Below are positions 1 through 36,197 of a stretch of DNA of 36,197 nucleotides, piece after piece. The stretch comes from an uncultured Candidatus Saccharibacteria bacterium (GTDB taxonomy: Bacteria > Patescibacteriota > Minisyncoccia > Sungbacterales > SURF-37): positions 1 to 36,197 of the forward strand of contig CAYJUW010000001.1 of the NCBI GenBank assembly GCA_964373495.1. Reading direction: 5' to 3'. The notes beneath the pieces were generated by a model that searched no databases, was not told where the DNA came from, and was given only the letters and a program-made list of their open reading frames with translations. Made by a program: the position numbers and the translations under genes. Each line of letters opens with the position of its first letter. Positions within the stretch are counted from its first letter, which is position 1.

Positions 1-120
1 CGATGTGCATGGCAATGATGCCAATCTACAAATGAAATGCCAATCTACGAATTGCTAATCCGTCAATCCGGTTATTCGCAATCCGCGCGATTGGCATAAG
101 ATTCGCTGATTGGCATCACA
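1..120. repeat. Intergenic repeat block 3' of ftsW: ATGCCAATCTAC x2 direct (18-29, 37-48) and inverted GATTGGCAT x2 (89-97, 108-116)
   Basis: Read directly. The reverse complement of about 70-120 (GTGATGCCAATCAGCGAATCTTATGCCAATC...) aligns with the sequence after the corA stop at 35579-35640. Truncated by the window edge. Confidence 0.6.
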
Positions 121-1206
121 TTAGGTGTGTTTAGATACGTTCAATATGATGCCGGCCATGGCCAGGGTGATGATGAGCGAGGTCCCGCCGTAGGAGATGA
201 AGGGCAGCGGGATGCCGGTCAAGGGCAGGAGCCCGGAGATGGCCGCCATGTTGATCGTCGCCTGGAGCACGATGAGCGAAGTCATGCCGGTGACGAGGAG
301 CTTTGAAAAGAAGTCCGGAGCGCTCCGGGCGACGGCGATGGCCCGGAGAAAGAAGGCAAAGAAGAGGGCGATGAGCGCGGAGGCGCCCAGGAACCCAAAC
401 TCCTCCACGACCACGGCGAATACCGAATCCCCGATGGGTTCGGGCAGGTAAGAAAACTTCTGGATGGACTGCCCGAAGCCCCGGCCGAGAAAACCGCCCG
501 ACCCGATGGCGATCAGGGCCTGGGAGATGTGGTAGCCGATGCCCTGGGGGTCAAGGTCGCGGTTGAAGAAAACGAGGAAACGGGCCACGCGGTAGGGTGC
601 CACCCGGACCACGGCCGCCAGGCCGGCCGCGGCCAGCAGGGCAAAGGCGACGAGCTGCGAGATGCGGCCGCCGCCGAGGAAATAGAGGATGATAGCGCTC
701 AGGCCGGTGACGACGAGCGTACCGATGTCGGGCTGGAGCAGGAGGAGCGCGGCCACGATTCCGACGACGATCAGGAACGGCACAAAGGCCGTGGTGAAGC
801 CCTTGGCCTGGCCTTTTTTCTTATCCAGCCAGCTGGCTAGGTACAGTATAAGCGAAAGTTTGAGGATTTCCGAGGGCTGGACGCTGAAAGGGCCGAAGTG
901 GAGCCAGCGGCTGGCCCCGCCGGAGGTGAAGCCGAACTGGGGGAGGAAGACCGAGGCCACGAGGAGGAGCGCGAGCGCCAGGAGCGGCAGGGCGATCTTT
1001 TTCCAAAATTTGTACGGGATGGCTTGGGCGGCGAGGAGTGCGGCCAGGCCGATGAGTGCGGAGAGGCCCTGGCGGAGGAGATAGTAGTAGGGCGTGCCGA
1101 AGTTCTTCTGGGAGATGACCACCGAAGCCGAGGAGATGACAAAGAGCCCCGCTCCGAGCAGGATCAGCGTGATGGCCAGGAAGGGATAATCAACATGGCG
1201 GCGCAT
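121..1206 (-). CDS. ftsW: FtsW/RodA/SpoVE-family cell-division or elongation protein (SEDS family)
   Basis: ORF 121-1299 is a multi-TM protein with typical FtsW/RodA C-terminal motifs (PEPIGDSVFAVV, LLPLTGIPLPFISYGGTS). I place the start at ATG 1206 (MRRHVDYPFLAI...) because the 5' extension overlaps the upstream small ORF and a terminator-like hairpin. It sits next to murD. Confidence 0.85.
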   Translation of the reverse strand: MRRHVDYPFLAITLILLGAGLFVISSASVVISQKNFGTPYYYLLRQGLSALIGLAALLAAQAIPYKFWKKIALPLLALALLLVASVFLPQFGFTSGGASRWLHFGPFSVQPSEILKLSLILYLASWLDKKKGQAKGFTTAFVPFLIVVGIVAALLLLQPDIGTLVVTGLSAIILYFLGGGRISQLVAFALLAAAGLAAVVRVAPYRVARFLVFFNRDLDPQGIGYHISQALIAIGSGGFLGRGFGQSIQKFSYLPEPIGDSVFAVVVEEFGFLGASALIALFFAFFLRAIAVARSAPDFFSKLLVTGMTSLIVLQATINMAAISGLLPLTGIPLPFISYGGTSLIITLAMAGIILNVSKHT

Positions 1207-1230
1207 CGAACATATCGTACCCCAGGCCGA

Positions 1231-1263
1231 AACGAAAAAGGAGGGTTCGGTTGCTCCGAACCC
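1231..1263 (-). terminator. Terminator-like hairpin between the small ORF and ftsW
   Basis: On the minus strand, GGGTTCGG-AGCAA-CCGAACCC (1243-1263) is followed by CTCCTTTTTCGTTT. Confidence 0.4.
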
Positions 1264-1279
1264 CCACTTACATCGCCGT

Positions 1280-1471
1280 TCAGTCGAGGATAGCCACATC
1301 CTCCTGCCTCACCGTGAGGCGGGTGCCGTCACCGCACTCAAGGGTGATCAGCTCCTCACCCACCGCGACGATCGGGAGTATGGAACCCTCGAGCTGCCCG
1401 AGATCGACCTCTTCGCCGTCCTCGGCGATCCCGACGAGGTCGTGCCATCTGCAGAGGATCTCCCCCCTCAT
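1280..1471 (-). CDS. Hypothetical small acidic protein (63 aa)
   Basis: ORF with a GGAGG Shine-Dalgarno about 9 nt upstream of ATG 1471 (cctGAGGAGGgataccaaaATG). No family recognised. Confidence 0.5.
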   Translation of the reverse strand: MRGEILCRWHDLVGIAEDGEEVDLGQLEGSILPIVAVGEELITLECGDGTRLTVRQEDVAILD

Positions 1472-1485
1472 TTTGGTATCCCTCC

Positions 1486-1614
1486 TCAGGGCGCGGTCAC
1501 GAGTTTAAAGATCGCATAGCCGATCACCGCCCACATGAAGGCGCCGATGATCACTCCCCGGATGATGCTTTTCCGCGCCGAAGTCTCGATTGGTATTGGT
1601 TCACCGTCCCACAT
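1486..1614 (-). CDS. Hypothetical 42-aa single-TM peptide (MWDGEPIPIETSARKSIIRGVIIGAFMWAVIGYAIFKLVTAP)
   Basis: Translated by hand; it is below the ORF-track cutoff. A GGAGGG SD lies 7 nt upstream of ATG 1614, and the stop TGA is at 1488-1486. Confidence 0.5.
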   Translation of the reverse strand: MWDGEPIPIETSARKSIIRGVIIGAFMWAVIGYAIFKLVTAP

Positions 1615-1690
1615 CTTTAGCCCTCCGTTTGTGTTGTGATGGCGCCATGGAAGATGCTGTTTCTAATCTAGATTCTTCTATCGTCCCCTG

Positions 1691-3154
1691 TCAAGGTCTC
1701 AGGCTCTTTACTGCCCGTACGAACTTTTCCCCGCGGTCAAATTCGTGCCTGAACAGTCCAAAGCTCGCCGCGCCCGGCGAGAGCAGCACCGCGTCCCCCC
1801 GCTTGGCATTGCGGTAGGCCACCCGCACCGCCATCGCCATCGTCCGCGCATCCCGAATACTTAAATACTGTACAGTATTTAAGTATTCGCCATGTGCGCC
1901 GGGCTTTTGCCCCGTTTGCCCCTGGTGGAACATTTGCCGCCCCAAGGCCTTTTGCATTTTGTCGGTTGCTGTACCGGGCAGGAATGTTACGGAAGCTGCA
2001 TTCTCGCGGAGCGCCCGCATGAACTGACTAGCCGCTAGACCCTTGTCGTAACCGCCGGCGATGACGTGGAGACCGTGATGCCCGATGCCTCGCTTGGTGG
2101 CGATGATCGCTTGCTCCGCCGCCGTGGGATTCGTCGCCGTCGTGTCATTGATGAAGGAAACCCCGCGGACTTTCCGTACAAGCTCCATGCGGCCGGGCAT
2201 GCCGCGGAAGCGGGCGAGCGCGGTTCGGACGGCGCGCTCCCCTACTCCGGTATGCCGGGCGATGGCAACGGCCCCGGCGATGTTCGGGATATGGAACGCG
2301 GGAATGTTTTTTGCCAGCGCGTCACGGTAGCGACGCAAAATTTTCTGGGAATCGAAACGGATGACGCGCGATGGTGTATTACGGGCTATGCGCCGGAGCA
2401 GCGGATCACGGGCGTTGACGAACAGCATGTCACCGCGTTTCTGGAATTTGAAAATGTTCGCCTTGGATGCGATGTAGGCGGCCATCGAAGGGTAGCGGTT
2501 CAAGTGATCCGGAAAGATGTTGGTGATGAGGGCGATCGCCGGGCTCCGGCGGCTGTTCTTTAGCGAATCTAGTTGGAAACTCGATAGTTCCAGCACCACA
2601 AGGTCGTTTTTACGCACCCGTAACAGGAATTCAAGAACGGATTTCCTGATGTTGCCGCCGAGCCACACTCGGGATCCGCGTCTGATCCGCGTAGCCGATC
2701 CGCGTGGGATCCGCGGAGATTCCCCATGCCGCATCTCGGCACGGAGCATTGAGGCCAACAGGGTTGCGGTTGTTGACTTCCCTTTCGTACCGGTGATGCC
2801 GATGATCGGCGCCGGGCATCCGAGAAAAAAAATCTCAACATCGGAGAGGATGGAAACGCCGGCGCGCCTGGCGATTTTCAGAAACTTTGAGTTTTCGGGT
2901 ACGCCGGGGCCCTTGATGATGTAGTCAGCGATTTTGAAATCAGCCGGCCGGTGCCCGCCGAGGCGGTAGGTGATGTTTTTGAAGCGGCGGAGTTTGGCAA
3001 TGGTCGGCGCAAGTTGCCGTTTCGTTTTCAGATCAGTGACGATCACGTGGCTTCCCAAGCGGGAGAAGAAAGCAGCGGCGCCGGCGCCGCCTCCGTGCAA
3101 CCCCAATCCCATGATGAGGGCTTTTTTATTTTTGAAATCAGCGAGCTTCAGCAT
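1691..3154 (-). CDS. murD: UDP-N-acetylmuramoylalanine--D-glutamate ligase (MurD) with two unusual in-frame inserts
   Basis: N-terminal GLGLHGGG Rossmann motif, P-loop GITGTKGKSTT, and C-terminal LLSPGAASFGLFRHEFDRGEKF, which is typical of MurD. 487 aa. Confidence 0.9.
   Translation of the reverse strand: MLKLADFKNKKALIMGLGLHGGGAGAAAFFSRLGSHVIVTDLKTKRQLAPTIAKLRRFKNITYRLGGHRPADFKIADYIIKGPGVPENSKFLKIARRAGVSILSDVEIFFLGCPAPIIGITGTKGKSTTATLLASMLRAEMRHGESPRIPRGSATRIRRGSRVWLGGNIRKSVLEFLLRVRKNDLVVLELSSFQLDSLKNSRRSPAIALITNIFPDHLNRYPSMAAYIASKANIFKFQKRGDMLFVNARDPLLRRIARNTPSRVIRFDSQKILRRYRDALAKNIPAFHIPNIAGAVAIARHTGVGERAVRTALARFRGMPGRMELVRKVRGVSFINDTTATNPTAAEQAIIATKRGIGHHGLHVIAGGYDKGLAASQFMRALRENAASVTFLPGTATDKMQKALGRQMFHQGQTGQKPGAHGEYLNTVQYLSIRDARTMAMAVRVAYRNAKRGDAVLLSPGAASFGLFRHEFDRGEKFVRAVKSLRP
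1854..1889. repeat. 36-bp perfect palindrome CGAATACTTAAATACTGTACAGTATTTAAGTATTCG inside murD (GTAC-core AT-rich family)
   Basis: Arms checked base by base around the GTAC centre at 1870-1873. Encodes EYLNTVQYLSIR in the murD frame. Confidence 0.95.
2671..2715. repeat. Four closely spaced GATCCGCG copies (2673, 2684, 2697, 2708) inside murD
   Basis: Sequence is GGGATCCGCGTCTGATCCGCGTAGCCGATCCGCGTGGGATCCGCG. It encodes the Arg/Ser-rich stretch PRIPRGSATRIRRGSR between the P-loop and the GGNI motif. Confidence 0.85.
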
Positions 3155-3722
3155 ACTTCATGATCGCATCACGCGTTGCCGGTAGTTCTCTTACGCCGTC
3201 GTCCTCGCTGAAGTGGCCTTTCCCCGGCTCGATTATAATTTCTGCGCCCACCCTGTTGCGGAATAGTTGGGCATTTTCGATTGGTACGTCGGGGTCATCA
3301 TCGGAGAACAGTGCGGTGAAATTATTCGTCGTTCGTCTCACCTTTGCAAAATCAATAGGCTGCTCAAGCCATTGCCGAGCAATCTCCCGTTCAGCGGCTG
3401 TTGGTGTTGCCTCGGGGGTTAGCGAGAACCAGCCGGCGACAAATACCGCGCCGCCGATGGCCGCGTTTATCGTTTCCAGGTAACGCAGGATGGTTAGACA
3501 GCCGATGCTATGACCGACAAAGTACGTATCCTTATTCGGCGCTTCGACCTGTCTGGCCAGATGCGGGACCCACGCCTCGACACGGGGCTCATTGCTATTC
3601 GGCATCGCAGGGATAAATACTGCAAATCCATTAGACTCGAGTTCCCCTTTCAGCCAAGGGAGCCAACCTTCATCAGGATGTCCGCCCCAGCCATGAATGA
3701 TGAATACGCGCTTGGATGCCAT
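3138..3722 (-). CDS. Alpha/beta serine hydrolase, YdeN/RBBP9-like family
   Basis: VFIIHGWGGHPDEGWLPWL plus the nucleophile elbow VGHSIGC, about 190 aa. The 3' end overlaps the murD start by 17 nt. Confidence 0.75.
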   Translation of the reverse strand: MASKRVFIIHGWGGHPDEGWLPWLKGELESNGFAVFIPAMPNSNEPRVEAWVPHLARQVEAPNKDTYFVGHSIGCLTILRYLETINAAIGGAVFVAGWFSLTPEATPTAAEREIARQWLEQPIDFAKVRRTTNNFTALFSDDDPDVPIENAQLFRNRVGAEIIIEPGKGHFSEDDGVRELPATRDAIMKYAEAR

Positions 3723-3751
3723 AATGATGTTATCTCAACAGCCAAACTGTT

Positions 3752-3793
3752 ATCTTAACAATTAAACGACGATCGTTTGAAAATTGTTAAGAT
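3752..3793. repeat. 42-bp imperfect nested palindrome in the AT-rich region upstream of the hydrolase-murD genes
   Basis: ATCTTAACAATT (3752-3763) pairs with AATTGTTAAGAT (3782-3793) and encloses AAACGA/TCGTTT. GTTATCT(C/T)AACA is also directly repeated at 3729 and 3749. Possible operator or promoter region. Confidence 0.5.
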
Positions 3794-3822
3794 TGAATTT
3801 CCAATATCCTAAACCGATTTTA

Positions 3823-3903
3823 CCCCGTTAGATCCCGAACGCTCCGGCTTGCCCCGTTAGAAACGATGTTTCTAACGGGGTGAAGGGTGGGGATCTAACG
3901 GGG
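3823..3903. repeat. Nested CCCCGTTAGA hairpin element
   Basis: Outer arms are CCCCGTTAGATCCC (3823-3836) and GGGATCTAACGGGG (3890-3903). The inner hairpin is CCCCGTTAGAAAC-GAT-GTTTCTAACGGGG (3852-3880). It begins 1 nt from the stop codon of the 3905-5482 gene. Confidence 0.9.
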
Positions 3904-3904
3904 T

Positions 3905-5482
3905 TTACGGTTTCCGCAACACTTGGCCGGCGGCCGCGCCGGTGAGCTGGCCCTGTTCCATGGCGAGTGTGCCGTTGACGACCACGGCTTCGATGCCGGT
4001 GGAATGGACGTAGGGGTTGAGGTAGGTGGAGTTGTCGCGGATTTTCTCCGGATCGAAGATGACCAGGTCGGCCCAGTGGCCCTTGGCAATGCGGCCGCGC
4101 TCGGCAAACCCCACGGCATCGGCCGGCAGGGAGGTGATTTTGCGCATACCTTCCTCCCAAGATATGAGCCCGGCCTCGCGGACGAAGCGGTGGAGGAAGT
4201 GCGGAAACGCTCCGGTGGAGCGCGGGTGGACGAGCTTGCCGGTTTGGCCAAGCTCGGCCGATACCCCGCTAGCGTCCGAGGCCATGATGCCCAAGGGGTG
4301 GGTCAGGCCGGCTACGACATTCTTGAAGGCGAGCGTTTTGCCGAAGATCGTCACCCGGCCGCCGTTGGCCGCGAGGAGCTCCAAGATGGCCTGCTCCGGG
4401 GACGAGCCGGCCCGCTCGGCGACCTCGGCGATGGTCAGGCCGTTGGTGTCGGTCACGACTGAGCTGGCAACGATGTAGCGATCGTAGTGGAGCGTTAAGC
4501 GCTGTAGCTCTTCGATGATGGTCGCGCGGTTGGCCGGATGGGCGATGCGCTTGAGCATGGCCGGGAATCCGCCTTCGCGGGCCCAGGGCGGCAGGAGGAG
4601 GTAGAGGAAGGAGCCGGTGCGCTGGTAGGGGGACACATCGAAGTGGAAGGGCTGGCCGTGGGCATGGGCCCGCTCGATCATGGCCAGGGCCTTAGGGAAG
4701 AACGGCCAGCTCTTGCGGCCGATGGCTTTGAAGTGCGAGACGATGACCTTGGCTTTGGACTCGCGGGCGATCTGGACGGCTTCGTTCATGGCCGGGATGA
4801 GGTCAGCCCCTTCGTGGCGGAGATGGGTTTTGTACACGGCGCCGTGGCGGGCGAGGACTTTGGCCAGCGCAGTGAGTTCTTCTGCGGTGGCCGGCTGTTC
4901 GTGGCTGTAGACCAGGCCGGTGGACAGGCCGAAGGCGCCCTCGCTAATCCCCCGCTCGAGGTGCTCGACCGCCTGGGCGAGCTCCTCGGCGTTCATGGGC
5001 CGGGATTCGCCGGCCAGGATCCCGCGGCGCAGCGTGCCGTGGCCGACGAGCGTGGCCACGTTTAGGCCGAGCGGATGGCGGGCCAGTTCCTCAAGGAGTT
5101 CTTTCACCGTGGCCCAGTTGATGTTGCGGCTGGTGGCCTCCCATTTGCGGAGCGAGGCCGCGGCTTCCGGGGATACAAGCGGGGCCAGCGAGGAGCCGCA
5201 GTTGCCGACGAGGATGGTGGTCACCCCCTGGGTCAGGAGGTAGTCCTGGAGGGGATTCTGGAAGATGGCCCAGTTTTTGTCGGCGTGGCTGGTGAGGTCA
5301 ATGAAGCCCGGGGTCACGAACTTGCCGAAGGCCGGGACGGTCTTCGCACTTCCGGCGCCGGGGAGGGTGGGGGCGCCGATGTCCTGGATGCGGCCGCCTT
5401 TCAGGCCGATGTCGGCTAAAAAACGCGGCTTTCCGGTGCCGTCAATGACCATGCCGTCTTTGATCAGGAGGTCGTAGGTCAT
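3905..5482 (-). CDS. N-acyl-D-amino-acid deacylase (D-aminoacylase) family amidohydrolase
   Basis: N-terminus YDLLIKDGMVIDGTGKPRFLADIGLKGGRIQDIG, then GFID..., VGNCG, and 525 aa in total, all typical of the family. Confidence 0.8.
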   Translation of the reverse strand: MTYDLLIKDGMVIDGTGKPRFLADIGLKGGRIQDIGAPTLPGAGSAKTVPAFGKFVTPGFIDLTSHADKNWAIFQNPLQDYLLTQGVTTILVGNCGSSLAPLVSPEAAASLRKWEATSRNINWATVKELLEELARHPLGLNVATLVGHGTLRRGILAGESRPMNAEELAQAVEHLERGISEGAFGLSTGLVYSHEQPATAEELTALAKVLARHGAVYKTHLRHEGADLIPAMNEAVQIARESKAKVIVSHFKAIGRKSWPFFPKALAMIERAHAHGQPFHFDVSPYQRTGSFLYLLLPPWAREGGFPAMLKRIAHPANRATIIEELQRLTLHYDRYIVASSVVTDTNGLTIAEVAERAGSSPEQAILELLAANGGRVTIFGKTLAFKNVVAGLTHPLGIMASDASGVSAELGQTGKLVHPRSTGAFPHFLHRFVREAGLISWEEGMRKITSLPADAVGFAERGRIAKGHWADLVIFDPEKIRDNSTYLNPYVHSTGIEAVVVNGTLAMEQGQLTGAAAGQVLRKP

Positions 5483-5561
5483 GAGGTGGTAGGTGTCAGG
5501 TGCAAGGTGTTAGGGGTTGGGCAGAAAGTTCAGTTTGAGTATAGCAAAAAAGTGTCTAAAG

Positions 5562-5591
5562 AAAAACGCCCTCATCGTACTGATGAGGGCG
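5562..5591 (-). terminator. Rho-independent terminator after the 72-aa ORF
   Basis: On the minus strand, CGCCCTCATC-AGTAC-GATGAGGGCG is followed by TTTTTCTTT. Confidence 0.7.
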
Positions 5592-5625
5592 CCTGGCACC
5601 CGAATGCGCTGCGAGAGAACTGACT

Positions 5626-5844
5626 TCAGTGGAGGCAACCCTTGGTGAAGGGCACGTCCTTGGCGAGGAGAGAGGCATTTCCGCCGTGCTTCCGAATGTC
5701 ATCGCCCGTGATATCCTTTAGGAGCTTGGTCCGCTTGATCGGGGGAAGGTAGCCTCTGTCGAGCTCGTCAGGGTACTTCCACCGCTCACTGGAGTGGATG
5801 TGCGCGTAGCGCTTGTCGTGATCAGGGTAGTAGACGGGTATCAT
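5626..5844 (-). CDS. Hypothetical protein (72 aa)
   Basis: ORF with a GGGAGGTG SD 5 nt upstream of ATG 5844 and its own terminator. No family recognised. Confidence 0.6.
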   Translation of the reverse strand: MIPVYYPDHDKRYAHIHSSERWKYPDELDRGYLPPIKRTKLLKDITGDDIRKHGGNASLLAKDVPFTKGCLH

Positions 5845-5897
5845 CTTGCACCTCCCAGCTTTTTACGGGCCTGAATGAACTGCCCCTATGTCCTATT

Positions 5898-7316
5898 CTA
5901 CAGTAGACGAGGGAAGCGTATCCAGTCCGCGGTCAGATCAACCCACCGCTCCGTGAGCCGCTGGGCTCGAGCCCTTGCGTTCTTACCCACAAGGAGAATA
6001 AAGTACTGCGGCTCGTCTTTCCAGATCGTCTCGAGATCCGCAACGAGTCTTGAGACCTCGAGGAGATGTTTATCGGTGAGCCCCTTCTTCGCTTCGGAGT
6101 AGAGCGGAACTGCCCGGCTGCCGAGTGGCCGGAACTCTACCTCAAACAGCAACACAGGAACACTCATGTGTCTGTTGAGATGACCTCGGAAGGCATCGAG
6201 GTCCTCTACCTTGGCCACGGCAGCATCAACTCTATCCCCTGCCGCTTTGTGGAGCGCATGATACGCCGGCCTCGTCTTCCAGAGGTTGAGCACGTTCTTC
6301 TTCTCCCGATAGAAGACGGCGCGCTGGATCATCCTTGTGGTTTCGCTATCCGCCTCCATGCTCCGCAGTACGCTCCACAGCCACACGTCGTCCCGCAGGA
6401 CGAATGCGTCCGCATTCTCGGTATTGAACTGTTCTTTCCTGATGATCCTCCGCTCGATGGCTTTTCCGATAAGGTATCGCACCAGCATCTTCATGGCAAC
6501 CACCCCGGTGGTGGAAATGAATCCACACGTGGGTGCGGTAGCGATCAAGGAGGAGTGCTTCCATTGAGGTGAGGGCTTTTTCGGAGTAGGCGATGAGCCA
6601 TCGCTCCTCACGTCGCTCAACGAAGATCGAATCGCAGAGCCGCCGGATGTCGTAGTGGCCGTACTCGCCTCCGGCCAGGAACCCGTCGCGCTGGACAAAG
6701 TCAATACGGTCGGCGTCGATATCTGAATCAACGAGTGACTTTACGACCGAAAGCGGGTCCTCAGGCGGTATATCCTTTTCCGTCATCAACCTGATGAGCG
6801 CATTTCGCACCGGCCTGGTAAGCTTAAGGTCGGGGACCATACGCTTCACGATGGTGGCGCCGAACGCCTCATGGAGCTTTTCGTAGCCGGCGGCACCCGT
6901 CCATTCCTCTACGGTCTTTATCACTCTTTGCTTGCCAACCCAGCTCTTCACCGCCATCTCAAAGAGGTGGGAGAGCGGCAGGTGGCCGATATCATGCAGG
7001 AGCGCGTAGAGCCGGGCGAGCTCGATGAACTCCTCCTTCGAGGTAAGGCTAGTATGCGCCTTCAGCTCGCGAGAGTATACTCTCCATTTTGGGCCCAGGG
7101 TGAGGGTTTCGGCCATCATCCCGGCGACGCGGCAGGTGCCGAGCACGTGTTCAAAGCGCGAGGTGTTCAGGAGGGATAGACGTAGAACGCCACATCGTTC
7201 TGCCTGATCTGCCGGAGCCGCTGGAAGAAGGGGTGGTTGATGATGCACTGCTCCTGTTCGGTGAAGAGAATAGTGCCGTGTACCAAATCCCGTACGCGCA
7301 GGACGTAGCGGAGCAT
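5898..7316 (-). pseudogene. HD-domain metal-dependent phosphohydrolase (COG1078 / SAMHD1-dGTPase-like) disrupted by two frameshifts
   Basis: Segment 1 runs 7316-7167: AAGGAGG SD, MLRYVLRVRDLVHGTILFTEQEQCIINHPFFQRLRQIRQ..., stop TGA at 7169-7167. Segment 2 is in the frame of ORF 6346-7248 (LLNTSRFEHVLG, LHDIGHLPLSH, DADRIDFVQRDG). Segment 3 is in the frame of ORF 5898-6731 (VVAMKMLVRYL...). The frame changes near 7165-7180 and in the CCCC run at 6503-6506. Confidence 0.75.
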
Positions 7317-7441
7317 AAGGAAACCTCCTTTCTCAAGGAACATGAATGCAATTGTGAATAGGCAACCGAATTGCCGCCTCGCGGTTGTGCTATCCGTATC
7401 AGATCCATCCCCATTCCGTCAAGGTACTGACAAACGATTCA

Positions 7442-8515
7442 TTAGCGTCCCACGAGCGCTACCACCATTCCTATTATAGCAAACACCACGCTAATCACCC
7501 AAAACCTCATTGTCACTTTATACGACGGCCAGCCGATGGCCTCGAAATGGTGGTGGAGGGGGGCGACGAGGAAAATCTTTTTCCCCCGCCAGCGCTTGGA
7601 GGCCAGCTGGAGGATGACCGAGGCCGCCTCCACCGCAGGCACAAAGGCGATGATGGGCAGCACGATAACCGAGTTGGTCAAAAAGGCCATGACCGTGAGC
7701 GTGGTGGTCAATCCCAGGATGCCGGTCTCGCCCATGTAAAATCGCGCCGGCGGGATGTTGAACCATAAAAACGCCAGGAGCGATCCCAGCACCACGGCCG
7801 AGAAGGCGGCCAGGTCAATCTGCCCTCGGAAAAAGGCAATGCCGCCGTAGGCGGCGAATATGGTGGCGAATACGCCCCCGGAAAGGCCGTCCAGGCCGTC
7901 AATGACGCCGGTGGAAAAGGTGGCCAGCATGGTGACGATAAAGAGCGGGATGAACCAGAGGCCGATGGCCAGGTCGCCCGCGCCGGGAACGTAGACGGCG
8001 CTCTGGCCCAAGCGAACGTAAAACCAGTAGGCGCCGGCCAGGGCAATCAGGAAGACCACGGCCAGGCGGACGCGGAATTTCAGGCCCCCGGCAATGTAGC
8101 CGCCTTTGCCGAACACTTGGAGAAGATCGTCCAGGAAGCCGAGGAGCGAGGCCGAAACAATGGTGAAGAGCGGGAGCCAGGTCTGGTTGCGGGACAGGAA
8201 GTTGATCTTATCAAGGAGCGGGCTGGCCGTGAGCTTGGCCGCGGCCCAGAATCCGAAAATTACGAAGAGCGTGGTCAGCCAAATCAAGAGCCCGCCCATG
8301 CGCGGGATGGAGACCTCGCGCTCCTTATGGAGCGAGGCGAAAATCGGCGTTCCGGCCCCGTCCGGCGCCCGAGTGCGCGCGGCCTTGCGCCACATCCGGT
8401 ACTTGAAGAGGAAGTGGGCCAGGAGCGGCGTCCAGCCGAGCGCGAAGAAGAAGGCCAGGGCCGAGAGGCCGAAAACTTTCAGGACGTTTAAAATGAGTTC
8501 TGCTTCCGCGGTCAT
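7442..8515 (-). CDS. mraY: Phospho-N-acetylmuramoyl-pentapeptide transferase (MraY)
   Basis: Multi-TM protein with DDLLQVFGKGG, NIPPARFYMGETGILGL and APLHHHFE motifs. ATG 8515 forms an ATGA overlap with the upstream stop; the ORF-track start at 8545 is a GTG. Confidence 0.9.
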   Translation of the reverse strand: MTAEAELILNVLKVFGLSALAFFFALGWTPLLAHFLFKYRMWRKAARTRAPDGAGTPIFASLHKEREVSIPRMGGLLIWLTTLFVIFGFWAAAKLTASPLLDKINFLSRNQTWLPLFTIVSASLLGFLDDLLQVFGKGGYIAGGLKFRVRLAVVFLIALAGAYWFYVRLGQSAVYVPGAGDLAIGLWFIPLFIVTMLATFSTGVIDGLDGLSGGVFATIFAAYGGIAFFRGQIDLAAFSAVVLGSLLAFLWFNIPPARFYMGETGILGLTTTLTVMAFLTNSVIVLPIIAFVPAVEAASVILQLASKRWRGKKIFLVAPLHHHFEAIGWPSYKVTMRFWVISVVFAIIGMVVALVGR

Positions 8516-9471
8516 GGCGCCAGGGTGAAGTTTGATTCCAGCCACTGGATGAGCGCCCGGCCGTCGCCGAAGCGGTCGCGGGATTTTAAGAGCACGATGG
8601 CGATGAGCTCGTCGGGTGAGAGCCGGTAGAGCATGGCCAACGCCCCTTGGGCATTATCGTCGAATCCTGTCTTTGAGCCGTAGATCGCCGGATACTCCGT
8701 GAGGAGCGGGTTCGTGTTGATGACGCCATAGCGCCGGCCGGAGGCGCCAAAGACGAAGGTCTCGCGGATCCGCGTGGTGGCCCAGAGCTCGGGCCGCTCC
8801 TCGGTGATGAATGCGGCCAGGCGCGTCAGGTCCCGGGCCGTGGAGTAGTTCTCGGGATCATCGCTCCCGCCGGGGTTGGCAAAGCGGGTGTCGGCGAGGC
8901 CGAGGGTCGCGGCGCGCTCGTTCATGAGGGCGACGAAGGCGCGGGTGCGCTCCGCAAAGGGCGCGCCGCCGAGCTCGGGCCGTTTCAGTAGGGCAACGTA
9001 TTCGGCCGCGGCGTAGGCGGCATCGGCGTCCGAGGAAACCAAGAGGATCCTCAACGCATCCTCGGCTTTTAGGGTATCTCCGGCCAGCACGGCGCTCCGT
9101 TTTTCATCCGGGCTCCCCGCGCCTCTGGCCTCGGCGCTGAAGGGGATTGCCCGGAGCGGTTCAACGGACTCGGCCAGGACGAGCGCGGTCATGAGCTTGG
9201 TTAAGCTGGCGATGGGCAGGCGGCGGCCGGGTTCCCGTTCAAAGAGCACCTCGCCGGTTTTGAGGCGCTCTAGCCGGACGGCCAATGCGCTCACCTCCGG
9301 CGGGGGGGCGCCGGCTTTCAAGAGTAAGCGCGGCGCGGACGGTTTCAGATCGGTGCCGATCGCAGTCGTCTCGAGCTTTGGCTTCCCGGCGGTGAGCGAG
9401 ATGCCGGCCAAGAGGGTCGCGAGCGCTAAGATCAAGATTACGGTTTTGGCAATCACAGAGGTAGGTATCAT
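8512..9471 (-). CDS. Serine-type D-Ala-D-Ala carboxypeptidase (peptidase S11, PBP5/6-like)
   Basis: N-terminal signal/TM segment and the SxxK motif in IASLTKLMTALV. Cell-wall gene neighbourhood. Confidence 0.8.
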   Translation of the reverse strand: MIPTSVIAKTVILILALATLLAGISLTAGKPKLETTAIGTDLKPSAPRLLLKAGAPPPEVSALAVRLERLKTGEVLFEREPGRRLPIASLTKLMTALVLAESVEPLRAIPFSAEARGAGSPDEKRSAVLAGDTLKAEDALRILLVSSDADAAYAAAEYVALLKRPELGGAPFAERTRAFVALMNERAATLGLADTRFANPGGSDDPENYSTARDLTRLAAFITEERPELWATTRIRETFVFGASGRRYGVINTNPLLTEYPAIYGSKTGFDDNAQGALAMLYRLSPDELIAIVLLKSRDRFGDGRALIQWLESNFTLAP

Positions 9472-9479
9472 GAGGCGGA

Positions 9480-10022
9480 TCAGCGGAGCGATGACTCTGG
9501 ATCGGCGGGAACGGCGATGGGTTCTTTTTGAAATGTCCCGTACTCCGGCAGCTCCGAGACGTTGGTGATGCCCAGGTGCTTCAGGAAATCGTGCGAGATG
9601 CGGTAGAGGTAGGCGCGCCGGTCTTTGGGGTTTTCCTCGCGGCTGACCAGACCCCGGATCAAGAGGTTCCGGAGCGTGAAGGAGGAGTCAACCCCGCGGA
9701 TGTATTCGATTGCCGCGCGGCTGATCGGCCCTTTGTAGGCGATGATGGCCAGCACCTCAAGCGAAGCGCGGGAGAGGTCTTCGGAGAGTTCGCTTGCGGC
9801 GAACTTTTCGACTACGGCTTTATGCGCGGGGTTGGTTGCGAATTGCCACTCCTCGCCGTTGGAGACGAGCTGAATCCCCCGTTCCCGGTACTCGGCTTGG
9901 AGTTCGCGCAGTGCGCCCTCAACTTCTTCCTTTGGAGCGCCGGCGGCTTTGGCCAGACGCGAAAGCGTCATCGAACTCCCCTGCATGAACAGCAAGCTCT
10001 CAATTAATGATGTTAAGCGCAT
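9480..10022 (-). CDS. scpB: Segregation and condensation protein B (ScpB)
   Basis: LIESLLFMQGSSMTLSRLAKA... with a tandem winged-helix layout, 180 aa. Confidence 0.85.
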   Translation of the reverse strand: MRLTSLIESLLFMQGSSMTLSRLAKAAGAPKEEVEGALRELQAEYRERGIQLVSNGEEWQFATNPAHKAVVEKFAASELSEDLSRASLEVLAIIAYKGPISRAAIEYIRGVDSSFTLRNLLIRGLVSREENPKDRRAYLYRISHDFLKHLGITNVSELPEYGTFQKEPIAVPADPESSLR

Positions 10023-10048
10023 GGAGCAGACAGCGTAACCGCCCGGCC

Positions 10049-10082
10049 TAATACTGTAATACTGTACAGTATTACAGTATTA
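10049..10082. repeat. 34-bp perfect palindrome TAATACTGTAATACTGTACAGTATTACAGTATTA (variant of the GTAC-core family)
   Basis: Checked base by base. Lies 14 nt downstream of the TrpR-like gene stop. Shares the core AATACTGTACAGTATT with 1854, 10652 and 24710. Confidence 0.95.
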
Positions 10083-10095
10083 CCTTGGGGTCTAT

Positions 10096-10617
10096 TTAGT
10101 AGCGCGCTTTAGCCAGGAGTAACTTAGCATCTTTGTAAATTTTTCTCTTATGATCGAGGTTGTCAATTACCTGATAAATTCGTTCACGCTCTTTTCGCGA
10201 CGCTGTTTCAAGCAGTTCCTGTATCAGCAACTGCGGCCAATAGTAGAGCGGATACTTTTTATGGATCGGCGGTCCATAGCTTCGGTTTGCACTTCGTTGT
10301 CGTTGCGAGCGCTGATACAGGAGGCGAAAGCCCGCACCCGAGTGCTGGAGCCAGGCACTTACCCGCGCAATGGTCGGTTCACTTACCTTCATTCGCTTTC
10401 TGATTTCTTCGTAGGTTTCGCCCTCAATGAGTAGAGTTGCAATTTTTAAGCGTTTGGCCAACATTTCCAGCTCTTGGCGCGAAACAAGATCCCCGAAGAC
10501 TTGGGCGGCCTCCTCCACGCCGCGTATGGTTCCCAGGCTGCGGAAAAATTCAAAAAGCAGTTCGTCTCTTTCTTTCCGGGACAGCTTGAGGCTGAATTTT
10601 TTCATCCGGCCGGTCAT
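10096..10617 (-). CDS. TrpR-related YerC/YecD-family DNA-binding protein with a C-terminal extension
   Basis: DELLFEFFRSL...QELEMLAKRLKIATLLIEGETYEEIRKRMKVSEPTIARVSAWLQ matches the YerC/YecD Trp-repressor-like fold pattern. Visibly lower GC than the neighbouring genes. Confidence 0.75.
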   Translation of the reverse strand: MTGRMKKFSLKLSRKERDELLFEFFRSLGTIRGVEEAAQVFGDLVSRQELEMLAKRLKIATLLIEGETYEEIRKRMKVSEPTIARVSAWLQHSGAGFRLLYQRSQRQRSANRSYGPPIHKKYPLYYWPQLLIQELLETASRKERERIYQVIDNLDHKRKIYKDAKLLLAKARY

Positions 10618-10651
10618 TGGTTCTCAGCTTCTTAACGCCACGTCATCGGAT

Positions 10652-10683
10652 AATACTTAAATACTGTACAGTATTTAAGTATT
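10652..10683. repeat. 32-bp perfect palindrome AATACTTAAATACTGTACAGTATTTAAGTATT
   Basis: Checked base by base. Lies 35 nt upstream of the TrpR-like gene start at 10617. Confidence 0.95.
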
Positions 10684-10766
10684 GGTATCGAGCTGGCTGG
10701 TCCAGAATGGCTTTTGATCCGTCAGCCATTTCTGGACAGCTTCTTCGTTCTATCGTCCTATCGTCT

Positions 10767-11480
10767 TCAGAGTGCCTTTCGGATTTTTATATCGCCGAAA
10801 AGCCCTTTCTGTTCAATCGTAACAAGTTTCTGTTTGGCCAACTCGAGCAAGGCCAGGAAACTCACAATGATCTCGACCTTCTCCCGGGCACCGGCGACGA
10901 GCTCGGAGAAGGCCCGCTCCACTTTTTTGCGCAGGAAGGCCTGGAGCTCTGCGATCTTCTCCTCCAGCGATATGATTCTCTTTAATTTTTCCTCAGCCAG
11001 CTTTTCGATCTTCGGGAGTGCGTCAATCACCCGCTGGAAAGCCCCGACGAGCATGGTCAGCGTGAATCGCTTGGGTGGATAGAAGACCGGGAGCCGGCCG
11101 GCGTAGGCCTCGCGGGAGAAGGACTTTGGACCGCCTGAGGCCATCTGGCCGATCCGGATGGCAAGCTCCTTGAAGCGCTTATACTCCTCCAGGCGCTGCT
11201 CGAGTTCGGCAATGGATTCCTCCTCTTCGGCGTTTGTCTGGAACTGCGGCAGCAAGCTGCGCGATTTGATGAGGAGCAACGTCGCCGCCACGACCAAGAA
11301 CTCGGCTAAAATTTCCTGGTCAGCTTCCCCCTTGGCCTGGAGCCCCCGCAGGTACCCGATAAATTTATCCGTGACGTTGGCCAGCGAAATTTCGTTGATG
11401 GCGAGCTTTTCGCCCTGAATGAGCTCGAGCAGCAGGTCGAGCGGCCCCTCAAACTTTTCTTGCTTGATCGTGTAGGGCAT
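10767..11480 (-). CDS. scpA: Segregation and condensation protein A (ScpA)
   Basis: EKFEGPLDLLLELIQGEKLAINEISLANVTDKFIGYL is the ScpA N-terminal signature. I place the start at ATG 11480 (MPYTIKQ). Confidence 0.85.
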   Translation of the reverse strand: MPYTIKQEKFEGPLDLLLELIQGEKLAINEISLANVTDKFIGYLRGLQAKGEADQEILAEFLVVAATLLLIKSRSLLPQFQTNAEEEESIAELEQRLEEYKRFKELAIRIGQMASGGPKSFSREAYAGRLPVFYPPKRFTLTMLVGAFQRVIDALPKIEKLAEEKLKRIISLEEKIAELQAFLRKKVERAFSELVAGAREKVEIIVSFLALLELAKQKLVTIEQKGLFGDIKIRKAL

Positions 11481-11524
11481 CCGGGTGGGAGAAATTCTAA
11501 ATCCGAAGCACAAAATTCGAAACA

Positions 11525-11570
11525 AATCTCAAATTCAAAATTCCAAATCCCAAACGCGTTTCTGATTTGG
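11525..11570 (-). terminator. Terminator-like hairpin after aspS
   Basis: On the minus strand, CCAAATC-AG-AAACG/CGTTT-GG-GATTTGG (11543-11570) is followed by AATTTTGAATTTG. Confidence 0.5.
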
Positions 11571-11592
11571 AGTTTGAAACGTTGGCATTTGT

Positions 11593-12993
11593 CTAGGATT
11601 CCGGATTTTGAGTTTCACGCTTCACTTGGAGGCCGACCTCCTCAAGCTGCTTCGGATCAACCTCCGATGGCGTATTCATCATAGGATCGCGGGCGTCACC
11701 TGTTTTGGGGAAGGCCATGACCTCGCGAATCGAGGGCTCGTTCTGGAAAACCGCGACCAGGCGGTCAATTCCGGATGCAATGCCGCCGTGGGGCGGGGCG
11801 CCGTAGGTGTAGGCCTCGAGAAGATGGCCGAATTTCTCCTGGATTTCCTCGTTCGAATAGCCGAGGATGCCAAAAATCTTTTTTTGCAGGTCGGGACTGG
11901 TAATGCGGATGCTGCCGCCGGCGATCTCGTAGCCGTTTAGTACGAGATCGTACTGCAGCGAGCGCACCTTGAATGGGTCGGTATCGAGGAGCGGGATATC
12001 TTCCGTTTGCGGCGCGGTAAAAGGATGGTGCGAGGGTGAAATCTCCTGCGTTTCGGTTTTTCCGAAGAGCGGAAAGTCAGTCACCCAGGCGAAGGCCATC
12101 ACATTCGGATCTTTGTCCTCGCGGAGGTCAAATTTATCGGCGTCAAAGCGCTTCAGGGCTTCCCCGTGCGTGAGCCGCGGGAACGGTTTTTTGAATACCG
12201 TTTTGCCGGCAACTTTCTCGGCAAGATCGATATAGAGTTCCTCGATCAACGCGAGCACATCCTCGCGCTCGGCAAAGGCCATCTCAATATCAAGCTGCGT
12301 GAATTCCGGCTGGCGGTCGCCCCGCGTGTCTTCGTCCCGGAAACAGCGCGCAATTTGGAAGTAGCGCTCAAATCCGGCCGCCATCAAAAGCTGCTTATAC
12401 TGCTGGGGCGACTGCGGCAGGGCGTAGAACGTTCCGGGCTGGAGGCGCGAGGGCACGATGTAGTCCCGAGCGCCTTCGGGCGTTGATTTGGTGAGGATGG
12501 GGGTTTCGATTTCAATAAAGTTCTTTTGGCGCAGGAAATCCCGGATTGCTGCAATGATTCTGTCCCGCAGGACGATGTTTTGCGTTAACCGCTCGCGGCG
12601 GAGGTCGAGGTAGCGGTACTTTAGCCGGAGCTCTTCGTCAATATCGAGCCCCGGCGTGTCGAGCGGGAAGGGCGGTGTCTTGGCCTCGTTCAAGACCTCG
12701 AGCTTCTCAACCGGCAGCTCTACGGATCCGGTGGGAATGGCCGGATTTTCCATGCCTTGGGGCCGTTCGCGGACCGCGCCCTCGACGGCGATCACCCACT
12801 CCGGCCGGAGCTTCTCGGCTCTGGCGTAGAGCTCGGCATTATCCGGCCGAAAGACCAGCTGCAAGACTCCCGAGCCGTCCCGGAGGTCAATAAAAATAAG
12901 CTTGCCGTGGTCGCGCCGGCTTCCCACCCACCCGGCTACCCGGACTTGTTCTCCCACCCGTTTGGCGGTCGCACCCGTAAGAATCCGCTCCAT
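11593..12993 (-). CDS. aspS: Aspartate--tRNA ligase, bacterial-type catalytic core but lacking the GAD insertion domain
   Basis: FYALPQSPQQYKQLLMAAGFERYFQIARCFRDEDTRGDRQPEFTQLDIEMAF, HHPFTAPQ and GGIASGIDRL. ATG 12993 is the likely start; the track start at 13014 is a TTG. Confidence 0.9.
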   Translation of the reverse strand: MERILTGATAKRVGEQVRVAGWVGSRRDHGKLIFIDLRDGSGVLQLVFRPDNAELYARAEKLRPEWVIAVEGAVRERPQGMENPAIPTGSVELPVEKLEVLNEAKTPPFPLDTPGLDIDEELRLKYRYLDLRRERLTQNIVLRDRIIAAIRDFLRQKNFIEIETPILTKSTPEGARDYIVPSRLQPGTFYALPQSPQQYKQLLMAAGFERYFQIARCFRDEDTRGDRQPEFTQLDIEMAFAEREDVLALIEELYIDLAEKVAGKTVFKKPFPRLTHGEALKRFDADKFDLREDKDPNVMAFAWVTDFPLFGKTETQEISPSHHPFTAPQTEDIPLLDTDPFKVRSLQYDLVLNGYEIAGGSIRITSPDLQKKIFGILGYSNEEIQEKFGHLLEAYTYGAPPHGGIASGIDRLVAVFQNEPSIREVMAFPKTGDARDPMMNTPSEVDPKQLEEVGLQVKRETQNPES

Positions 12994-13010
12994 ATCTCTC
13001 TCAGCGTGCC

Positions 13011-13052
13011 ACAATCAACCAACAACAATCAACATTCAACAATCAGCAAATC
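13011..13052. repeat. Three degenerate tandem 14-bp repeats (ACAATCAACCAACA / ACAATCAACATTCA / ACAATCAGCAAATC) upstream of aspS
   Basis: CAATC recurs at 13012, 13026 and 13040 with a 14-nt period. Confidence 0.6.
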
Positions 13053-13074
13053 GCAGCGACCGGCGGGCGGGAAG

Positions 13075-14682
13075 CTACAGGGCCGGGAGCGTGACGGAGA
13101 ACGTGCTCCCCTGCCCCAGGCCGGGCGAGGATACGGCCACGCGGCCGCCGTGGTCCTCAATAATCTTTTTTGCGATATAGAGCCCGAGGCCCATGCCGTC
13201 CGGCCGCAGCTGTTTGGCCTCTTCGGTGCGGGCGAATTTGGTGAACATCCTGACTGCGTCCGGGGCCTTAATGCCAATGCCGGTGTCCTCGACTTTCAAC
13301 ATCAGCCAGCGGCGCCCCCCCTGCCGTTCGGGGTAGAGCTCGACCACGATCCTGCCCTTTGCCGTGTACTTGATGGCGTTATCTACAAGGTTCACTACCA
13401 CCTCGCGGAGCTTATCTGGATCGCCGTTCACAACCTGATCGGCGGCGCGGTCCCGGTAGAGGAGGATCAGCCCTTTGGCGCGGGCCGCGGCCTCGAATTG
13501 TCGGATGACCTCGGCGACGACATCGGCGAGCGGGATGCGGGTGAATTCGTAGCCTAGCCGGCCGGTTTCAATCCGTGAGAGGTCCAAAAGATCGCCGACG
13601 AGCCGGATGAGCTGCTCAGCCGAGGTGGCGACCTTGGCCATGGATTCTTTGATCAGGTCCGTGGCCTGCCCGAGCGTGCCCTCGAGCAGCATGGAGACGT
13701 AGCCCTTGATGATGGTCAGGGGCGCCCGCAGCTGGTGGCCGGCGATGGAGATGAATTCGGACTTGGCCTGGTCAAGCTGCTTCAGCGCCACGTTGGCCCG
13801 GCTGAGCTCAGCGGCCAGGTTCGAAATTTGCTCGCGGGACCGCACCTCGCGCATGACGCTTCGGATAAGGAGGGCGCCGAACCCGATAGCGAAGGCGAGC
13901 GTAATGGCGTTGATGGCGCGGGAGAGCGGGTTAGGGGCAAAGACGAGTTCCGCGGCGAGCGTAATGAGCAGGAGCATGGTGAAGAGCTCGGCGCCGATTA
14001 CCCGAACGTTCATGAGATTGTGGCGGGCGATCGAATATCCGATGAACGCCACCATGATGATCGTCGTCACCGGACCCCACCCGATGTAGGCGGAGTTCCC
14101 GAGTAGGACGAGCGCAATGTTGAACCAACTGCCGAGGACGGTGGTGGCCAGGACTCCTGCGGAGAGCGTGCTGATCTGGATTCGCTCCTCTGCCTCACTG
14201 CTCGTGCGGTACTTCCGGTAGAGCGTCTGGAATGCCCGGAACATGACCGCGCTGAAGTAGGCGACGAATACGAGATGGACGGGACCGATGGAAAGCTGCT
14301 TGGCGCCGTCCCCGAGATCCGCGATGCCGCGGATGAAATCAGACGAGAAGAATGCCAGCAGGCCCGTGATGGCCCCGATGCCGATCACCAGGGCATGCTG
14401 GATTGGATGGATCGGCTTTTCAATGAAGAACTTTACGAAGTACCAGAAGCTCGCCGCAATCACCACAGCCGCCGCATAGCTCGTCGCGAGCGAGAGAAAC
14501 ATAGCCGCTGGCGACGTGGAGATCCGGAGGGCCGCGATGGCGACGATCCAGAGCACCACACCAGAGACCGCGACGGCATAGGAAATATCGGCCCGTCGTT
14601 TCGGGCCGTGGATGAAGATTATTGCGCTCAGTGAAATGTTGAAAACACCAGCAATAATGAGCGCATTGAGGGTCAGATCCAT
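13075..14682 (-). CDS. Sensor histidine kinase with a multi-TM N-terminal domain; no adjacent response regulator
   Basis: H-box FISIAGHQLRAPLT, N-box VNLVDNAIKYT, and G-boxes EDTGIGI and GLGLYIAKKII. Confidence 0.85.
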   Translation of the reverse strand: MDLTLNALIIAGVFNISLSAIIFIHGPKRRADISYAVAVSGVVLWIVAIAALRISTSPAAMFLSLATSYAAAVVIAASFWYFVKFFIEKPIHPIQHALVIGIGAITGLLAFFSSDFIRGIADLGDGAKQLSIGPVHLVFVAYFSAVMFRAFQTLYRKYRTSSEAEERIQISTLSAGVLATTVLGSWFNIALVLLGNSAYIGWGPVTTIIMVAFIGYSIARHNLMNVRVIGAELFTMLLLITLAAELVFAPNPLSRAINAITLAFAIGFGALLIRSVMREVRSREQISNLAAELSRANVALKQLDQAKSEFISIAGHQLRAPLTIIKGYVSMLLEGTLGQATDLIKESMAKVATSAEQLIRLVGDLLDLSRIETGRLGYEFTRIPLADVVAEVIRQFEAAARAKGLILLYRDRAADQVVNGDPDKLREVVVNLVDNAIKYTAKGRIVVELYPERQGGRRWLMLKVEDTGIGIKAPDAVRMFTKFARTEEAKQLRPDGMGLGLYIAKKIIEDHGGRVAVSSPGLGQGSTFSVTLPAL

Positions 14683-14751
14683 ACGGTAATTAAAAACGCC
14701 CCACGGATCATCATACCATGCGCCGGTAGATGACCCATGGGGCAGCGGTGC

Positions 14752-15825
14752 TCAGGGTAGCCGGATGACCGCTGAGCCATATTGCCAGCCGGCGCCGATG
14801 GCGGCCATGAGGATGGTGTCGCCGGATCCGATCCGGCCGTCGGACACCGCCTCGTCGTAGGCCACCGGGAGCGTAGCCGTGTCGAGATTCCCGTACCGGT
14901 CGACGTGGACCACCATACGGCTCTCATCGATCTGCAGCTGCTTTGCGAGGGCGGAGAGCATGCGGCGGTTGACCTGATGGAAGATGAAGCGGTCAACATC
15001 GCGGAGCTTCATGTCGGCGTATTCGAGGACCTTTAGCGTACGGGCGAAGAGCTCCGGGCCGAATTGGCGCACCAGCCGCGAGTTCATGTCGAAGCGGTGC
15101 AGGCCCTGGCGGACCGTTTCATGAGTAGCCGGATGGCGCGAGCCGCCCGCGGCGAACGTCACCGGGTTGTCGTAGCCCCACGCACCTCGGAAGGTGTGGA
15201 GGATGCCGACGTTCTCACGGTCAGTAGCCTGGAGGATGAGCGCGCCTGCACCTTCACCGAAGATGAAGACGTTCGACAAGCCGAGCCGGAGCTGCCGTTC
15301 TCGCTCGGCAGCATCGGCGATCTGATGCGTAGCGCTGATGTAGGGCCCGACGACGACCGACCCGACGACCAGGACCCGCATCGCCTTGCCAGCGCGGATG
15401 TCGGAGTCGGCGAGATCCATCGCGTAGATGAACCCGCCGCAGCCGACCGTCGTGAAGCCGATCGCGTAGGCGTCCTGGCGCATGCCGATGCGCATATGGA
15501 GGATGCAGGCCGGATCCGGCATGAGGTACTCGGGCGTGGAGGTGGCATAGATAACGCCGTCGAGCTCGGTGGGGTGTAGGCCGGCCCTGTGGAGGGCCCG
15601 GAGTGCAGCTTGGGTGGCGTTGTCAATGTCGTGGAAGCCACTCCGCAGCTCCCCAGCTTTGAAGTCGAAAGCGTTCCGGCGCTCCTGGATGCCGAGTTTT
15701 TCCTCGACCCACTCGGGGGTCCAGCGATACCCATCGGGCCGCGGGAAGAAGTTAGCGATGTCCTGGTTGGTGGCGCGGAATGGCGGCAGGTGCTTTCCGC
15801 TGCCGACGATGATTGAACGAAGCAT
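14752..15825 (-). CDS. FabH-like 3-oxoacyl-ACP synthase III / thiolase-fold condensing enzyme
   Basis: Candidate Cys-His-Asn triad: TVGCGGF, FIFHQVN, YGNLDTA. 357 aa. Confidence 0.8.
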   Translation of the reverse strand: MLRSIIVGSGKHLPPFRATNQDIANFFPRPDGYRWTPEWVEEKLGIQERRNAFDFKAGELRSGFHDIDNATQAALRALHRAGLHPTELDGVIYATSTPEYLMPDPACILHMRIGMRQDAYAIGFTTVGCGGFIYAMDLADSDIRAGKAMRVLVVGSVVVGPYISATHQIADAAERERQLRLGLSNVFIFGEGAGALILQATDRENVGILHTFRGAWGYDNPVTFAAGGSRHPATHETVRQGLHRFDMNSRLVRQFGPELFARTLKVLEYADMKLRDVDRFIFHQVNRRMLSALAKQLQIDESRMVVHVDRYGNLDTATLPVAYDEAVSDGRIGSGDTILMAAIGAGWQYGSAVIRLP

Positions 15826-16072
15826 CTCGGATCCCCCCTTACCGTCACGGCTGTCGAACCGCCTAGGTTGTGAAGAACTCGGTCTCCCTGAGCCCAGTGC
15901 TCGGGCTGCCGTTCCTACGGTACGGCGGTTTGCCGGACCGCGTTTTCCTTACTTTCTACCTCCTAGTATCCTACAAAGGTTGCCATTTTGTCTATATGGA
16001 GGTGACAGTGATACGCATCGGGTGGTAGGATAATGGCAAATACTCATTATTTTCACCCATTAGGTTTCGCCT

Positions 16073-16273
16073 ATGGCCAAAGACGCACCGAAGATGAAGG
16101 GCTGGCGGCCGCGGGACAAGACCTCGGGGCGGCTGCGGAAGAAGCGGAGTGACACTAAGGTGGCGACGATCGAGCAGCGGTATCGCCGCCGCATCGGATC
16201 GAACCCGCACCTCCAGCTCGGGACGGTCCTCAAGCGCCGCCGCAAGAAGTCGCTGAAAAATCTTCTGAAATAA
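16073..16273 (+). CDS. Possible small, highly basic protein (66 aa, Lys/Arg-rich)
   Basis: Only plus-strand ORF in a gap between minus-strand genes. It ends at a strong hairpin. No clear SD. Confidence 0.35.
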   Translation: MAKDAPKMKGWRPRDKTSGRLRKKRSDTKVATIEQRYRRRIGSNPHLQLGTVLKRRRKKSLKNLLK

Positions 16274-22056: not shown

Positions 22057-22129
22057 TCCCCCCGCCAGGTCTCGAACCTGGAACCTTCTCCTTAAAAGGG
22101 AGCTGCTCTACCAGTTGAGCTACGGGGGG
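22057..22129 (-). tRNA. tRNA-Lys (anticodon TTT), 73 nt, CCA not encoded, C1:G72 acceptor end
   Basis: Folded by hand: CCCCCCG TA GCTC AACTGGTA GAGC A GCTCC CTTTTAA GGAGA AGGTT CCAGG TTCGAGA CCTGG CGGGGGG A. Confidence 0.85.
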
Positions 22130-22252
22130 ATAAATTCAGTGCGGAGCGAATTGAGCTATGGGGCAGCTCGAAAATAACACAGTTTTTGGGGGAATCCAAG
22201 CCGCCGCCTTTCTCTACGTTGCGTGCGTGATGTACTATAACGAGGTGCGCCT

Positions 22253-23524
22253 ATGTGGCTCGCAGTAGAAAAATTCCTTATCGCGTTCTTCCTGCCAATC
22301 CTCGGGTTTTTCTCGTTTCCGAACCGCGAGGCCGTACCGCCGCCCGCTGGGCTGGCAGCGGCGGTTGAGCAAACCGTTCCGCAGCCGACGATGCGGGGCG
22401 CTGCCACAAATGATGCAAAGGCCGCTCCTTCAGCAAGCTCAGGGCAGGTATATGCCGCAAAGGACTTATCGCTCGCGGCCCTGAAGGATTGCCTGAACCG
22501 CGCCGGTGAGAGCGGAAGCTGCCTCGATGCCATATTCCAAGATTTTTTTAAAATTCACACCACGGCAGACGCGCTCATCGCCCTCGGGCGCTACCAGGAA
22601 GCCGATACCGCTCTAAAACTCTCCTGCCACCCGGTCGTTCATGCCATCGGCCGCGAGACCTTCCGCCTCAAGGGCACGGTGCAGGATTCCTTTGCCGAGT
22701 GCGATCAGACCTGCCATTCCGGCTGCTACCACGGGGCCATGGAGCGGTTCCTGCGGGGCAATGCGGCGAGCGACGATGAAGCCGGGCACATCAGCGTGGA
22801 GGAGCTCCGACAAAAAGCGGCCCAGGCCTGCGATCCCAACCAGCCCACGCGCTTCCGCTTCCAATGCCTGCACGGCCTCGGCCATGCGCTGATGTTTTTC
22901 TCCGACTACCGGCTCGGCGAAGCGTTGGCTTCCTGTGACGTGCTGTCGGATGGTTGGAGCCGGAGTTCATGCTACGGCGGGCTCTTCATGGAAAACGTGT
23001 TTTCCGCCACGCCCGAAAAGCGCGATCTATCCCCTCATGACTACCACTACCCGTGCAACGTGCTCGATGAGAAATACCGGAGCGACTGCTACATGATGCA
23101 GACCACGCGTATGACCGAGATGGGCTTGGGGACGGAGCGTCTGTTTGAGGAGTGCCGTAAGGCCCGCCTGCCGGACGGGCAGGCCGGCGGGTACCAATTC
23201 ATCTGCATGCAGTCCATCGGCCGCGATCTTTCGAATGACGCCCGCATCGGCGATCCCCGGCTCGTGGCCCAAAAGTGCGAACTCGGGAGCGGCGAGGAAC
23301 GGCGGGCCTGCACCCGCGGCGTGGTCTACGCCCTGATTGACAACACCTGGGACGGCCGCTACGCCATGCCTTTTTGCAACACTTTTGGCGCCGCGGAGGA
23401 CGTTTCCTACTGCTACACGGCAAGTGCGGCCTACCTCCGAGCGACGTTTGAGAAGAGCGGGGCCGACATTGCGGCCGACTGCCATGCCTACGCGGCCGGG
23501 GTGTCGGCGTGCCTGCCCCGTTAG
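22253..23524 (+). CDS. Membrane-anchored Cys-rich repeat protein, function unknown
   Basis: N-terminal TM segment (FLIAFFLPILGFFSF). Repeated C-x(2-4)-G/H-containing units (CHSGCYHGAMERF, CLHGLGHALMF, CYGGLFMENVF, CMQSIGRDL, CTRGVVYAL). A GAGGTG SD lies 6 nt upstream. Confidence 0.7.
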   Translation: MWLAVEKFLIAFFLPILGFFSFPNREAVPPPAGLAAAVEQTVPQPTMRGAATNDAKAAPSASSGQVYAAKDLSLAALKDCLNRAGESGSCLDAIFQDFFKIHTTADALIALGRYQEADTALKLSCHPVVHAIGRETFRLKGTVQDSFAECDQTCHSGCYHGAMERFLRGNAASDDEAGHISVEELRQKAAQACDPNQPTRFRFQCLHGLGHALMFFSDYRLGEALASCDVLSDGWSRSSCYGGLFMENVFSATPEKRDLSPHDYHYPCNVLDEKYRSDCYMMQTTRMTEMGLGTERLFEECRKARLPDGQAGGYQFICMQSIGRDLSNDARIGDPRLVAQKCELGSGEERRACTRGVVYALIDNTWDGRYAMPFCNTFGAAEDVSYCYTASAAYLRATFEKSGADIAADCHAYAAGVSACLPR

Positions 23525-23578
23525 AGGCCCGCGCCTTGGGCGCGGCAGTCGCCTCTGGCGACTTGCCTCTAACGGGGC
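23515..23578. repeat. CCCCGTTAGAGGC three-way hairpin element; probable bidirectional terminator
   Basis: Outer stem GCCCCGTTAGAGGC (23515-23528) pairs with GCCTCTAACGGGGC (23565-23578) and encloses the hairpins CCGCGCC-TTG-GGCGCGG and AGTCGCC-TCT-GGCGACT. The TAG stop of the 22253-23524 gene lies inside the left arm. Confidence 0.85.
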
Positions 23579-23599
23579 TGGGCTGCGGCCGGTGGCTAG

Positions 23600-25444
23600 C
23601 TACTGCGGGAGCTCAAATTTAAATACCCGAAACGCGACTTCATTTCGCGGATTTCGGATTTCTTCCGGCACCACGCCCTTGGCGCGGAGTTCGGCTTCCA
23701 AGAGGTCACCGTCCGGCGCGGCTGGCCGGGGGCGATCCTGAAGGGCGTATGCCAAAGGGTTGAAGAAGTAGATTTTCTGAACGCCGGATTGCCGGAGGAA
23801 CTCGGCCGCTCCCCCGCGCCGGAAGTTTTCTGCGCTCACCACCGGCCAGCCCTGGTAGGTGATGCGCCGCAGGAAGACCCAGAGCTGGGCGGCGAGGTTG
23901 ATGTTGTCGTTGTAGACGATGCCGAGCGGTGTTGGCTTGAGTTTCTGGCGTCTGCCTTCGGCAGCCGCTTGATTCAAAAGTTCATGCGCGAACGGAAATT
24001 CAAAGGTGATGGCCGGATCCGGCATCTTGCCCGCCAGCTCCTGGCCGAGGTAGGCGTTCAGCTTGTTGAATCCCCAACTCCCGGTTTGGCGGTGGAGGTA
24101 GGAGTAGGCCCAGGGCTTCTCGCCAACCGGATCGAGGGCTATAACGCTGTTGTAAGCATAAAAGGCCTCAAAGGCGACAAAAGCCGCAAAGGCCGCAAAG
24201 ACAATGGCGGGCGATTTCATTCCTAAATTCCTAGGAATATTGGAATAGATTGTTGCGCTGATGGCGTAGCCGGCGGCAATGGCCAGCCACGGGGTGAGCA
24301 GGGCCAGGAAGCGGTGCGCCGGACCGATGAATACGAGGAACGGCAGGAGCCAGATAAAAACAATGGCTAATGGCGAATGGCTGGTGGCTAAGGTACGGCG
24401 GCGGATTAGCTCCCAGAAGATTGCGACGAGACCGGTAACAGAAAGAATGAGGAAGTAGGGCGAGTTGGCCTCGATGAGCCGCGGCACGTACATCCGTACG
24501 CGATCGGAGAGCGACCCGAGTACTTCCTGCCCCGGCCGCGCCTGCCATTCCGGCACATCCTGTCTAAAGAGGAGCGAAAATTGAAAATCAAAGTGGCCGA
24601 AATGGCGGTAGAGTTGAATATTGTAGATAATCACCGGACTTGCGATGACCAGAAAGGCCATGACCGAAAGTAAAACATGTTTGGCGGGGAAACGCCGCCC
24701 CCATCGTCCAATACTTAAATACTGTACAGTATTTAAGTATTTAATTTGGAGGAGGTAGAGGGTCAGTAATATCGGTGCGAGGATCGCGGCGAGGTACTTC
24801 GCGAGGAAGGCAAAGCCAAGGAGCGCGCCGGAAAGGGGCAGCCACCACGAGGAGTTTCGCTTCGTCGTTGCGAAGCTGGGCGTCGTGTCAAGACCGCGCA
24901 GAAACGCCCAGAACGACGCAAGCATGAAGGCGATGAGGACGGATTCCTGCAGGCCGATCCGGGAGATCCAGACGTGATTGGCGGTGACGGCAAAGAGCAA
25001 AGCGCTTATCGCCCCTACGGTTGGCGAATAACTATGGAAGCCCGACTTCAATAGTTTGCCGCCTATTGAAGTCGGACTTCCATAGATTCCAGAGAGTTGG
25101 GCGCCAATGAGGTAGACGAAAATGACCGCGGCGATGCCGGCAAGCGCCGAGGGCAGGCGCACGGCAAAGGGCGTCTCGCCGAAGAGTTTCATGGAATAGT
25201 GCTGCAGTAAAAACACCAGCGGCGGGTGGTCGTGGAAGGAAAGGCGCATCCACCACGGGGGCTGGGTGTCAATCCACTGCCACGGCGTGGGCTGTTCGAT
25301 CCCGAAATCAAAATCCACGAGGCCGATAGCCCGCGTGGCATAGGAGGACTCGTCGGTTACGATGTCCGGCCGGCCGAGATGCCAGAAATAAAAAACAGCC
25401 GTGAGGCAGAGAAGACCGCCTATCAGCCAATTCTGGGACTTCAT
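23600..25444 (-). CDS. ArnT/PMT-family (GT39/GT83-like) membrane glycosyltransferase with a C-terminal soluble extension
   Basis: N-terminal DESSYATRAIG loop motif, more than 10 TM segments, about 614 aa. The track start at 25447 is a GTG and ATG 25444 is adjacent. Confidence 0.75.
   Translation of the reverse strand: MKSQNWLIGGLLCLTAVFYFWHLGRPDIVTDESSYATRAIGLVDFDFGIEQPTPWQWIDTQPPWWMRLSFHDHPPLVFLLQHYSMKLFGETPFAVRLPSALAGIAAVIFVYLIGAQLSGIYGSPTSIGGKLLKSGFHSYSPTVGAISALLFAVTANHVWISRIGLQESVLIAFMLASFWAFLRGLDTTPSFATTKRNSSWWLPLSGALLGFAFLAKYLAAILAPILLTLYLLQIKYLNTVQYLSIGRWGRRFPAKHVLLSVMAFLVIASPVIIYNIQLYRHFGHFDFQFSLLFRQDVPEWQARPGQEVLGSLSDRVRMYVPRLIEANSPYFLILSVTGLVAIFWELIRRRTLATSHSPLAIVFIWLLPFLVFIGPAHRFLALLTPWLAIAAGYAISATIYSNIPRNLGMKSPAIVFAAFAAFVAFEAFYAYNSVIALDPVGEKPWAYSYLHRQTGSWGFNKLNAYLGQELAGKMPDPAITFEFPFAHELLNQAAAEGRRQKLKPTPLGIVYNDNINLAAQLWVFLRRITYQGWPVVSAENFRRGGAAEFLRQSGVQKIYFFNPLAYALQDRPRPAAPDGDLLEAELRAKGVVPEEIRNPRNEVAFRVFKFELPQ
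24710..24741. repeat. 32-bp perfect palindrome AATACTTAAATACTGTACAGTATTTAAGTATT inside the glycosyltransferase CDS
   Basis: Identical to 10652-10683. Encodes KYLNTVQYLSIG in frame. Confidence 0.95.
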
Positions 25445-25461
25445 CACGCTAGAGCTCGTCG

Positions 25462-25842
25462 CTAGTAGACAGAGAATACCCTCAGATTCTCTTCGAGCGT
25501 GTCTCGGTGTGCCGCAACGCGTATGAGTTCCAGTCCCGTTGTTTTCTGAAGTTTACGGTCAGGTTGTATCCAAATCGAATATGGGAAGTACCTTACCGGT
25601 TCTCGGAGTTTTACGAAGACGGGTGCGCCGAGGAGAGAAAGACCCCGCGCGTCTTTTGCTGGCATGGCACTAACGTTACTACGAACATCAATGGTCGGTT
25701 CGTGTGGCAGAAACCGCTTCACTGGATTTCCCTTGTCGTGGATGACGGGGGTTACCAAAACGGGTGGCGCCGTTATGGGAGAGATAAAACCGACTACTTC
25801 CCATTGGTCCGCTATTTCTGAATGCGTCGGCATCTTTTCCAC
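25462..25842 (-). CDS. Hypothetical protein (about 125 aa), lower GC than its surroundings
   Basis: ORF only. The start is ambiguous (GTG 25842 or ATG 25833). Confidence 0.5.
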   Translation of the reverse strand: MEKMPTHSEIADQWEVVGFISPITAPPVLVTPVIHDKGNPVKRFLPHEPTIDVRSNVSAMPAKDARGLSLLGAPVFVKLREPVRYFPYSIWIQPDRKLQKTTGLELIRVAAHRDTLEENLRVFSVY

Positions 25843-25930
25843 AGGGAACGTTTACACTAGATCCCCTCCTCCCGTAATTTCTCGACTGCCTCGCTGGCTT
25901 TTGGGGAGAGTTGATGCGGGGTGAACGTTC

Positions 25931-26218
25931 TCACCTCCCAAATCCTACCTTCTGCTCCACGCGTCCGACCCTTCGTTCCAAGTTCTTGAGTCGTTCCTCG
26001 TGTTCTATCACTCCGCGGGCGAGCGGCCCGAGGATGGTCTTCACGTCTCGCATATCGCGCTGGAGCTGTTCCAACGAATCAGTTACCGTTCGAAACTTCC
26101 CATCAATATCGTGTCGGAGCGCGGCAAGGTCCGATTTCGTTGCGGTCTCATCAAAGCCGCGCTTCACCATGCGCGCGAGCTTCTCAAAAAGTTCCTCTGG
26201 CGTTTTTCTTTTGGCCAT
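25931..26218 (-). CDS. Hypothetical coiled-coil protein (95 aa)
   Basis: ORF directly downstream of dnaJ with a heptad-like charged sequence. No SD seen. Confidence 0.5.
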   Translation of the reverse strand: MAKRKTPEELFEKLARMVKRGFDETATKSDLAALRHDIDGKFRTVTDSLEQLQRDMRDVKTILGPLARGVIEHEERLKNLERRVGRVEQKVGFGR

Positions 26219-26232
26219 GTGTGTTACCGCGA

Positions 26233-27342
26233 TTATATCCCTTCCTCTCGCAATCTCTCTACTGCCTCGCGCGCCTTGCGCGAGATGTGCCGCGGGGTGA
26301 GCACCTTGATTTCCACCAGCAAATCCCCCCGGCCGTAACCGCGCGGATGCGGCACGCCTTTGCCGCGGACTTTCAAAATGTCGCCGGATTCCGTGCCCTC
26401 GGGGATTTTTAGCTTGATCGCGCCTTCCGGCGTCTTGACCTCCACCGAGTCGCCGAGCGCGGCCTGGGTGAACTTGATGGCCAGCTGCATGACCAGGTCA
26501 TTGCCCTGCCGGCGGAATACCTTATCCGGCCGCACCCGCATTTTGACATAGAGATCGCCGGGTACGCCGGCATGGGGCGAGGCCTCGCCCTTGCCCGAAA
26601 TTTTCATGAGCTCGCCGTCCTCAACGCCTTTGGGGATGAAGATCTCGATGGTTTCCATACGCTTGGTTGCGCCCCGGCCGCCGCATTCCCGGCAGGCCGC
26701 TTCCGGAATCTCGCCCCGGCCCTGGCAGGCCGGGCAGGGCGTAATCTGCGAGAAGGCGCCCAGAAACGTCCGCTGGGTGCGTTCCACCCGGCCTTGCCCC
26801 TGGCAACTGCCGCACTTTTGCATTTTCGTTTCCGGTTCCGCGCCCGTCCCTCCGCAGCGTTCGCAGGTCGAGATCTTGTTGATGCCCGCCGAGTGTCGGC
26901 CGCCAAAGATAATCTCCTCAAAGGGGATTTCAAGCTCAATCTGAATATCGCGGCCTTTCTTGGAGCGGCGGCGGGCGTCCACGCCGCCAAAGCCGAATCC
27001 CGGGAACACGTCTTCGAAAATGTCCGAGAAGTCAAAATCGCCGAAGCCGCGGAAATCTTCGCCAACGCCGAAGCCGCCAAAGCCGGCGCCGGGCTGCCAC
27101 TCAAACCCGCCGGCCGAGGGTCCGCGGCCGGCCTCAAAGACCGCGCCGAATTGATCGTACTGGGCGCGCTTGGACTCGTCGCCCAGCACCTGGTAGGCCT
27201 CGTTTACCTCCTTGAACTTGGCCTCGCTCCCGCCCTGCTTGTCCGGGTGATGCTGGTGGGCCAGGCGGCGGTAGGCCTTCTTCACGTCCTCTTTGGTCGC
27301 ATTCCGCGGTACGCCGAGGATTTTATAGTAATCTCGCGCCAT
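26233..27342 (-). CDS. dnaJ: Molecular chaperone DnaJ
   Basis: J domain DYYKILGV...HPDK, a G/F-rich linker, and four CxxCxGxG zinc-finger repeats. Confidence 0.95.
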
Positions 27343-27344
27343 AT

Positions 27345-28304
27345 TCAGAGCATGATTCTTACGACCTCGATGGTTTCAACTTTCTCCGTGAGCAGTCCGG
27401 CCTTGAGCATTAATTTTACCATGGCAAAAAGCAGAATCAAGCTGATCCAGTACACCGGGAGGGTGAGCATTTTGATGGCGATAAAGAAGCCGGCTGCGGC
27501 CAGGAACGGGAGGTAGGCGCGGTACGGCCCGGCGAGCTTTTCGATTTGGGTATTGGCTACGCGGTAGATGAGGTCCCCGCCGCGCTCCTCACCGGTGAGC
27601 TCGACCCCGAGCTCCTGGGCCAGCGCCCCCCGGTTCTCGCGCAGGAACTGGGCGCGCTCGGCCGCGGAGAGCTTTCGGACATCAATGTCAGGGCCGCCCT
27701 GCCACGCGGCAAAGGCCAGGAGCAGTTCGTCCACGGTGGCATCGCGGCGGAAGCCGGGCAGGAAATTTTGCAGCGGCTGCTCAATCAGGGGTATGGCGGC
27801 ATCGAAAAGGGCTTTGGGTAGGATGCTCTGGGTGGCCGCGCCCGAGACCGCGGTGAAGTAGAAGACGGCCAGGGTCAGGGCCACGGCGGTGAAGAATACC
27901 GGCAGGCCGCCGCGGAAAATTTTCCGCACGGCAAAGGCGTTGGAAATTCGGTACTCGCCGGCAATGGCATCGCTGGCGTACCAGCCGGCCGCGGCGCTGG
28001 CCGCGGCCGCGGATGCGGCCAGCGTGGTTGCCGGAACCAGGAGATAGCCGCCGGCAAGGGCCATCATGGCCGAGACCGTGCGCAAGGCCGGTCGCGTGAT
28101 AAAGGCCGAGGAAAGCGCAAAGAGGATGGCAAACAAAAAGAGCGCGATGACCGGCAGGGAGTAGAAGGTGAGACCGGCAAACCCCGTTAGATGCTCCGCG
28201 TCTAACGGGGCAAGCAGCACGCCTTTCCAGAGGTAGGCGTTGGCAAGGCCGGCCGCGACGGTGAGAACTCCAAGCGTGTATTCTTTCCAGTCTGGCTGTT
28301 GCAC
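27345..28304 (-). CDS. Hypothetical multi-TM membrane protein
   Basis: ORF with a GTG start. Its stop is 2 nt from the dnaJ ATG, which suggests coupling. No family recognised. Confidence 0.6.
28182..28210. repeat. CCCCGTTAGA-N9-TCTAACGGGG hairpin inside the 27345-28304 CDS
   Basis: Arms at 28182-28191 and 28201-28210. Encodes [10 protein letters not shown] in frame. Confidence 0.9.
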
Positions 28305-28350
28305 GGATACGTTCTGAGTGTTATCTTACTACGAAAGAGGTAAAGGACGT

Positions 28351-28596
28351 ATGGAGGAGACGAAGATGTTGAGTGAGTTCCTTGTCCTGGTAAAAGTTTT
28401 AGGACTTCTATTCGTCTATCTCTCCGGGCCGGTGGTAATCATTACGGTGGGCGGTTCACTTCTTTTACAGAAACTTTTCCGTTTTCCATTGGCGCAGAGA
28501 ATGCCTCCATTATCGCGTGTTGAGCTCATTGCATTCGGGATTCCCACAGCAGCAAGCTTGGCGGCCTGGGGCTGGCGGCTCTGGCGGCTTCTCTAA
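28351..28596 (+). CDS. Hypothetical small membrane protein (81 aa), low GC
   Basis: AAAGAGGTAAAGGA SD region upstream of ATG 28351. Two or three hydrophobic segments. Followed by an imperfect hairpin and TTTTCTTTTT at about 28628-28665. Confidence 0.5.
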   Translation: MEETKMLSEFLVLVKVLGLLFVYLSGPVVIITVGGSLLLQKLFRFPLAQRMPPLSRVELIAFGIPTAASLAAWGWRLWRLL

Positions 28597-28709
28597 GGCG
28601 AGTGGCCGCTCGCAACACGCTCACCAACGGTGCGAAGATCGCATCCGGTGGGCGTTTTCTTTTTCAAGGTATCTCCTCGACTGCGCTCGGAGAATGAAAA
28701 TCTTCGGTA

Positions 28710-28849
28710 ACCGCACCGTACGCGGTGCGGTATCTGATTTTGAACGAGATCCCTCGTCCCGCTTTCGGCGGGACTCGGGATTATTGTTTGTTCCCGCCAT
28801 TCATCCGCGCCGCCCAGCGGCGCGGTATTCTGGCGGACAAACAATAAAA
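28710..28849. repeat. Three-hairpin structured element, copy C
   Basis: 138/140 identical to 19898-20037. The mismatches are at 28719 and 28734. Confidence 0.9.
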
Positions 28850-28852
28850 CGG

Positions 28853-28941
28853 TAGTCCCTGAGCTTAGTTTACCCTGAGCCCGTCGAAGGGAAGGGCTAC
28901 CATAATAAATTTGGTATGCCTTCGACGAGTTCAGACAATAC
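28853..28941. repeat. Left flank of the GIY-YIG gene: one inverted and one direct hairpin unit
   Basis: TAGTCCCTGAGC...GTCGAAGGGAAGGGCTACCAT (28853-28903) faces GGTATGCCTTCGACGAGTTCAGACAATAC (28913-28941). Confidence 0.8.
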
Positions 28942-28944
28942 GGG

Positions 28945-29238
28945 TCACCATTTCCCCCACTCGCCGCGAATCAGCTTTTCTTTCTTGGCGCGCGTCCAGC
29001 CCTTGATTTGCTTCTCCCGCCGGCGAGCGGTATCGAGATCTTCGTACGCCTCGGAGTACGCTACCTTCTCCGGTTTATGCTTCGCGGTGTATTTAGATCC
29101 TAGACCGGAAAGGTGTTGAGTCCAACGGGTGTCGGGTTGCCATGTGAGGCCTGTGTAATAAGAATCATCTCGGCATTTGAGGATGTAGACGTACCACTTC
29201 CAACCCCGCCTTTTGCATAAGGTATGCCTTCGATACAC
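28945..29238 (-). CDS. GIY-YIG nuclease-domain protein (YhbQ/UPF0213-like, 97 aa)
   Basis: WYVYILKCRDDSYYTGLT...RWTQH...YTAKHKPEKVAYSE...ARRREKQIKGWTRAKKEKLI. The only in-frame start is GTG 29238. Confidence 0.8.
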   Translation of the reverse strand: MYRRHTLCKRRGWKWYVYILKCRDDSYYTGLTWQPDTRWTQHLSGLGSKYTAKHKPEKVAYSEAYEDLDTARRREKQIKGWTRAKKEKLIRGEWGKW

Positions 29239-29361
29239 TCAGGCAGTACTTTTTTTATTGTCGTGTCCTTGCGGTATGCCTTCGACCTGTGGTGAGCCAG
29301 TCGAACCCACAAGCTCAGGCAATATCTTTTTAGTCCCTGAGCGAAGTCGAAGGGCTGCCAT
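29221..29361. repeat. Right flank of the GIY-YIG gene: two direct units and one inverted unit
   Basis: GGTATGCCTTCGATACACTCAGGCAGTAC (29221-29249), GGTATGCCTTCGAC..CTCAGGCAATATC (29273-29326), and TAGTCCCTGAGCGAAGTCGAAGGGCTGCCAT (29331-29361). The block ends 1 nt from the dnaK stop. Confidence 0.8.
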
Positions 29362-29362
29362 G

Positions 29363-31258
29363 TTATGATTTGGCTTCATCGTCTTTTTTCTCTTCGTACT
29401 CCGCGTCCTTCACATTCGGGCTGCCGCCAGCTTCCGGCTCCCCGCCGCCAGCTCCCTGCTGCTTATACAATATCTCCCCGATCTTCTGGCTCGCAACCGC
29501 GAGCTCCTGCGATGCCTTTTTGGTGGCCTCAAAGTCGTCGCTGTCCTTCACTTTTTTAAGCGCCTCGACTTTCTCTTCGATCTCTTTTTTGATTTCTGGC
29601 GGCACTTTGTCCCCGGATTCGCGGAGCGCCTTCTCGGCCGTGTAGACCATGGCATCGGCGGTGTTTCGGGCCTCAACGAGCTGGCTCTTTTTTTTATCTT
29701 CCTCGGCATGGACTTCGGCCTCGCGCTTCAGTTTCTCGATCTCGTCTTTGGAAAGACCGGTGGAGGCCTCGATCCTGATGGATTGCTCCTTGCCAGTGGC
29801 CTTGTCCTTGGCCTTGACCGAGAGAATGCCGTTGGCGTCAATGTCAAAGGTCACCTCAACCTGAGGCATGCCGCGCGGCGCGGGGGGGATGCCGTCGAGA
29901 ATGAATCGGCCAAGCGTCTTATTATCAGAAGCCATGGGTCGCTCGCCCTGGAGCACGTGGACCTCAACCGAGGTCTGGCTGTCGGCGGCCGTGGAAAAGG
30001 TCTGGGTTTTTGAGGTCGGGATGGTGGTGTTCTTCTCAATGAGGCGGGTCATCACCCCGCCCAGGGTTTCGATGCCCAAGGACAGCGGCACGGCGTCGAG
30101 CAAGAGCACGTCTTTGACCTCGCCTTGGAGGATCCCGGCCTCGATGGCCGCGCCCACGGCCACCACCTCGTCGGGGTTGATGGAGCGGTTGGGCTCCTTG
30201 CCAAAAAACTTTTTCACCGCCTCGACAATGGCCGGCATCCGGGTCTGGCCGCCGACGAGGATGATCTCGTCAATGTCGGCGAGCCCGAAGCCCGAGGCCT
30301 TGAGCGCGCGCCCGGTGATCTCGATGGATTTTTGGATGTAGTCAGCCACCAGCTCCTCCAACTTGGCCCGGGTCATCTTGACGAGGAGGTGCTTGGGCCC
30401 GCTCTCGGTGGAGGTGATGAAGGGTATGTTAATTTCGGTCTCGAAGGTGGTTGAGAGATCGTGCTTGGTGCGCTCAGCGGCCTCCTTCAGGCGCTGGCGG
30501 GCGAGCGTGTCTTTGGAGAGATCAATCCCCTCTTCTCTTTTAAACTCGGCGACAAGCCAGGCGATGATGCGCTGGTCAAAGTCGTCGCCGCCGAGGTGCA
30601 TGTCGCCGTCAATGGCCTTGACCTCGATGACATCGTCGCCGATTTCGAGTACGGAGAGGTCAAACGTGCCGCCGCCAAAATCGTACACGACAATTTGTTC
30701 ATTCTTGCGCTTATTAAAGCCATAGGCCAGGGCCGCGGCCGTGGGCTCGGGCAGGATGCGCCGGACATTGAACCCGGCGATCTCGCCCGCGGCTTTCGTG
30801 GCCGCGCGCTGGGAATCGTCGAAATAGGCCGGGCAGGTGATGACCGCATCCGTGATTTTGCCGCCCAATTTCTCCTCGGCATCGGTCTTTAACTTCTGCA
30901 GTACCATGGCCGAGATCTCCTCGGGCCGGTACCATCGCCCGGCCATGTTGACCTCAATCCCGCTCGAAGCCGATTCGCGGATCTCGTAGGGGAGGAGTTT
31001 TTTGTCGAGCTGGACCTCTGGGTCGGTCCAGCGCCGGCCGATCAGGCGCTTGACCGAATAGATGGTGTTTTTGTGGTTGGTCACGGCCTGGCGTTTGGCC
31101 AAGACCCCGGCGATGCGCTCGCCGGATTTGCTTTGAGCCACCATGGAGGGCGTGGTCCTGGCCCCTTCCTTGTTTTCGAGCACCTTGGGTTCGCCGCCCT
31201 CGATGGCGGCCATGGCCGAGTTCGTTGTGCCCAAATCGATTCCTAGTATCTTAGGCAT
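29363..31258 (-). CDS. dnaK: Molecular chaperone DnaK (Hsp70)
   Basis: [17 protein letters not shown], and [17 protein letters not shown]. 631 aa. Confidence 0.97.
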
Positions 31259-31282
31259 ATTGTTTATGATAATACGATTTTC

Positions 31283-31867
31283 CTATTTCTCTTTTTCCAT
31301 TTCTTTTTCTTTATTAGAGATTTTCACCCGCGCCGGCCGGAGCACCCTGCCGGCGAGGAGGTAGCCCAGCTGGAGCACCTCAACCACGACTCCTTCCTCG
31401 CCGTCGGTTTCAACCTCGCCGAGCGATTCGTGGTAGGCCGGATCAAATTTTTGGCCGAGCGGCTGCATGACTTCGAGCCCCCGCCGCCGGAGGATATCCT
31501 CAATCTGCGAGCGGATCATGACAAGCCCTTTTTCTACGTCTTTGGGCATCTCGTGCTGGAGGGCGAGGTCAAAGCTGTCAAGCACGGCCACGGCCTCGGC
31601 AATCACGCCCTCGGCCGCGAAGCGCCCGAACTCCTCGAAGCGCTTGGCCTCATCCTTCTTGTAGTTGGAAAGGTCAGCCCGGGCGCGCTGCCAACCGTCG
31701 AGGTACTCTTTTTTCTCGGCTGCGCACTTCCGCAGTTCCTCGCGGGCTTTTTTTAGCTTGGCCGCCGCATCCTCGGCGCCGGCCTCGTCTTCGCTGGGAC
31801 GAGGCGGCCCGGCCTCTTCGTCCGGCACCATCTCAACATTCTCCTCTTTGTCGTGTTCCTTGGCCAT
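31283..31867 (-). CDS. grpE: Nucleotide exchange factor GrpE
   Basis: Acidic N-terminus, a coiled coil, then ...GYLLAGRVLRPARV at the C-terminus. Lies between hrcA and dnaK. Confidence 0.9.
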   Translation of the reverse strand: MAKEHDKEENVEMVPDEEAGPPRPSEDEAGAEDAAAKLKKAREELRKCAAEKKEYLDGWQRARADLSNYKKDEAKRFEEFGRFAAEGVIAEAVAVLDSFDLALQHEMPKDVEKGLVMIRSQIEDILRRRGLEVMQPLGQKFDPAYHESLGEVETDGEEGVVVEVLQLGYLLAGRVLRPARVKISNKEKEMEKEK

Positions 31868-31870
31868 AGC

Positions 31871-32638
31871 TTATGAATTCATGATTTCCCGGACGTGCTT
31901 GAGCAGCGCCAGATTATGCTCGTAATCCATCCGCATCGGACCAACTAGGGCTATGATACTCTCCCGGCCGAAGGGTGTCTCGTAGGCCGAAACGATCATG
32001 CCGCAGCGGCGCGCTGCGCGGATGGGGTTCTCGCGGCCGATGAAGGTCCGCGGTTCCCCAAAATCGGTCGGGTCGAACTCGCGGGCGAGTTCTTCCTCGA
32101 TGTGGTCCACGAGGCTGCTGAATTCCTGCATCAGGGAGTGGTCGGAGAACTCCGGTTCGGCCAGCACGTCGCGGATCCCGGATTTGTAGAAATGCGCTTC
32201 ACCCGGGAAGCCCGCGACCGCGAAATTCCGGGTAAGCTCCGCGAGGAGGCGGCTCGCCCCGCGCATGAATTCAAACGGGTCGGCAAGCTCGCCCAGAACC
32301 CGAAGGCGGCGCTCCTCGCGTTCGAGAACACCGTCGCCGTGGATGAGGTAACGAATGAAGAAGCGGTAGCCCTTGCCGGTTGGCACGCGGCCGGCGGACG
32401 TATGGGGCTGCGTGACCAACCCGATCTTGTCCAGCGCCTGGAGCTCGCTCCGTACGGTGGCGGAGCTGTAGGGCAATCGGTACTGGCGTACGAGCTTAGA
32501 GGAAGCCACCGGCTCGGCCGCGGCCACGTACGCCCGGATGAGCGCCTCCAGTATGGTTTTTTGCCGCTCGGTCAGCCTCGCTACAGCCGCACGGGGGCCG
32601 CTCGGTTCATGGGGGTATGTTCGGTTGGGTCGCTCCAT
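31871..32638 (-). CDS. hrcA: Heat-inducible transcription repressor HrcA
   Basis: LTERQKTILEALIRAYVAAAEPVASSKL winged-helix N-terminus, with CIRCE upstream. The start is ambiguous: ATG 32638 or 32692. ATG 32704 lies inside the predicted -10. Confidence 0.85.
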   Translation of the reverse strand: MERPNRTYPHEPSGPRAAVARLTERQKTILEALIRAYVAAAEPVASSKLVRQYRLPYSSATVRSELQALDKIGLVTQPHTSAGRVPTGKGYRFFIRYLIHGDGVLEREERRLRVLGELADPFEFMRGASRLLAELTRNFAVAGFPGEAHFYKSGIRDVLAEPEFSDHSLMQEFSSLVDHIEEELAREFDPTDFGEPRTFIGRENPIRAARRCGMIVSAYETPFGRESIIALVGPMRMDYEHNLALLKHVREIMNS

Positions 32639-32702
32639 AGATAGTATCTGCTTGCCCCCCAAGGGCTGTAACGGGGTCAGCTCGGGGGGCATAATTTCAC
32701 TC

Positions 32703-32732
32703 ATTGTATTGCGGTTAGCACTCTAATGTCAA
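32703..32732 (-). promoter_or_regulatory. Sigma70-like promoter: TTGACA, 18-nt spacer, TACAAT, overlapping CIRCE
   Basis: On the minus strand, the -35 is at 32732-32727 (inside the CIRCE spacer) and the -10 at 32708-32703. Confidence 0.65.
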
Positions 32733-32741
32733 GAGTGCTAA
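32715..32741. promoter_or_regulatory. CIRCE operator (HrcA binding site): TTAGCACTC-N9-GAGTGCTAA
   Basis: Perfect match to the canonical CIRCE inverted repeat, upstream of hrcA-grpE-dnaK. Confidence 0.95.
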
Positions 32742-32802
32742 CTGGAGGCAACTCAAAGCCGCCGAGGTTGCAAAAGCCGAAAAGGATAAAACGTAGGGCC
32801 GA

Positions 32803-32836
32803 AATGTTAAAAGATCCACCTGGGCATCCAGGTGGA
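32803..32836 (-). terminator. Rho-independent terminator of the 32845-33267 gene
   Basis: On the minus strand, TCCACCTGG-ATGC-CCAGGTGGA is followed by TCTTTTAACATTT. Confidence 0.7.
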
Positions 32837-32844
32837 CGGTCGCG

Positions 32845-33267
32845 CTAGTCGAAGTCGATCTCATCAGGGTCCAGCAGGGCAGCGTTCCTCTGGCTGTTGC
32901 CGTGCGATCGGGCGCCGCGCCGCGCCGGTGCCGGCTTCGAGAACACCTTTGTGGGCGGTCCTGTTTTTATGATGCGGCGCAGGCCTAGCCCGGTGATGTT
33001 CAAAATATGGAGTCGCACCTCGCGGTTGTAGGGAATGGTCAACTCCGAAGCCCAGTGAATGATCTGTCCATCTTGGATCGCGAGGCCAAGCGTTTCGGCG
33101 GCATGCTGCCACTGATGGGGCTCGTACTCTTGGCCGGTGCGGCGGGCGCACACGGCACCCAGGAGCGAGCGGTGCGGCGCATCAGCCGTGCGGATCTCGC
33201 CGTCTCGGCGAACACGCCAATGTTCCCCCAATGTCTTCACTGCGCCAAAGAACTCCTCGAGCGTCAT
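32845..33267 (-). CDS. Hypothetical protein (140 aa)
   Basis: A GGAAGGAGGGG SD lies upstream of ATG 33267 (MTLEEFFGAV...). The ORF-track extension to 33366 is unlikely. Confidence 0.6.
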   Translation of the reverse strand: MTLEEFFGAVKTLGEHWRVRRDGEIRTADAPHRSLLGAVCARRTGQEYEPHQWQHAAETLGLAIQDGQIIHWASELTIPYNREVRLHILNITGLGLRRIIKTGPPTKVFSKPAPARRGARSHGNSQRNAALLDPDEIDFD

Positions 33268-33324
33268 TGGTCTCCCCTCCTTCCCATCGCGACTGGACGA
33301 GCGGATTGCTCCTTTTAGGATATT

Positions 33325-33353
33325 AGTATATCCGAACCGCGCCAGTTGGTCAA
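33325..33353 (-). promoter_or_regulatory. Sigma70-like promoter: TTGACC, 17-nt spacer, TATACT
   Basis: On the minus strand, the -35 is at 33353-33348 and the -10 at 33330-33325, 58 nt upstream of ATG 33267. Confidence 0.55.
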
Positions 33354-33386
33354 TACCCCTTCCCACTGCGGACTCCCAAAAGTAAG

Positions 33387-33415
33387 TTGTACTATAGATG
33401 CGATCGCATTAGAAT
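33387..33415 (+). promoter_or_regulatory. Sigma70-like promoter: TTGTAC, 17-nt spacer, TAGAAT, with palindrome ATGCGATCGCAT in the spacer
   Basis: The -10 ends 6 nt before ATG 33422, implying a leaderless or near-leaderless mRNA. Confidence 0.5.
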
Positions 33416-33421
33416 TACTAC

Positions 33422-33979
33422 ATGAGCCGGTTCGGGAATTTGACCAAGGCGATTTTTCTCACACTCCTCGCGGGCGGGGCACTGTTTCTGGTCCTCTCCT
33501 CTCCCAGCGGTGCGCGGCGGCTCTTAAAGGTTATTGGCTATGAGCTGAAGCGCGCCGAAGATCGCAAGCGATTTTTCTGGACCCTCGCCTACCTTCGGCG
33601 CCGGCGCTACCTCGACTACCGCGAAGAACAGGATGGCACGATTAAAATTGTATTGACCGAGGACGGGCACCGGCGAGCTCTTCGATACAAGCTTGATGTC
33701 CTTTCCCTCCCCAGAGGCGTGCGCTGGGATGGCAAATGGCGACTCATCGCCTTCGATATCCCCGAGAAGAAGAAGAGCGGGCGCAATGCCCTGCGGGATA
33801 AAATGCGGGAGCTCGGCCTCGTACAACTGCAAAAGAGCGTATGGGCTTGGCCGTACGAATGCCGAGATGAAATTGATTTTGTCGCTGAAGTGTTTGGTGT
33901 GGGGTCTTTCGTGCACTATATTGTCGCCGAATCAATTACCTCCGAGAAATTCCTCAAGTACAAATTCAAGCTCGTTTAG
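33422..33979 (+). CDS. PaaX-like regulator with a Cas2/VapD-fold middle domain and an N-terminal TM segment
   Basis: WDGKWRLIAFDIPEKKKSGRNALRDKMRELGLVQLQKSVWAWP is the PaaX middle-domain (Cas2-like) pattern, preceded by a winged-helix-like region and a hydrophobic N-terminus. Confidence 0.6.
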   Translation: MSRFGNLTKAIFLTLLAGGALFLVLSSPSGARRLLKVIGYELKRAEDRKRFFWTLAYLRRRRYLDYREEQDGTIKIVLTEDGHRRALRYKLDVLSLPRGVRWDGKWRLIAFDIPEKKKSGRNALRDKMRELGLVQLQKSVWAWPYECRDEIDFVAEVFGVGSFVHYIVAESITSEKFLKYKFKLV

Positions 33980-34065
33980 GTCCTCGGCACCATTAGAGTA
34001 ATAACTATGCGATCGCCTTTTTATTACAACTAAGTGGATGTGTTGTTTGGTTGGCAGTTTCGGTG

Positions 34066-34095
34066 CAAAGAAAAATGCCCGTCGGCGGGACGGGC
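34066..34095 (-). terminator. Rho-independent terminator
   Basis: On the minus strand, GCCCGTC-CCGCC-GACGGGC (34077-34095) is followed by ATTTTTCTTTG. Confidence 0.65.
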
Positions 34096-34131
34096 GGGAG
34101 AAATGGAGCTCGTATTGTCGGAGAGACCGTA

Positions 34132-34464
34132 CTAGACGGCCGTGAGCTCCTTTCCAGTGTAGGCGGTTCGGATCGCTCCCTCTTTGAGCCGCCACTGGTA
34201 GGGCGTCTCCGCAAGCAACCCGAGGAACTTGGTCATCGCCGTACTCGGCGTCCACGGCTGCAGAGCCGGCTTCAGCATACTGGTGGCTGCCGCAAGTCCC
34301 GGCGGCGATGCGGCGGCGATGCTCTTAAAGAACGCGAGCGCGAGGCGTTTATTACCGCCCGCGCCGAATACCTCGCCGCTCTGCGGCGAGGATGAAGGCG
34401 CATCTTTACATCGAGCGCGCCGAGGTGGTCGAGGCGCGCGAGCCCCTTCAGGTAACAAAAGCAT
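34132..34464 (-). CDS. Possible hypothetical protein or gene remnant (about 110 aa)
   Basis: The ORF ends 36 nt before a good terminator. The C-terminal half looks protein-like, the N-terminal half is Arg/Pro-rich, and there is no SD. Confidence 0.35.
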   Translation of the reverse strand: MLLLPEGARAPRPPRRARCKDAPSSSPQSGEVFGAGGNKRLALAFFKSIAAASPPGLAAATSMLKPALQPWTPSTAMTKFLGLLAETPYQWRLKEGAIRTAYTGKELTAV

Positions 34465-34474
34465 CACTTCAATA

Positions 34475-34495
34475 CCGCACCGCTCTGCGGTGCGG
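34475..34495. repeat. Solitary CCGCACCGC-TCT-GCGGTGCGG hairpin (same stem as hairpin 1 of the three-hairpin element)
   Basis: Read directly. Lies immediately upstream of the 34132-34464 ORF. Confidence 0.8.
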
Positions 34496-34660
34496 ATGCT
34501 TTATTCCGACCCATGCGTATCCCTCCTTCTTGGGTGAGTTGCGTTCACTGCTGGGGCGTTTTATGTCCTCTTTGATGCTCTAGACCGAAGGATCATCGGC
34601 TGTCAATTATCAATTATTCTTTCGAGCAACTTTTTGCTATAGTAAAGTTAAGCAACTACC

Positions 34661-35578
34661 ATGCAAACCCTTAAGACCAAAACCCTGGAATGGCACCATT
34701 TCCTTGAGCCCTCGGCCAACGACCTCACGTGGCTGGAAGCGCACTTTCGCCTCCCCGCCCTGGTGCTCGAGGAACTCTCCCGCCCGACCATGCGGCCCCG
34801 AGTGGACCGCTACGACGGCTATCTCTACCTCGTGCTCCACTTTCCGATTTTCAACGAGCGCGAGAAGAAGACCTACGCCCGGGAGGTGGATTTTATCCTA
34901 ACCAAGAAGGAGCTTATCACCGTGGCCTACGATCCCATCCGGCCGCTCGAGGAGTTCTTCCAGCGCTGTGCGGGCGAGCAGTCCTCGGCCGAGGCCTTCG
35001 CCTCGGGCTCGCCCGCCCGCCTCCTCTTCTTTATTTTAAAAGAGCTCTATACCTTTGCCCTCCGCGAACTCGATCACATCCAGGAGCACATCAACAAGAT
35101 TGAGGAACGGGTATTCTCGACGGAACAGGAAGAAGAGGCGCTGATCGAGGATCTTTCATTCGTGCGCCGCGACGTCATTGACTTTCGCCGCTCCCTCAAG
35201 CCCCAGCAGGCGGCGCTCGAGACCCTCGTTGTCCAGGGCGGGATCCTCTACGGTCCGAGCGCACGGCCGTTCTTCCAGGAGCTCATTGGCGAATACCACA
35301 AGGTCTGGAACCTCCTCGAGAATTCCAAGGAGGCCATTGACGCCCTCTATGATAACAACGTCGCGGTCTTAAACATCAAACAGAACGAGGCCATGCGCAT
35401 CCTTTCCATCATGGCCTTCGTCACCTTCCCGCTCGTTCTCTTCGCCCAGCTCTTTTCCATGTCCACCGTAGCCACGCCGATCATCGGCTCGCGCTACGAT
35501 TTCTGGATCATCGTCGCCATCATGGTGCTCGCAGCCACCGGGATGTTCGCGTTTTTCAAGAGAAAAAAATGGCTGTAA
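34661..35578 (+). CDS. corA: CorA-family divalent-cation transporter with a non-canonical SMS in place of the GMN motif
   Basis: About 305 aa with two C-terminal TM helices. FPLVLFAQLFSMSTV aligns where CorA proteins carry YGMNF. Ends with a KRKKWL tail. Confidence 0.8.
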   Translation: MQTLKTKTLEWHHFLEPSANDLTWLEAHFRLPALVLEELSRPTMRPRVDRYDGYLYLVLHFPIFNEREKKTYAREVDFILTKKELITVAYDPIRPLEEFFQRCAGEQSSAEAFASGSPARLLFFILKELYTFALRELDHIQEHINKIEERVFSTEQEEEALIEDLSFVRRDVIDFRRSLKPQQAALETLVVQGGILYGPSARPFFQELIGEYHKVWNLLENSKEAIDALYDNNVAVLNIKQNEAMRILSIMAFVTFPLVLFAQLFSMSTVATPIIGSRYDFWIIVAIMVLAATGMFAFFKRKKWL

Positions 35579-35640
35579 CGTGATGCCAGTCAACGAATTT
35601 TATGCCTTTTATGCCAATCTGGCGAATATGCGAATGAAGC
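35579..35640. repeat. 3'-flank element after corA, related to 1-120
   Basis: CGTGATGCCAGTCAACGAATTTTATGCCTTTTATGCCAATCTGGCGAATATGCGAATGAAGCG. Confidence 0.6.
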
Positions 35641-35659
35641 GTAAATAATATACGAATTC

Positions 35660-36082
35660 ATGAATCCGCTCGTCTTCGCAATCCTCGGCGCTGTTTCGTT
35701 CGGGCTGTGGACTGTCTTCCATAAGCTGGCTTCGCCATACATCAACCAGGTCTTCGGAGCGATTATCGTTTCGGCGGCAGCGGTGGCGGCGGGCTTGGTA
35801 GTACTGGTGCCCCGGCTGAAACAGACAGAACTTTTCACTGATTATCGCGGCATACTCTTTCTTATTTTTGCTGGCGTTCTTGCGTTCTTCATTGATTTCT
35901 TCGCGTTGAAGGCTTACTCGGGCGGCCTGCCCATTACGACGGGAGGGCCGATCATTATCGGCGGCAGTATCGCGGTCGCGTCAATTATCGGCATTCTCCT
36001 CGGCGATCCCATCCCGCTTCTGAAAATAATTGCCCTTGTGTTCCTTCTGTTTGGGGCGGGCCTTTTGGCATACGTCGGCTAG
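35660..36082 (+). CDS. Small EamA-domain (DMT superfamily) membrane protein
   Basis: 140 aa, 4-5 TM segments, Gly/Ala-rich helices typical of single EamA domains. Confidence 0.55.
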
Positions 36083-36090
36083 CAAGCACT

Positions 36091-36197
36091 ATGTTGGCGC
36101 TTTATAACTTTCTCACCCGAAAAAAAGAACCCTTCCGGCCCTTGCGAAAGGGCCGGGTTGGTTTATACACCTGCGGTCCCACGGTCTATAACTACGC
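36091..36197 (+). CDS. cysS: Cysteine--tRNA ligase, 5' fragment truncated by the window end
   Basis: [35 protein letters not shown] matches the CysRS N-terminus just before the HIGH motif. Confidence 0.8.

What the first reader, a model, noticed from the sequence alone, without database searches (positions are those of the whole stretch)
1854..1889. 36-bp perfect AT-rich palindrome inserted in-frame in the essential gene murD
CGAATACTTAAATACTGTACAGTATTTAAGTATTCG is a perfect palindrome in a GC-rich gene and is translated as EYLNTVQYLSIR. It lies in the C-terminal domain of MurD between ...KMQKALGR and the conserved ...LLSPGAASFGLF region, inside a segment (FHQGQTGQKPGAHGEYLNTVQYLS) that looks like an insertion compared with MurD proteins I know. 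The same core occurs three more times in the window, twice intergenic and once in another CDS. In-frame palindromic elements in coding regions are known from the Rickettsia palindromic elements, but I do not recognise this sequence.
Basis: partly seen in the sequence, partly recalled or inferred. Interest (0 to 1): 0.7.

Follow-up and report, generated by a model that had tools for sequence, protein, structure and literature searches.

The report
Repressor operator palindrome inside murD
The AT-rich palindrome in murD is real, and it most likely is one copy of the binding-site motif of a Trp-repressor-like protein encoded 8 kb away in this Candidatus Sungbacteria genome; some copies sit in frame in tolerant protein loops, which is unusual, but it is not a Rickettsia-type element.

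Summary
A perfect 36-bp palindrome lies at 1854-1889 in an intact murD and is read as EYLNTVQYLSIR. Its 32-bp core recurs at 10652-10683 and 24710-24741, and a variant lies at 10050-10081.

The two intergenic copies bracket a TrpR/YerC-family gene (10096-10605) that sits between scpA and scpB. Seven homologues of that gene in other CPR contigs were examined. Each has the same palindrome, or a co-varying one, on both sides. Three syntenic Sungbacteria loci have no such gene between scpA and scpB and no palindrome in 21 kb, murD included.

The 32-mer reads as two overlapping 20-bp HisR/TrpR-type operators offset by 8 bp.

The murD copy lies in a hypervariable, low-confidence linker. It is kept at that linker in three other Sungbacteria. 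The copy in the glycosyltransferase is a 15-residue insert in a loop between membrane helices, and an orthologue carries the palindrome at a different loop.

Best reading: these are operators of a new long-form TrpR-like regulator, and some were inserted in frame into coding DNA. How they got there is unknown. A REPtron-like selfish module is the main rival. Binding was not tested.

The parts
1854..1889 (.). 36-bp perfect palindrome (32-bp unit 1856-1887) inside murD, translated EYLNTVQYLSIR. Weaker complementarity extends to 1845-1898.
   Evidence: I2: 27-nt arms, 89% complementary. As RNA it would fold at -25.7 kcal/mol, z = -7.
1691..3154 (-). murD (UDP-N-acetylmuramoylalanine--D-glutamate ligase), intact, 487 aa. 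It hosts the palindrome in a hypervariable linker of the C-terminal domain.
   Evidence: Pfam Mur_ligase_M/C and MurD-like_N. Homologues are named Candidatus Sungbacteria MurD. Alignment A1. Model pLDDT below 50 at residues 409-416 and 421-427.
10652..10683 (.). 32-bp palindrome 47 nt upstream of the TrpR-like gene's likely start (ATG at 10605). Proposed autoregulatory operator. Its end plus the flank gives TATTAT, with TTAAAT 17 nt upstream.
   Evidence: The promoter reading is my own inspection of the sequence, and the scan tool did not report it.
10096..10605 (-). Gene for a long-form TrpR/YerC-family protein (169 aa from Met5 of ORF 10096..10617). It has an N-terminal TrpR-like helix-turn-helix domain and a roughly 65-aa helical C-terminal extension with an invariant KYPxYYWPQ motif. 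Proposed binder of the palindrome.
   Evidence: Pfam PF01371, E 4e-13. Profile against PDB: 3FRW, 3KOR, 3G1C at about 1e-16. Fold search matches only the N-terminal part. Alignment A2. Model.
10050..10081 (.). Variant 32-bp palindrome AATACTGTAATACTGTACAGTATTACAGTATT, 15 nt after the TrpR-like stop codon and 28 nt before the scpB start. Proposed second operator.
   Evidence: I13.
24710..24741 (.). 32-bp palindrome inside the PMT_2 glycosyltransferase gene, same frame (KYLNTVQYLSIG). It is part of a 15-residue insert relative to the L009 orthologue.
   Evidence: It lies in a hydrophilic loop between two hydrophobic stretches.
23600..25447 (-). PMT_2 / ArnT-like membrane glycosyltransferase gene that hosts the second coding copy.
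   Evidence: Pfam PF13231 and PF02366.
9480..10022 (-). scpB, directly downstream of the palindrome-bracketed gene (context).
   Evidence: Pfam SMC_ScpB.
10767..11525 (-). scpA, directly upstream of the palindrome-bracketed gene (context). scpA and scpB abut in relatives that lack that gene.
   Evidence: Pfam SMC_ScpA. L017, L018, L019 and L021.

Best explanation
The palindrome is a composite operator for the TrpR/YerC-family protein encoded at 10096-10605.

The 32-mer can be read as two overlapping 20-bp sites, TACTTAA-N6-TACAGTA and its mirror image. They are offset by 8 bp, so two dimers could sit side by side.

Two copies bracket the regulator's own gene. The upstream one overlaps a plausible promoter, which suggests autorepression. 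The downstream one lies just before scpB.

Further copies lie inside murD and a membrane glycosyltransferase gene. There the DNA site is carried as about 10 extra codons (YLNTVQYLSI) in loops that tolerate insertions. A repressor bound there would act as a transcriptional roadblock or looping anchor for the distal cell-wall genes, or it would do nothing.

Shown: the anatomy, the co-occurrence with the gene, the conservation, and the loop location.

Inferred: binding, stoichiometry and regulatory effect.

Unknown: how 30-45-bp sites were inserted into coding DNA.
For: 1. Gene and site go together. In the window, L016, L010, L013 and L021 (Sungbacteria), L014 (Doudnabacteria) and L020, a palindrome of this type lies both upstream and within 60 nt downstream of the TrpR-like gene, often overlapping its stop codon. 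In L015 both flanks carry a changed motif, ATAGT..ACTAT.

2. Presence and absence agree. L017, L018 and L019 share the gene order, have scpA next to scpB with no TrpR-like gene between them, and show no match in 21 kb each, murD included.

3. The protein is a DNA binder of the right family: PF01371, HisR/YerC-type structures at 1e-16, and fold matches to 3KOR, 3FRW, 3G1C and TrpR-operator complexes. No enzymatic domain was detected.

4. Each 20-bp half of the palindrome matches 11 of the 14 specified positions of the published HisR consensus cacTTTAnnnnnnTAAAgtg, with the same ACT-N12-AGT spacing. That paper reports 20-bp palindromic operators and frequent autoregulation in this family (PMC9413887).

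5. The murD site behaves as a selected DNA element. It is 30/30 identical between the window and L010, while the genes are 68% identical in DNA and third positions at identical residues are 53% identical. In L013 and L012 the ACT / ATACT / AGTAT / AGT blocks persist while other positions changed.

6. Intergenic copies in low-GC CPR contigs lie about 20-100 nt upstream of gene starts. This is my reading of the ORFs.
Against: No binding data exist. The link rests on co-occurrence in a handful of contigs.

None of L001-L009 (1.1-8 kb of sequence each) that carry a solo palindrome also carries the gene, though eight of the nine are under 6 kb.

L017-L019 could carry the gene elsewhere in their genomes.

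Three copies identical over exactly 32 bp with chance-level flanks, and a 15-residue insert in one orthologue against a different position in another, look like insertion of a discrete unit. An ordinary regulon model does not explain that.

Several sites are palindromic well beyond the conserved blocks, with different outer sequences (GTGCAA/TTGCAC, GGGGTA/TACCCC). This fits hairpin selection or a palindrome-generating process at least as well as protein contacts.

The ACT/AGT spacings (4, 12 and 20 bp) differ from the 8-bp spacer of E. coli TrpR.
Confidence: 0.6

Rival explanations
1. A selfish, REPtron-like module. The TrpR-like gene bracketed by palindromes is a mobile or relocating cassette. 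The solo 32-bp palindromes are copies it spreads, or footprints and attachment sites of it. In-frame copies survive only in tolerant loops. Any regulatory effect is secondary.
For: The pal-gene-pal cassette fills the whole gap between neighbouring genes. In L013 there are about 16 nt on each side, against a 3-7-nt scpA-scpB gap in L017 and L018. In L021 the cassette sits between murG and gltX instead. The protein is 96% identical between the window and L016 while ScpA and ScpB are 72% identical, with a high-identity DNA tract from about 10748 to about 9830. Copies are identical over exactly 32 bp with unrelated flanks. PMT orthologues carry the palindrome at different loops. The layout of a gene flanked by its repeat family resembles REPtrons (PMC3733652).
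Against: The protein is a small all-helical DNA binder with no detectable nuclease, transposase or recombinase domain. There are no terminal inverted repeats, target duplications or conserved GTAG/CGTC tag. The murD copy is orthologous and conserved in four genomes, not polymorphic among close relatives. L021 is a deep relative (MurD 43% identical), so the different location may reflect old rearrangement. The window-L016 tract runs 200 bp into scpB, as expected for ordinary homologous recombination and not for site-specific exchange at the palindromes. Copy density is low, at two solo copies in 36 kb.
Confidence: 0.2
2. An RNA- or DNA-level hairpin with no dedicated protein, acting as a terminator, an mRNA-stability or processing element, or a cruciform.
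For: The transcript would form a 16-bp stem at -25.7 kcal/mol, z = -7. Palindromy extends beyond the conserved blocks with compensatory differences between sites. Several intergenic copies lie just after stop codons.
Against: The centre (TGTACA, TATATA, TACGTA, TCTAGA) is itself palindromic in most sites, which a hairpin loop does not need. There is no T-run as in intrinsic terminators. No Rfam family matches. A terminator 160 nt before the end of an essential gene would be harmful. The tight link to a DNA-binding gene is left unexplained.
Confidence: 0.1
3. A LexA (SOS) box. The variant copy contains CTGT-N8-ACAG twice, the E. coli-type LexA motif.
For: The CTGT-N8-ACAG spacing is present in 10050-10081, read from the sequence. 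The motif is as quoted in PMC8565304.
Against: The common 32-mer has CTTA-N8-ACAG instead. No lexA, recA or other SOS gene is next to any copy. The sites track the TrpR-like gene. The Patescibacteria LexA paper could not be read.
Confidence: 0.03
4. An assembly or chimera artefact.
For: None found. Raw reads were not available.
Against: The same element is at the same murD linker in independent assemblies. There are four copies in one contig with intact reading frames.
Confidence: 0.02

Closest known systems
HisR (YerC) and TrpR repressors with their 20-bp palindromic operators
   Same: The cognate protein has a PF01371 TrpR-like domain, most similar to HisR/YerC-type structures. The half-site ACTTAA resembles ACTTTA, with ACT-N12-AGT spacing. 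A site lies upstream of the regulator's own gene. An 8-bp register between adjacent sites recalls tandem TrpR binding (PDB 1TRR appears among the fold hits; PMC9413887).
   Different: The protein is 169-190 aa, with a conserved C-terminal extension (KYPxYYWPQ) absent from HisR and TrpR, which are under 110 aa. The operator is a 32-bp double site. A second site lies immediately after the gene. No histidine or tryptophan genes are nearby. Copies lie inside coding sequences.
Rickettsia palindromic elements (RPE)
   Same: Palindromic DNA is translated in frame inside otherwise conserved, even essential, proteins, in places that tolerate extra residues.
   Different: It is 32-36 bp against roughly 100-150 bp for RPEs (the RPE size is from my own knowledge). 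It is in a different phylum. It is tied to a DNA-binding gene. One copy is conserved at an orthologous position. The copy number seen is low.
REP sequences and REPtrons (RAYT flanked by REPs)
   Same: These are short palindromes of 20-40 bp. A single gene is flanked on both sides by members of the repeat family. Occasional copies lie inside genes (PMC3733652).
   Different: The flanked gene is a helix-turn-helix protein, not a Y1/HUH transposase. The palindromes are perfect and lack a GTAG or CGTC tag.
Intragenic operators and chromosome-organising sites (lac O2 in lacZ, parS, matS, SlmA sites)
   Same: Palindromic protein-binding sites function although they lie in coding DNA. The gene's neighbours here are scpA/scpB, and parA/parB in L020. 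The comparison with lac O2, parS, matS and SlmA sites rests on my own knowledge.
   Different: Those sites evolved within existing codons. Here the site adds about 10-15 codons. No evidence links this protein to chromosome organisation beyond its gene neighbourhood.

Membership tests
TrpR/HisR (YerC)-family operator | A PF01371 protein is encoded in the genome, typically next to a site | tested here: met
   ORF 10096..10617 hits PF01371 at E 4e-13. Profile against PDB: 3FRW, 3KOR, 3G1C at about 1e-16. Fold matches.
TrpR/HisR (YerC)-family operator | About 20-bp palindromic site with family-type half-sites (HisR cacTTTAnnnnnnTAAAgtg; TrpR GNACT half-site) | tested here: met
   TACTTAAATACTGTACAGTA matches 11 of the 14 specified HisR positions with the same ACT-N12-AGT spacing. 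The 32-mer holds two such sites 8 bp apart. This compares the sequence with the consensus quoted. The spacing differs from TrpR's 8-bp spacer.
TrpR/HisR (YerC)-family operator | A site upstream of the regulator's own gene (autoregulation, common but not universal) | tested here: met
   An upstream site is present in the window, L010, L013, L014, L016, L020 and L021. L015 has a changed motif there.
TrpR/HisR (YerC)-family operator | The protein binds the site, usually with an amino-acid co-repressor | not testable with these tools
   Needs purified protein and DNA.
TrpR/HisR (YerC)-family proteins | Short single-domain protein (under about 110 aa) | tested here: not met
   The protein is 169 aa, with a conserved helical C-terminal extension that no PDB fold matches. 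Among clusters at 50% identity, 100 score E below 1e-30, mostly 160-190 aa. This is a distinct long-form subfamily.
Rickettsia palindromic elements | In-frame insertion into conserved ORFs at tolerant positions | tested here: met
   MurD linker. PMT loop with a 15-residue insert relative to L009.
Rickettsia palindromic elements | Element of roughly 100-150 bp belonging to the RPE sequence families | tested here: not met
   The shared unit is exactly 32 bp and the flanks are at chance identity. No RPE sequences were aligned, and the RPE size is from my own knowledge.
REP / REPtron | The flanked gene is a RAYT (Y1 HUH transposase) | tested here: not met
   The flanked gene is TrpR-like. No Y1_Tnp hit was found among the window ORFs scanned.
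REP / REPtron | Imperfect palindrome tagged by GTAG or CGTC at one end | tested here: not met
   The palindromes are perfect and no conserved flanking tetranucleotide is present. The definition is from PMC3733652.
MITE | Terminal inverted repeats around an internal segment, plus a target-site duplication | tested here: not met
   The whole unit is a 32-bp palindrome and no duplication is visible at any copy.
LexA SOS box | The motif sits upstream of SOS genes (lexA, recA, uvr, and others) | tested here: not met
   The neighbours are murD, a PMT gene, scpA/B, uppP, glyA, NUDIX, hisS, groEL/lemA and tgt.
Tyrosine-recombinase core site (dif/lox-like) | Two 11-13-bp inverted arms around a 6-8-bp central region, recognised by a recombinase | tested here: inconclusive
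   The geometry fits (13-bp arms plus TGTACA). However, there are several copies per 36 kb, no recombinase gene is in the window ORFs scanned, and the resemblance to dif is from memory only.

The most novel reading that the evidence does not exclude
A CPR-specific TrpR-fold protein and its 32-bp palindrome form a self-propagating or chromosome-organising module. One version: the protein, through its uncharacterised KYPxYYWPQ C-terminal domain, or a host pathway it recruits, copies the palindrome to new places, including in frame into essential genes. That would be a REPtron-like system built on a helix-turn-helix protein and not on a transposase. Another version: the sites are anchoring points for a condensin-linked organiser (the gene lies between scpA and scpB) that have to be placed regardless of coding context.
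Probability: 0.15. Interest if true: 0.8.

Novelty: new variant of a known kind. Interest (0 to 1): 0.55.

Why it matters
Very few transcription-factor/operator pairs have been worked out for Candidate Phyla Radiation bacteria, which have small genomes and few regulators.

This one can be tested directly with a 169-aa protein and a 32-bp oligonucleotide.

If the link holds, it defines a new long-form branch of the TrpR/HisR family. Its sites lie next to cell-envelope and chromosome-segregation genes.

It would also show that a protein-binding DNA site can be carried as extra codons inside an essential enzyme. That affects how 'insertions' in CPR proteins are read. Some may be DNA-level elements, not protein features.

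If the selfish-module reading is right instead, it would be a repeat-spreading system with no recognisable transposase.

Tried and rejected
1. Listing all in-frame copies through the peptide YxNTVQYxSI. A 40-column profile padded with X worked locally but the word index returned nothing. With two open frames that is not significant.

2. The genome scan used a pattern requiring the outer A/T and therefore missed copies such as the one in L010. The looser metagenome scan gave only 7 contigs.

3. The viral-contig scan gave 3 hits that are asymmetric and in very AT-rich DNA. I treated them as chance.

4. I suspected that the ETNLKFQIPK-type peptides at the same MurD linker in other Sungbacteria encode another palindrome. 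The DNA is an A/C-rich low-complexity repeat, not a palindrome.

5. Extended flank similarity or a target duplication among the window copies was not found, apart from a 5-nt CATCG shared by two copies that I regard as chance.

6. RAYT, transposase or recombinase in the window: none among the ORFs scanned.

7. Rfam: only two tRNAs.

8. LexA: the relevant Patescibacteria paper is not held.

9. Site-specific exchange of the cassette at the palindromes: the window-L016 high-identity tract overruns into scpB, so it was not supported.
Full report
**Observation**

The 36-bp sequence is at 1854-1889 exactly as described and is a perfect palindrome. Shuffled controls gave no matches. The 16-bp core occurs four times. 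Three copies share an identical 32-bp unit, AATACTTAAATACTGTACAGTATTTAAGTATT, at 1856-1887, 10652-10683 and 24710-24741. A fourth copy at 10050-10081 is the variant AATACTGTAATACTGTACAGTATTACAGTATT. Outside the 32 bp the flanks are at chance identity in either orientation, and no target duplication is visible.

**Coding context**

ORF 1691..3154(-) is an intact MurD with all three Mur-ligase domains. The palindrome encodes residues 423-434, EYLNTVQYLSIR. The copy at 24710-24741 lies in a PMT_2-family membrane glycosyltransferase and is read in the same frame as KYLNTVQYLSIG. One of the three frames of the palindrome contains TAA, and the other two are open. The closest MurD relatives are named Candidatus Sungbacteria, a Parcubacteria/CPR lineage, at 60-70% identity.

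**Is it an insertion in MurD?**

In an alignment of 37 MurD sequences, the segment between FLPGxAT.KM and A(R/K)TM..AV varies widely in length and sequence. Thirty-four of the 36 orthologues lack the peptide. P0025 has RYLNTVQYLSIA there and P0032 has a diverged DTLEYQSV.

- At the DNA level, L010/L011 (P0025) carry cgATACTTAAATACTGTACAGTATTTAAGTATcg.
- L013 carries ATACTTAAATACTTTACAGTATGTAAGTGA.
- L012 (P0032) carries GCACTCGGATACTCTAGAGTATCAGAGTGT.
- All three sit at the same linker.

Many other Sungbacteria have A/C-rich low-complexity DNA there, translated as KSQIPNPK-like peptides, and not a palindrome. An AlphaFold model built from this alignment (mean pLDDT 84.7) puts residues 412-431 in coil between helix 395-411 and strand 432-435, with pLDDT below 50 at 409-416 and 421-427. 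The best PDB relative (3LK7) aligns poorly across the same stretch. So the peptide sits in a tolerant, probably disordered linker of the C-terminal domain.

**The key context**

The two 'intergenic' copies bracket ORF 10096..10617(-). Its likely start is Met5 at 10605, because all homologues begin MxKF and are about 169 aa. It is a TrpR-family protein (PF01371, E 4e-13). A profile of the family hits the HisR/YerC-type structures 3FRW, 3KOR and 3G1C at about 1e-16 and E. coli TrpR weakly.

A model (mean pLDDT 80) is all-helical. Only its first 100 or so residues find structural relatives (3KOR, 3FRW, 3G1C, then TrpR-operator complexes, including the tandem-binding crystal 1TRR). The C-terminal 65 or so residues match nothing. 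That extension carries an invariant KYPxYYWPQ motif. The long form is a real family: 100 clusters at 50% identity score below 1e-30, mostly 160-190 aa.

**Gene and palindrome travel together**

I fetched the DNA around seven homologues. In Sungbacteria L010, L013, L016 and L021, in Doudnabacteria L014, and in another CPR contig L020, a palindrome of the same type lies upstream of the gene. A second lies within 60 nt after it, often including the stop codon (TAA-ATACT...). In L015 both flanks carry a changed motif, ATAGT-TTAG-ACTAT, with a symmetric C-to-G change.

Three Sungbacteria loci with the same gene order (L017, L018, L019) have scpA directly followed by scpB, no TrpR-like gene in the block, and no match to the motif in 21 kb each, including murD. 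Within the data available, the murD palindrome is present exactly where the gene sits between scpA and scpB (window, L010/L011, L013).

**Anatomy of the site**

The blocks conserved across all copies are ACT-nnn-ATACT-nnnn-AGTAT-nnn-AGT. ATACT repeats with an 8-bp period on each arm.

Positions 3-22 of the 32-mer, TACTTAA-ATACTG-TACAGTA, match 11 of the 14 specified positions of the published HisR consensus cacTTTAnnnnnnTAAAgtg. The ACT-N12-AGT spacing is the same. Positions 11-30 are the mirror image. The source paper reports 20-bp palindromic operators for HisR and TrpR, lineage-specific consensus sequences, and frequent autoregulation (PMC9413887).

I therefore read the 32-mer as two overlapping family-type operators, 8 bp apart, for two dimers. 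That is an inference from sequence. The upstream copy, with its flank, also offers TTAAAT-17-TATTAT 47 nt before the start codon. This is my own reading. The consensus scan did not list it.

**Is the murD copy under selection?**

Between the window and L010 the murD genes are 69% identical in protein and 68% in DNA. Third positions at identical residues are 53% identical. Yet the 30-bp core of the palindrome is 30/30 identical, inside a linker whose flanks do not align. In L013 and L012 the contact-like blocks persist while other positions changed. This fits purifying selection on a DNA element, or repeated correction from other copies. It does not fit neutral drift.

**Signs of insertion and movement**

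- The window glycosyltransferase has a 15-residue insert (IKYLNTVQYLSIGR...) relative to its orthologue in L009. The insert lies in a hydrophilic loop between two hydrophobic stretches.
- L009 lacks it there and instead carries the palindrome (YFNTVQYLSM) in an earlier loop.
- A perfect 30-bp site that adds codons cannot plausibly arise by point mutation, so discrete insertion events occurred.
- The pal-gene-pal cassette fills the whole scpA-scpB gap. In L013 that is about 16 nt of spacer on each side, against 3-7 nt in L017 and L018.
- In L021 the cassette lies between murG and gltX instead. L021 is a deep relative (MurD 43% identical), so this need not be recent.
- The regulator is 96% identical between the window and L016 while ScpA and ScpB are 72% identical. 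DNA identity jumps from about 72% to 88-98% between about 10748 and about 9830, which overruns 200 bp into scpB. This looks like ordinary homologous exchange, not exchange at the palindromes.

**Rivals**

- **REPtron-like selfish module.** It explains the sharp 32-bp unit, the insertions and the flanked gene. But the protein has no recognisable catalytic domain. The repeats lack the REP tag and the flanked gene is not a RAYT. The murD copy is conserved and not polymorphic.
- **Pure hairpin element.** The predicted stem is strong (-25.7 kcal/mol, z = -7), and palindromy extends beyond the conserved blocks. It does not explain the palindromic centres, the lack of T-runs, or the link to the gene.
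- **LexA box.** This is suggested only by CTGT-N8-ACAG in the variant copy. No SOS genes are nearby.
- **Artefact.** This is unlikely, given independent assemblies.

**What is not known**

Binding, ligand, stoichiometry, regulatory effect, genome-wide copy number and frames, and the mechanism that inserts the site are all unknown. I could not reach the rest of the source genome, and raw reads were not available.

**Verdict**

The RPE-like interpretation is only partly right. The best explanation is operator sites of a previously undescribed long-form TrpR/HisR-family regulator of CPR bacteria, some of them embedded in frame in coding loops. I put this at about 0.6, with a selfish-module reading as the main alternative.

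Noticed in passing
window 25032-25085: A different inverted repeat (23-nt arms, 96% complementary, 8-nt spacer) lies in frame inside the same glycosyltransferase gene. It is at the very loop where the L009 orthologue carries the ATACT palindrome. There is a single copy in the window.
   Followed up: partly
window 19898-20037 and 28710-28849 (weaker copy 17992-18131): A 140-nt direct repeat, 99% identical between two copies. It has several GC-rich hairpins and ends in CTGGCGGACAAACAATAAAA. The only Rfam match is a sub-threshold hit to Termite-flg RNA (27 bits against a gathering score of 40) on the minus strand.
   Followed up: partly
window 17207-17244 and 17165-17203: A GC-rich perfect 38-bp palindrome, CTGCCGCACTTGACGGCGATCGCCGTCAAGTGCGGCAG, and an adjacent inverted repeat, CGTTTAGTACTTTAGT / ACTTTAGTACTAAACG. 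They lie in the gap between ORFs 16778..17092 and 17296..18279.
   Followed up: no
window 9830-10748 compared with L016: A high-identity tract (88-98% DNA identity) covers the TrpR-like cassette and the first 200 bp of scpB, within genes that are otherwise about 72% identical. The regulator is 96% identical in protein against 72% for ScpA and ScpB. This suggests recent recombination between Sungbacteria lineages.
   Followed up: partly
L021 9938-10548: In a deeper Sungbacteria-like lineage with the same gene block, the palindrome-bracketed TrpR-like gene sits between murG and gltX. There scpA and scpB overlap.
   Followed up: partly
window about 2675-2740 (MurD residues about 139-160): A second variable insert in MurD (EMRHGESPRIPRGSATRIRRGSR) is shared in part with a few orthologues (P0002, P0003, P0005, P0008). 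It has low model confidence at residues 145-152.
   Followed up: no
L017 and L018, murD 3' linker: Other Sungbacteria carry A/C-rich low-complexity DNA (AAATCCCAAATTCCAAAATCC...) in the same MurD linker, translated as KSQIPKSKFQTNLK-like peptides. The linker seems to be a general hotspot for extra DNA.
   Followed up: partly
L007 479-508, L008 730-759, L011 4764-5192: NUDIX hydrolase genes lie directly next to the palindrome in two low-GC CPR contigs, and between scpA and the TrpR-like gene in L011. They are a possible regulon member.
   Followed up: no
L020 9097-13613: In this CPR contig the TrpR-like gene lies directly after a ParA/MipZ-like ATPase gene and 2 kb before parB. This echoes the scpA/scpB neighbourhood in Sungbacteria.
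   Followed up: no
window 1665-1694 (minus strand): A promoter-like TTGACA-18-TAGATT sits at the murD stop codon, about 170 nt downstream of the palindrome and upstream of ftsW.
   Followed up: no

Follow-up and report, generated by a model that had tools for sequence, protein, structure and literature searches.

The window, the whole 36,197-nt stretch of DNA analysed here, is contig 1 of a 784-kb assembly (G000; 68 contigs, GC 59%, rated 99.1% complete); judging by its DnaK relatives, the genome belongs to Patescibacteria/CPR. Within the window, an amidohydrolase-family ORF is read on the minus strand, and a nested hairpin lies one base off its stop codon. The features of this locus are the following:

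3819-3822: left duplicate of the 4-mer TTTA, flanking the element
3823-3903: outer element, 81 bp, 'D' subfamily, with arms CCCCGTTAGATCCC (3823-3836) and GGGATCTAACGGGG (3890-3903)
3852-3880: inner hairpin, 29 bp, CCCCGTTAGAAAC-GAT-GTTTCTAACGGGG, with 13-bp arms and a 3-nt loop, flanked by CTTG and TGAA
3904-3907: right duplicate of TTTA, of which 3905-3907 form the amidohydrolase TAA stop on the minus strand
3905-5482, minus strand: amidohydrolase-family ORF

The element reads CCCCGTTAGATCCCGAACGCTCCGGCTTG[CCCCGTTAGAAACGATGTTTCTAACGGGG]TGAAGGGTGGGGATCTAACGGGG, with the inner 29-bp hairpin placed off centre within a 14-bp outer stem whose ends are CCCCGTTAGA and TCTAACGGGG. The 29-bp hairpin is also the minimal form of the element family. 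Folded as single-stranded DNA, positions 3819-3907 reach -33.1 kcal/mol (z = -9.7 against 200 shuffles), and the nested double hairpin described in the first-pass annotation is borne out, both stems being built of the common 10-mer. Its further remarks, that the element abuts a TAA and lacks a clean T-run, also hold, since the scan of 3600-4100 revealed no T-run terminator. On the minus strand the duplicated 4-mer is TAAA, the type of reading that marks the gene-carrying strand in gene-bearing relatives. Relatives of the element lie at C12:17690 (84 bp), at C8:9425 and C14:16341 (104 bp, without the inner hairpin) and at C18:12472 (44 bp); the reverse complement of the inner hairpin is located inside C12:17690, with CAAG duplicated on both sides. 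An AT-rich palindrome at 3740-3800, TCTTAACAATT...AATTGTTAAGA around CGACGATCG, occupies the same spacer ~20 bp away and belongs to a different repeat family of the genome.

With at most one mismatch, the window contains 15 occurrences of the motif; 2.0 are expected, and the maximum in 100 shuffles is 5. The other elements of the window are:

20536-20664: composite element, 129 bp, 'C' subfamily, with arms CCCCGTTACAACC and GGTTGTAACGGGG and an inner 27-bp hairpin at 20616-20642, intergenic
21935-22035: variant element, 101 bp, CCCCGTTTGA variant, with arms CCCCGTTTGAAAACTTACA (19 bp, perfect) and CGGG on each side
23516-23577: Y-shaped element, 62 bp, 'B' subfamily, an outer stem with two inner hairpins
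28182-28210: in-frame hairpin, 29 bp, read as PLDAEHLTG in the 319-aa membrane-protein ORF 27345-28304 (minus strand)

All four recurrences had been noted from the letters, the Y-shaped one as 23515-23578 and that at 21935-22035 in variant form. The composite element is 94% identical to C15:9302-9444, and the variant element sits between tRNA-Ala and tRNA-Lys. The Y-shaped element supplies its own TAG (23522-23524) as the stop of ORF 22253-23524 and differs by compensatory changes from C11:18763 and C14:8926, two copies that match each other at 62/62 positions. The segment encoded by the 29-bp hairpin is missing from membrane-protein orthologues in 11 related genomes. A half-site at 32667-32676 (one mismatch) is within the chance expectation. 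The motif was also thought possible in the terminator at 21418-21435, directly past the stop of ORF 21447-21761; this was rejected, as the structure is an ordinary short GC hairpin with a minus-strand T-run that matches only 8 of the 10 motif positions. In the window, Rfam returned two tRNAs only and no match for the hairpin elements.

Throughout the genome, the exact 10-mer CCCCGTTAGA is present 80 times in 784 kb against ~1.5 expected, an enrichment of ~50-fold that upholds the earlier proposal of a second dispersed repeat family. The copies are nearly always inverted pairs, 26-187 bp apart, and with one mismatch allowed they form 82 clusters and ~50 outermost elements genome-wide. The family comprises 26-29-bp hairpins, Y-shaped units of 62-68 bp (an outer stem and two inner hairpins, with compensatory changes among copies), units of ~100 bp and of 125-165 bp, and nested forms. 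Constancy of the arms is limited to the first 10 bp; the next 3-9 bp vary by subfamily and are complementary within each copy, and the sequence between the arms is free, ranging from 3 nt to ~150 nt. Other palindrome families of the genome display no 4-mer duplication, a weak comparison, since their boundaries are maximal stem extensions that are not comparable with motif-defined ones. A self-BLAST of the genome gave no repeats of IS length, only many 100-160-bp families. An integron attC reading was discarded because the GTTAGA / TCTAAC strand order is the reverse of R''/R', and a palindromic operator because the half-sites lie 3 to >150 bp apart. Literature searches on the motif sequence and on MITEs in CPR produced nothing relevant.

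Several further arrangements were observed in the genome. The sole tRNA-Pro(UGG) gene (C6:12196-12304) and a tRNA-Val-like gene with tRNA 3' halves (C6:13751-13937) each lie between a CCCCGTTAGA arm and its partner, both with the flanks TTCA...CAAG, and a LAGLIDADG-like ORF is situated between the two. A ~55-60-bp repeat, TACCCGGTAGTGAAACTTCGAACGGGGCGGCCTATCC..., precedes several genes (C3:19135-19192, C5:1-58, C10:71-125) and contains the motif-like CCCCGTTCGA; part of its repetition stems from contig ends that overlap by 55 bp in the assembly.

Insertion of the elements duplicates 4 bp at a T/C-N-N-A/G site. Of 126 arms, 121 have a pyrimidine (Y) at flank position -4 and 123 a purine (R) at position -1. 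At offset 0, 26 of 63 units carry the same 4-mer on both flanks, whereas no unit does so at offsets 1-5. Oriented by their interior, 'C' copies carry TTCA (5/5) and 'D' copies TTTA or TTGA (4/4). About half of all units are without a duplication, which counts against the explanation preferred below; a recurrent non-duplicated pair, TTCA...CAAG, finds only a partial explanation in descent from one composite. Removal of C2:27134-27212 together with one TTCA restores an 88-codon ORF, whose RelE/ParE-like product of 88 aa aligns end to end, across the junction, with ParE/HigB toxin profiles at scores below their cut-offs.

Copies survive within genes only if the reading frame is kept. About a dozen lie in frame inside long ORFs, including pcrA/uvrD, gyrB, an FtsW/RodA-like ORF and the membrane protein of the window, and in 11 of the 12 ORF-internal copies the length plus 4 is a multiple of 3; the twelfth, of 100 bp on contig 15, has a 5-bp repeat, CGCGG, on its flanks. 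Of the two copies in pcrA/uvrD, the first falls in a region that has 33 residues here and only 4 in solved PcrA, while the alignment of the second is ambiguous. A 101-bp element is inserted in frame at the gyrB N-terminus; the gyrB ORF (C2:27364-31143, 1260 aa) also bears a large insert with intein-like features.

Insertion has often taken place at the stop or start codon of an adjacent gene. A check of positions relative to stop codons, as the first-pass annotation had advised, locates the stop codon of a long ORF within the flanking 4-mer in 8 of 50 elements, against 0.4-1% of comparable 4-mer sites outside coding bodies. Elements abut stop codons because duplication of a T-N-N-A target regenerates the stop, combined with selection in a compact genome. 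Some copies are nested inside others, and the nested 'double hairpin' form arises because copies can land in one another. Relative to neighbouring genes, 11 gene-less copies have the same orientation, 4 the opposite and 1 a mixed one, a bias that is only suggestive. At 3823-3903, the 4-bp duplication upon insertion would have regenerated the amidohydrolase stop codon, and the double hairpin would be the product of one copy landing in another; the most likely role of the element, in the spacer 3' of the amidohydrolase gene, is that of a neutral passenger.

The distribution of the family in Patescibacteria is patchy. Short hairpins with exact ends are found in 17 of 41 relatives, numbering 0, 0 and 1 in the three congeners G001-G003 and up to 8 elsewhere, and in 10 of 400 other sampled Patescibacteria, from unrelated families; the reversed control gave no match in this sample. 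In the distant genome G076 (GC 41%), the exact 10-mer is present 154 times and the reversed control 5 times, and among the 37 units in 400 kb of this genome, 16 are flanked by duplicated 4-mers. In several G076 composites, a hairpin has inserted at a TTAG within the arm of a second hairpin and duplicated this TTAG. One 90-bp element of G000 has ~35 bp at each end in common with an element from a genome of another family, and 17 stretches with a short hairpin were found in IMG/VR. Such a patchy spread fits horizontally spreading DNA rather than a conserved host signal. In G427, six 29-bp hairpins share identical 13-bp arms, CCCCGTTAGAAGC, and differ in their 3-nt loops (CGA, TCC, CTG, ATG, CGG, ...); the tip is either a mutation hot spot or remade at each move.

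The associated enzyme sought on the advice of the first-pass annotation exists, in relatives and metagenomes only, and is a small GIY-YIG nuclease, not the RAYT or Y1 transposase that had been suggested. Among the small GIY-YIG genes of five genomes, 1 of 26 is positioned between exact arms and 25 do not adjoin the motif; several of these others are enclosed by related or unrelated inverted repeats. At G427:C18:9108-9423 (316 bp), directly before gyrA, the GIY-YIG ORF is placed between exact arms together with an inner 29-bp hairpin. A metagenome search with this protein yielded 80 homologues of 56-80% identity. At all 80 loci an upstream CCCCGTTAGA-like arm lies 14-43 nt, mostly ~20 nt, before the ATG and a downstream partner arm is present, with inverted repeats of at least 12 nt in 78. 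Six seed peptides were used, one of them encoded by the motif itself; the upstream arm, which is outside the query, and the search of relatives argue against a bias from this peptide.

The full-length unit consists of a 13-20-bp left arm starting with CCCCGTTAGA, an ORF of 83-86 codons and a complementary right arm, and unit lengths, with boundaries set by the motif, peak at 280-281 bp. It is extremely compact: left arm and ATG overlap, and the ORF ends either with the TAA contained in TCTAACGGGG or with a TGA that the duplicated target supplies. Duplicated 4-mers flank 36 of 69 unique gene-bearing units (mean 7.3 and maximum 16 in 2000 shuffles), and their orientation relative to the gene is uniform (36:0; TGAA 14 against TTCA 0, TATG 8 against CATA 0). 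The single-domain nuclease of 83-86 aa matches Pfam GIY-YIG, is 43% identical to the SsnA-like C9 protein of G000 and has as its best solved relatives UPF0213 BH0048 and EF2693, followed by SLX1. Its gene is co-oriented with its neighbours in 83% of cases, which may reflect a replication-strand bias or a need for read-through transcription, the latter because the unit leaves no room for a promoter.

The enzyme and the arms co-vary, as the arms shift with the identity of the homologue. In the same order as G000, these arms frame the homologues of at least 58% identity in 8 of 9 genomes, in units of 276-289 bp; one homologue of 52% identity has CCCCGTGAGA arms, and G000 contains this arm variant in gene-less form; and homologues of at most 49% identity in this order have unrelated or no clear arms. 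The site upstream of gyrA, occupied in G427, is unoccupied in the congeneric G401, where the same two flanks lie 130 bp apart, and G401 has a 76%-identical copy on another contig with TATG on both sides. Two observations count against the explanation preferred below. The genome G008 has eight short hairpins, yet its closest nuclease homologue is 48% identical and lacks these arms. The assembly of G000, 99% complete, contains no close nuclease homologue (best 43% at C9 and 36% at window 29002-29196), yet it holds copies that are 62/62 identical.

As the 280-bp nuclease units have the same arms and no cognate gene is found in the G000 assembly, the ~50 elements of G000 are, judging from these sequences, probably gene-less, MITE-like derivatives of a tiny mobile element of Patescibacteria that would move by a single-strand-nuclease route. 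As in MITEs, terminal inverted repeats are held in common with a gene-bearing element, a target duplication is produced, and empty or restorable sites exist; a recognised transposase is missing from the partner, whose sole cargo is the GIY-YIG nuclease. The presence of the GIY-YIG gene between the same arms makes this enzyme, rather than a classical transposase, the likely mover, and since G000 is without it, its copies would be orphans that moved earlier or in trans. In the proposed mechanism, the arms would pair in single-stranded DNA whatever lies between them, be it 3 nt, 60-100 nt, a tRNA gene or the nuclease gene. It is in this form that the stem would be recognised by the nuclease, which would nick a single strand beside the neighbouring 4-mer; copying and ligation by the host's replication or repair functions would then complete the move. 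Possibly a break at a matching 4-mer is repaired with the donor copy as a template through its two flanking 4-mers, which would account for the subfamily-specific 4-mers ('C' TTCA, 'D' TTTA/TTGA). GIY-YIG enzymes hydrolyse DNA; we know of no strand joining by them, nor of an enzyme for the insertion step, and the nuclease gene could be a passenger and not the mover.

There is a substantial chance, somewhat below even, that the arm-GIY-YIG-arm unit is itself an autonomous transposable element of ~280 bp whose sole protein is a hydrolytic nuclease of 83-86 aa. Such a unit would move via single-stranded DNA and leave an oriented 4-bp duplication; to our knowledge, no insertion sequence is as small. 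If true, this would be a transposition route distinct from those of DDE, HUH, serine, tyrosine and DEDD enzymes, and the in-frame hairpin insertions in CPR genes would be its debris.

The elements might instead be ordinary MITEs moved by a classical transposase (DDE, HUH/Y1 of the IS200/IS605 type or RAYT) outside the assemblies, with the GIY-YIG gene as a selfish passenger. Several DDE families typically produce a 4-bp duplication, integrase-core (rve) genes are present in four of five copy-rich genomes, and IS copies are often lost from metagenome-assembled genomes. No transposase, however, was found between arm pairs 0.25-8 kb apart in G000 and in 400 kb of G076, two long candidates having been rejected because they enclose host genes or are two separate elements, and the rve gene examined as a mover has unrelated ends. 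G000 does encode two RAYT-like Y1 proteins of ~240 aa (C33:587-1309, C58:1067-1795), but their genes are flanked by other hairpins, AATCTATTGAAGTC... and GTAGGGTCAGACCCTAC, and the motif is in none of the Y1 loci. Membership in REP/RAYT systems was rejected for this reason, in agreement with the first-pass annotation, which had not found the element clearly REP-like. Searches of G000 for DDE_Tnp_1, IS1380-type and TnpB proteins gave no match and no gene linked to the arms; a piggyBac-type search found nothing in control genomes either and carries no weight as a negative. With all 80 GIY-YIG homologues lying between arms that overlap their start and stop codons, and with a 36:0 orientation of the 4-mer that is not expected from a symmetric staggered cut, we regard a classical transposase as unlikely. 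As side observations, the C58 gene (C58:1030-1830) with GTAGGGTCAGACCCTAC on both sides is a classic GTAG-type REP arrangement, and the C33 gene (C33:480-1310) follows CTATTGAAGTCGGACTTCAATAG, which belongs to a palindrome family of 7 copies.

Alternatively, the hairpins could serve the host, either as RNA hairpins that end or stabilise transcripts or as NTS/SsnA-like marks that restrict transforming DNA. A dependence on DNA uptake is presumed for CPR bacteria. The stems are very stable, the abutment on stop codons is far above chance, and Ssn/NTS modulates transformation in Neisseria (PMC11893778). On the other hand, copies lie in frame inside genes and one breaks a toxin gene, no T-run was found in the scan of 3600-4100, a cognate nuclease is lacking in G000, the spread is patchy even within the genus, and the stop-codon bias also follows from the T-N-N-A target and selection. 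A host signal is thus quite improbable as the origin of the family, although a host function added later could be compatible with mobility. That the 10-mer is a DNA uptake sequence in inverted pairs, as in Neisseria or Haemophilus, is highly improbable: lineages of Patescibacteria carry competence genes, and the over-represented 10-mer is conserved across lineages, but nearly all copies are exact inverted pairs with duplicated flanks, the density is only ~1 per 10 kb, most relatives lack it, and the motif frames a nuclease gene.

The preferred reading, that of gene-less derivatives moved by a single-strand nuclease, finds its closest counterpart in the Ssn system. Ssn proteins are single-domain GIY-YIG enzymes whose binding to a hairpin repeat (NTS/SRM) requires that the DNA be single-stranded (Chenal et al. 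2025, Nat Commun, PMC11893778). Their cut falls upstream of the hairpin and on a single strand, and the loop may be removed or extended; the repeat commonly lies on the flanks of their genes, an arrangement that, according to the authors, resembles an insertion sequence, although mobility is raised as a hypothesis only and many enzyme/repeat pairs are expected (PMC11893778). Three features of the present family would follow from this biochemistry: arms that stay constant around freely varying content, a 4-mer of fixed orientation, and a stem that functions with either 3 nt or a gene inside it. In both systems, a single-domain GIY-YIG enzyme of ~85-100 aa is encoded by a gene framed by a hairpin repeat that is also scattered through the genome, and enzyme clade and repeat sequence co-vary. 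Orientation-dependent action beside a hairpin of irrelevant loop content may likewise be shared, the 36:0 4-mer orientation being an indirect sign of site-specific cleavage of single-stranded DNA upstream of the hairpin. Unlike Ssn, the arms CCCCGTTAGA bear no resemblance to the SRM/NTS consensus CGTCATTCCCGCG..., and the gene lies within a single stem, whose arms form terminal inverted repeats overlapping its start and stop codons, instead of having a complete hairpin on each side. Insertion evidence is available here (the 4-bp duplication, the empty site, the broken gene, and in-frame and nested copies), and the host phylum, Patescibacteria, is not treated in the Ssn study (PMC11893778). The system is probably Ssn-like in its way of working, short of proven membership; the nuclease is at most a candidate for the cd10448 clade, and its best solved relatives are UPF0213 proteins.

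Resemblances to other small elements are also evident. REP/REPIN-RAYT and IS200/IS605 (PATE) elements likewise combine short single-stranded hairpins, a cognate gene with its own hairpins and an excess of gene-less copies, and act strand-specifically beside a tetranucleotide; they use an HUH tyrosine transposase rather than a GIY-YIG hydrolase, and REP and IS200/IS605 leave no target duplication. Rickettsia palindromic elements and Correia/NEMIS MITEs are small palindromic non-coding sequences dispersed in compact genomes, with terminal inverted repeats and target duplications, and some are tolerated in frame inside essential genes, as here. The present family differs from them in its units of 26-29 bp at minimum, its 10-bp ends conserved across a phylum and its oriented 4-mer, and its autonomous partner would be a 280-bp nuclease-gene unit, not a transposase-bearing IS. 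New here are the cognate gene, the full-length form of 280 bp, the rule of orientation, the empty site and the link to Ssn.

A concrete and testable candidate enzyme is thereby provided for a class of tiny palindromic insertions in essential genes of CPR bacteria, and odd extra loops, shifted stop codons and broken genes in the annotation of such genomes are explained. The insertion footprints and the empty site support the idea of IS-like GIY-YIG/hairpin units put forward in the Ssn study (PMC11893778). If the nuclease drives movement, this would be a new and extremely compact form of DNA transposition, and further sequence-specific single-strand nucleases with known target stems would become available.

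Two other small GIY-YIG genes of G000 are associated with repeats. At C9:8681-8899, a second such gene (101 aa, YVYIMTN... type) lies inside 15-bp inverted repeats, ACCGTCATTGCGAGC, which resemble the published Neisseria NTS core (CGTCATT...); in sequence, this arrangement looks like a canonical Ssn/SRM pair in a CPR genome. In the window, a gene for a 97-aa GIY-YIG protein (28945-29238, minus strand), 36% identical to the CCCCGTTAGA-linked nuclease, is located just 3' of dnaK, and its flanks (28853-29361) carry the hairpin repeat GGTATGCCTTCGAC... / GTCGAAGGG..., with which it probably forms a third enzyme/hairpin pair of like kind.

What the first reader, a model, noticed from the sequence alone, without database searches (positions are those of the whole stretch)
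10049..10683. Low-GC TrpR-like (YerC/YecD) gene bracketed by two GTAC-core palindromes and wedged between scpA and scpB
scpA and scpB are normally adjacent. Here they are separated by a visibly AT-richer 0.6-kb segment carrying a YerC/YecD Trp-repressor-like gene. One palindrome lies 35 nt upstream of its start (10652-10683) and a variant lies 14 nt past its stop (10049-10082). Both share AATACTGTACAGTATT. There are two non-exclusive readings. (a) The palindromes are the operator of this regulator. E. coli TrpR operators are also AT-rich palindromes containing GTAC and ACTAGT-type half-sites, though the resemblance is only qualitative. (b) The gene plus its flanking palindromes form an inserted cassette, and the palindromes found elsewhere are its footprints or dispersed binding sites. 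The TTTAGTACTAAA repeats at 17166-17202 look like a related half-site type.
Basis: inference. Interest (0 to 1): 0.7.

Follow-up and report, generated by a model that had tools for sequence, protein, structure and literature searches.

The report
Palindrome-bracketed TrpR-like regulator module
A small DNA-binding protein gene of uncultivated CPR (Patescibacteria) bacteria is flanked on both sides, in nearly every lineage examined, by a conserved 28-32-bp palindrome that is most likely its own binding site. Extra copies sit in front of, and occasionally in frame inside, other genes, many of them cell-envelope genes, and this gene-plus-sites unit does not seem to have been described before.

Summary
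Perfect palindromes at 10049-10082 and 10652-10683 bracket a TrpR/YerC-like gene lying between scpA and scpB. The shared 16-mer occurs 4 times in the window (0.01 expected). Both are read in frame (YLNTVQYLSI) inside murD and a GT39 glycosyltransferase, and both are insertions absent from 38 and 120 homologues.

Comparative data change the picture. "Site-gene-site" is a family-wide unit of a CPR-specific long form (about 170 aa) of the HisR/YerC regulator. It is found in Sungbacteria, Doudnabacteria, Saccharibacteria and others, at genome GC of 0.33-0.59 and in differing gene neighbourhoods.

The palindrome carries four TACT half-sites. They form two HisR-geometry operators (YACT-N12-AGTR) offset by 8 bp.

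Best reading: an autoregulated repressor with its cognate double operator, possibly tied to cell-wall and envelope genes.

The "freshly inserted cassette" reading fails for this lineage, because the synteny is old. Over deeper time, however, the unit does occupy different slots of the same conserved gene block.

Three features keep a mobile-element component alive: all-or-none sites, palindrome-preserving covariation and in-frame insertions. The TTTAGTACTAAA repeats appear unrelated.

The parts
10652..10683 (.). Upstream site: a perfect 32-bp palindrome, AATACTTAAATACTGT|ACAGTATTTAAGTATT, with four TACT/AGTA half-sites. It lies 46 nt 5' of the probable start at 10605.
   Evidence: equivalent sites lie upstream of homologous genes in other genomes
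10096..10617 (-). Long-form YerC/HisR-type TrpR-family gene (stop codon 10096-10098; probable start 10605, 169 aa). The N-terminal ~100 aa are a TrpR-like HTH domain. The C-terminal ~70 aa form a helical extension with a conserved KYPxYYWPQ motif.
   Evidence: Pfam and NCBIfam; alignment; AF2 model with pLDDT 79; fold and sequence matches to 3frw, 3kor and 3g1c for the N-terminal part only; no Pfam hit for the C-terminal part
10049..10082 (.). Downstream site: a perfect 34-bp palindrome variant (TGTA/TACA instead of TTAA at the variable dinucleotides). It lies 13 nt 3' of the stop codon and 26 nt 5' of the scpB start.
   Evidence: equivalent sites at or just after the stop codon in other lineages
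1856..1887 (.). Solo site, identical to the 32-mer at 10652. It lies in frame inside murD (encoding YLNTVQYLSI), 165 nt before the murD stop and about 560 nt upstream of ftsW.
   Evidence: shared with the Sungbacteria relatives L003/L010/L011; absent from 38 other MurD homologues
24710..24741 (.). Solo site, identical to the same 32-mer. It lies in frame inside a GT39/PMT_2 glycosyltransferase and is a clean ~12-aa insertion relative to orthologues.
25032..25085 (.). A 54-nt hairpin within a ~63-nt in-frame insertion in the same GT39 gene, at the very point where the orthologues L004 and L056 carry the YerC-type palindrome. It shares ACTTCAATA...TATTGAAGT with the variant site. It may be a diverged derivative of that site, or a second element using the same loop.
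9480..10022 (-). scpB, the gene immediately downstream of the 3' site
10767..11481 (-). scpA, the gene upstream of the module (start taken at the ATG that fits homologues)

Best explanation
The 10049-10683 segment is one copy of a conserved CPR/Patescibacteria module.

**The protein.** The gene encodes a long-form HisR/YerC-type TrpR-family DNA-binding protein. It has a TrpR-like HTH domain plus a family-specific helical C-terminal extension of about 70 aa.

**The site.** The gene is flanked on both sides by the protein's cognate operator. The operator is a 28-32-bp palindrome, wwTACTnnAATACTnTAnAGTATTnnAGTAww, holding four TACT half-sites at 8-bp spacing. This equals two HisR-geometry sites (YACT-N12-AGTR) overlapping with an 8-bp offset. 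Two dimers, perhaps a tetramer held by the C-terminal extension, are expected to bind each site.

**Inferred mechanism.**
- The 5' site overlaps the gene's promoter or start region and gives autorepression.
- The 3' site either cooperates with the 5' site by looping or acts as operator or roadblock for the next gene, which here is scpB.
- The further identical sites, inside murD upstream of ftsW and inside a GT39 glycosyltransferase, would be additional targets that act as roadblocks or internal operators.
- Across genomes the module and its extra sites keep turning up in or next to cell-wall and envelope genes. The protein is therefore probably a CPR regulator of envelope biogenesis, in a role like that of MraZ.

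**What is shown.** The site-gene co-occurrence, the site architecture, the protein family, and the fact that the intragenic copies are insertions.

**What is inferred.** Binding, repression, looping, the effector and the regulon.
For: 1. **Family membership.** The N-terminal domain passes Pfam PF01371 and NCBIfam TIGR02531. It matches HisR-type structures 3frw, 3kor and 3g1c by sequence (1e-15 to 1e-16) and by fold (TM about 0.8 over the target). The recognition helix TIARV resembles the HisR/TrpR helix.
2. **Half-site and spacing.** The published HisR motif is cacTTTA-N6-TAAAgtg, which is CACT-N12-AGTG; the TrpR half-site is GNACT (PMC9413887). The 32-mer holds TACT at positions 3-6 and 11-14 and AGTA at 19-22 and 27-30. 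That gives two N12 pairs offset by 8 bp, read directly from the sequence.
3. **Bracketing, loci found by DNA pattern.** About 16 lineages have a site at -3 to +43 nt from the start and a site at -10 to +83 nt from the stop.
4. **Bracketing, loci found through the protein only.** Six of 7 unbiased loci show it (L010, L013, L060, L061, L063, L064; L062 is unclear). In the divergent members the flanking motif changes (for example ATAGT-N4-ACTAT), but both flanks change together. That is what a co-evolving regulator-operator pair would do.
5. **Conservation across genomes.** The identical 28-mer core occurs at genome GC of about 0.35 to 0.59 in several CPR phyla.
6. **Conservation inside murD.** The site is 30/30 identical between two lineages whose MurD proteins are 69% identical. 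The flanking loop is unalignable, and 9 of 10 codons in the motif are identical against a 51% background (my binomial estimate from those counts, p about 0.013).
7. **Position of solo sites.** Most solo sites lie 5-90 nt upstream of a start codon, often 5-12 nt with no Shine-Dalgarno sequence in between.
8. **Neighbourhoods and targets.** These repeatedly involve envelope genes: the dcw block in L010, L063 and L064; a site 6 nt upstream of murD in L038; MreB; UppP; RmlC; GT2-GtrA; and GT39 and GT4 for the intragenic sites.
Against: - No binding data exist.
- Sites are all-or-none. There are four near-perfect sites in 36 kb and nothing weaker, unlike the graded sites of a typical regulon.
- The intragenic copies are true insertions of the complete palindrome into protein loops. 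Operators do not normally arise that way.
- The variable positions covary so that the palindrome stays Watson-Crick perfect. This holds even between sites of one genome (pair 14-31: 30 double changes against 3 unpaired; covariation 0.236 against 0.06-0.09 for slid controls, 0/500 shuffles). A symmetric protein does not demand this.
- Some 3' sites and solo sites lie between convergent genes, where there is nothing to regulate (L009, L039, L043, L059).
- The genes next to solo sites are heterogeneous (GatA, PrfB, NUDIX, IMPDH, HIT and others), and the envelope enrichment was not tested statistically.
- Between the window and its 87%-identical relative L031, the two flanking sites differ at 3-4 of 32 positions, which is about the neutral rate.
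Confidence: 0.6

Rival explanations
1. The palindrome is a small self-propagating or duplicative DNA element. The TrpR-like gene flanked by two copies would be its dedicated trans-acting partner, analogous to a RAYT gene flanked by REP sequences. Solo copies would be non-autonomous insertions, some of them in frame in genes as with Rickettsia palindromic elements. Any regulatory effects would be secondary.
For: - Complete, identical 32-mers are inserted in frame into murD and GT39, and are absent from 38 and 120 homologues.
- Orthologous GT39 genes carry the element at two different positions.
- GT4 genes in other phyla carry a variant in their interdomain linker.
- The score distribution is all-or-none.
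- The palindrome is kept perfect by covariation, and symmetry extends into non-conserved flanks.
- Sites fill tiny intergenic gaps, including gaps between convergent gene ends.
- The site-gene-site unit occupies different slots of one conserved gene block, with clean empty sites (L064 and L063 against L010 and the window).
- The gene's GC3 is 0.49-0.59, both in Sungbacteria genomes whose typical GC3 is about 0.7-0.8 and in a Doudnabacteria genome with 47% overall GC.
- The same genome holds other in-frame hairpin insertions.
Against: - The protein has no recognisable catalytic domain: no HUH/Y1, DDE, or serine or tyrosine recombinase. The C-terminal part has no Pfam hit and no PDB fold match.
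- Copy number is low. Few pattern-matching sites were found per genome, for example 2 in a 554-kb contig and 3 in a 174-kb contig.
- The gene looks single-copy and syntenic within Sungbacteria.
- Sequence conservation across phyla is far higher than is usual for MITE-like repeats.
- No target-site duplications were seen.
Confidence: 0.17
2. The sites are chromosome-organising sequences, like parS/ParB, matS/MatP or NBS/Noc. A few highly conserved palindromes, tolerated inside genes, would be bound and bridged by a small protein with a helical oligomerisation tail. In Sungbacteria this would be linked to condensin through the gene's position between scpA and scpB.
For: - The palindromes are low in copy number and near-identical, and some are intragenic.
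- The gene lies between scpA and scpB in the window and in L010-L012 and L031.
- The gene is next to a ParA-like ATPase and near ParB in L061, and ParB lies 4 kb away in L064.
- The protein has a helical C-terminal extension.
Against: - The scpAB link is confined to one lineage. Elsewhere the gene sits by murD, murG/gltX, cofD, APH or GT clusters.
- The protein family consists of metabolite-responsive repressors.
- Canonical ParB is present in these genomes.
- No ori- or ter-centred clustering could be shown.
Confidence: 0.07
3. The palindromes act as RNA hairpins in the transcripts, serving as processing sites, stabilisers or terminators that insulate the small gene inside operons. The protein would be irrelevant to them.
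For: - All copies fold into stems of about 13-16 bp. Fragments of 56-58 nt centred on each copy fold with dG of -14 to -28 kcal/mol and z-scores of -4 to -8.
- The sites sit exactly at gene boundaries within co-directional operons.
- Covariation preserves pairing.
Against: - The sequence, and not just the pairing, is conserved across phyla.
- G-U pairs are almost absent at the covarying positions, which points to a DNA-level constraint.
- No U-tract follows the hairpin, and the terminator scan does not call them.
- There is no Rfam family.
- The strict linkage to one protein family would be left unexplained.
Confidence: 0.05
4. A recent horizontally acquired low-GC cassette split a previously adjacent scpA-scpB pair in this organism.
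For: - The gene's GC3 is 0.535, against 0.70-0.86 for most neighbours.
- scpA and scpB overlap in the more distant relative L064.
Against: - The same arrangement is kept in relatives whose protein is 64-96% identical (L010-L012, L031). Their copies show the same low GC3, so the state is old and the composition is a stable property of the gene.
Confidence: 0.04

Closest known systems
HisR (B. subtilis YerC) and E. coli TrpR: TrpR-family repressors with palindromic operators (PMC9413887; PDB 3frw, 3kor, 3g1c, 1tro, 1trr)
   Same: - The HTH domain is homologous, and the recognition helix is similar (xTIxRV).
- The half-site is of the NACT type.
- The HisR spacing, YACT-N12-AGTR, is reproduced.
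- The 8-bp offset between the two overlapping sites resembles the tandem TrpR binding named in the title of PDB 1trr; that tandem TrpR dimers sit 8 bp apart is recalled from the literature, not checked here.
- Candidate operators were also sought upstream of the hisR genes themselves in that study.
   Different: - The protein is about 170 aa rather than under 100-110 aa, with a conserved extra C-terminal helical region (KYPxYYWPQ).
- The operator is a doubled site of 28-32 bp with four half-sites.
- Sites flank the gene on both sides.
- No histidine or tryptophan genes are among the neighbours, and the effector is unknown.
- Some sites are in-frame insertions inside coding genes.
HrcA-CIRCE and similar phylum-spanning regulator/operator pairs
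   Same: A long, nearly perfect inverted repeat is conserved almost unchanged across distant lineages. It sits at the regulator's own operon and at a few other loci. This comparison rests on background knowledge.
   Different: CIRCE has a 9-bp spacer and a coherent chaperone regulon. It is not known to bracket its regulator gene on both sides or to be inserted in frame in genes.
MraZ, the autoregulated transcription factor of the dcw cell-wall and division cluster
   Same: A small autoregulated DNA-binding protein is encoded in or beside the mraY-murD-ftsW-murG block and binds repeated short motifs. This is a comparison of role only, from background knowledge.
   Different: The fold is unrelated. 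MraZ binds direct GTGGG repeats upstream of the cluster only. No homology is claimed.
REP/REPIN elements with their RAYT gene
   Same: A single-copy, vertically inherited gene is flanked on both sides by copies of a short palindromic repeat that is also dispersed in the genome.
   Different: RAYTs are HUH/Y1 transposase homologues, and REPs number in the tens to hundreds. Here there is no catalytic domain and only a few copies per genome.
Rickettsia palindromic elements (RPE)
   Same: Palindromic DNA is inserted in frame into protein-coding genes, adding a tolerated peptide in a loop.
   Different: RPEs are about 100-150 bp, are numerous, and have no dedicated binding-protein gene. Here the insert is 32 bp and is tied to a TrpR-like gene.
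ParB-parS and MatP-matS
   Same: There are few copies of a highly conserved palindrome. Intragenic copies are tolerated. The gene is adjacent to its own site(s), and in one lineage there is a genomic link to condensin genes.
   Different: There is no ParB or MatP homology, canonical ParB is present in relatives, and no positional clustering has been shown.

Membership tests
TrpR family / YerC-YecD (HisR) subfamily | TrpR-like HTH domain detected above curated thresholds | tested here: met
   PF01371 at 49.7 bits (cut-off 27); TIGR02531 at 52.8 bits (cut-off 42.2). The profile hits 3frw, 3kor and 3g1c at 1e-15 to 1e-16. The fold match has TM about 0.8 over the target.
TrpR family / YerC-YecD (HisR) subfamily | Short single-domain protein (<100-110 aa) | tested here: not met
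   The protein is 169-173 aa, and homologues are 160-214 aa. The conserved C-terminal extension (invariant Y122, Y125, W127, P128, K157) has no Pfam hit and no PDB fold match.
TrpR family / YerC-YecD (HisR) subfamily | Palindromic operator with NACT half-sites (HisR: CACT-N12-AGTG; TrpR: GNACT-N8) | tested here: met
   TACT-N12-AGTA occurs twice within the 32-mer, offset by 8 bp. This is read from the sequence and compared with the consensus quoted in PMC9413887. Binding itself was not tested.
TrpR family / YerC-YecD (HisR) subfamily | Regulon of histidine (HisR) or tryptophan/aromatic (TrpR) genes, with an amino-acid co-repressor | tested here: not met
   None of about 30 genes next to sites is a his or trp gene. 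Ligand binding is not testable here.
REP/RAYT-type system | Flanked gene encodes an HUH/Y1 (IS200/IS605-like) transposase homologue | tested here: not met
   Only TrpR-type and weak generic HTH-type hits were found in Pfam and NCBIfam. PADLOC gave none and PHROGs only a sub-threshold hit (phrog_645, E 0.0078).
REP/RAYT-type system | Gene flanked on both sides by the dispersed palindromic repeat | tested here: met
REP/RAYT-type system | Repeat present in tens to hundreds of copies per genome | tested here: inconclusive
   There are 4 copies in this 36-kb window, but only 1-3 pattern matches per large contig or MAG elsewhere. No complete genome could be scanned with a relaxed model.
Rickettsia-palindromic-element-like in-frame inserts | Palindromic repeat inserted in frame in coding genes without disrupting them | tested here: met
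   murD, GT39 (two positions) and GT4 linkers
Rickettsia-palindromic-element-like in-frame inserts | Element of about 100-150 bp with many copies | tested here: not met
   The conserved unit is 28-32 bp, and the flanks of the three identical copies share nothing.
ParB-parS / MatP-matS type chromosome organisers | ParB (or MatP) fold in the binding protein | tested here: not met
   Pfam and the fold search give TrpR only. Separate canonical ParB genes exist in L061 and L064.
ParB-parS / MatP-matS type chromosome organisers | Sites clustered in an ori- or ter-proximal domain | not testable with these tools
   No complete genome was available, and loci are limited to 20 kb.

The most novel reading that the evidence does not exclude
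The 32-bp palindrome is a minimal copy-and-paste DNA element. Its propagation or maintenance would depend on the TrpR-like protein that it brackets, making this a non-HUH analogue of the REP-RAYT partnership. It can land in frame inside essential genes such as murD, and it has been spreading ready-made operator sites through CPR genomes.
Probability: 0.15. Interest if true: 0.85.

Novelty: new variant of a known kind. Interest (0 to 1): 0.6.

Why it matters
- **Gene regulation in CPR.** CPR/Patescibacteria make up a large share of bacterial diversity, are mostly uncultivated, and their gene regulation is poorly known. This module would give one of the first sequence-defined, phylum-spanning regulator-operator pairs for them. 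The protein family has at least 100 clusters at 50% identity with E<=1e-30.
- **Directly testable.** The site is short and can be checked with purified protein and synthetic DNA.
- **Possible biology.** The module points to control of cell-wall and envelope genes in organisms whose epibiotic lifestyle depends on their surface.
- **Origin of binding sites.** The in-frame, perfectly palindromic insertions and the palindrome-preserving covariation raise the question of how regulator binding sites are born. They may sometimes arrive as small mobile or duplicative units and not by point mutation.

Tried and rejected
- **Rfam and tRNA scans.** A gathering-threshold Rfam scan of the window and L031 found only two tRNAs. 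Nothing matched the palindromes, the 165-nt insert in L031 or the 140-nt repeats.
- **Literature.** A full-text search for the 16-mer gave no papers. 'Candidate Phyla Radiation' plus 'Trp repressor' gave nothing relevant.
- **Defence and phage libraries.** PADLOC gave no hit for the protein and PHROGs only a sub-threshold one (phrog_645, E 0.0078).
- **Promoter and terminator scan of 9400-11700.** No promoter-like hit lies at the upstream palindrome. One hit (TTGACA-16-AAAAAT, 10166-10139, minus strand) lies inside the 3' end of the gene facing scpB, but hits were no more frequent than in shuffles. The palindromes are not called as terminators.
- **TTTAGTACTAAA repeats (17167-17201).** Rejected as related half-sites: the spacing is wrong and there is no occurrence in about 427 kb of related loci.
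- **Correlation between the residue before the recognition-helix Thr (P versus S/G) and ATACT versus ATAGT half-sites.** Rejected, because S/G-type proteins also occur with ATACT sites.
- **Target-site duplications and shared flanks among the three identical copies.** None were found.
- **Remnant of a site in the empty murG-gltX gap of L010.** Nothing convincing.
- **Assembly artefact.** Rejected. The sites are internal to long contigs, in frame, and recur in independent NCBI, JGI, ENA and Logan assemblies.
Full report
**1. The observation**

Three genes lie in a row on the minus strand:
- scpB at 9480-10022
- a 173-codon ORF at 10096-10617 with a Trp_repressor domain
- scpA at 10767-~11481

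Two perfect palindromes flank the middle gene: 10049-10082 (17-nt arms) and 10652-10683 (16-nt arms). Alignment with 24 homologues places the likely start at the ATG at 10605 (MKKFS...). The 5' palindrome then ends 46 nt upstream of the start, and the 3' palindrome begins 13 nt after the stop codon.

The shared 16-mer AATACTGTACAGTATT occurs four times in the window against 0.01 expected. A PWM trained only on sites from other genomes recovers exactly these four (47-59 bits). It finds nothing else at or above 12 bits and nothing in shuffles.

The segment is AT-richer than its surroundings. The gene has GC 0.49 and GC3 0.535, while most neighbouring genes have GC3 of 0.70-0.86.

**2.

The other two copies, at 1856-1887 and 24710-24741, are identical to the 32-mer at 10652. 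Both lie inside long ORFs:
- murD (Mur ligase domains; 3lk7 at 7e-49)
- a 615-aa GT39/PMT_2 glycosyltransferase

In both they are read in the same frame, as YLNTVQYLSI.

Both are insertions:
- 38 MurD homologues (32-57% identical in the C-terminal part) have 5-12 residues where the window has about 28. None carries the peptide.
- 120 GT39 homologues (38-62% identical) lack it, and the window shows a clean insert of about 12 aa.
- Only the Sungbacteria relatives L003/L010/L011 share the murD site. Their MurD is 69% identical. Thirty of 30 nucleotides are the same while the adjoining loop is unalignable, and 9 of 10 codons are identical against a 51% background. My binomial estimate from those counts is p about 0.013.
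- Orthologous GT39 genes in L004 and L056 carry the palindrome at a different point, between L and YS of a conserved LIGRRL|YSP motif. At exactly that point the window has a different insertion of about 63 nt containing a 54-nt hairpin (25032-25085). That hairpin shares ACTTCAATA...TATTGAAGT with the variant site.

**3. Related sequences**

A scan of one genome per GTDB species with TACTNNAATACTGTACAGTATTNNAGTA gave 9 loci. A metagenome scan with a slightly looser pattern gave 44. The titled GTDB records are MAGs labelled Sungiibacteriota, Doudnabacteria, Saccharibacteria or Patescibacteria, plus two labelled Gammaproteobacteria and two unclassified. Locus GC ranges from 0.31 to 0.59.

Wherever a whole homologue of the TrpR-like gene lay in a locus, it was bracketed. 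One site lay -3 to +43 nt before the start, often abutting or including the ATG. The other lay -10 to +83 nt after the stop, often overlapping it. One locus is an outlier: in L031 a ~165-nt insertion pushes the upstream site to 214 nt from the start (section 8).

Those loci were found through the DNA motif, so I also fetched loci through the protein alone. Six of seven show the bracket (unless stated):
- L010 (Sungbacteria) and L013 (Doudnabacteria) have the canonical motif.
- L064 has CATACTGTACAGTATG-type sites.
- L061 has an AATACTTCAATAATACGTAGTATTGAAGTATT-type site after the stop and a less regular related palindrome before the start.
- L060 and L063 have ATAGT-N4-ACTAT-type sites. These keep the 8-bp half-site periodicity, and the motif occurs only at the two flanks of the gene within 13-20 kb.
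- L062, the most divergent at 35% identity, is unclear.

So site-gene-site is a property of the family, and the site co-varies with the protein lineage.

**4. The protein**

The N-terminal ~100 aa pass Pfam PF01371 and NCBIfam TIGR02531. They match the HisR-type structures 3frw, 3kor and 3g1c by sequence. The AF2 model (pLDDT 79) matches them by fold, and E. coli TrpR more weakly.

Residues ~100-173 form three to four helices with an invariant KYPxYYWPQ-type motif. They have no Pfam hit and no PDB fold match. PADLOC gives nothing and PHROGs only a sub-threshold hit.

A profile search of 1.84 billion representatives finds 100 clusters with E<=1e-30, mostly full-length proteins of about 160-200 aa. 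It finds 1372 with E<=1e-10.

According to PMC9413887, B. subtilis YerC is HisR, a histidine-responsive repressor of under 100 aa. Its motif is cacTTTA-N6-TAAAgtg. TrpR recognises GNACT half-sites separated by 8 bp.

**5. Architecture of the site**

The consensus of 68 distinct sites is wwTACTnnAATACTnTAnAGTATTnnAGTAww. TACT lies at positions 3-6 and 11-14, and AGTA at 19-22 and 27-30. The 32-mer therefore contains two YACT-N12-AGTR units, which is the HisR geometry, overlapping with an 8-bp offset. From memory, this is the arrangement described for tandem TrpR dimers; the title of PDB 1trr, listed, says only 'tandem binding'. It predicts two dimers per site and suggests that the C-terminal extension mediates dimer-dimer contact. 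The geometry is read from the sequence and the published consensus. Binding is inferred.

**6. Features that do not fit a plain operator**

- Sites are all-or-none.
- The unconstrained positions covary so that the palindrome stays Watson-Crick perfect. Pair 14-31 has 30 double changes against 3 unpaired cells, and pair 13-32 has 15 against 4. The covariation score is 0.236, against 0.06-0.09 for slid controls, with 0/500 shuffles reaching it.
- In sites not ascertained by the scan pattern, symmetric double changes of the TACT half-sites occur about four times more often than independent decay predicts. The count is 12 observed against about 3 expected by my calculation from those counts.
- Symmetric variants coexist within one genome, for example TTAA and TGTA/TACA in the window.
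- G-U-type cells are rare, which points to a DNA-level rather than an RNA-level constraint.
- Pairing often extends a few bases into otherwise unconserved flanks.
- Some sites lie between convergent genes.
- Between the window and its 87%-identical relative L031, the flanking sites differ at 3-4 of 32 positions.

Together with the in-frame insertions, these features mean that new sites are probably born as whole palindromes by some copying process. Quasi-palindrome template switching or a mobile mechanism are candidates. They are unlikely to be assembled by point mutation.

**7. Genomic context**

Sungbacteria relatives (protein 64-96% identical) keep aspS-(HD)-scpA-(NUDIX)-[gene]-scpB-dac-mraY-amidohydrolase-murD-ftsW-murG-gltX. 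The gene has the same low GC3 there, 0.49-0.59. The split of scpA and scpB is therefore old, not a fresh insertion.

Other contexts:
- L064 (45% identical) has the same block with scpA and scpB overlapping. Its site-gene-site unit fills the murG-gltX gap, 611 nt against 33 nt in L010.
- L063 has the unit directly upstream of murD-ftsW.
- Other lineages place it beside glmS/cofD/sugar-nucleotidyl-transferase genes, GT clusters, an APH gene, or a ParA-like gene near ParB.

Genes just downstream of solo sites include MurD, MreB, UppP, RmlC and GT2-GtrA, with LemA a weaker case. They also include GatA, PrfB, NUDIX, IMPDH, HIT and others. Every intragenic site with an assignable host lies in an envelope enzyme: MurD, GT39 or GT4. 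The tilt toward envelope and cell-wall functions is suggestive but was not tested statistically.

Many solo sites end 5-12 nt before a start codon with no Shine-Dalgarno sequence in between. The core TAnAGT resembles a -10 hexamer on both strands. This is compatible with a promoter-operator giving very short leaders, but that is inference only.

**8. Conclusion**

*Best explanation (confidence about 0.6).* This is a CPR-specific long form of the HisR/TrpR regulator family, autoregulated through its cognate double operator. The operator brackets the gene, and a few additional targets exist. In this organism these would include scpB, the murD-ftsW region and a GT39 glycosyltransferase.

*Main rival (about 0.17).* The palindrome is itself a duplicative element partnered with the protein, REP-RAYT-like but without a catalytic domain. 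This reading best explains the insertions, the symmetry and the relocation of the unit. It is weakened by the low copy number and the absence of any enzyme.

*Other readings.* Chromosome-organiser and RNA-hairpin readings are possible but less supported. A recent horizontal insertion is largely refuted.

*Literature.* I found no description of this motif or module in the searchable literature.

*Classification.* I file it as a new variant of a known kind. It belongs to the TrpR/YerC family by domain. It fails the family's size and regulon criteria, and it adds a bracket architecture and in-frame site insertions that the family is not known for.

Noticed in passing
window 19898-20037, 28710-28849, 17992-18131: A 140-nt repeat. 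Two copies are 99% identical and a third is 60% identical. Each contains the hairpin CCGCCATTCATCCGCGCCGC-N3-GCGGCGCGGTATTCTGGCGG followed by ACAAACAATAAAAA. There is no Rfam match. It may be a small RNA gene family or another repeat element.
   Followed up: partly
window 25032-25085: A 54-nt hairpin with 23-nt arms (RNA dG -42 kcal/mol). It sits within a ~63-nt in-frame insertion in the GT39 gene, at the very residue position where the orthologues L004 and L056 carry the YerC-type palindrome. 40 aligned homologues have no insert there.
   Followed up: partly
window 17167-17290: An intergenic stretch packed with palindromes: the TTTAGTACTAAA repeats, a 38-bp perfect palindrome at 17207-17244 centred on GCGATCGC, and a further 13-nt-arm hairpin at about 17252-17281. 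TTTAGTACTAAA is absent from about 427 kb of related loci. Function unknown.
   Followed up: partly
window 20605-20680 and 23512-23581: Two hairpins share CCCCGTTAGAG / CTCTAACGGGG arms. This is another small repeated inverted-repeat family in the window.
   Followed up: no
L031:1341-1504: The closest relative (87% nt identity) has a GC-rich insertion of about 165 nt, full of hairpins, between the upstream palindrome and the gene start. It is absent from the window and has no Rfam match.
   Followed up: partly
window 1300-1690; L010:14326-14715: An unusually long (~390 nt) non-coding gap between murD and ftsW, conserved in length in the Sungbacteria relative. One assembly calls a 44-aa ORF there. 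It was not examined.
   Followed up: no
window 10096-10605; L010:8233-8742; L013:10001-10534; L031:1527-2036: The gene's GC3 stays at 0.49-0.59 both in Sungbacteria genomes (typical GC3 about 0.7-0.8) and in a Doudnabacteria genome with 47% overall GC. Its composition seems decoupled from the host genome.
   Followed up: partly
window 26233-32704: An ordinary heat-shock cluster on the minus strand: hrcA, grpE, dnaK, then two intervening stretches without a Pfam match, then dnaJ. It is unrelated to the finding.
   Followed up: no
L061:4637-5296: A gene with a weak Y1_Tnp (IS200/RAYT-like) hit lies 5 kb from the TrpR-like gene in one relative. This is probably coincidental and was not examined.
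   Followed up: no

Follow-up and report, generated by a model that had tools for sequence, protein, structure and literature searches.

In-frame palindromes in glycosyltransferase and murD genes of a Sungbacteria-type bacterium as probable copies of the predicted site of a TrpR-like protein

A palindrome within the glycosyltransferase and murD genes

The window analysed here is the whole stretch of 36,197 nucleotides, and its host is an uncultivated Sungbacteria-type bacterium; related bacteria repeat the pattern in the same kind of gene. A perfect palindrome was found within the gene of a membrane glycosyltransferase, and an identical copy lies in murD, the second protein-coding host.

23600..25447, minus strand: PMT_2/GT39 (GT-C fold) membrane glycosyltransferase, 615 aa, intact (Pfam PMT_2 2.7e-15, PMT 1.8e-10)
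24710..24741: perfect palindrome AATACTTAAATACTGTACAGTATTTAAGTATT, 32 nt, in frame in the PMT_2/GT39 glycosyltransferase, K236-Y237...I246-G247
1691..3154, minus strand: murD (Pfam MurD-like_N, Mur_ligase_M, Mur_ligase_C)
1856..1887: the identical palindrome, read in frame as YLNTVQYLSI within a variable loop of the C-terminal domain of MurD

The palindrome has the architecture ATACT-N3-ATACT-GTAC-AGTAT-N3-AGTAT, and among its copies the ATACT blocks are kept, with the spacers and the centre varying. Three exact copies occur in the window (1856, 10652 and 24710), whereas none was obtained in 100 dinucleotide-preserving shuffles. RNA folding gave a 14-bp hairpin for its RNA form (-26.1 kcal/mol, z -5.6). 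A sequence-only reading had placed the palindrome in frame in the glycosyltransferase, in the same frame as in murD, and this can be read directly from the letters: the glycosyltransferase ORF around the insert reads ...LLQIKYLNTVQYLSIGRWG..., with K-YLNTVQYLSI-G at the palindrome, and the murD ORF reads ...HGEYLNTVQYLSIRDAR.... That reading had also assigned TAA to one of the three frames. Frame 1 (AAT ACT TAA ... ATT TAA) is indeed closed, and TAA occurs twice in it; frame 2, entered at A ATA CTT, is open (ILKYCTVFKY), and so is frame 3, entered at AA TAC TTA, which is the one used in both the glycosyltransferase and murD.

The worry that the hosts might be pseudogenes did not materialise, as both ORFs are full length and murD has its three Pfam domains. 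For the glycosyltransferase 200 homologues were recovered at E<=1e-30, and in a 60-sequence alignment (query included) it retained 36/36 invariant columns. Its AlphaFold model was of high confidence (mean pLDDT 91, pTM 0.92), with low confidence in just three stretches, residues 121-140, 191-200 and 241-250, the last having a pLDDT of 53. Residues Y237-I246 start within the terminal part of helix 218-242 and extend into loop 243-254, ahead of helix 255-268, so the model puts the peptide at an inter-helix loop, in agreement with the earlier placement between TM segments. The model shows the copy to be housed in a predicted, structurally tolerant loop. At this position (site B) the peptide was present only in the query and its closest relative, P0004, where the DNA palindrome lies at the same place with 31/32 identity; the other 58 of the 60 aligned sequences were without it. 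The restriction of the peptide to 2/60 homologues, together with the low confidence of the loop, therefore points to inserted DNA and not to protein homology. The loop exceeds that of congeners by 6 aa and the family baseline by 14 aa; owing to the loop's own variability, the length difference does not come out at exactly 10 codons. A different, RAYT-bracketed palindrome of 23 nt sits in frame in another loop of the same gene.

In murD, the palindrome was present in G000 and G002, decayed in G001, and absent from G003 and from seven aligned genomes of other genera. The loop measured 168 nt in G002 and 138 nt in its palindrome-free congener G003, a difference of exactly 30 nt. The G000 and G002 copies were 30/32 identical, against 70% identity between the genes and a surrounding loop that could not be aligned (p about 1e-3). 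The G001 copy has changed at 4/32 positions, so retention is not universal.

The TrpR-like gene and its bracketing palindromes

The third exact copy of the palindrome, and a variant of it, were found on the two sides of a gene for a TrpR-fold protein, which lies 14 kb from the glycosyltransferase palindrome.

10096..10617, minus strand: TrpR-fold HTH protein, 173 aa, presumed binder (Pfam Trp_repressor 4.1e-13)
10652..10683: identical palindrome, presumed auto-operator, 34 nt upstream of the TrpR-like ATG
10050..10081: variant palindrome AATACTGTAATACTGTACAGTATTACAGTATT, just past the TrpR-like stop codon and before scpB, both spacers changed symmetrically

The protein scored 49.7 bits against PF01371 (cut-off 27); a profile search of the PDB returned 3frw, 3kor and 3g1c at about 1e-16, and Foldseek aligned its model to the same structures with TM 0.74-0.86. 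A helical C-terminal extension, K-Y-P-x-Y-Y-W-P-Q-L-L, was conserved in the alignment, and the profile search gave no PDB match for this motif. A catalytic role was considered for the protein and rejected, since the model consists of helices only, matches just TrpR/YerC structures and has no catalytic domain. The sigma-70 scan found no promoter over the auto-operator palindrome; in G001 the homologue of this copy directly adjoins the TrpR-like ATG.

The arrangement was also observed outside this genome. In the order, several paralogues of 140-190 aa occur per genome, up to 5, and most examined loci had a copy of their own palindrome on either side; the ATACT-family pairs stood 444-602 bp apart at 8 loci. 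PF01371 genes were present in 10/10 palindrome-bearing genomes as against 10/52 others, and the same bracket was found around the TrpR-like gene in G013, which belongs to another family. Furthermore, proteins with a TI[AGS]-type recognition helix were accompanied by ATACT-type palindromes at 13/13 loci where a palindrome was detected, and those with a TTV[HNF]-type helix by CAAT...ATTG-type palindromes at 4/6 loci. The loci compared show, at the level of sequence, that the palindrome accompanies the gene of its presumed binder across the order and that the class of the protein co-varies with the class of the palindrome.

The scpA-scpB position of the module also raised the idea of a parS/ParB-like centromere or an SMC-loading site, which was rejected because that position is limited to G000, G001 and G002. 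In 8 relatives scpA and scpB were adjacent or separated by other genes, and the G013 module has a different genomic context.

Genome census, reading frames and mobility

The genome-wide census gave six copies in the 784-kb genome. Two bracket the TrpR-fold gene, and the others lie in murD, in the glycosyltransferase, at the def/fmt junction (precisely after the def stop and before the fmt start) and in a group I intron, where its position corresponds to the P6 stem-loop in the Rfam model; across genomes the number was 6-12. Frames were analysed for seven independent in-gene copies belonging to two palindrome families, and all seven were in stop-free frames (p about 0.007, the product of the chance probabilities over the seven copies); no copy was seen in a stop-containing frame inside an intact gene. 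The frame argument made originally from two genes was therefore right in kind and is convincing with this wider set, but for the present palindrome alone it is weak, because two of its three frames are open and two copies in one frame are a 1-in-2 event. The palindrome of G003 has one open frame only, and 2/2 of its in-gene copies use it.

PMT_2 glycosyltransferases host 5/7 of the independent in-gene copies, an enrichment that owes something to ascertainment, since site A came to light through an alignment of this gene. The excess could also reflect the many tolerant loops of these proteins instead of regulation. G003 has another paralogue and another palindrome; a copy of that palindrome lies in frame in the same GT39 gene, and a further one at the same def/fmt junction. 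A common asymmetric change of the centre was carried by 3/4 G001 copies, and hybrid copies with unequal arms, TAA in one arm and TAC in its partner, were found in G000 (C31) and G006. The insertions recurred in independent assemblies and in contigs from four sequencing runs.

It is clear from these comparisons that the copy is an insertion and that in-gene copies avoid stop frames. The preference of the sequence-only reading for element insertion over protein homology is borne out by the 30 additional nucleotides in murD relative to G003, by the rarity of the peptide among the glycosyltransferases and by the nucleotide identity of the copies. Of the phrase "element insertion" it is the insertion that stands; a free-standing transposon was not found, and the palindrome brackets a TrpR-fold gene and recurs in the same gene family.

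Direct repeats were found neither in the flanks of 11 copies nor between filled and empty loops; the loops have diverged too far for the insert boundaries to be placed. A parent IS for the palindrome was not seen either. An empty allele was likewise not seen in four metagenome runs, where the Logan contigs break at the palindrome and its absence is not demonstrated; the single "joint" in these contigs corresponds to a relative with the palindrome at site A. Deletion of the 28-nt core at the def/fmt junction would give an overlapping TGATG stop/start, which is suggestive only. Mobilisation by the HUH transposases of the genome was also considered and rejected, as these are tied to the different 23-nt palindrome: it brackets the Y1_Tnp gene on C33 and occurs on C58, the contig of the second Y1_Tnp gene. 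Cross-mobilisation is still conceivable.

Interpretation and comparison with known systems

Taken together, the 24710 palindrome is probably a copied, predicted cognate site for the TrpR-like protein, retained only where the reading frame and the loop allow it. By analogy with the trp system, the protein would recognise ATACT half-sites in the palindrome, two of them direct and two inverted. Spacing of the direct pair is 8 bp, as in tandem TrpR binding; that of the inverted pairs is 4, 12 or 20 bp, compared with 8 bp in the trp operator. The sequence at 24710-24741 would then be a secondary copy of the site, two copies of which bracket the gene at 10096-10617, and copies of this site of roughly 30 nt would be written elsewhere in the genome by a copy-and-paste route. 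They would persist only where harmless, that is in a stop-free frame and in short, probably cytoplasmic inter-helix loops of the PMT_2 glycosyltransferase, and also in the variable surface loop of MurD, the gap that separates the def stop codon from the fmt start codon, and the P6 hairpin of the group I intron. Against this reading, no obvious promoter lies at the copies, the exceptions being the copy in front of the TrpR-like gene and perhaps that preceding fmt; such a promoter-poor placement is odd for a classical regulon.

The main competing explanation, which we consider unlikely, is that the palindrome is a miniature mobile element of a purely selfish kind, resembling a MITE, REP or RPE, which some enzyme moves in trans and which is tolerated where neutral, with the TrpR-like protein a passenger or partner, or irrelevant to the intragenic copies. 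Presence and absence differ among congeners, unrelated loci have identical copies, and the copies are confined to tolerant places, including an RNA hairpin position, all of which would fit such an element; two Y1_Tnp (HUH) genes are present, and the RAYT-bracketed 23-nt palindrome in the same gene indicates that palindromes are mobilised into coding loops here. However, a MITE has terminal inverted repeats and a target-site duplication and derives from a parent IS, and neither a duplication nor a terminal-repeat structure was found here. The copies are just 6-12 per genome, it is the other palindrome that brackets the HUH genes, and neither the bracketing of the TrpR-like gene nor the co-variation of helix and site classes is expected for a free mobile element. 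Moreover, random insertion would rarely bring two unrelated palindrome families into one and the same gene and also to one def/fmt junction, a stretch of approximately 30-175 nt.

A function at the RNA level, in which the transcript hairpin would signal processing, stability or a translational pause, with the DNA palindrome as its by-product, appears highly improbable. The strength of the 14-bp hairpin and the P6 position in the intron would agree with it, but the unequal arms of the G000 C31 and G006 hybrids break stem pairs, the kept ATACT blocks with varying spacers and centre are the pattern of a protein-binding site, and the link with a DNA-binding protein gene is left unexplained. We give hardly any credence to a decapeptide selected as a protein motif, by homology or convergence, or to assembly artefacts. 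Nothing speaks specifically for such a motif, the amphipathic peptide extending a helix in the AlphaFold model; the copies match at 32/32 nucleotides, synonymous positions included, they occur also in non-coding DNA and inside an intron, and the peptide is missing from orthologues. Recurrence across assemblies and sequencing runs argues against artefacts.

With the copied-site reading preferred, it may be asked whether the intragenic copies are used. Because the same genes recur and the sequence is conserved, we infer that they may act as roadblocks or landmarks, for instance, in genes of envelope glycosylation; whether they are used or merely tolerated we regard as evenly balanced. The recurrence of different palindrome families in the same glycosyltransferase loops and at def/fmt suggests either an undescribed intragenic control of envelope glycosylation or a targeted insertion, and either would be new. 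A bolder extension, which we hold to be doubtful, is a self-perpetuating, transposase-free system of protein plus site in Patescibacteria, made up of TrpR-fold proteins together with their long palindromes and comparable in layout to REPIN-RAYT. Its sites would be actively copied and homogenised and would enter reading frames, with a preference for cytoplasmic loops of PMT_2 envelope glycosyltransferases, where the bound protein would serve as an intragenic switch or roadblock. If true, such a system would regulate single genes within the long operons of very compact genomes.

To our knowledge, gene regulation in CPR/Patescibacteria is almost unstudied, and we know of in-frame palindrome insertion for Rickettsia RPEs and not for transcription-factor sites. 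Our literature search found no description of TrpR-type palindromes in Patescibacteria or of in-frame palindromic insertions in CPR. The present pair is a concrete and testable candidate for a regulator and its site in these bacteria. It indicates that essential and envelope genes can take up long predicted binding-site palindromes in frame and thereby gain a fixed decapeptide, and for annotation such inserts would account for lineage-specific loop insertions in conserved proteins.

Repressors of the TrpR/HisR type need an amino-acid co-repressor for binding and control amino-acid genes. The N-terminal 100 residues of the present protein share the fold of TrpR/HisR (YerC) repressors (PF01371; 3kor, 3frw, 3g1c, 1tro), a palindromic site stands ahead of its own gene (at 8 ATACT-family loci and most examined paralogue loci), and lineage-specific motifs co-vary with the protein. 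TrpR binds a 20-bp operator with GNACT half-sites at 8-bp spacing (PMC9413887); an ANACT-type half-site is repeated at 8 bp here, as direct ATACT, but the inverted pairs are spaced differently, the site is 26-34 bp long and lies on both sides of the gene. The known repressors are single-domain proteins of <110 aa with sites at amino-acid gene promoters, whereas the proteins described here have 140-190 aa with a KYPxYYWPQLL C-terminal domain, reach 5 paralogues per genome and have extra site copies in frame within coding sequences.

The in-gene copies resemble Rickettsia palindromic elements, which also place a palindromic repeat in frame in unrelated functional genes and add a peptide at tolerant surface positions. 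RPEs, however, are about 100-150 bp long (PMC10969869) against an insert of about 30 nt, occur in dozens of copies against 6-12, in Rickettsia and not in Patescibacteria, and have no associated gene for a DNA-binding protein. The REP/REPIN-RAYT systems (REPtrons) are similar in that a dispersed short palindrome also brackets a gene and in that one genome may hold several protein-palindrome families, each with its own sequence. They differ in copy number, which is far lower here, and in the protein: RAYT is an HUH Y1 transposase (PF01797), the RAYT-like genes of this genome being bracketed by the 23-nt palindrome, whereas the protein bracketed by the ATACT palindrome is a non-catalytic HTH protein of the TrpR fold.

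Palindrome copies and their reading frames

Three exact copies of the 32-nt palindrome were present in the window, at 1856, 10652 and 24710, and no copy was obtained in 100 dinucleotide-preserving shuffles of the window. A genome-wide census of the host genome (G000; 784 kb in 68 contigs, 59% G+C, 99% complete) gave six copies, which are listed here with their host genes.

24710-24741: perfect palindrome AATACTTAAATACTGTACAGTATTTAAGTATT, in a loop (site B) of the glycosyltransferase
23600-25447, minus strand: glycosyltransferase host ORF, 615 aa (Pfam PMT_2 2.7e-15, PMT 1.8e-10)
1691-3154, minus strand: murD ORF with a palindrome copy in a protein loop
10096-10617, minus strand: TrpR-like gene, bracketed by two copies; the downstream copy (10050-10081) is a variant, symmetrically altered in its two spacers
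C31:1478-1509: hybrid copy (one spacer TAA, the other TAC) at the exact def-fmt junction
C50, 2677-2708: copy in the P6 stem-loop of a group I intron adjoining the 16S rRNA gene

Since the palindrome is its own reverse complement, it can be read in three frames only. The frame AAT ACT TAA... carries two TAA codons, and the two open frames encode ILKYCTVFKY and YLNTVQYLSI. The latter peptide was found in both the glycosyltransferase (...LLQI-K-YLNTVQYLSI-G-RWG...) and MurD (...HGE-YLNTVQYLSI-RDAR...). The sequence-only reading, which had described an in-frame palindrome in the same frame as in murD and a TAA in one of the three frames, was therefore right in all details. None of the six copies in the census lay in the stop-containing frame of an intact gene.

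At the def-fmt junction, the outermost bases of the palindrome complete the def stop codon TGA at one end and the fmt start codon ATG at the other; if the 28-nt core were removed, an overlapping TGATG would remain. The intron on C50 matched Rfam RF00028 with 54.6 bits, the palindrome falling at P6 of the model. The same contig (L150, 2539-5028) carries a partial 16S rRNA gene (Rfam model positions 628-1533) with a 916-nt insertion, followed by the group I intron (2539-2866) and a group II D1-D4 fragment (3031-3106).

Across genomes, seven independent in-gene events were collected.

murD: G000 and its congeners G002 and G001
glycosyltransferase, site A: G001 and G006, with a common left flank S-x-x-Q
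glycosyltransferase, site B: G000 and the homologue P0004
PMT_2 protein of a Patescibacteria MAG (L121): reads NLNTVQYLS
UvrB of G017: reads HYDTLEYPS; CTAG-centred variant with one open frame only
two copies of the palindrome of the congener G003, ATCTATATCAATGGTATATACCATTGATATAGAT: both read ISMVYTIDI; one open frame only

All seven were in a stop-free frame (product of chance probabilities ~0.007). In the four events with two open frames, YLNTVQYLS was used every time and ILKYCTVFKY never (p = 0.06); this hints at an additional filter on the encoded peptide, beyond stop avoidance, but is not significant. PMT_2 glycosyltransferases hosted five of the seven events, three of these five having come from unbiased pattern scans.

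Insertion into tolerant loops

To the sequence-only reading, the shared peptide had meant insertion and not protein homology, and the comparison with relatives supported this. We gathered 200 glycosyltransferase homologues and aligned 60 sequences including the query (A1). The family baseline at site B was a short basic linker (~RRDYFKS) joining two transmembrane helices. Of the 60, only two had the palindrome peptide there: the query itself and P0004, its closest relative, with 76% identity in A1 (81% at the nucleotide level for the gene, L127). The palindrome of L127 was 31/32 identical, with the centre ATAC, and an 18-nt duplicate of its left arm lies before it; this stretch reads KYFNTAQ-YLNTIQYLSI, and the duplicate produces four direct ATACT blocks. 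From FLAKY to SPVI, the site B loop measured 56 aa in the query, against 50 aa in its congeners and 42-44 aa outside the genus; its length thus varies, and no clean gain of 10 codons separates the query from the others. The clean case of insertion was provided by the murD loop, being 168 nt in G002 versus 138 nt in the palindrome-free congener G003, exactly 30 nt longer. MurD also carries a second patchy in-frame insert (window ~2640-2745, residues ~140-160), present in G000, G006 and G008 and absent from G001-G003, which consists of four direct repeats of ACGCGGATC (...RIPRGSATRIRRGS...).

The AlphaFold model of the glycosyltransferase built on A1 was of very high confidence (pLDDT 91, pTM 0.92), and its only low-confidence blocks were 121-140, 191-200 and 241-250, the last being the palindrome peptide. 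All three loops are probably cytoplasmic, judging from helix order, basic linkers, the positive-inside rule and GT-C topology. The host gene is not a pseudogene, because all 36 of the 36 invariant columns of A1 are retained.

A TrpR-like protein as the presumed binder

The product of the bracketed ORF has a Trp-repressor fold (Pfam PF01371, 4e-13). A PDB profile search gave ~1e-16 to the YerC-type structures 3frw, 3kor and 3g1c, and the AlphaFold model matched only these and E. coli TrpR (TM 0.74-0.86). At its C-terminus the protein has a conserved helical extension, in which the motif Y-P-x-Y-x-W-P is invariant, and neither the profile search nor the structure model revealed a catalytic fold or domain.

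Of the order's 62 genomes, 10 had the pattern ACT-N3-ATACT-N4-AGTAT-N3-AGT, and pairs of it 444-602 bp apart were found at eight loci (centres GTAC, TTAA, CTAG, GCGC and ATAT). PF01371 genes occurred in all 10 palindrome-bearing genomes, whereas only 10 of the 52 others had one. Most loci of 140-190-aa paralogues were flanked on both sides by their own palindrome pair of 26-46 nt, and ~100-aa YerC-type genes showed no such bracket; in G013, of another family in the order, a 140-aa TrpR-like gene had a like bracket of GTCACTTTAATACTGTACAGTATTAAAGTGAG-type palindromes. Palindrome class was tracked by the recognition-helix class of the paralogue: all 13 TI[AGS]-type loci with a detected palindrome had ATACT palindromes, and four of the six TTV[HNF]-type loci had CAAT...ATTG palindromes. 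The site contains four ATACT blocks, two of them direct and two inverted. With the direct blocks 8 bp apart, it recalls the GNACT half-site of TrpR and its 8-bp register (PMC9413887). Taken together, the bracket, the co-occurrence, the co-variation of helix and palindrome and the half-site likeness indicate that the palindrome is most likely the cognate site of the TrpR-like protein, binding itself being inferred.

The GTAC-centred motif was found in 23 stretches, from genomes labelled Uhr-, Berkel-, Sungii-, Doudna- and Woesebacteria, among others. In four metagenome runs (X1-X4), window 24703-24733 had ~16x the summed contig depth of its flanks (in X1, 460 against 29). The palindrome is abundant in several members of the same community, as its many different flanking sequences in these runs show.

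The TrpR module is optional at the scpA-scpB slot. The TrpR-like gene with its palindromes lay between scpA and scpB only in G000, G001 and G002, which are also the three genomes with the murD insert. The two genes were adjacent (gaps of 8 to ~106 nt) in G003, G005, G007 and G004, and separated by other genes in G009, G006 and G010. The content of the gap varied when window 10023-10766 was set against the relatives (L086-L097): G003, G005, G007 and G004 had nothing in it, G009 and G006 had an unannotated ORF of ~130-140 aa, and in G010 and G002 there was unannotated sequence of other kinds.

Origin and use of the copies, and known systems

No target-site duplication was found around the copies, and no empty allele was seen in contigs of the four metagenome runs, which break at the palindrome. 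G000 has two HUH Y1 transposase (Y1_Tnp) genes, in the stretches C33:549-1309 (HYHLL motif) and C58:1037-1795. The former is bracketed by a second palindrome of 23 nt, CTAT[TG]GAAGTC[CG]GACTTC[AC]ATAG, with one copy upstream (549-571) and two in frame at the 3' end (1189-1211 and 1287-1309). Together they form a REP-RAYT-like unit whose repeats, about 20 copies in the genome, also land inside genes. The glycosyltransferase has two of these repeats in tandem and in frame at site A (window 25032-25054 and 25063-25085), which add 21 aa, SGIYGSPTSIGGKLLKSGFHS; palindromes of at least two kinds have therefore been written into the same loops in G000. Site A holds the TrpR-type palindrome in G001 and G006, and the 23-nt type in the homologue P0005. 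Cross-mobilisation of the TrpR-type palindrome by a RAYT-like enzyme is conceivable. The earlier proposal of element insertion is supported, the element being most likely the palindrome of the TrpR-like protein and not an ordinary transposon.

Whether the intragenic copies are used or tolerated appears about evenly balanced. The palindrome in murD was 30/32 identical between G000 and G002, in genes 70% identical whose surrounding loop could not be aligned (p ~1e-3). Three of the four G001 copies shared the asymmetric centre change GTAC to TTAC, which points to homogenisation or recent copying. G003 lacks both the GTAC palindrome and the scpA/scpB module, and has a different TrpR-like paralogue on its contig C31, with 12 copies of that paralogue's palindrome, ATATCAAT[GA]GTATATAC[CT]ATTGATAT (C31:5518/6043, C1:33461, C6:11175, C5:4984 and seven more). 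A pair of them brackets the paralogue gene, and others are in frame in a third loop (site C) of the same GT39 gene and in a second PMT_2 gene; the def/fmt spacer carries this palindrome in G003 and the native one in G000. Counting against use, the murD copy of G001 is decaying. The C50 intron-hairpin copy looks like simple tolerance. No obvious promoter was seen at the six G000 copies, except at the one upstream of the TrpR-like gene and perhaps the one preceding fmt.

The literature search found no published description of a TrpR-palindrome system with in-frame copies. The protein is a member of the TrpR/YerC fold family, and is set apart from TrpR and HisR by its size, its additional C-terminal domain and its number of paralogues, as well as by site length, bracket arrangement and site locations. 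Rickettsia palindromic elements show similar in-frame behaviour, but they are about 150 bp long, numerous and without an associated protein (PMC10969869). The layout is similar to that of REPIN-RAYT systems, although the bracketed protein here is not a transposase.

Follow-up and report, generated by a model that had tools for sequence, protein, structure and literature searches.

A gene for a conserved, uncharacterized membrane protein contains a short perfect palindrome flanked by two tetranucleotides that differ at a single base. The features of the locus are given below, in the coordinates of the window, i.e. the whole 36,197-nt stretch of DNA that was analyzed.

27345..28304, minus strand: host gene, coding for a helical membrane protein (319 aa) that is conserved but uncharacterized; dnaJ follows directly
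28211..28214, minus strand: CTTG, the upstream copy (in gene direction) of a putative target duplication, one base off the other copy
28182..28210, minus strand: palindromic element of 29 nt, with 10-nt terminal inverted repeats CCCCGTTAGA / TCTAACGGGG and a 9-nt loop
28178..28181, minus strand: TTTG, the downstream copy of the putative target duplication; the next bases, CCGGT, match the CCGGC of the closest orthologue (L025)

Read on the plus strand, the element is CCCCGTTAGA-TGCTCCGCG-TCTAACGGGG, with perfect inverted arms of 10 nt each (28182-28191 and 28201-28210) that enclose the loop of 9 nt and represent terminal inverted repeats of the kind that define miniature inverted-repeat elements (MITEs). 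The original prediction had described a hairpin at this position inside the 27345-28304 ORF, translated from the minus strand just after the first hydrophobic segment of the protein. The sequence and the coordinates are exactly as it described, and both the ORF translation and the predicted helix 1 agree with the placement of the encoded peptide, (A)PLDAEHLTG. This segment is absent from every orthologue that was examined. Within the window, the 10-mer CCCCGTTAGA occurs 15 times with at most one mismatch, as against 1.98 expected occurrences and a maximum of 5 in 100 shuffles, and short hairpins of the exact CCCCGTTAGA form are found 14 times genome-wide as against none for the reversed control pattern. 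Judged against these shuffles and this control, the palindrome is not a product of chance. The RNA fold of the 49 nt around it has a free energy of -24.9 kcal/mol (z = -3.5), and an Rfam scan of the window recovered two tRNAs as the sole matches, with none for the hairpin family.

The genome (784 kb, 59% G+C, 99%-complete and Sungbacteria-like) contains 80 exact and 164 near copies of the 10-mer. Pairing these copies in the manner of brackets yields 63 elements of 26-187 nt, 54 of which are outermost, and the remaining orphan half-sites are degenerate elements. The ends of the family members are constant while their interiors are diverse, with mutually unrelated interiors in the ~100-nt members. 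Members can also be nested, with one hairpin lying within the loop of a larger one, and one such inner copy is itself flanked by CAAG/CAAG. Four further members from the window illustrate this variety:

3823..3903: nested member with outer flanks TTTA/TTTA and an inner 29-nt hairpin at 3852-3880; it begins 1 nt after the stop codon of the neighbouring gene
20536..20664: composite member of 129 nt, with outer arms CCCCGTTACAACC.. and an inner 27-nt hairpin at 20616-20642; intergenic
21935..22035: variant member of 101 nt, CCCCGTTTGA...TCAAACGGGG, with flanks CGGG/CGGG; between tRNA-Ala and tRNA-Lys
23516..23577: 62-nt member with a three-way-junction fold; overlaps the 3' end of the gene at 22253-23524

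The sequences that flank these elements carry the signature of insertion. Exact 4-nt direct flanks are present at 24 of the 54 outermost elements, as compared to 2.8 obtained by shuffled pairing (maximum 10 in 1000 trials), whereas the next 4 nt outward provide not a single matching pair. About half of the short copies have flanks that do not match, but even these obey the pattern YNNR. Two identical 62-nt copies are found at unrelated loci with different duplications, namely CTGG and CCAG, a sign of recent movement. When tabulated, the flanks prove to be direct repeats and not an inverted extension of the stem, and readings of the elements as attC sites, DNA-uptake sequences or RNase III processing stems were dropped in consequence. 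The majority of the elements (32 of 54) are intergenic, though about 79% of the genome is coding by rough gene calls, and many copies abut stop codons. In near-copies of the 62-nt member from other contigs, the inner stems show compensatory changes. The only tRNA-Pro(UGG) gene of the genome is situated between two arms of the motif.

Beyond this genome, the exact hairpin is present in 13 of 41 relatives, which belong to four families of the order. A cross-phylum scan with one genome per species recovered at least 119 contigs with the hairpin; as about 7 chance matches are estimated for the 20-base pattern, a few of these might be noise. The taxa among the matches listed include the Patescibacteria (with a Sungbacteria MAG), the Omnitrophota (with the complete genome of Velamenicoccus archaeovorus), Nitrospirota, Planctomycetota, Desulfobacterota, Gammaproteobacteria, Elusimicrobia and Bacteroidales. 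The matches listed also include one contig of an Aenigmatarchaeota MAG, and this single contig, binned as archaeal, is a weak indication that the element occurs in archaea. Among the matches listed, exact 4-nt direct flanks are seen in 38 of 84 unique copies, with 5.3 for shuffled flanks and 1 for the control, and the flanks follow the pattern R|YNNR-element-YNNR|Y, with a pyrimidine at position -4 in 81 of 84 and a purine at position -1 in 82 of 84 copies. This pattern fits a symmetric RYNNRY target that is cut with a 4-nt stagger. The commonest form of the element is 26-35 bp long, and the modal length among the matches listed is 29 nt (40 of 86 copies before de-duplication). The flank pair CTTG...TGAA recurs across phyla.

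These observations bear on whether the motif might instead be a functional site, such as an operator, an RNA processing or stabilizing stem, or a terminator, that is selected at each place where it occurs, with the copy in the membrane-protein gene acting as an mRNA regulatory structure. The conservation of the exact 10-mer across phyla would be in keeping with such a role, as would the stable RNA fold, the compensatory changes in the 62-nt members, the enclosed tRNA-Pro(UGG) gene and the many copies next to stop codons. However, the last of these features follows from a target preference for TRAA/TTYA, most copies are not followed by a T-run, and the family has no match in Rfam. Furthermore, the target duplications and the identical copies at unrelated loci are marks of insertion events, and the absence of the copy from all orthologues of the membrane protein implies that the gene does not need it. 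Thus, we regard selection for a local function as an improbable origin of the family; a function might still have been acquired after insertion.

The reading of the hairpins as a mobile element raises the question of the enzyme that moves them, and the best lead comes from a gene-bearing unit with the same ends. At L118, one of the hairpin loci from other phyla, an 85-aa GIY-YIG ORF is bracketed exactly by the 14-nt inverted repeat TCCAGTTACAAATC / GATTTGTAACGGGA, which is of the same motif type, and 80 metagenomic loci encode homologues that are 61-89% identical to this ORF. Taking bracketing to mean CCCGTTANA at most 70 nt upstream together with its complement at the 3' end, the motif brackets 68 of the 75 homologues for which both flanks are available, versus 2 of 101 control windows of the same geometry shifted by 450 nt. 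It is this tight bracketing of tiny GIY-YIG nuclease genes by the hairpin motif that is new here. A typical unit has the structure CCCCGTTAGAGAT - 8-20 nt - ATG ... CGG-TTC-TTA-TCT-CTA-ACG-GGG and a modal length of 279 nt, so that its repeat ends are CCCCGTTAGAGAT...ATCTCTAACGGGG, with one half-palindrome on either side of the gene rather than complete hairpins. The ORF runs through the right repeat, and in 16 cases the stop codon (TAA, TGA or TAG) is formed by the first three bases of the flank. The encoded proteins of 85 and 87 aa match the GIY-YIG family of Pfam (PF01541) with E-values of 4e-17 and 3.7e-18, respectively; among solved structures, the UPF0213 proteins 1zg2 and 1ywl come closest to them, and the match to Slx1 is weak.

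Relatives of the genome under study possess 0-16 tiny GIY-YIG genes each, some of which contain stop codons. The closest homologues from these relatives (57-73% identical) share these ends; duplications of TGAG or TGAA accompany some of them, and three are located at start codons of host genes; the more distant ones (42-55%) are bracketed by other, clade-specific inverted repeats. Gene-less elements of 29-124 nt are found on the same short contigs as the GIY-YIG units, at roughly one per 7 kb. Only 10 of the 64 contexts of full-length units show an exact duplication, and many of these contexts resemble long-standing insertions that occupy one host locus across related organisms. The most hairpin-rich genomes sampled, namely this one and its relatives G008, G038 and G039, have no cognate nuclease in their assemblies; the 99%-complete assembly studied here has no motif-bracketed cognate GIY-YIG gene, and the identity of its two small GIY-YIG genes is at most ~42%, with other repeats on their flanks. 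GIY-YIG genes near the hairpins of the 119 listed loci from other phyla occur at the background rate. To our knowledge, GIY-YIG enzymes are hydrolases for which no strand-transfer activity has been described.

Other potential mobilizers fare less well. The three transposase families searched for in this genome, namely DDE_Tnp_1, rve and TnpB, are absent from it; a BLAST search of the genome against itself found no multi-copy unit of the size of an insertion sequence, and no long pair of motif ends with matching flanks held up within it. Within 4 kb of the hairpins at the 119 listed loci from other phyla, no protein family is enriched. The main competitor is a REP/REPIN-like origin, in which the RAYT-like Y1 (HUH) transposases of the genome would move the elements as single-stranded hairpins. 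Indeed, the genome encodes two Y1_Tnp proteins, of which the one at C33:587-1309 looks RAYT-like, the elements are short palindromes of the extragenic type that are mostly intergenic, and at 3 of the 119 listed loci from other phyla a RAYT-like gene is present within 1 kb. However, 3 of 119 equals the background density of such genes, and the Y1 genes of this genome are not flanked by the motif. As is well established, transposition by Y1 HUH enzymes leaves no target duplication, while 4-nt duplications are strongly in excess here. Y1_Tnp also does not track the motif, as it is present in 9 of 13 motif-positive and 20 of 28 motif-negative relatives, and G008 and G038 have hairpins without Y1_Tnp. 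On account of this lack of correlation among the relatives we reject Y1/RAYT proteins as the mobilizer, and their involvement is improbable.

Taken together, these comparisons make the GIY-YIG nuclease the best candidate for the mobilizing enzyme, its role in mobilization being suggested by the shared ends; that the GIY-YIG unit is both parent and mobilizer of the hairpins is a reading we favour to a moderate degree. The hairpin itself is likely to be a MITE-like copy, devoid of any gene, that stems from a miniature mobile element, namely the unit with a GIY-YIG gene between terminal inverted repeats, and that landed in frame. In the process we envisage, a family with 10-14-nt terminal inverted repeats would insert at degenerate palindromic RYNNRY sites and duplicate their central 4 nt. 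The nuclease might recognize the paired repeats, perhaps as an ssDNA hairpin or a cruciform in the manner of Ssn and Slx1 relatives, and cut both the element ends and the target; the element would then enter the 4-nt staggered break at RYNNRY, and host repair would fill in the stagger. The short hairpins would most likely be internal-deletion derivatives of the ~279-bp unit that are moved in trans by the nuclease.

The accepted classes of transposase are the DDE, DEDD, HUH, serine, tyrosine and Cas1 enzymes, and the GIY-YIG fold is in none of them; moreover, we know of no insertion sequence that is nearly as small as a ~279-bp autonomous unit would be. A broader proposal, with the balance tilted slightly against it, can be put forward only tentatively: there might be a new class of prokaryotic transposon with the CCCCGTTAGA hairpins as its non-autonomous form and with a ~279-bp autonomous unit whose sole gene encodes an 85-87-aa GIY-YIG nuclease, a class in which nuclease clades and terminal repeats co-diversify. 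Such a class would be spread over many bacterial phyla, possibly also over DPANN archaea, and would write 9-11 residues into protein loops.

The closest published system is Ssn (Chenal et al. 2025, PMC11893778), a group of small GIY-YIG ssDNA nucleases; on both sides of their genes lie NTS/SRM hairpin repeats, which are present in hundreds of copies; the authors themselves remark on the IS-like architecture of NTS-ssnA-NTS. The systems share a small single-domain GIY-YIG gene, hairpin-forming flanks and many gene-less genomic copies, and the 85-87-aa proteins fit the description of Ssn as a single-domain GIY-YIG protein of ~100 aa. They differ in that the Ssn gene lies between complete hairpins, whereas here the gene lies inside one palindrome with an arm on each side, and in that the motif CCCCGTTAGA is unlike the published NTS consensus (CGTCATTCCCGCG... 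in Ssn). The 4-nt target duplications and in-frame gene copies seen here are a further difference, and the text of PMC11893778 contains neither the word "duplication" nor "MITE".

Insertion in frame in coding genes is reminiscent of the Rickettsia palindromic elements (RPEs), which are selfish palindromic repeats found in frame in unrelated genes and translated as extra loops (Ogata et al. 2000, summarized in PMC10969869). This in-frame behaviour is all that the two have in common, as RPE-1 to RPE-10 are ~100-150 bp long and belong to Rickettsia and its relatives, while the present element is 29 nt long, has another motif and a Patescibacteria-like host, spans many phyla and has ends in common with a nuclease-coding unit. 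For RPEs we know of no identified enzyme or autonomous form. With bacterial MITEs such as Correia/NEMIS, Nezha and RUP (PMC10969869) the element shares terminal inverted repeats, target-site duplication, the absence of a gene and a large number of copies, and the GIY-YIG units, whose ends it has, are a candidate for the autonomous relative that goes with MITEs. Known parents of MITEs encode DDE transposases, however, whereas the parent unit proposed here encodes only a GIY-YIG nuclease. Its commonest form, at 29 bp, would also be shorter than any MITE known to us.

REP/REPIN-RAYT systems resemble the family in consisting of very short, high-copy palindromes whose spread is thought to be due to a single-copy gene, but REPs lack target duplications and are tied to Y1 HUH enzymes; with its duplications, and with Y1_Tnp not co-occurring, the present family falls outside that group. 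The same applies to the PATEs derived from IS200/IS605, which have subterminal hairpins but no terminal inverted repeats and which insert, without duplication, on the 3' side of a fixed tetra- or pentanucleotide; here the repeats are terminal, YNNR duplications of variable sequence form the flanks, and the genome has no TnpB. Our literature searches turned up neither the motif nor any GIY-YIG unit that combines inverted repeats with duplications.

If this reading is correct, it is the family that is of wider interest, as a frame-tolerant mobile palindrome of 29 bp that is spread across phyla and for which the nuclease-only unit of 279 bp is the candidate parent. The ultra-small genomes of uncultivated bacteria would then be remodelled by an element that adds 33 bp and fits into essential-type genes as a protein loop, and annotation pipelines and alignments would register such insertions as unexplained indels. 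The nuclease-only unit of 279 bp would be a concrete candidate for a new minimal transposition system and would suggest a possible selfish origin for the Ssn systems of nuclease and hairpin repeats. An 85-aa sequence- or structure-specific nuclease with a 10-14-nt recognition repeat would, in addition, be of practical interest.

How such an element can enter coding sequence is explained in part by its reading frames. Of the three frames of the left end, CCC-CGT-TAG contains a stop codon, whereas C-CCC-GTT-AGA and CC-CCG-TTA-GA are open, and for the 29-nt element in either open frame the right arm is open too, giving SNG or LTG. With two of three frames free of stops, reading frames can survive insertion, and as the copy in the membrane-protein gene is in a stop-free frame, the gene stays open. 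In this genome, the sum of element length and the 4-nt duplication is divisible by three in 9 of the 10 copies that lie well inside strong genes, versus 14 of the 32 intergenic ones. One of these copies within genes, in a UvrD/PcrA-type helicase, shows up as a break of ~29 residues when aligned with PcrA (1pjr), immediately ahead of the conserved FIGTFHS motif. For the other phyla we used 124 unique copies among the matches listed and counted a frame as open if it spans 150 aa or more and leaves a minimum of 25 aa to either side of the copy; among these, 22 of 71 copies of frame-preserving length but only 1 of 53 copies of other lengths lie in long open frames. The peptides of coding copies among the matches listed take the form xPL[D/E]..LTG, as in the membrane-protein gene, or xPVR..SNG[V/A]. 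The proposal that hairpins of this family had colonized coding sequence without breaking frames thus holds both within this genome and among the listed matches from other phyla; entry into coding sequence is typical of the family at large, with selection on frame acting as the filter.

The host protein itself matches no Pfam family, and a search of the PDB with its confident model gave no significant fold. It has orthologues in 35 of the 41 sampled relatives, which align from residue 3-7 on. The AlphaFold model, built with 38 sequences, has a mean pLDDT of 90.1 and a pTM of 0.81, and comprises helix 1 at residues 6-31, helix 2 at residues 43-68 and a non-helical stretch in between; the blocks 31-40 and 41-50 average pLDDT values of 59 and 64, the lowest of the protein. 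The hairpin insert is accordingly predicted to occupy a low-confidence loop between two confident transmembrane helices, 1 and 2.

Were the real start codon located downstream of 28182, the hairpin would be part of a 5'-UTR or promoter instead. In favour of this, the ORF begins with GTG without a clear Shine-Dalgarno sequence, and other members of the hairpin family insert at start codons. Yet the 31 residues upstream of the hairpin form a hydrophobic helix that is conserved across all orthologues, in which, according to two alignments with 12 and 38 homologues, W26 is invariant (38 of 38 sequences) and T15, G19 and N22 are conserved at 90% or more. To either side of the hairpin the frame is open and stays in register, and the next ATG, near residue 79, would cost the protein two conserved helices. 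Conservation of the N-terminal helix, together with the alignment of the orthologues from residue 3-7 on, places the hairpin within the coding sequence, as originally proposed, and makes a downstream start very improbable. We infer that the insert is translated and tolerated as a loop extension.

The insertion event can be reconstructed from the closest orthologue, L025, which is 82% identical at the amino acid level, has the same dnaJ neighbour, lacks the element and is 312 aa long, i.e. 319 minus 7. In gene direction the present genome reads GTGCTG-CTTG-[29-nt element]-TTTG-CCGGT-CTC-ACC, whereas L025 reads GTGCTC-TTTG-CCGGC-GAGTTCAAGGAC-GCC-ACG with a single TTTG, and thus provides the empty site in a related genome that is expected of a MITE. 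The duplicated flanks, CTTG/TTTG, match at 3 of 4 bases. Compared with the orthologues, the gene has on balance gained 21 nt (7 residues), so that the expectation of an insertion at exactly this place is borne out, but not its expected size of 10 residues. On the best reading of the alignment, 33 nt (11 codons) were inserted, made up of the 29-nt element and a duplication of the 4-nt target TTTG, whose upstream copy now reads CTTG, and 12 nt (EFKD) next to them were lost separately. This is preferred since the right flank, TTTGCCGGT, matches the sequence preceding the gap in the orthologue, TTTGCCGGC; a single 21-nt insertion fits more poorly than 33 nt in and 12 nt out, with a match at only 6 of the 18 aligned bases by our own count. 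A palindrome that arose locally by chance or template switching, unrelated to the other copies, would account for the net difference being 21 rather than 33 nt, and ACGGGG-TTT could in principle correspond to an ancestral T-G-F, but its arms are identical to a 10-mer found 80 times in the genome, its flanks fit the target pattern of the family and the 21-nt alignment it calls for is the poor one just described, which leaves this origin scarcely credible.

Insertion of a mobile element in frame is therefore a highly likely account of the 28182-28210 hairpin. Another homologue has an unrelated insert of +8 residues at the same position of the loop, indicating that the loop tolerates indels, and the consequence for the membrane-protein gene is probably modest, namely a tolerated extension of this loop. 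The gene order, with the membrane protein upstream of dnaJ, is conserved in the closest orthologue.

Insertion of the mobile-palindrome family into coding sequence is also encountered in other genes of the source genome (G000), as in the following locus (L148):

G000:C13:5800-8400, UvrD/PcrA-type helicase gene with two in-frame family members, of 68 nt and 80 nt

The first of these corresponds to a gap of about 29 residues relative to PcrA (1pjr), immediately ahead of the FIGTFHS motif, and the second lies within a poorly aligned region. A GyrB-like gene (L150, G000:C2:27300-31200) contains a 101-nt member within a putative N-terminal extension, the member plus 4 nt amounting to 105 nt; the conserved YGA..VLKGLEPVRKRPGMYIG block follows it.

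The full-length units, in which family ends bracket the nuclease gene, occupy host start codons at three loci (L231, L233 and L236) with the pattern ..cATGAG|unit|TGAG... Here the ATG of the host gene is rebuilt from the last A of the unit and the duplicated TG, and the duplicated TGA provides the stop codon of the nuclease ORF. Many metagenomic units of 279 nt (L162, L171, L176, L183, L188, L190, L207 and others) apparently share one junction of two host genes (..VFDAIRQL | unit | ATG..PPEPK..) in related organisms, and may represent either old inherited insertions or site-specific homing.

Outside the window, two family arms, CCCCGTTAGA and TCTAACGGGG (G000:C6:12196-12304, flanks TTCA/CAAG), enclose a tRNA gene:

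G000:C6:12215-12286, minus strand, tRNA-Pro(UGG) gene, the sole copy in G000

Either two ends captured the intervening DNA, or the arms represent two insertions.

Immediately upstream of the membrane-protein gene that carries the in-frame hairpin is a repeat of about 157 nt (window 28692-28848). It has another copy in the window (19898-20052), and contigs C11 and C15 of the same genome also carry it, at 95-99% identity. With this repeat and the gene listed next, the intergenic stretch forms a hotspot of small mobile DNA:

window 28945-29238, GIY-YIG gene

A homologue of the membrane protein (L028:54-1022; 74-76% identical) contains a different insert, of eight residues (PAVSPVEP), in the first inter-helix loop, which, unlike the hairpin insert of 28182-28210, is non-palindromic. 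The loop holding the hairpin is a general indel hotspot.

In relatives, other tiny GIY-YIG genes (L240, L243, L248, L250, L254, L255, L257, L259 and L260) each have an inverted repeat of their own on both sides (GCCCTCCCAACTTTTTGGAT, GCCCGGTGTTACACTTCGAT, GTCCCCCACCTATCAAGGAT, ACCCCCACACTCAAACGCC and others), which suggests a superfamily of nuclease/repeat pairs. G000 itself has a small GIY-YIG gene between rplC and rplD (C9:8586-9055, outside the window), which is flanked by inverted CCGTCATTGCGAGC repeats similar to the published NTS consensus of the Ssn system, CGTCATTCCCGCG.. (PMC11893778).

What the first reader, a model, noticed from the sequence alone, without database searches (positions are those of the whole stretch)
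28853..29361. GIY-YIG nuclease gene bracketed by five copies of a hairpin-forming repeat unit
The unit GGTATGCCTTCGAC-Nx-CTCAGRCARTAY occurs in direct orientation at 28913-28941, 29221-29249 (22/29 identical to the first) and 29273-29326. It occurs in inverted orientation (TAGTCCCTGAGC..GTCGAAGGGCTRCCAT) at 28853-28903 and 29331-29361. The arrangement is therefore an inverted pair, a direct unit, the ORF, a direct unit, and another inverted pair. The ORF stop is 4 nt from one direct unit, and its only possible start (GTG 29238) lies inside another. Small free-standing GIY-YIG genes of the YhbQ type are often multicopy. Here the gene looks like a discrete cassette with repeat boundaries, immediately downstream of dnaK and next to copy C of the three-hairpin element.
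Basis: partly seen in the sequence, partly recalled or inferred. Interest (0 to 1): 0.65.

Follow-up and report, generated by a model that had tools for sequence, protein, structure and literature searches.

The report
GIY-YIG nuclease gene framed by hairpin repeats
A small nuclease gene just after dnaK sits between mirrored copies of a short DNA hairpin, and the same gene-plus-hairpin arrangement recurs in many bacterial phyla, which suggests an apparently undescribed partnership between this function-unknown nuclease family and a widespread hairpin repeat.

Summary
The 13-mer GGTATGCCTTCGA occurs exactly three times in 36 kb, all beside a GIY-YIG (UPF0213/YhbQ-like) gene.

The unit is one member of a widespread hairpin family. 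It has a roughly 10-bp covarying stem and a near-invariant 11-nt loop, TCGAC-ARG-CTC.

In 80 homologous loci from many phyla, plus four held-out loci, the gene is typically framed by an inverted pair. The loop reads GAGCYTGTCGA just before the start codon and TCGACARGCTC at the stop codon. Units are about 40-fold denser within 1 kb of the gene than further away.

Two diverged relatives carry the gene at the same dnaK-proximal site, with different unit arrays. dN/dS is 0.03-0.05. Seventy-nine of 80 more distant dnaK loci lack the gene.

In relatives, units also occur nested, in arrays of alternating orientation, and inserted in frame in DnaK and DnaJ.

My best reading is a DNA-level nuclease-plus-cognate-hairpin module that works like REP/RAYT but uses a different enzyme class. 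The enzymology is inferred, not shown. I found no matching Rfam family or paper. "Recently mobile cassette" is only partly supported.

The parts
28945..29238 (-). GIY-YIG (UPF0213/YhbQ-like) nuclease ORF of 97 aa, counted from GTG 29238. The catalytic-core residues Y18, Y28, R38, H42 and E75 are all present.
   Evidence: Pfam PF01541, E = 1.6e-18. Matches PDB UPF0213 proteins 1zg2 and 1ywl. 88% and 86% identical to P0001 and P0002. Invariant columns. dN/dS 0.03-0.05.
29216..29218 (-). Ancestral ATG start codon, placed directly after the upstream hairpin as in relatives. It is now 1 nt out of frame with the ORF, with the homopolymer runs AAAA (29211-29214) and GGGG (29204-29207) in between.
   Evidence: Direct reading against L081 (ATG AAG GGC ... 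TGG AAA TGG) and L082.
29221..29249 (+). Hairpin unit immediately upstream of the gene. It is in I form relative to the gene and has a degenerate loop (TCGATACACTC). It contains the GTG start.
   Evidence: Model hit 29216-29254, E = 0.023. It matches the I unit at the same position before the ATG in L081 and L082.
29273..29326 (+). Compound unit. The outer hairpin is GGTATGCCT/AGGCAATAT. A second unit in the opposite orientation (loop TCGACTGGCTC on the - strand) is nested in its loop.
   Evidence: Model hit on the nested unit, 29280-29319(-), E = 0.014.
29331..29361 (-). Unit 1 nt from the dnaK stop codon. It is in D form relative to the gene strand: GGCAGCCCT TCGACTTCGCTC AGGGACTA.
   Evidence: Model hit 29325-29364(-), E = 0.029.
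28913..28941 (+). Unit 3 nt downstream of the stop codon, in I form relative to the gene. The loop is TCGACGAGTTC and the stem has one C.A mismatch.
   Evidence: Model hit 28908-28946, E = 0.016.
28853..28903 (-). Compound unit in D form relative to the gene. The outer arms are GGTAGCCCT/AGGGACTA. Inside them sits a canonical inner hairpin, CCCT-TCGACGGGCTC-AGGG. Together with 28913-28941 it forms a gene-less inverted doublet.
   Evidence: Best model hit in the window, 28863-28901(-), E = 5e-5.
28668..28697 (+). Degenerate sixth unit (GGTATCTCC TCGACTGCGCTC GGAGAATGA). It marks the far edge of the array, next to a sequence that is conserved in relatives.
   Evidence: Weak model hit (8.5 bits). 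The same unit lies next to the shared anchor aaaaagaaaacgcccaccgg in L081 and L082.
28710..28849 (+). Copy C of the 140-nt 'three-hairpin element', which lies inside the unit array. Its middle hairpin (28741-28781) is a long-loop relative of the unit. In copy A the matching hairpin (18023-18063) is a canonical unit, ACCCT-TCGAC...CTC-AGGGT.
29363..31258 (-). dnaK, the upstream neighbour. I found no terminator-like site between it and the GIY-YIG gene.

Best explanation
The locus is one instance of a conserved two-part module. One part is a small single-domain GIY-YIG endonuclease of the UPF0213 family. The other is its cognate DNA hairpin repeat, which has a variable, base-paired stem of about 10 bp and a near-invariant 11-12-nt loop, TCGAC-ARG-CTC.

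In the basic form the gene lies between two inverted copies. On the sense strand the loop reads GAGCYTGTCGA just before the ATG and TCGACARGCTC overlapping the stop codon. Each DNA strand therefore carries the same hairpin 3' of the gene.

I propose that the nuclease recognises the extruded or single-stranded hairpin through its constant loop and cuts there. Host repair or copying of the cut would then duplicate, invert, nest and occasionally disperse units. In function this resembles REP/BIME repeats and their RAYT enzyme.

In this window the module has been resident downstream of dnaK for a long time. It has gathered extra units, two nested units and a three-hairpin element, and its own start region is frameshifted by 1 nt.

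Shown here: the association and its orientation rule, structural covariation with a constant loop, turnover of units between relatives, and strong purifying selection on the protein.

Inferred: that the protein cuts these hairpins, and that cutting drives their spread.
For: 1. Orientation rule in 80 loci from many phyla. Within 30 nt upstream of the start there are 26 I-form units against 3 D-form. Within 30 nt downstream of the stop there are 18 D-form against 2 I-form. Sequences are shown.

2. Enrichment near the gene. By my hand count of the table, about 160 model hits reach E <= 1e-3 in the GIY-YIG loci, and about 140 of them lie within 1 kb of the gene. That is roughly 0.85 per kb against 0.02 per kb further away. 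Eighty dnaK-centred control loci (624 kb) have 6 such hits, and one of them flanks the only GIY-YIG gene in that set (L155).

3. Held-out test. In four loci (seven contigs, 28.5 kb) that were not used to build the model, every hit with E < 0.05 lies in the two spacers flanking the gene. The I form ends 4-5 nt before the ATG, and the D form overlaps or abuts the stop codon.

4. Hairpin under selection. In 90 distinct units the loop is invariant or nearly so while all 10 stem pairs covary. The covariation score is 0.54 against 0.21 in shuffles (0 of 500 shuffles reach it), and slid registers give 0.09-0.22. There is also a compensatory change between corresponding units: TGCCT/AGGCA in L081 against TGTCT/AGACA in L082.

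5. Evidence for a DNA-level rather than RNA-level role. The two flanking units are mirror images, so they would give different loops in the mRNA. Wobble pairs show no strand bias (64 G.T against 60 A.C). No terminator-like sites were found.

6. Unit dynamics.
- The window, L081 and L082 share the site but differ in unit number and order.
- Neighbouring units alternate in orientation (DI 35 + ID 25 against DD 8 + II 8).
- Nested units are present.
- A 24-nt unit core is inserted in frame in a DnaK loop of L158, at alignment columns occupied in only 4 of 77 sequences.

7. The nuclease is kept. dN/dS is 0.03-0.05 with dS > 1, and the catalytic residues are invariant.
Against: - There is no biochemical evidence that UPF0213 proteins cut these hairpins, or any defined substrate.
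- GIY-YIG enzymes hydrolyse DNA and do not rejoin it, so any spread must rely on host repair. I found no target-site duplications.
- Away from the gene the units are sparse (about 0.02 per kb), so a large genome-wide family is not shown for this organism.
- More distant UPF0213 genes have no units. These include one in a Bacillota operon between a tRNA methyltransferase gene and rsmI, and genes in Cetobacterium and Legionella. The family's basic activity therefore does not require the units.
- The window's own units are partly degenerate, and the gene's canonical start is out of frame. This particular copy may be losing function.
- Co-occurrence at whole-genome level (units present only where the gene is present) could not be tested.
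Confidence: 0.5

Rival explanations
1. The gene is a homing-type parasite of pre-existing repeats. Some other process spreads and maintains the hairpin units. The GIY-YIG ORF is a selfish passenger that cuts gene-less inverted doublets at their centre and is copied in by repair, using the two arms as homology.
For: - The gene sits at the centre of long palindromes in several lineages. The inverted repeats reach 105 nt or more in L054 and 104 nt in L066, with no target-site duplication.
- Gene-less I-spacer-D doublets exist, including 28853-28941 in the window.
- The gene is found in many unrelated contexts.
- GIY-YIG homing endonucleases are an established class (general knowledge).
Against: - The protein is 87-97 aa and consists of the catalytic domain only. 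It has no DNA-binding module of the kind known GIY-YIG homing enzymes use.
- The gene is stably inherited at one site across dS > 1 and is under strong purifying selection, which is unlike a typical homing cycle of invasion and decay.
- Units are concentrated around the gene rather than the gene being scattered among abundant units.
Confidence: 0.2
2. The nuclease is a genome-maintenance partner. It is an Slx1-like structure-specific enzyme that removes or resolves hairpins and cruciforms formed by these repeats during replication. It stays linked to them because carriers of the repeats need it, not because it spreads them.
For: - Strong purifying selection and long residence at one site.
- Covarying stems imply that the hairpins really form.
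- The UPF0213/YhbQ group is related to the Slx1 nuclease domain (from memory of Dunin-Horkawicz et al. 2006; not checked here).
- A Caulobacter COG2827 gene is reported to carry an SOS box (PMC1839093).
Against: - It does not explain the precise mirror-image framing of the gene, the overlap of the hairpins with the start and stop codons, or the roughly 40-fold local concentration of units at the gene.
- An invariant asymmetric loop points to sequence-specific recognition, not recognition of structure alone.
Confidence: 0.15
3. The hairpins are RNA-level or cis-regulatory elements. They would act in the transcript as stabilisers, terminators or translational operators of a housekeeping repair gene. 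For example, they might sequester the ribosome-binding site or allow autoregulation.
For: - The upstream unit ends 1-5 nt before the ATG in many loci, and its 3' arm (GAAGGG) could double as a Shine-Dalgarno-like sequence.
- The downstream unit overlaps the stop codon.
- dnaK and the gene are probably co-transcribed, since no terminator lies between them.
Against: - The two flanking units are reverse complements, so the RNA would carry two different loops.
- G.U wobble pairs show no strand bias.
- No U-tracts follow the hairpins on the sense strand.
- No Rfam family matches.
- Units also occur in arrays of both orientations, nested, and inside coding sequence.
Confidence: 0.12
4. The repeats are only a local accident: a small lineage-specific tandem or inverted duplication of no wider meaning.
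For: - Within the window, the exact 13-mer is confined to this one locus.
- L168 shows tandem duplication of a three-unit block.
Against: - The same unit frames homologous genes in Patescibacteria, Chloroflexota, Nitrospirota, Bacteroidota and Rhizobiales, and it does so in held-out loci.
- A model built without this lineage finds the window units.
Confidence: 0.03

Closest known systems
REP/BIME repeats with their RAYT (TnpA-REP) gene, the 'REPtron' or REPIN-RAYT system
   Same: - Short extragenic hairpin repeats with a constant recognition motif and variable, covarying stems.
- Arrays of units in alternating orientation.
- A small nuclease gene framed by inverted copies of its repeat.
- The gene is vertically inherited and under purifying selection rather than hopping.
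   Different: - The enzyme is a GIY-YIG hydrolytic nuclease, not an HUH/Y1 transposase that forms a covalent intermediate.
- The constant element is the hairpin loop, not a 5' GTAG-type tetranucleotide.
- The host range includes Patescibacteria, Chloroflexota and Rhizobiales.
- Dispersed copy number appears lower.
- No biochemistry exists.
UPF0213 / YhbQ / YazA small GIY-YIG proteins (PDB 1zg2 BH0048, 1ywl EF2693)
   Same: The same single-domain fold and family (E = 5e-17 and 9e-15), the same length, and the same conserved Tyr-Tyr-Arg-His-Glu core.
   Different: - The structurally solved and housekeeping members have no assigned function.
- The distant members I checked lack the hairpin units (Bacillota operon between a tRNA methyltransferase gene and rsmI, Cetobacterium, Legionella).
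- The repeat-linked genes form a subfamily.
Free-standing GIY-YIG homing endonucleases (I-TevI, T4 Seg proteins)
   Same: A GIY-YIG catalytic domain. The gene lies between sequences that could serve as homology arms. It is found in varied genomic contexts.
   Different: - No DNA-binding domain.
- Not in an intron or a phage.
- Framed by structured hairpins.
- Long-term residence with dN/dS of about 0.04.
Rickettsia palindromic elements (RPEs)
   Same: Short palindromic units that can insert in frame into protein-coding genes. Here the insert reads 'PSTSSGQA' in DnaK and DnaJ of relatives.
   Different: RPEs are 100-150 nt long, restricted to one lineage, and have no associated enzyme. The in-frame inserts here are about 24 nt, and the family is linked to a nuclease gene.
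MITEs and IS200/IS605-type elements with hairpin ends
   Same: Inverted or structured ends around a small gene. Gene-less doublets resemble non-autonomous derivatives.
   Different: No DDE or HUH transposase, no target-site duplication detected, and no known insertion-sequence family uses a GIY-YIG enzyme (from my own knowledge of IS classification).

Membership tests
GIY-YIG superfamily, UPF0213 (YhbQ/YazA-like) group | Match to the GIY-YIG domain model above the curated threshold | tested here: met
   PF01541, 67.2 bits against a cut-off of 22.6, residues 14-87.
GIY-YIG superfamily, UPF0213 (YhbQ/YazA-like) group | Conserved catalytic core (Tyr of 'GIY', Tyr of 'YIG', Arg, His, metal-binding Glu) | tested here: met
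   Y18, Y28, R38, H42 and E75 are invariant in 20 homologues and present in the window protein. Assigning them catalytic roles rests on my knowledge of UvrC and I-TevI.
GIY-YIG superfamily, UPF0213 (YhbQ/YazA-like) group | Single domain of about 90 aa, similar to solved UPF0213 proteins | tested here: met
   Homologues are 86-91 aa. 1zg2 E = 5e-17 and 1ywl E = 8.6e-15. No NCBIfam or PADLOC model matched.
GIY-YIG superfamily, UPF0213 (YhbQ/YazA-like) group | Endonuclease activity | not testable with these tools
   Needs biochemistry.
REP/BIME-RAYT (REPtron) | Short hairpin repeats with a constant motif and covarying stems, in several copies | tested here: met
REP/BIME-RAYT (REPtron) | Enzyme gene framed by inverted copies of the repeat | tested here: met
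REP/BIME-RAYT (REPtron) | Arrays of units in alternating orientation | tested here: met
   DI 35 + ID 25 against DD 8 + II 8.
REP/BIME-RAYT (REPtron) | The enzyme is an HUH/Y1 transposase of the IS200/IS605 TnpA type | tested here: not met
   The only domain found is GIY-YIG. The locus is therefore not a member of this family. It is only a functional analogue.
REP/BIME-RAYT (REPtron) | Tens to hundreds of dispersed copies per genome | tested here: inconclusive
   Only windows of 36 kb or less per genome were available. Density away from the gene is about 0.02 per kb.
Free-standing GIY-YIG homing endonuclease | Catalytic domain joined to a sequence-specific DNA-binding module | tested here: not met
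   The protein is 87-97 aa and is covered end to end by PF01541.
Free-standing GIY-YIG homing endonuclease | Presence/absence polymorphism at one site among close relatives | tested here: inconclusive
   The gene is present at the same site in the window, L081 and L082. It is absent from 79 of 80 dnaK loci with 62-71% DnaK identity. No very close relatives were available.
TIR transposon / MITE | Terminal inverted repeats | tested here: met
TIR transposon / MITE | Target-site duplication and a transposase | tested here: not met
   No consistent duplication outside the repeats, and no transposase domain.
Intrinsic terminator | G+C-rich hairpin followed by a U-tract on the transcribed strand | tested here: not met
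   No unit was called as a terminator. The only terminator-like sites lie at 28384 and 28710 on the + strand.
Any Rfam RNA family | Score at or above the family's gathering threshold | tested here: not met
   Only tRNAs reached threshold in the window and in 11 related loci. Nothing relevant appeared at E <= 10 in 28300-29500.

The most novel reading that the evidence does not exclude
A subfamily of the function-unknown UPF0213 (YhbQ-like) GIY-YIG nucleases is the dedicated enzyme of a hairpin-repeat family found across many bacterial phyla, defined by the loop TCGACARGCTC. This would be a second, independently evolved REP/RAYT-like system built on a different nuclease fold. Its units proliferate around the gene, disperse as inverted doublets, nest in each other's loops, and can insert in frame into essential genes such as dnaK.
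Probability: 0.4. Interest if true: 0.85.

Novelty: new variant of a known kind. Interest (0 to 1): 0.75.

Why it matters
UPF0213/YhbQ proteins are among the most widespread small bacterial proteins that still lack a known function. Two structures were solved by structural genomics, but no substrate has been identified.

A reproducible, orientation-specific link to one hairpin with a constant loop gives a concrete candidate substrate that could be tested directly at the bench.

The hairpin units are common, and in some homologues gene callers have read through them into the protein's N-terminus (for example 'PFDFAQGKL' in P0020 and 'LRLRSGTK' in P0002). The link would therefore also give these units a probable origin.

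If the link is functional, it would show that the REP/RAYT way of life (a resident nuclease plus its hairpin repeats) evolved more than once with different catalytic chemistry. It would also add a mechanism of genome and protein-sequence change in the small genomes of Patescibacteria, including in-frame insertions in DnaK.

Tried and rejected
- **Exact look-ups.** Look-ups of the window's GIY-YIG and DnaK proteins found no record.
- **Rfam.** Three scans, including a permissive one of the locus, found only tRNAs and chance-level hits.
- **Literature.** Ten full-text searches found nothing that links the gene family to the repeats. They combined GIY-YIG with REP, REPIN, RAYT, MITE, terminal inverted repeats, and hairpin/palindromic/intergenic. 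They also covered YhbQ, UPF0213/COG2827, the unit sequence itself, and its translated peptides. The one paper I opened only notes three COG2827 genes in Caulobacter, one with an SOS box.
- **Terminator reading.** Rejected.
- **Strand-specific RNA reading.** Rejected, because wobble pairs show no strand bias.
- **Target-site duplications.** None found around the inverted repeats.
- **Clean unit gain or loss.** I looked for one between two genomes with identical GIY-YIG protein (L168 and L169), but the comparison was blocked by a scaffold gap of Ns.
- **Copy number on plasmids.** The plasmid collection gave only 9 distant single-copy hits. It served as a negative control for distant family members.
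- **NCBIfam and PADLOC.** No model matched.
- **Thermodynamic folding of the window's own units.** Only weakly better than shuffled sequence, so folding energy alone would not have established the hairpins.
Full report
**1. The observation**

The region lies downstream of dnaK in an hrcA-grpE-dnaK ... dnaJ cluster on the minus strand.

The 13-mer GGTATGCCTTCGA occurs three times without mismatch, at 28913, 29221 and 29273, and nowhere else in the 36-kb window on either strand.

ORF 28945-29238 (-) is a GIY-YIG domain protein (PF01541, E = 1.6e-18). It belongs to the UPF0213/YhbQ type. A profile of its homologues matches the solved UPF0213 proteins 1zg2 and 1ywl.

Read in the direction of the gene, the layout is:

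dnaK stop - D(29361-29331) - I(29326-29273) - I(29249-29221) - gene - I(28941-28913) - D(28903-28853) - three-hairpin element copy C - I(28697-28668).

Here D is the form whose loop reads TCGAC...CTC, and I is its reverse complement.

Two of the units are compound, with a second unit inside the loop.

The window's copies fold only a little better than shuffled sequence (z = -2.4 and -1.8).

**2. What the unit is**

Over-extended N-termini of some database homologues translate upstream copies of the same unit, for example LRLRSGTK and PFDFAQGKL. That led me to fetch 80 loci encoding homologues. They come from Patescibacteria, Chloroflexota, Nitrospirota, Bacteroidota, Rhizobiales and other groups.

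Nearly all of the first twenty, read by eye, carry the same unit on both sides of the gene.

I then took every occurrence of the core TCG[AG][CG]NNNCTC within 300 nt of the genes, without requiring a stem. The four flanking positions are Watson-Crick paired in 83-93% of cases, with CG, GC and TA alternatives. The same core more than 1 kb away, or in control loci, pairs at 24-40%.

For 90 distinct units the loop is invariant or nearly so, and all ten stem pairs covary. The covariation score is 0.54 against 0.21 for shuffles (0 of 500 shuffles reach it), and slid registers give 0.09-0.22.

The unit is therefore a hairpin with a variable stem of about 10 bp and a constant, asymmetric 11-nt loop, TCGAC-ARG-CTC. 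A long-loop class carries an extra small hairpin between TCGAC and CTC.

No Rfam family matches it.

**3. The link to the gene**

*Orientation rule.* With a strict finder, units within 30 nt upstream of the start codon are I form 26 times and D form 3 times. Units within 30 nt downstream of the stop are D form 18 times and I form 2 times.

In the Patescibacteria version, the upstream unit ends ...GTCGAAGGGCTACC 1-5 nt before the ATG. The stop codon lies inside the first arm of the downstream unit (TGG TAG CCCTTCGAC).

*Enrichment.* I built a covariance model from these units. By my hand count of the table, it gives about 160 hits at E <= 1e-3 in the 82 GIY-YIG loci, and about 140 of them lie within 1 kb of the gene.

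*Control.* Eighty dnaK-centred Patescibacteria loci (624 kb) give six such hits. One of the six flanks the single GIY-YIG gene in that set, in L155, where the rule again holds with a variant loop.

*Held-out test.* Four loci (seven contigs) were fetched afterwards. Their neighbours are unrelated: glycosyltransferase, ATP synthase, Wzy and PMT genes. Every hit with E < 0.05 lies in the two spacers beside the gene. The I form ends 4-5 nt before the ATG, and the D form overlaps or abuts the stop codon.

*The window.* The same model, which contains nothing from the window's lineage, recovers the window units.

*Limits of the association.* Distant UPF0213 genes have no units. These include one in a Bacillota operon between a tRNA methyltransferase gene and rsmI, and genes in Cetobacterium and Legionella. 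A Sphingomonas gene has a D-I doublet upstream. The link therefore belongs to a subfamily, not to the whole family.

**4. History at this site**

Two relatives carry the gene at the same place. L081 (88% protein identity) has the end of dnaK upstream. L081 and L082 (86%) both share with the window a downstream anchor sequence and the unit next to it.

The three arrays differ in the number and order of units.

The protein is under strong purifying selection. dN/dS is 0.03-0.05 and synonymous sites are saturated.

In L081 and L082 an ATG follows the upstream unit directly. In the window that ATG (29218-29216) is 1 nt out of frame, and only GTG 29238, inside the unit, is in frame. This may be a real frameshift, a sequencing error in a homopolymer run, or a shifted start.

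Among 80 dnaK loci with 62-71% DnaK identity, 79 have no GIY-YIG gene downstream. dnaJ lies downstream on the same strand in 56 of them, often within 20-200 nt of the end of the DnaK match.

The module therefore entered the dnaK-dnaJ spacer in an ancestor of the window lineage and has stayed there.

**5. Behaviour of the units**

- Neighbouring units alternate in orientation (DI 35 + ID 25 against DD 8 + II 8), as in BIME arrays.
- Units occur nested in each other's loops (window 29280-29319 and 28873-28891).
- They occur in tandemly duplicated blocks (L168).
- They occur as dispersed inverted doublets far from the gene.
- They occur inside coding sequence. A 24-nt core encoding PSTSSGQA is inserted in a loop of the DnaK nucleotide-binding domain in L158, at alignment columns occupied in only 4 of 77 DnaK sequences. 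Similar sequences lie in the DnaK C-terminal tail in L097, L141 and L160, and in the DnaJ glycine/phenylalanine-rich region in L117.
- The middle hairpin of the window's three-hairpin element is a long-loop member of the same family.

**6. Mechanism**

Three observations argue for a role in DNA rather than in one RNA strand:
- The two units framing the gene are mirror images, so the mRNA would carry two different loops.
- Wobble pairs are equally frequent on both strands (64 against 60).
- The units are not terminators.

Variable stems with a constant loop suggest a protein that recognises an extruded or single-stranded hairpin. The obvious candidate is the nuclease encoded between the hairpins.

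I therefore favour a nuclease-plus-cognate-hairpin module that works like REP/RAYT (confidence 0.5).

The rivals are:
- a homing-type gene that parasitises pre-existing repeats (0.2);
- a structure-specific maintenance nuclease kept because the repeats are hazardous (0.15);
- RNA-level regulation (0.12);
- a local accident (0.03).

Cleavage, its position, and any causal role in unit spread are all inferred.

**7. Comparison with known systems, and novelty**

The locus is a member of the GIY-YIG/UPF0213 family.

It is not a member of the REP/RAYT family, because the enzyme is not an HUH transposase. It resembles that system in every architectural feature I could test.

It lacks the DNA-binding module of GIY-YIG homing enzymes, and it lacks the target-site duplication and transposase of MITE-type elements.

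Ten literature searches and three Rfam scans found no description of the association. The library does not cover all journals, so prior description cannot be excluded.

I rate the finding a new variant of a known kind, with interest 0.75.

Noticed in passing
L158 4003-4041; L141 5796-5834; L097 4132-4170; L160 4185-4222; L117 6092-6130: Cores of the hairpin unit lie in frame inside dnaK and dnaJ coding sequence of relatives, encoding (D)PSTSSGQ(A). In L158 this is an 8-residue insertion in a loop of the DnaK nucleotide-binding domain that is absent from nearly all other DnaK sequences. This recalls Rickettsia palindromic elements.
   Followed up: partly
window 1856-1887, 10050-10081, 10652-10683, 24710-24741: A 32-nt perfect palindrome, AATACTTAAATACTGTACAGTATTTAAGTATT, occurs four times (one copy is a variant). 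It is unrelated in sequence to the GIY-YIG units. It may be an operator or another repeat family.
   Followed up: no
window 17992-18131, 19898-20037, 28710-28849: The 140-nt three-hairpin element has three copies; B and C are 99% identical. Its middle hairpin is a long-loop member of the same TCGAC...CTC hairpin family. In copy A (18023-18063) it is canonical. Copies A and B are not next to a GIY-YIG gene.
   Followed up: partly
window 34366-34500: A cluster of G+C-rich hairpins. It includes 34408-34446, which matches the unit model (loop TCGACCACCTC, 7-bp stem, E = 8e-4). I did not check whether it lies in coding sequence.
   Followed up: no
window 29204-29218: The ancestral ATG of the GIY-YIG gene (29218-29216) is 1 nt out of frame with the conserved ORF, and two homopolymer runs lie in between. 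This is either a true 5' frameshift rescued by GTG 29238 or an assembly error.
   Followed up: partly
L168/L169 3270-3650; L170 2946-3317: Genes for PF05635 proteins (23S rRNA intervening-sequence protein family) lie about 1 kb from the GIY-YIG gene in two of the four held-out loci. This may be coincidence or a second small gene family that is often multicopy.
   Followed up: no
window 27345-28596: Two ORFs lie between the repeat array and dnaJ: 319 aa on the minus strand and 92 aa on the plus strand. They have no Pfam match and no counterpart in any of the 80 related dnaK loci. The whole 2-kb dnaK-dnaJ spacer is therefore specific to this lineage.
   Followed up: partly
L054 6221-6819; L066 9880-10414: In some Rhizobiales the inverted repeat around the GIY-YIG gene extends beyond 100 nt on each side. 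In L054 it continues past the aligned block, so the gene sits at the centre of a long palindrome.
   Followed up: no
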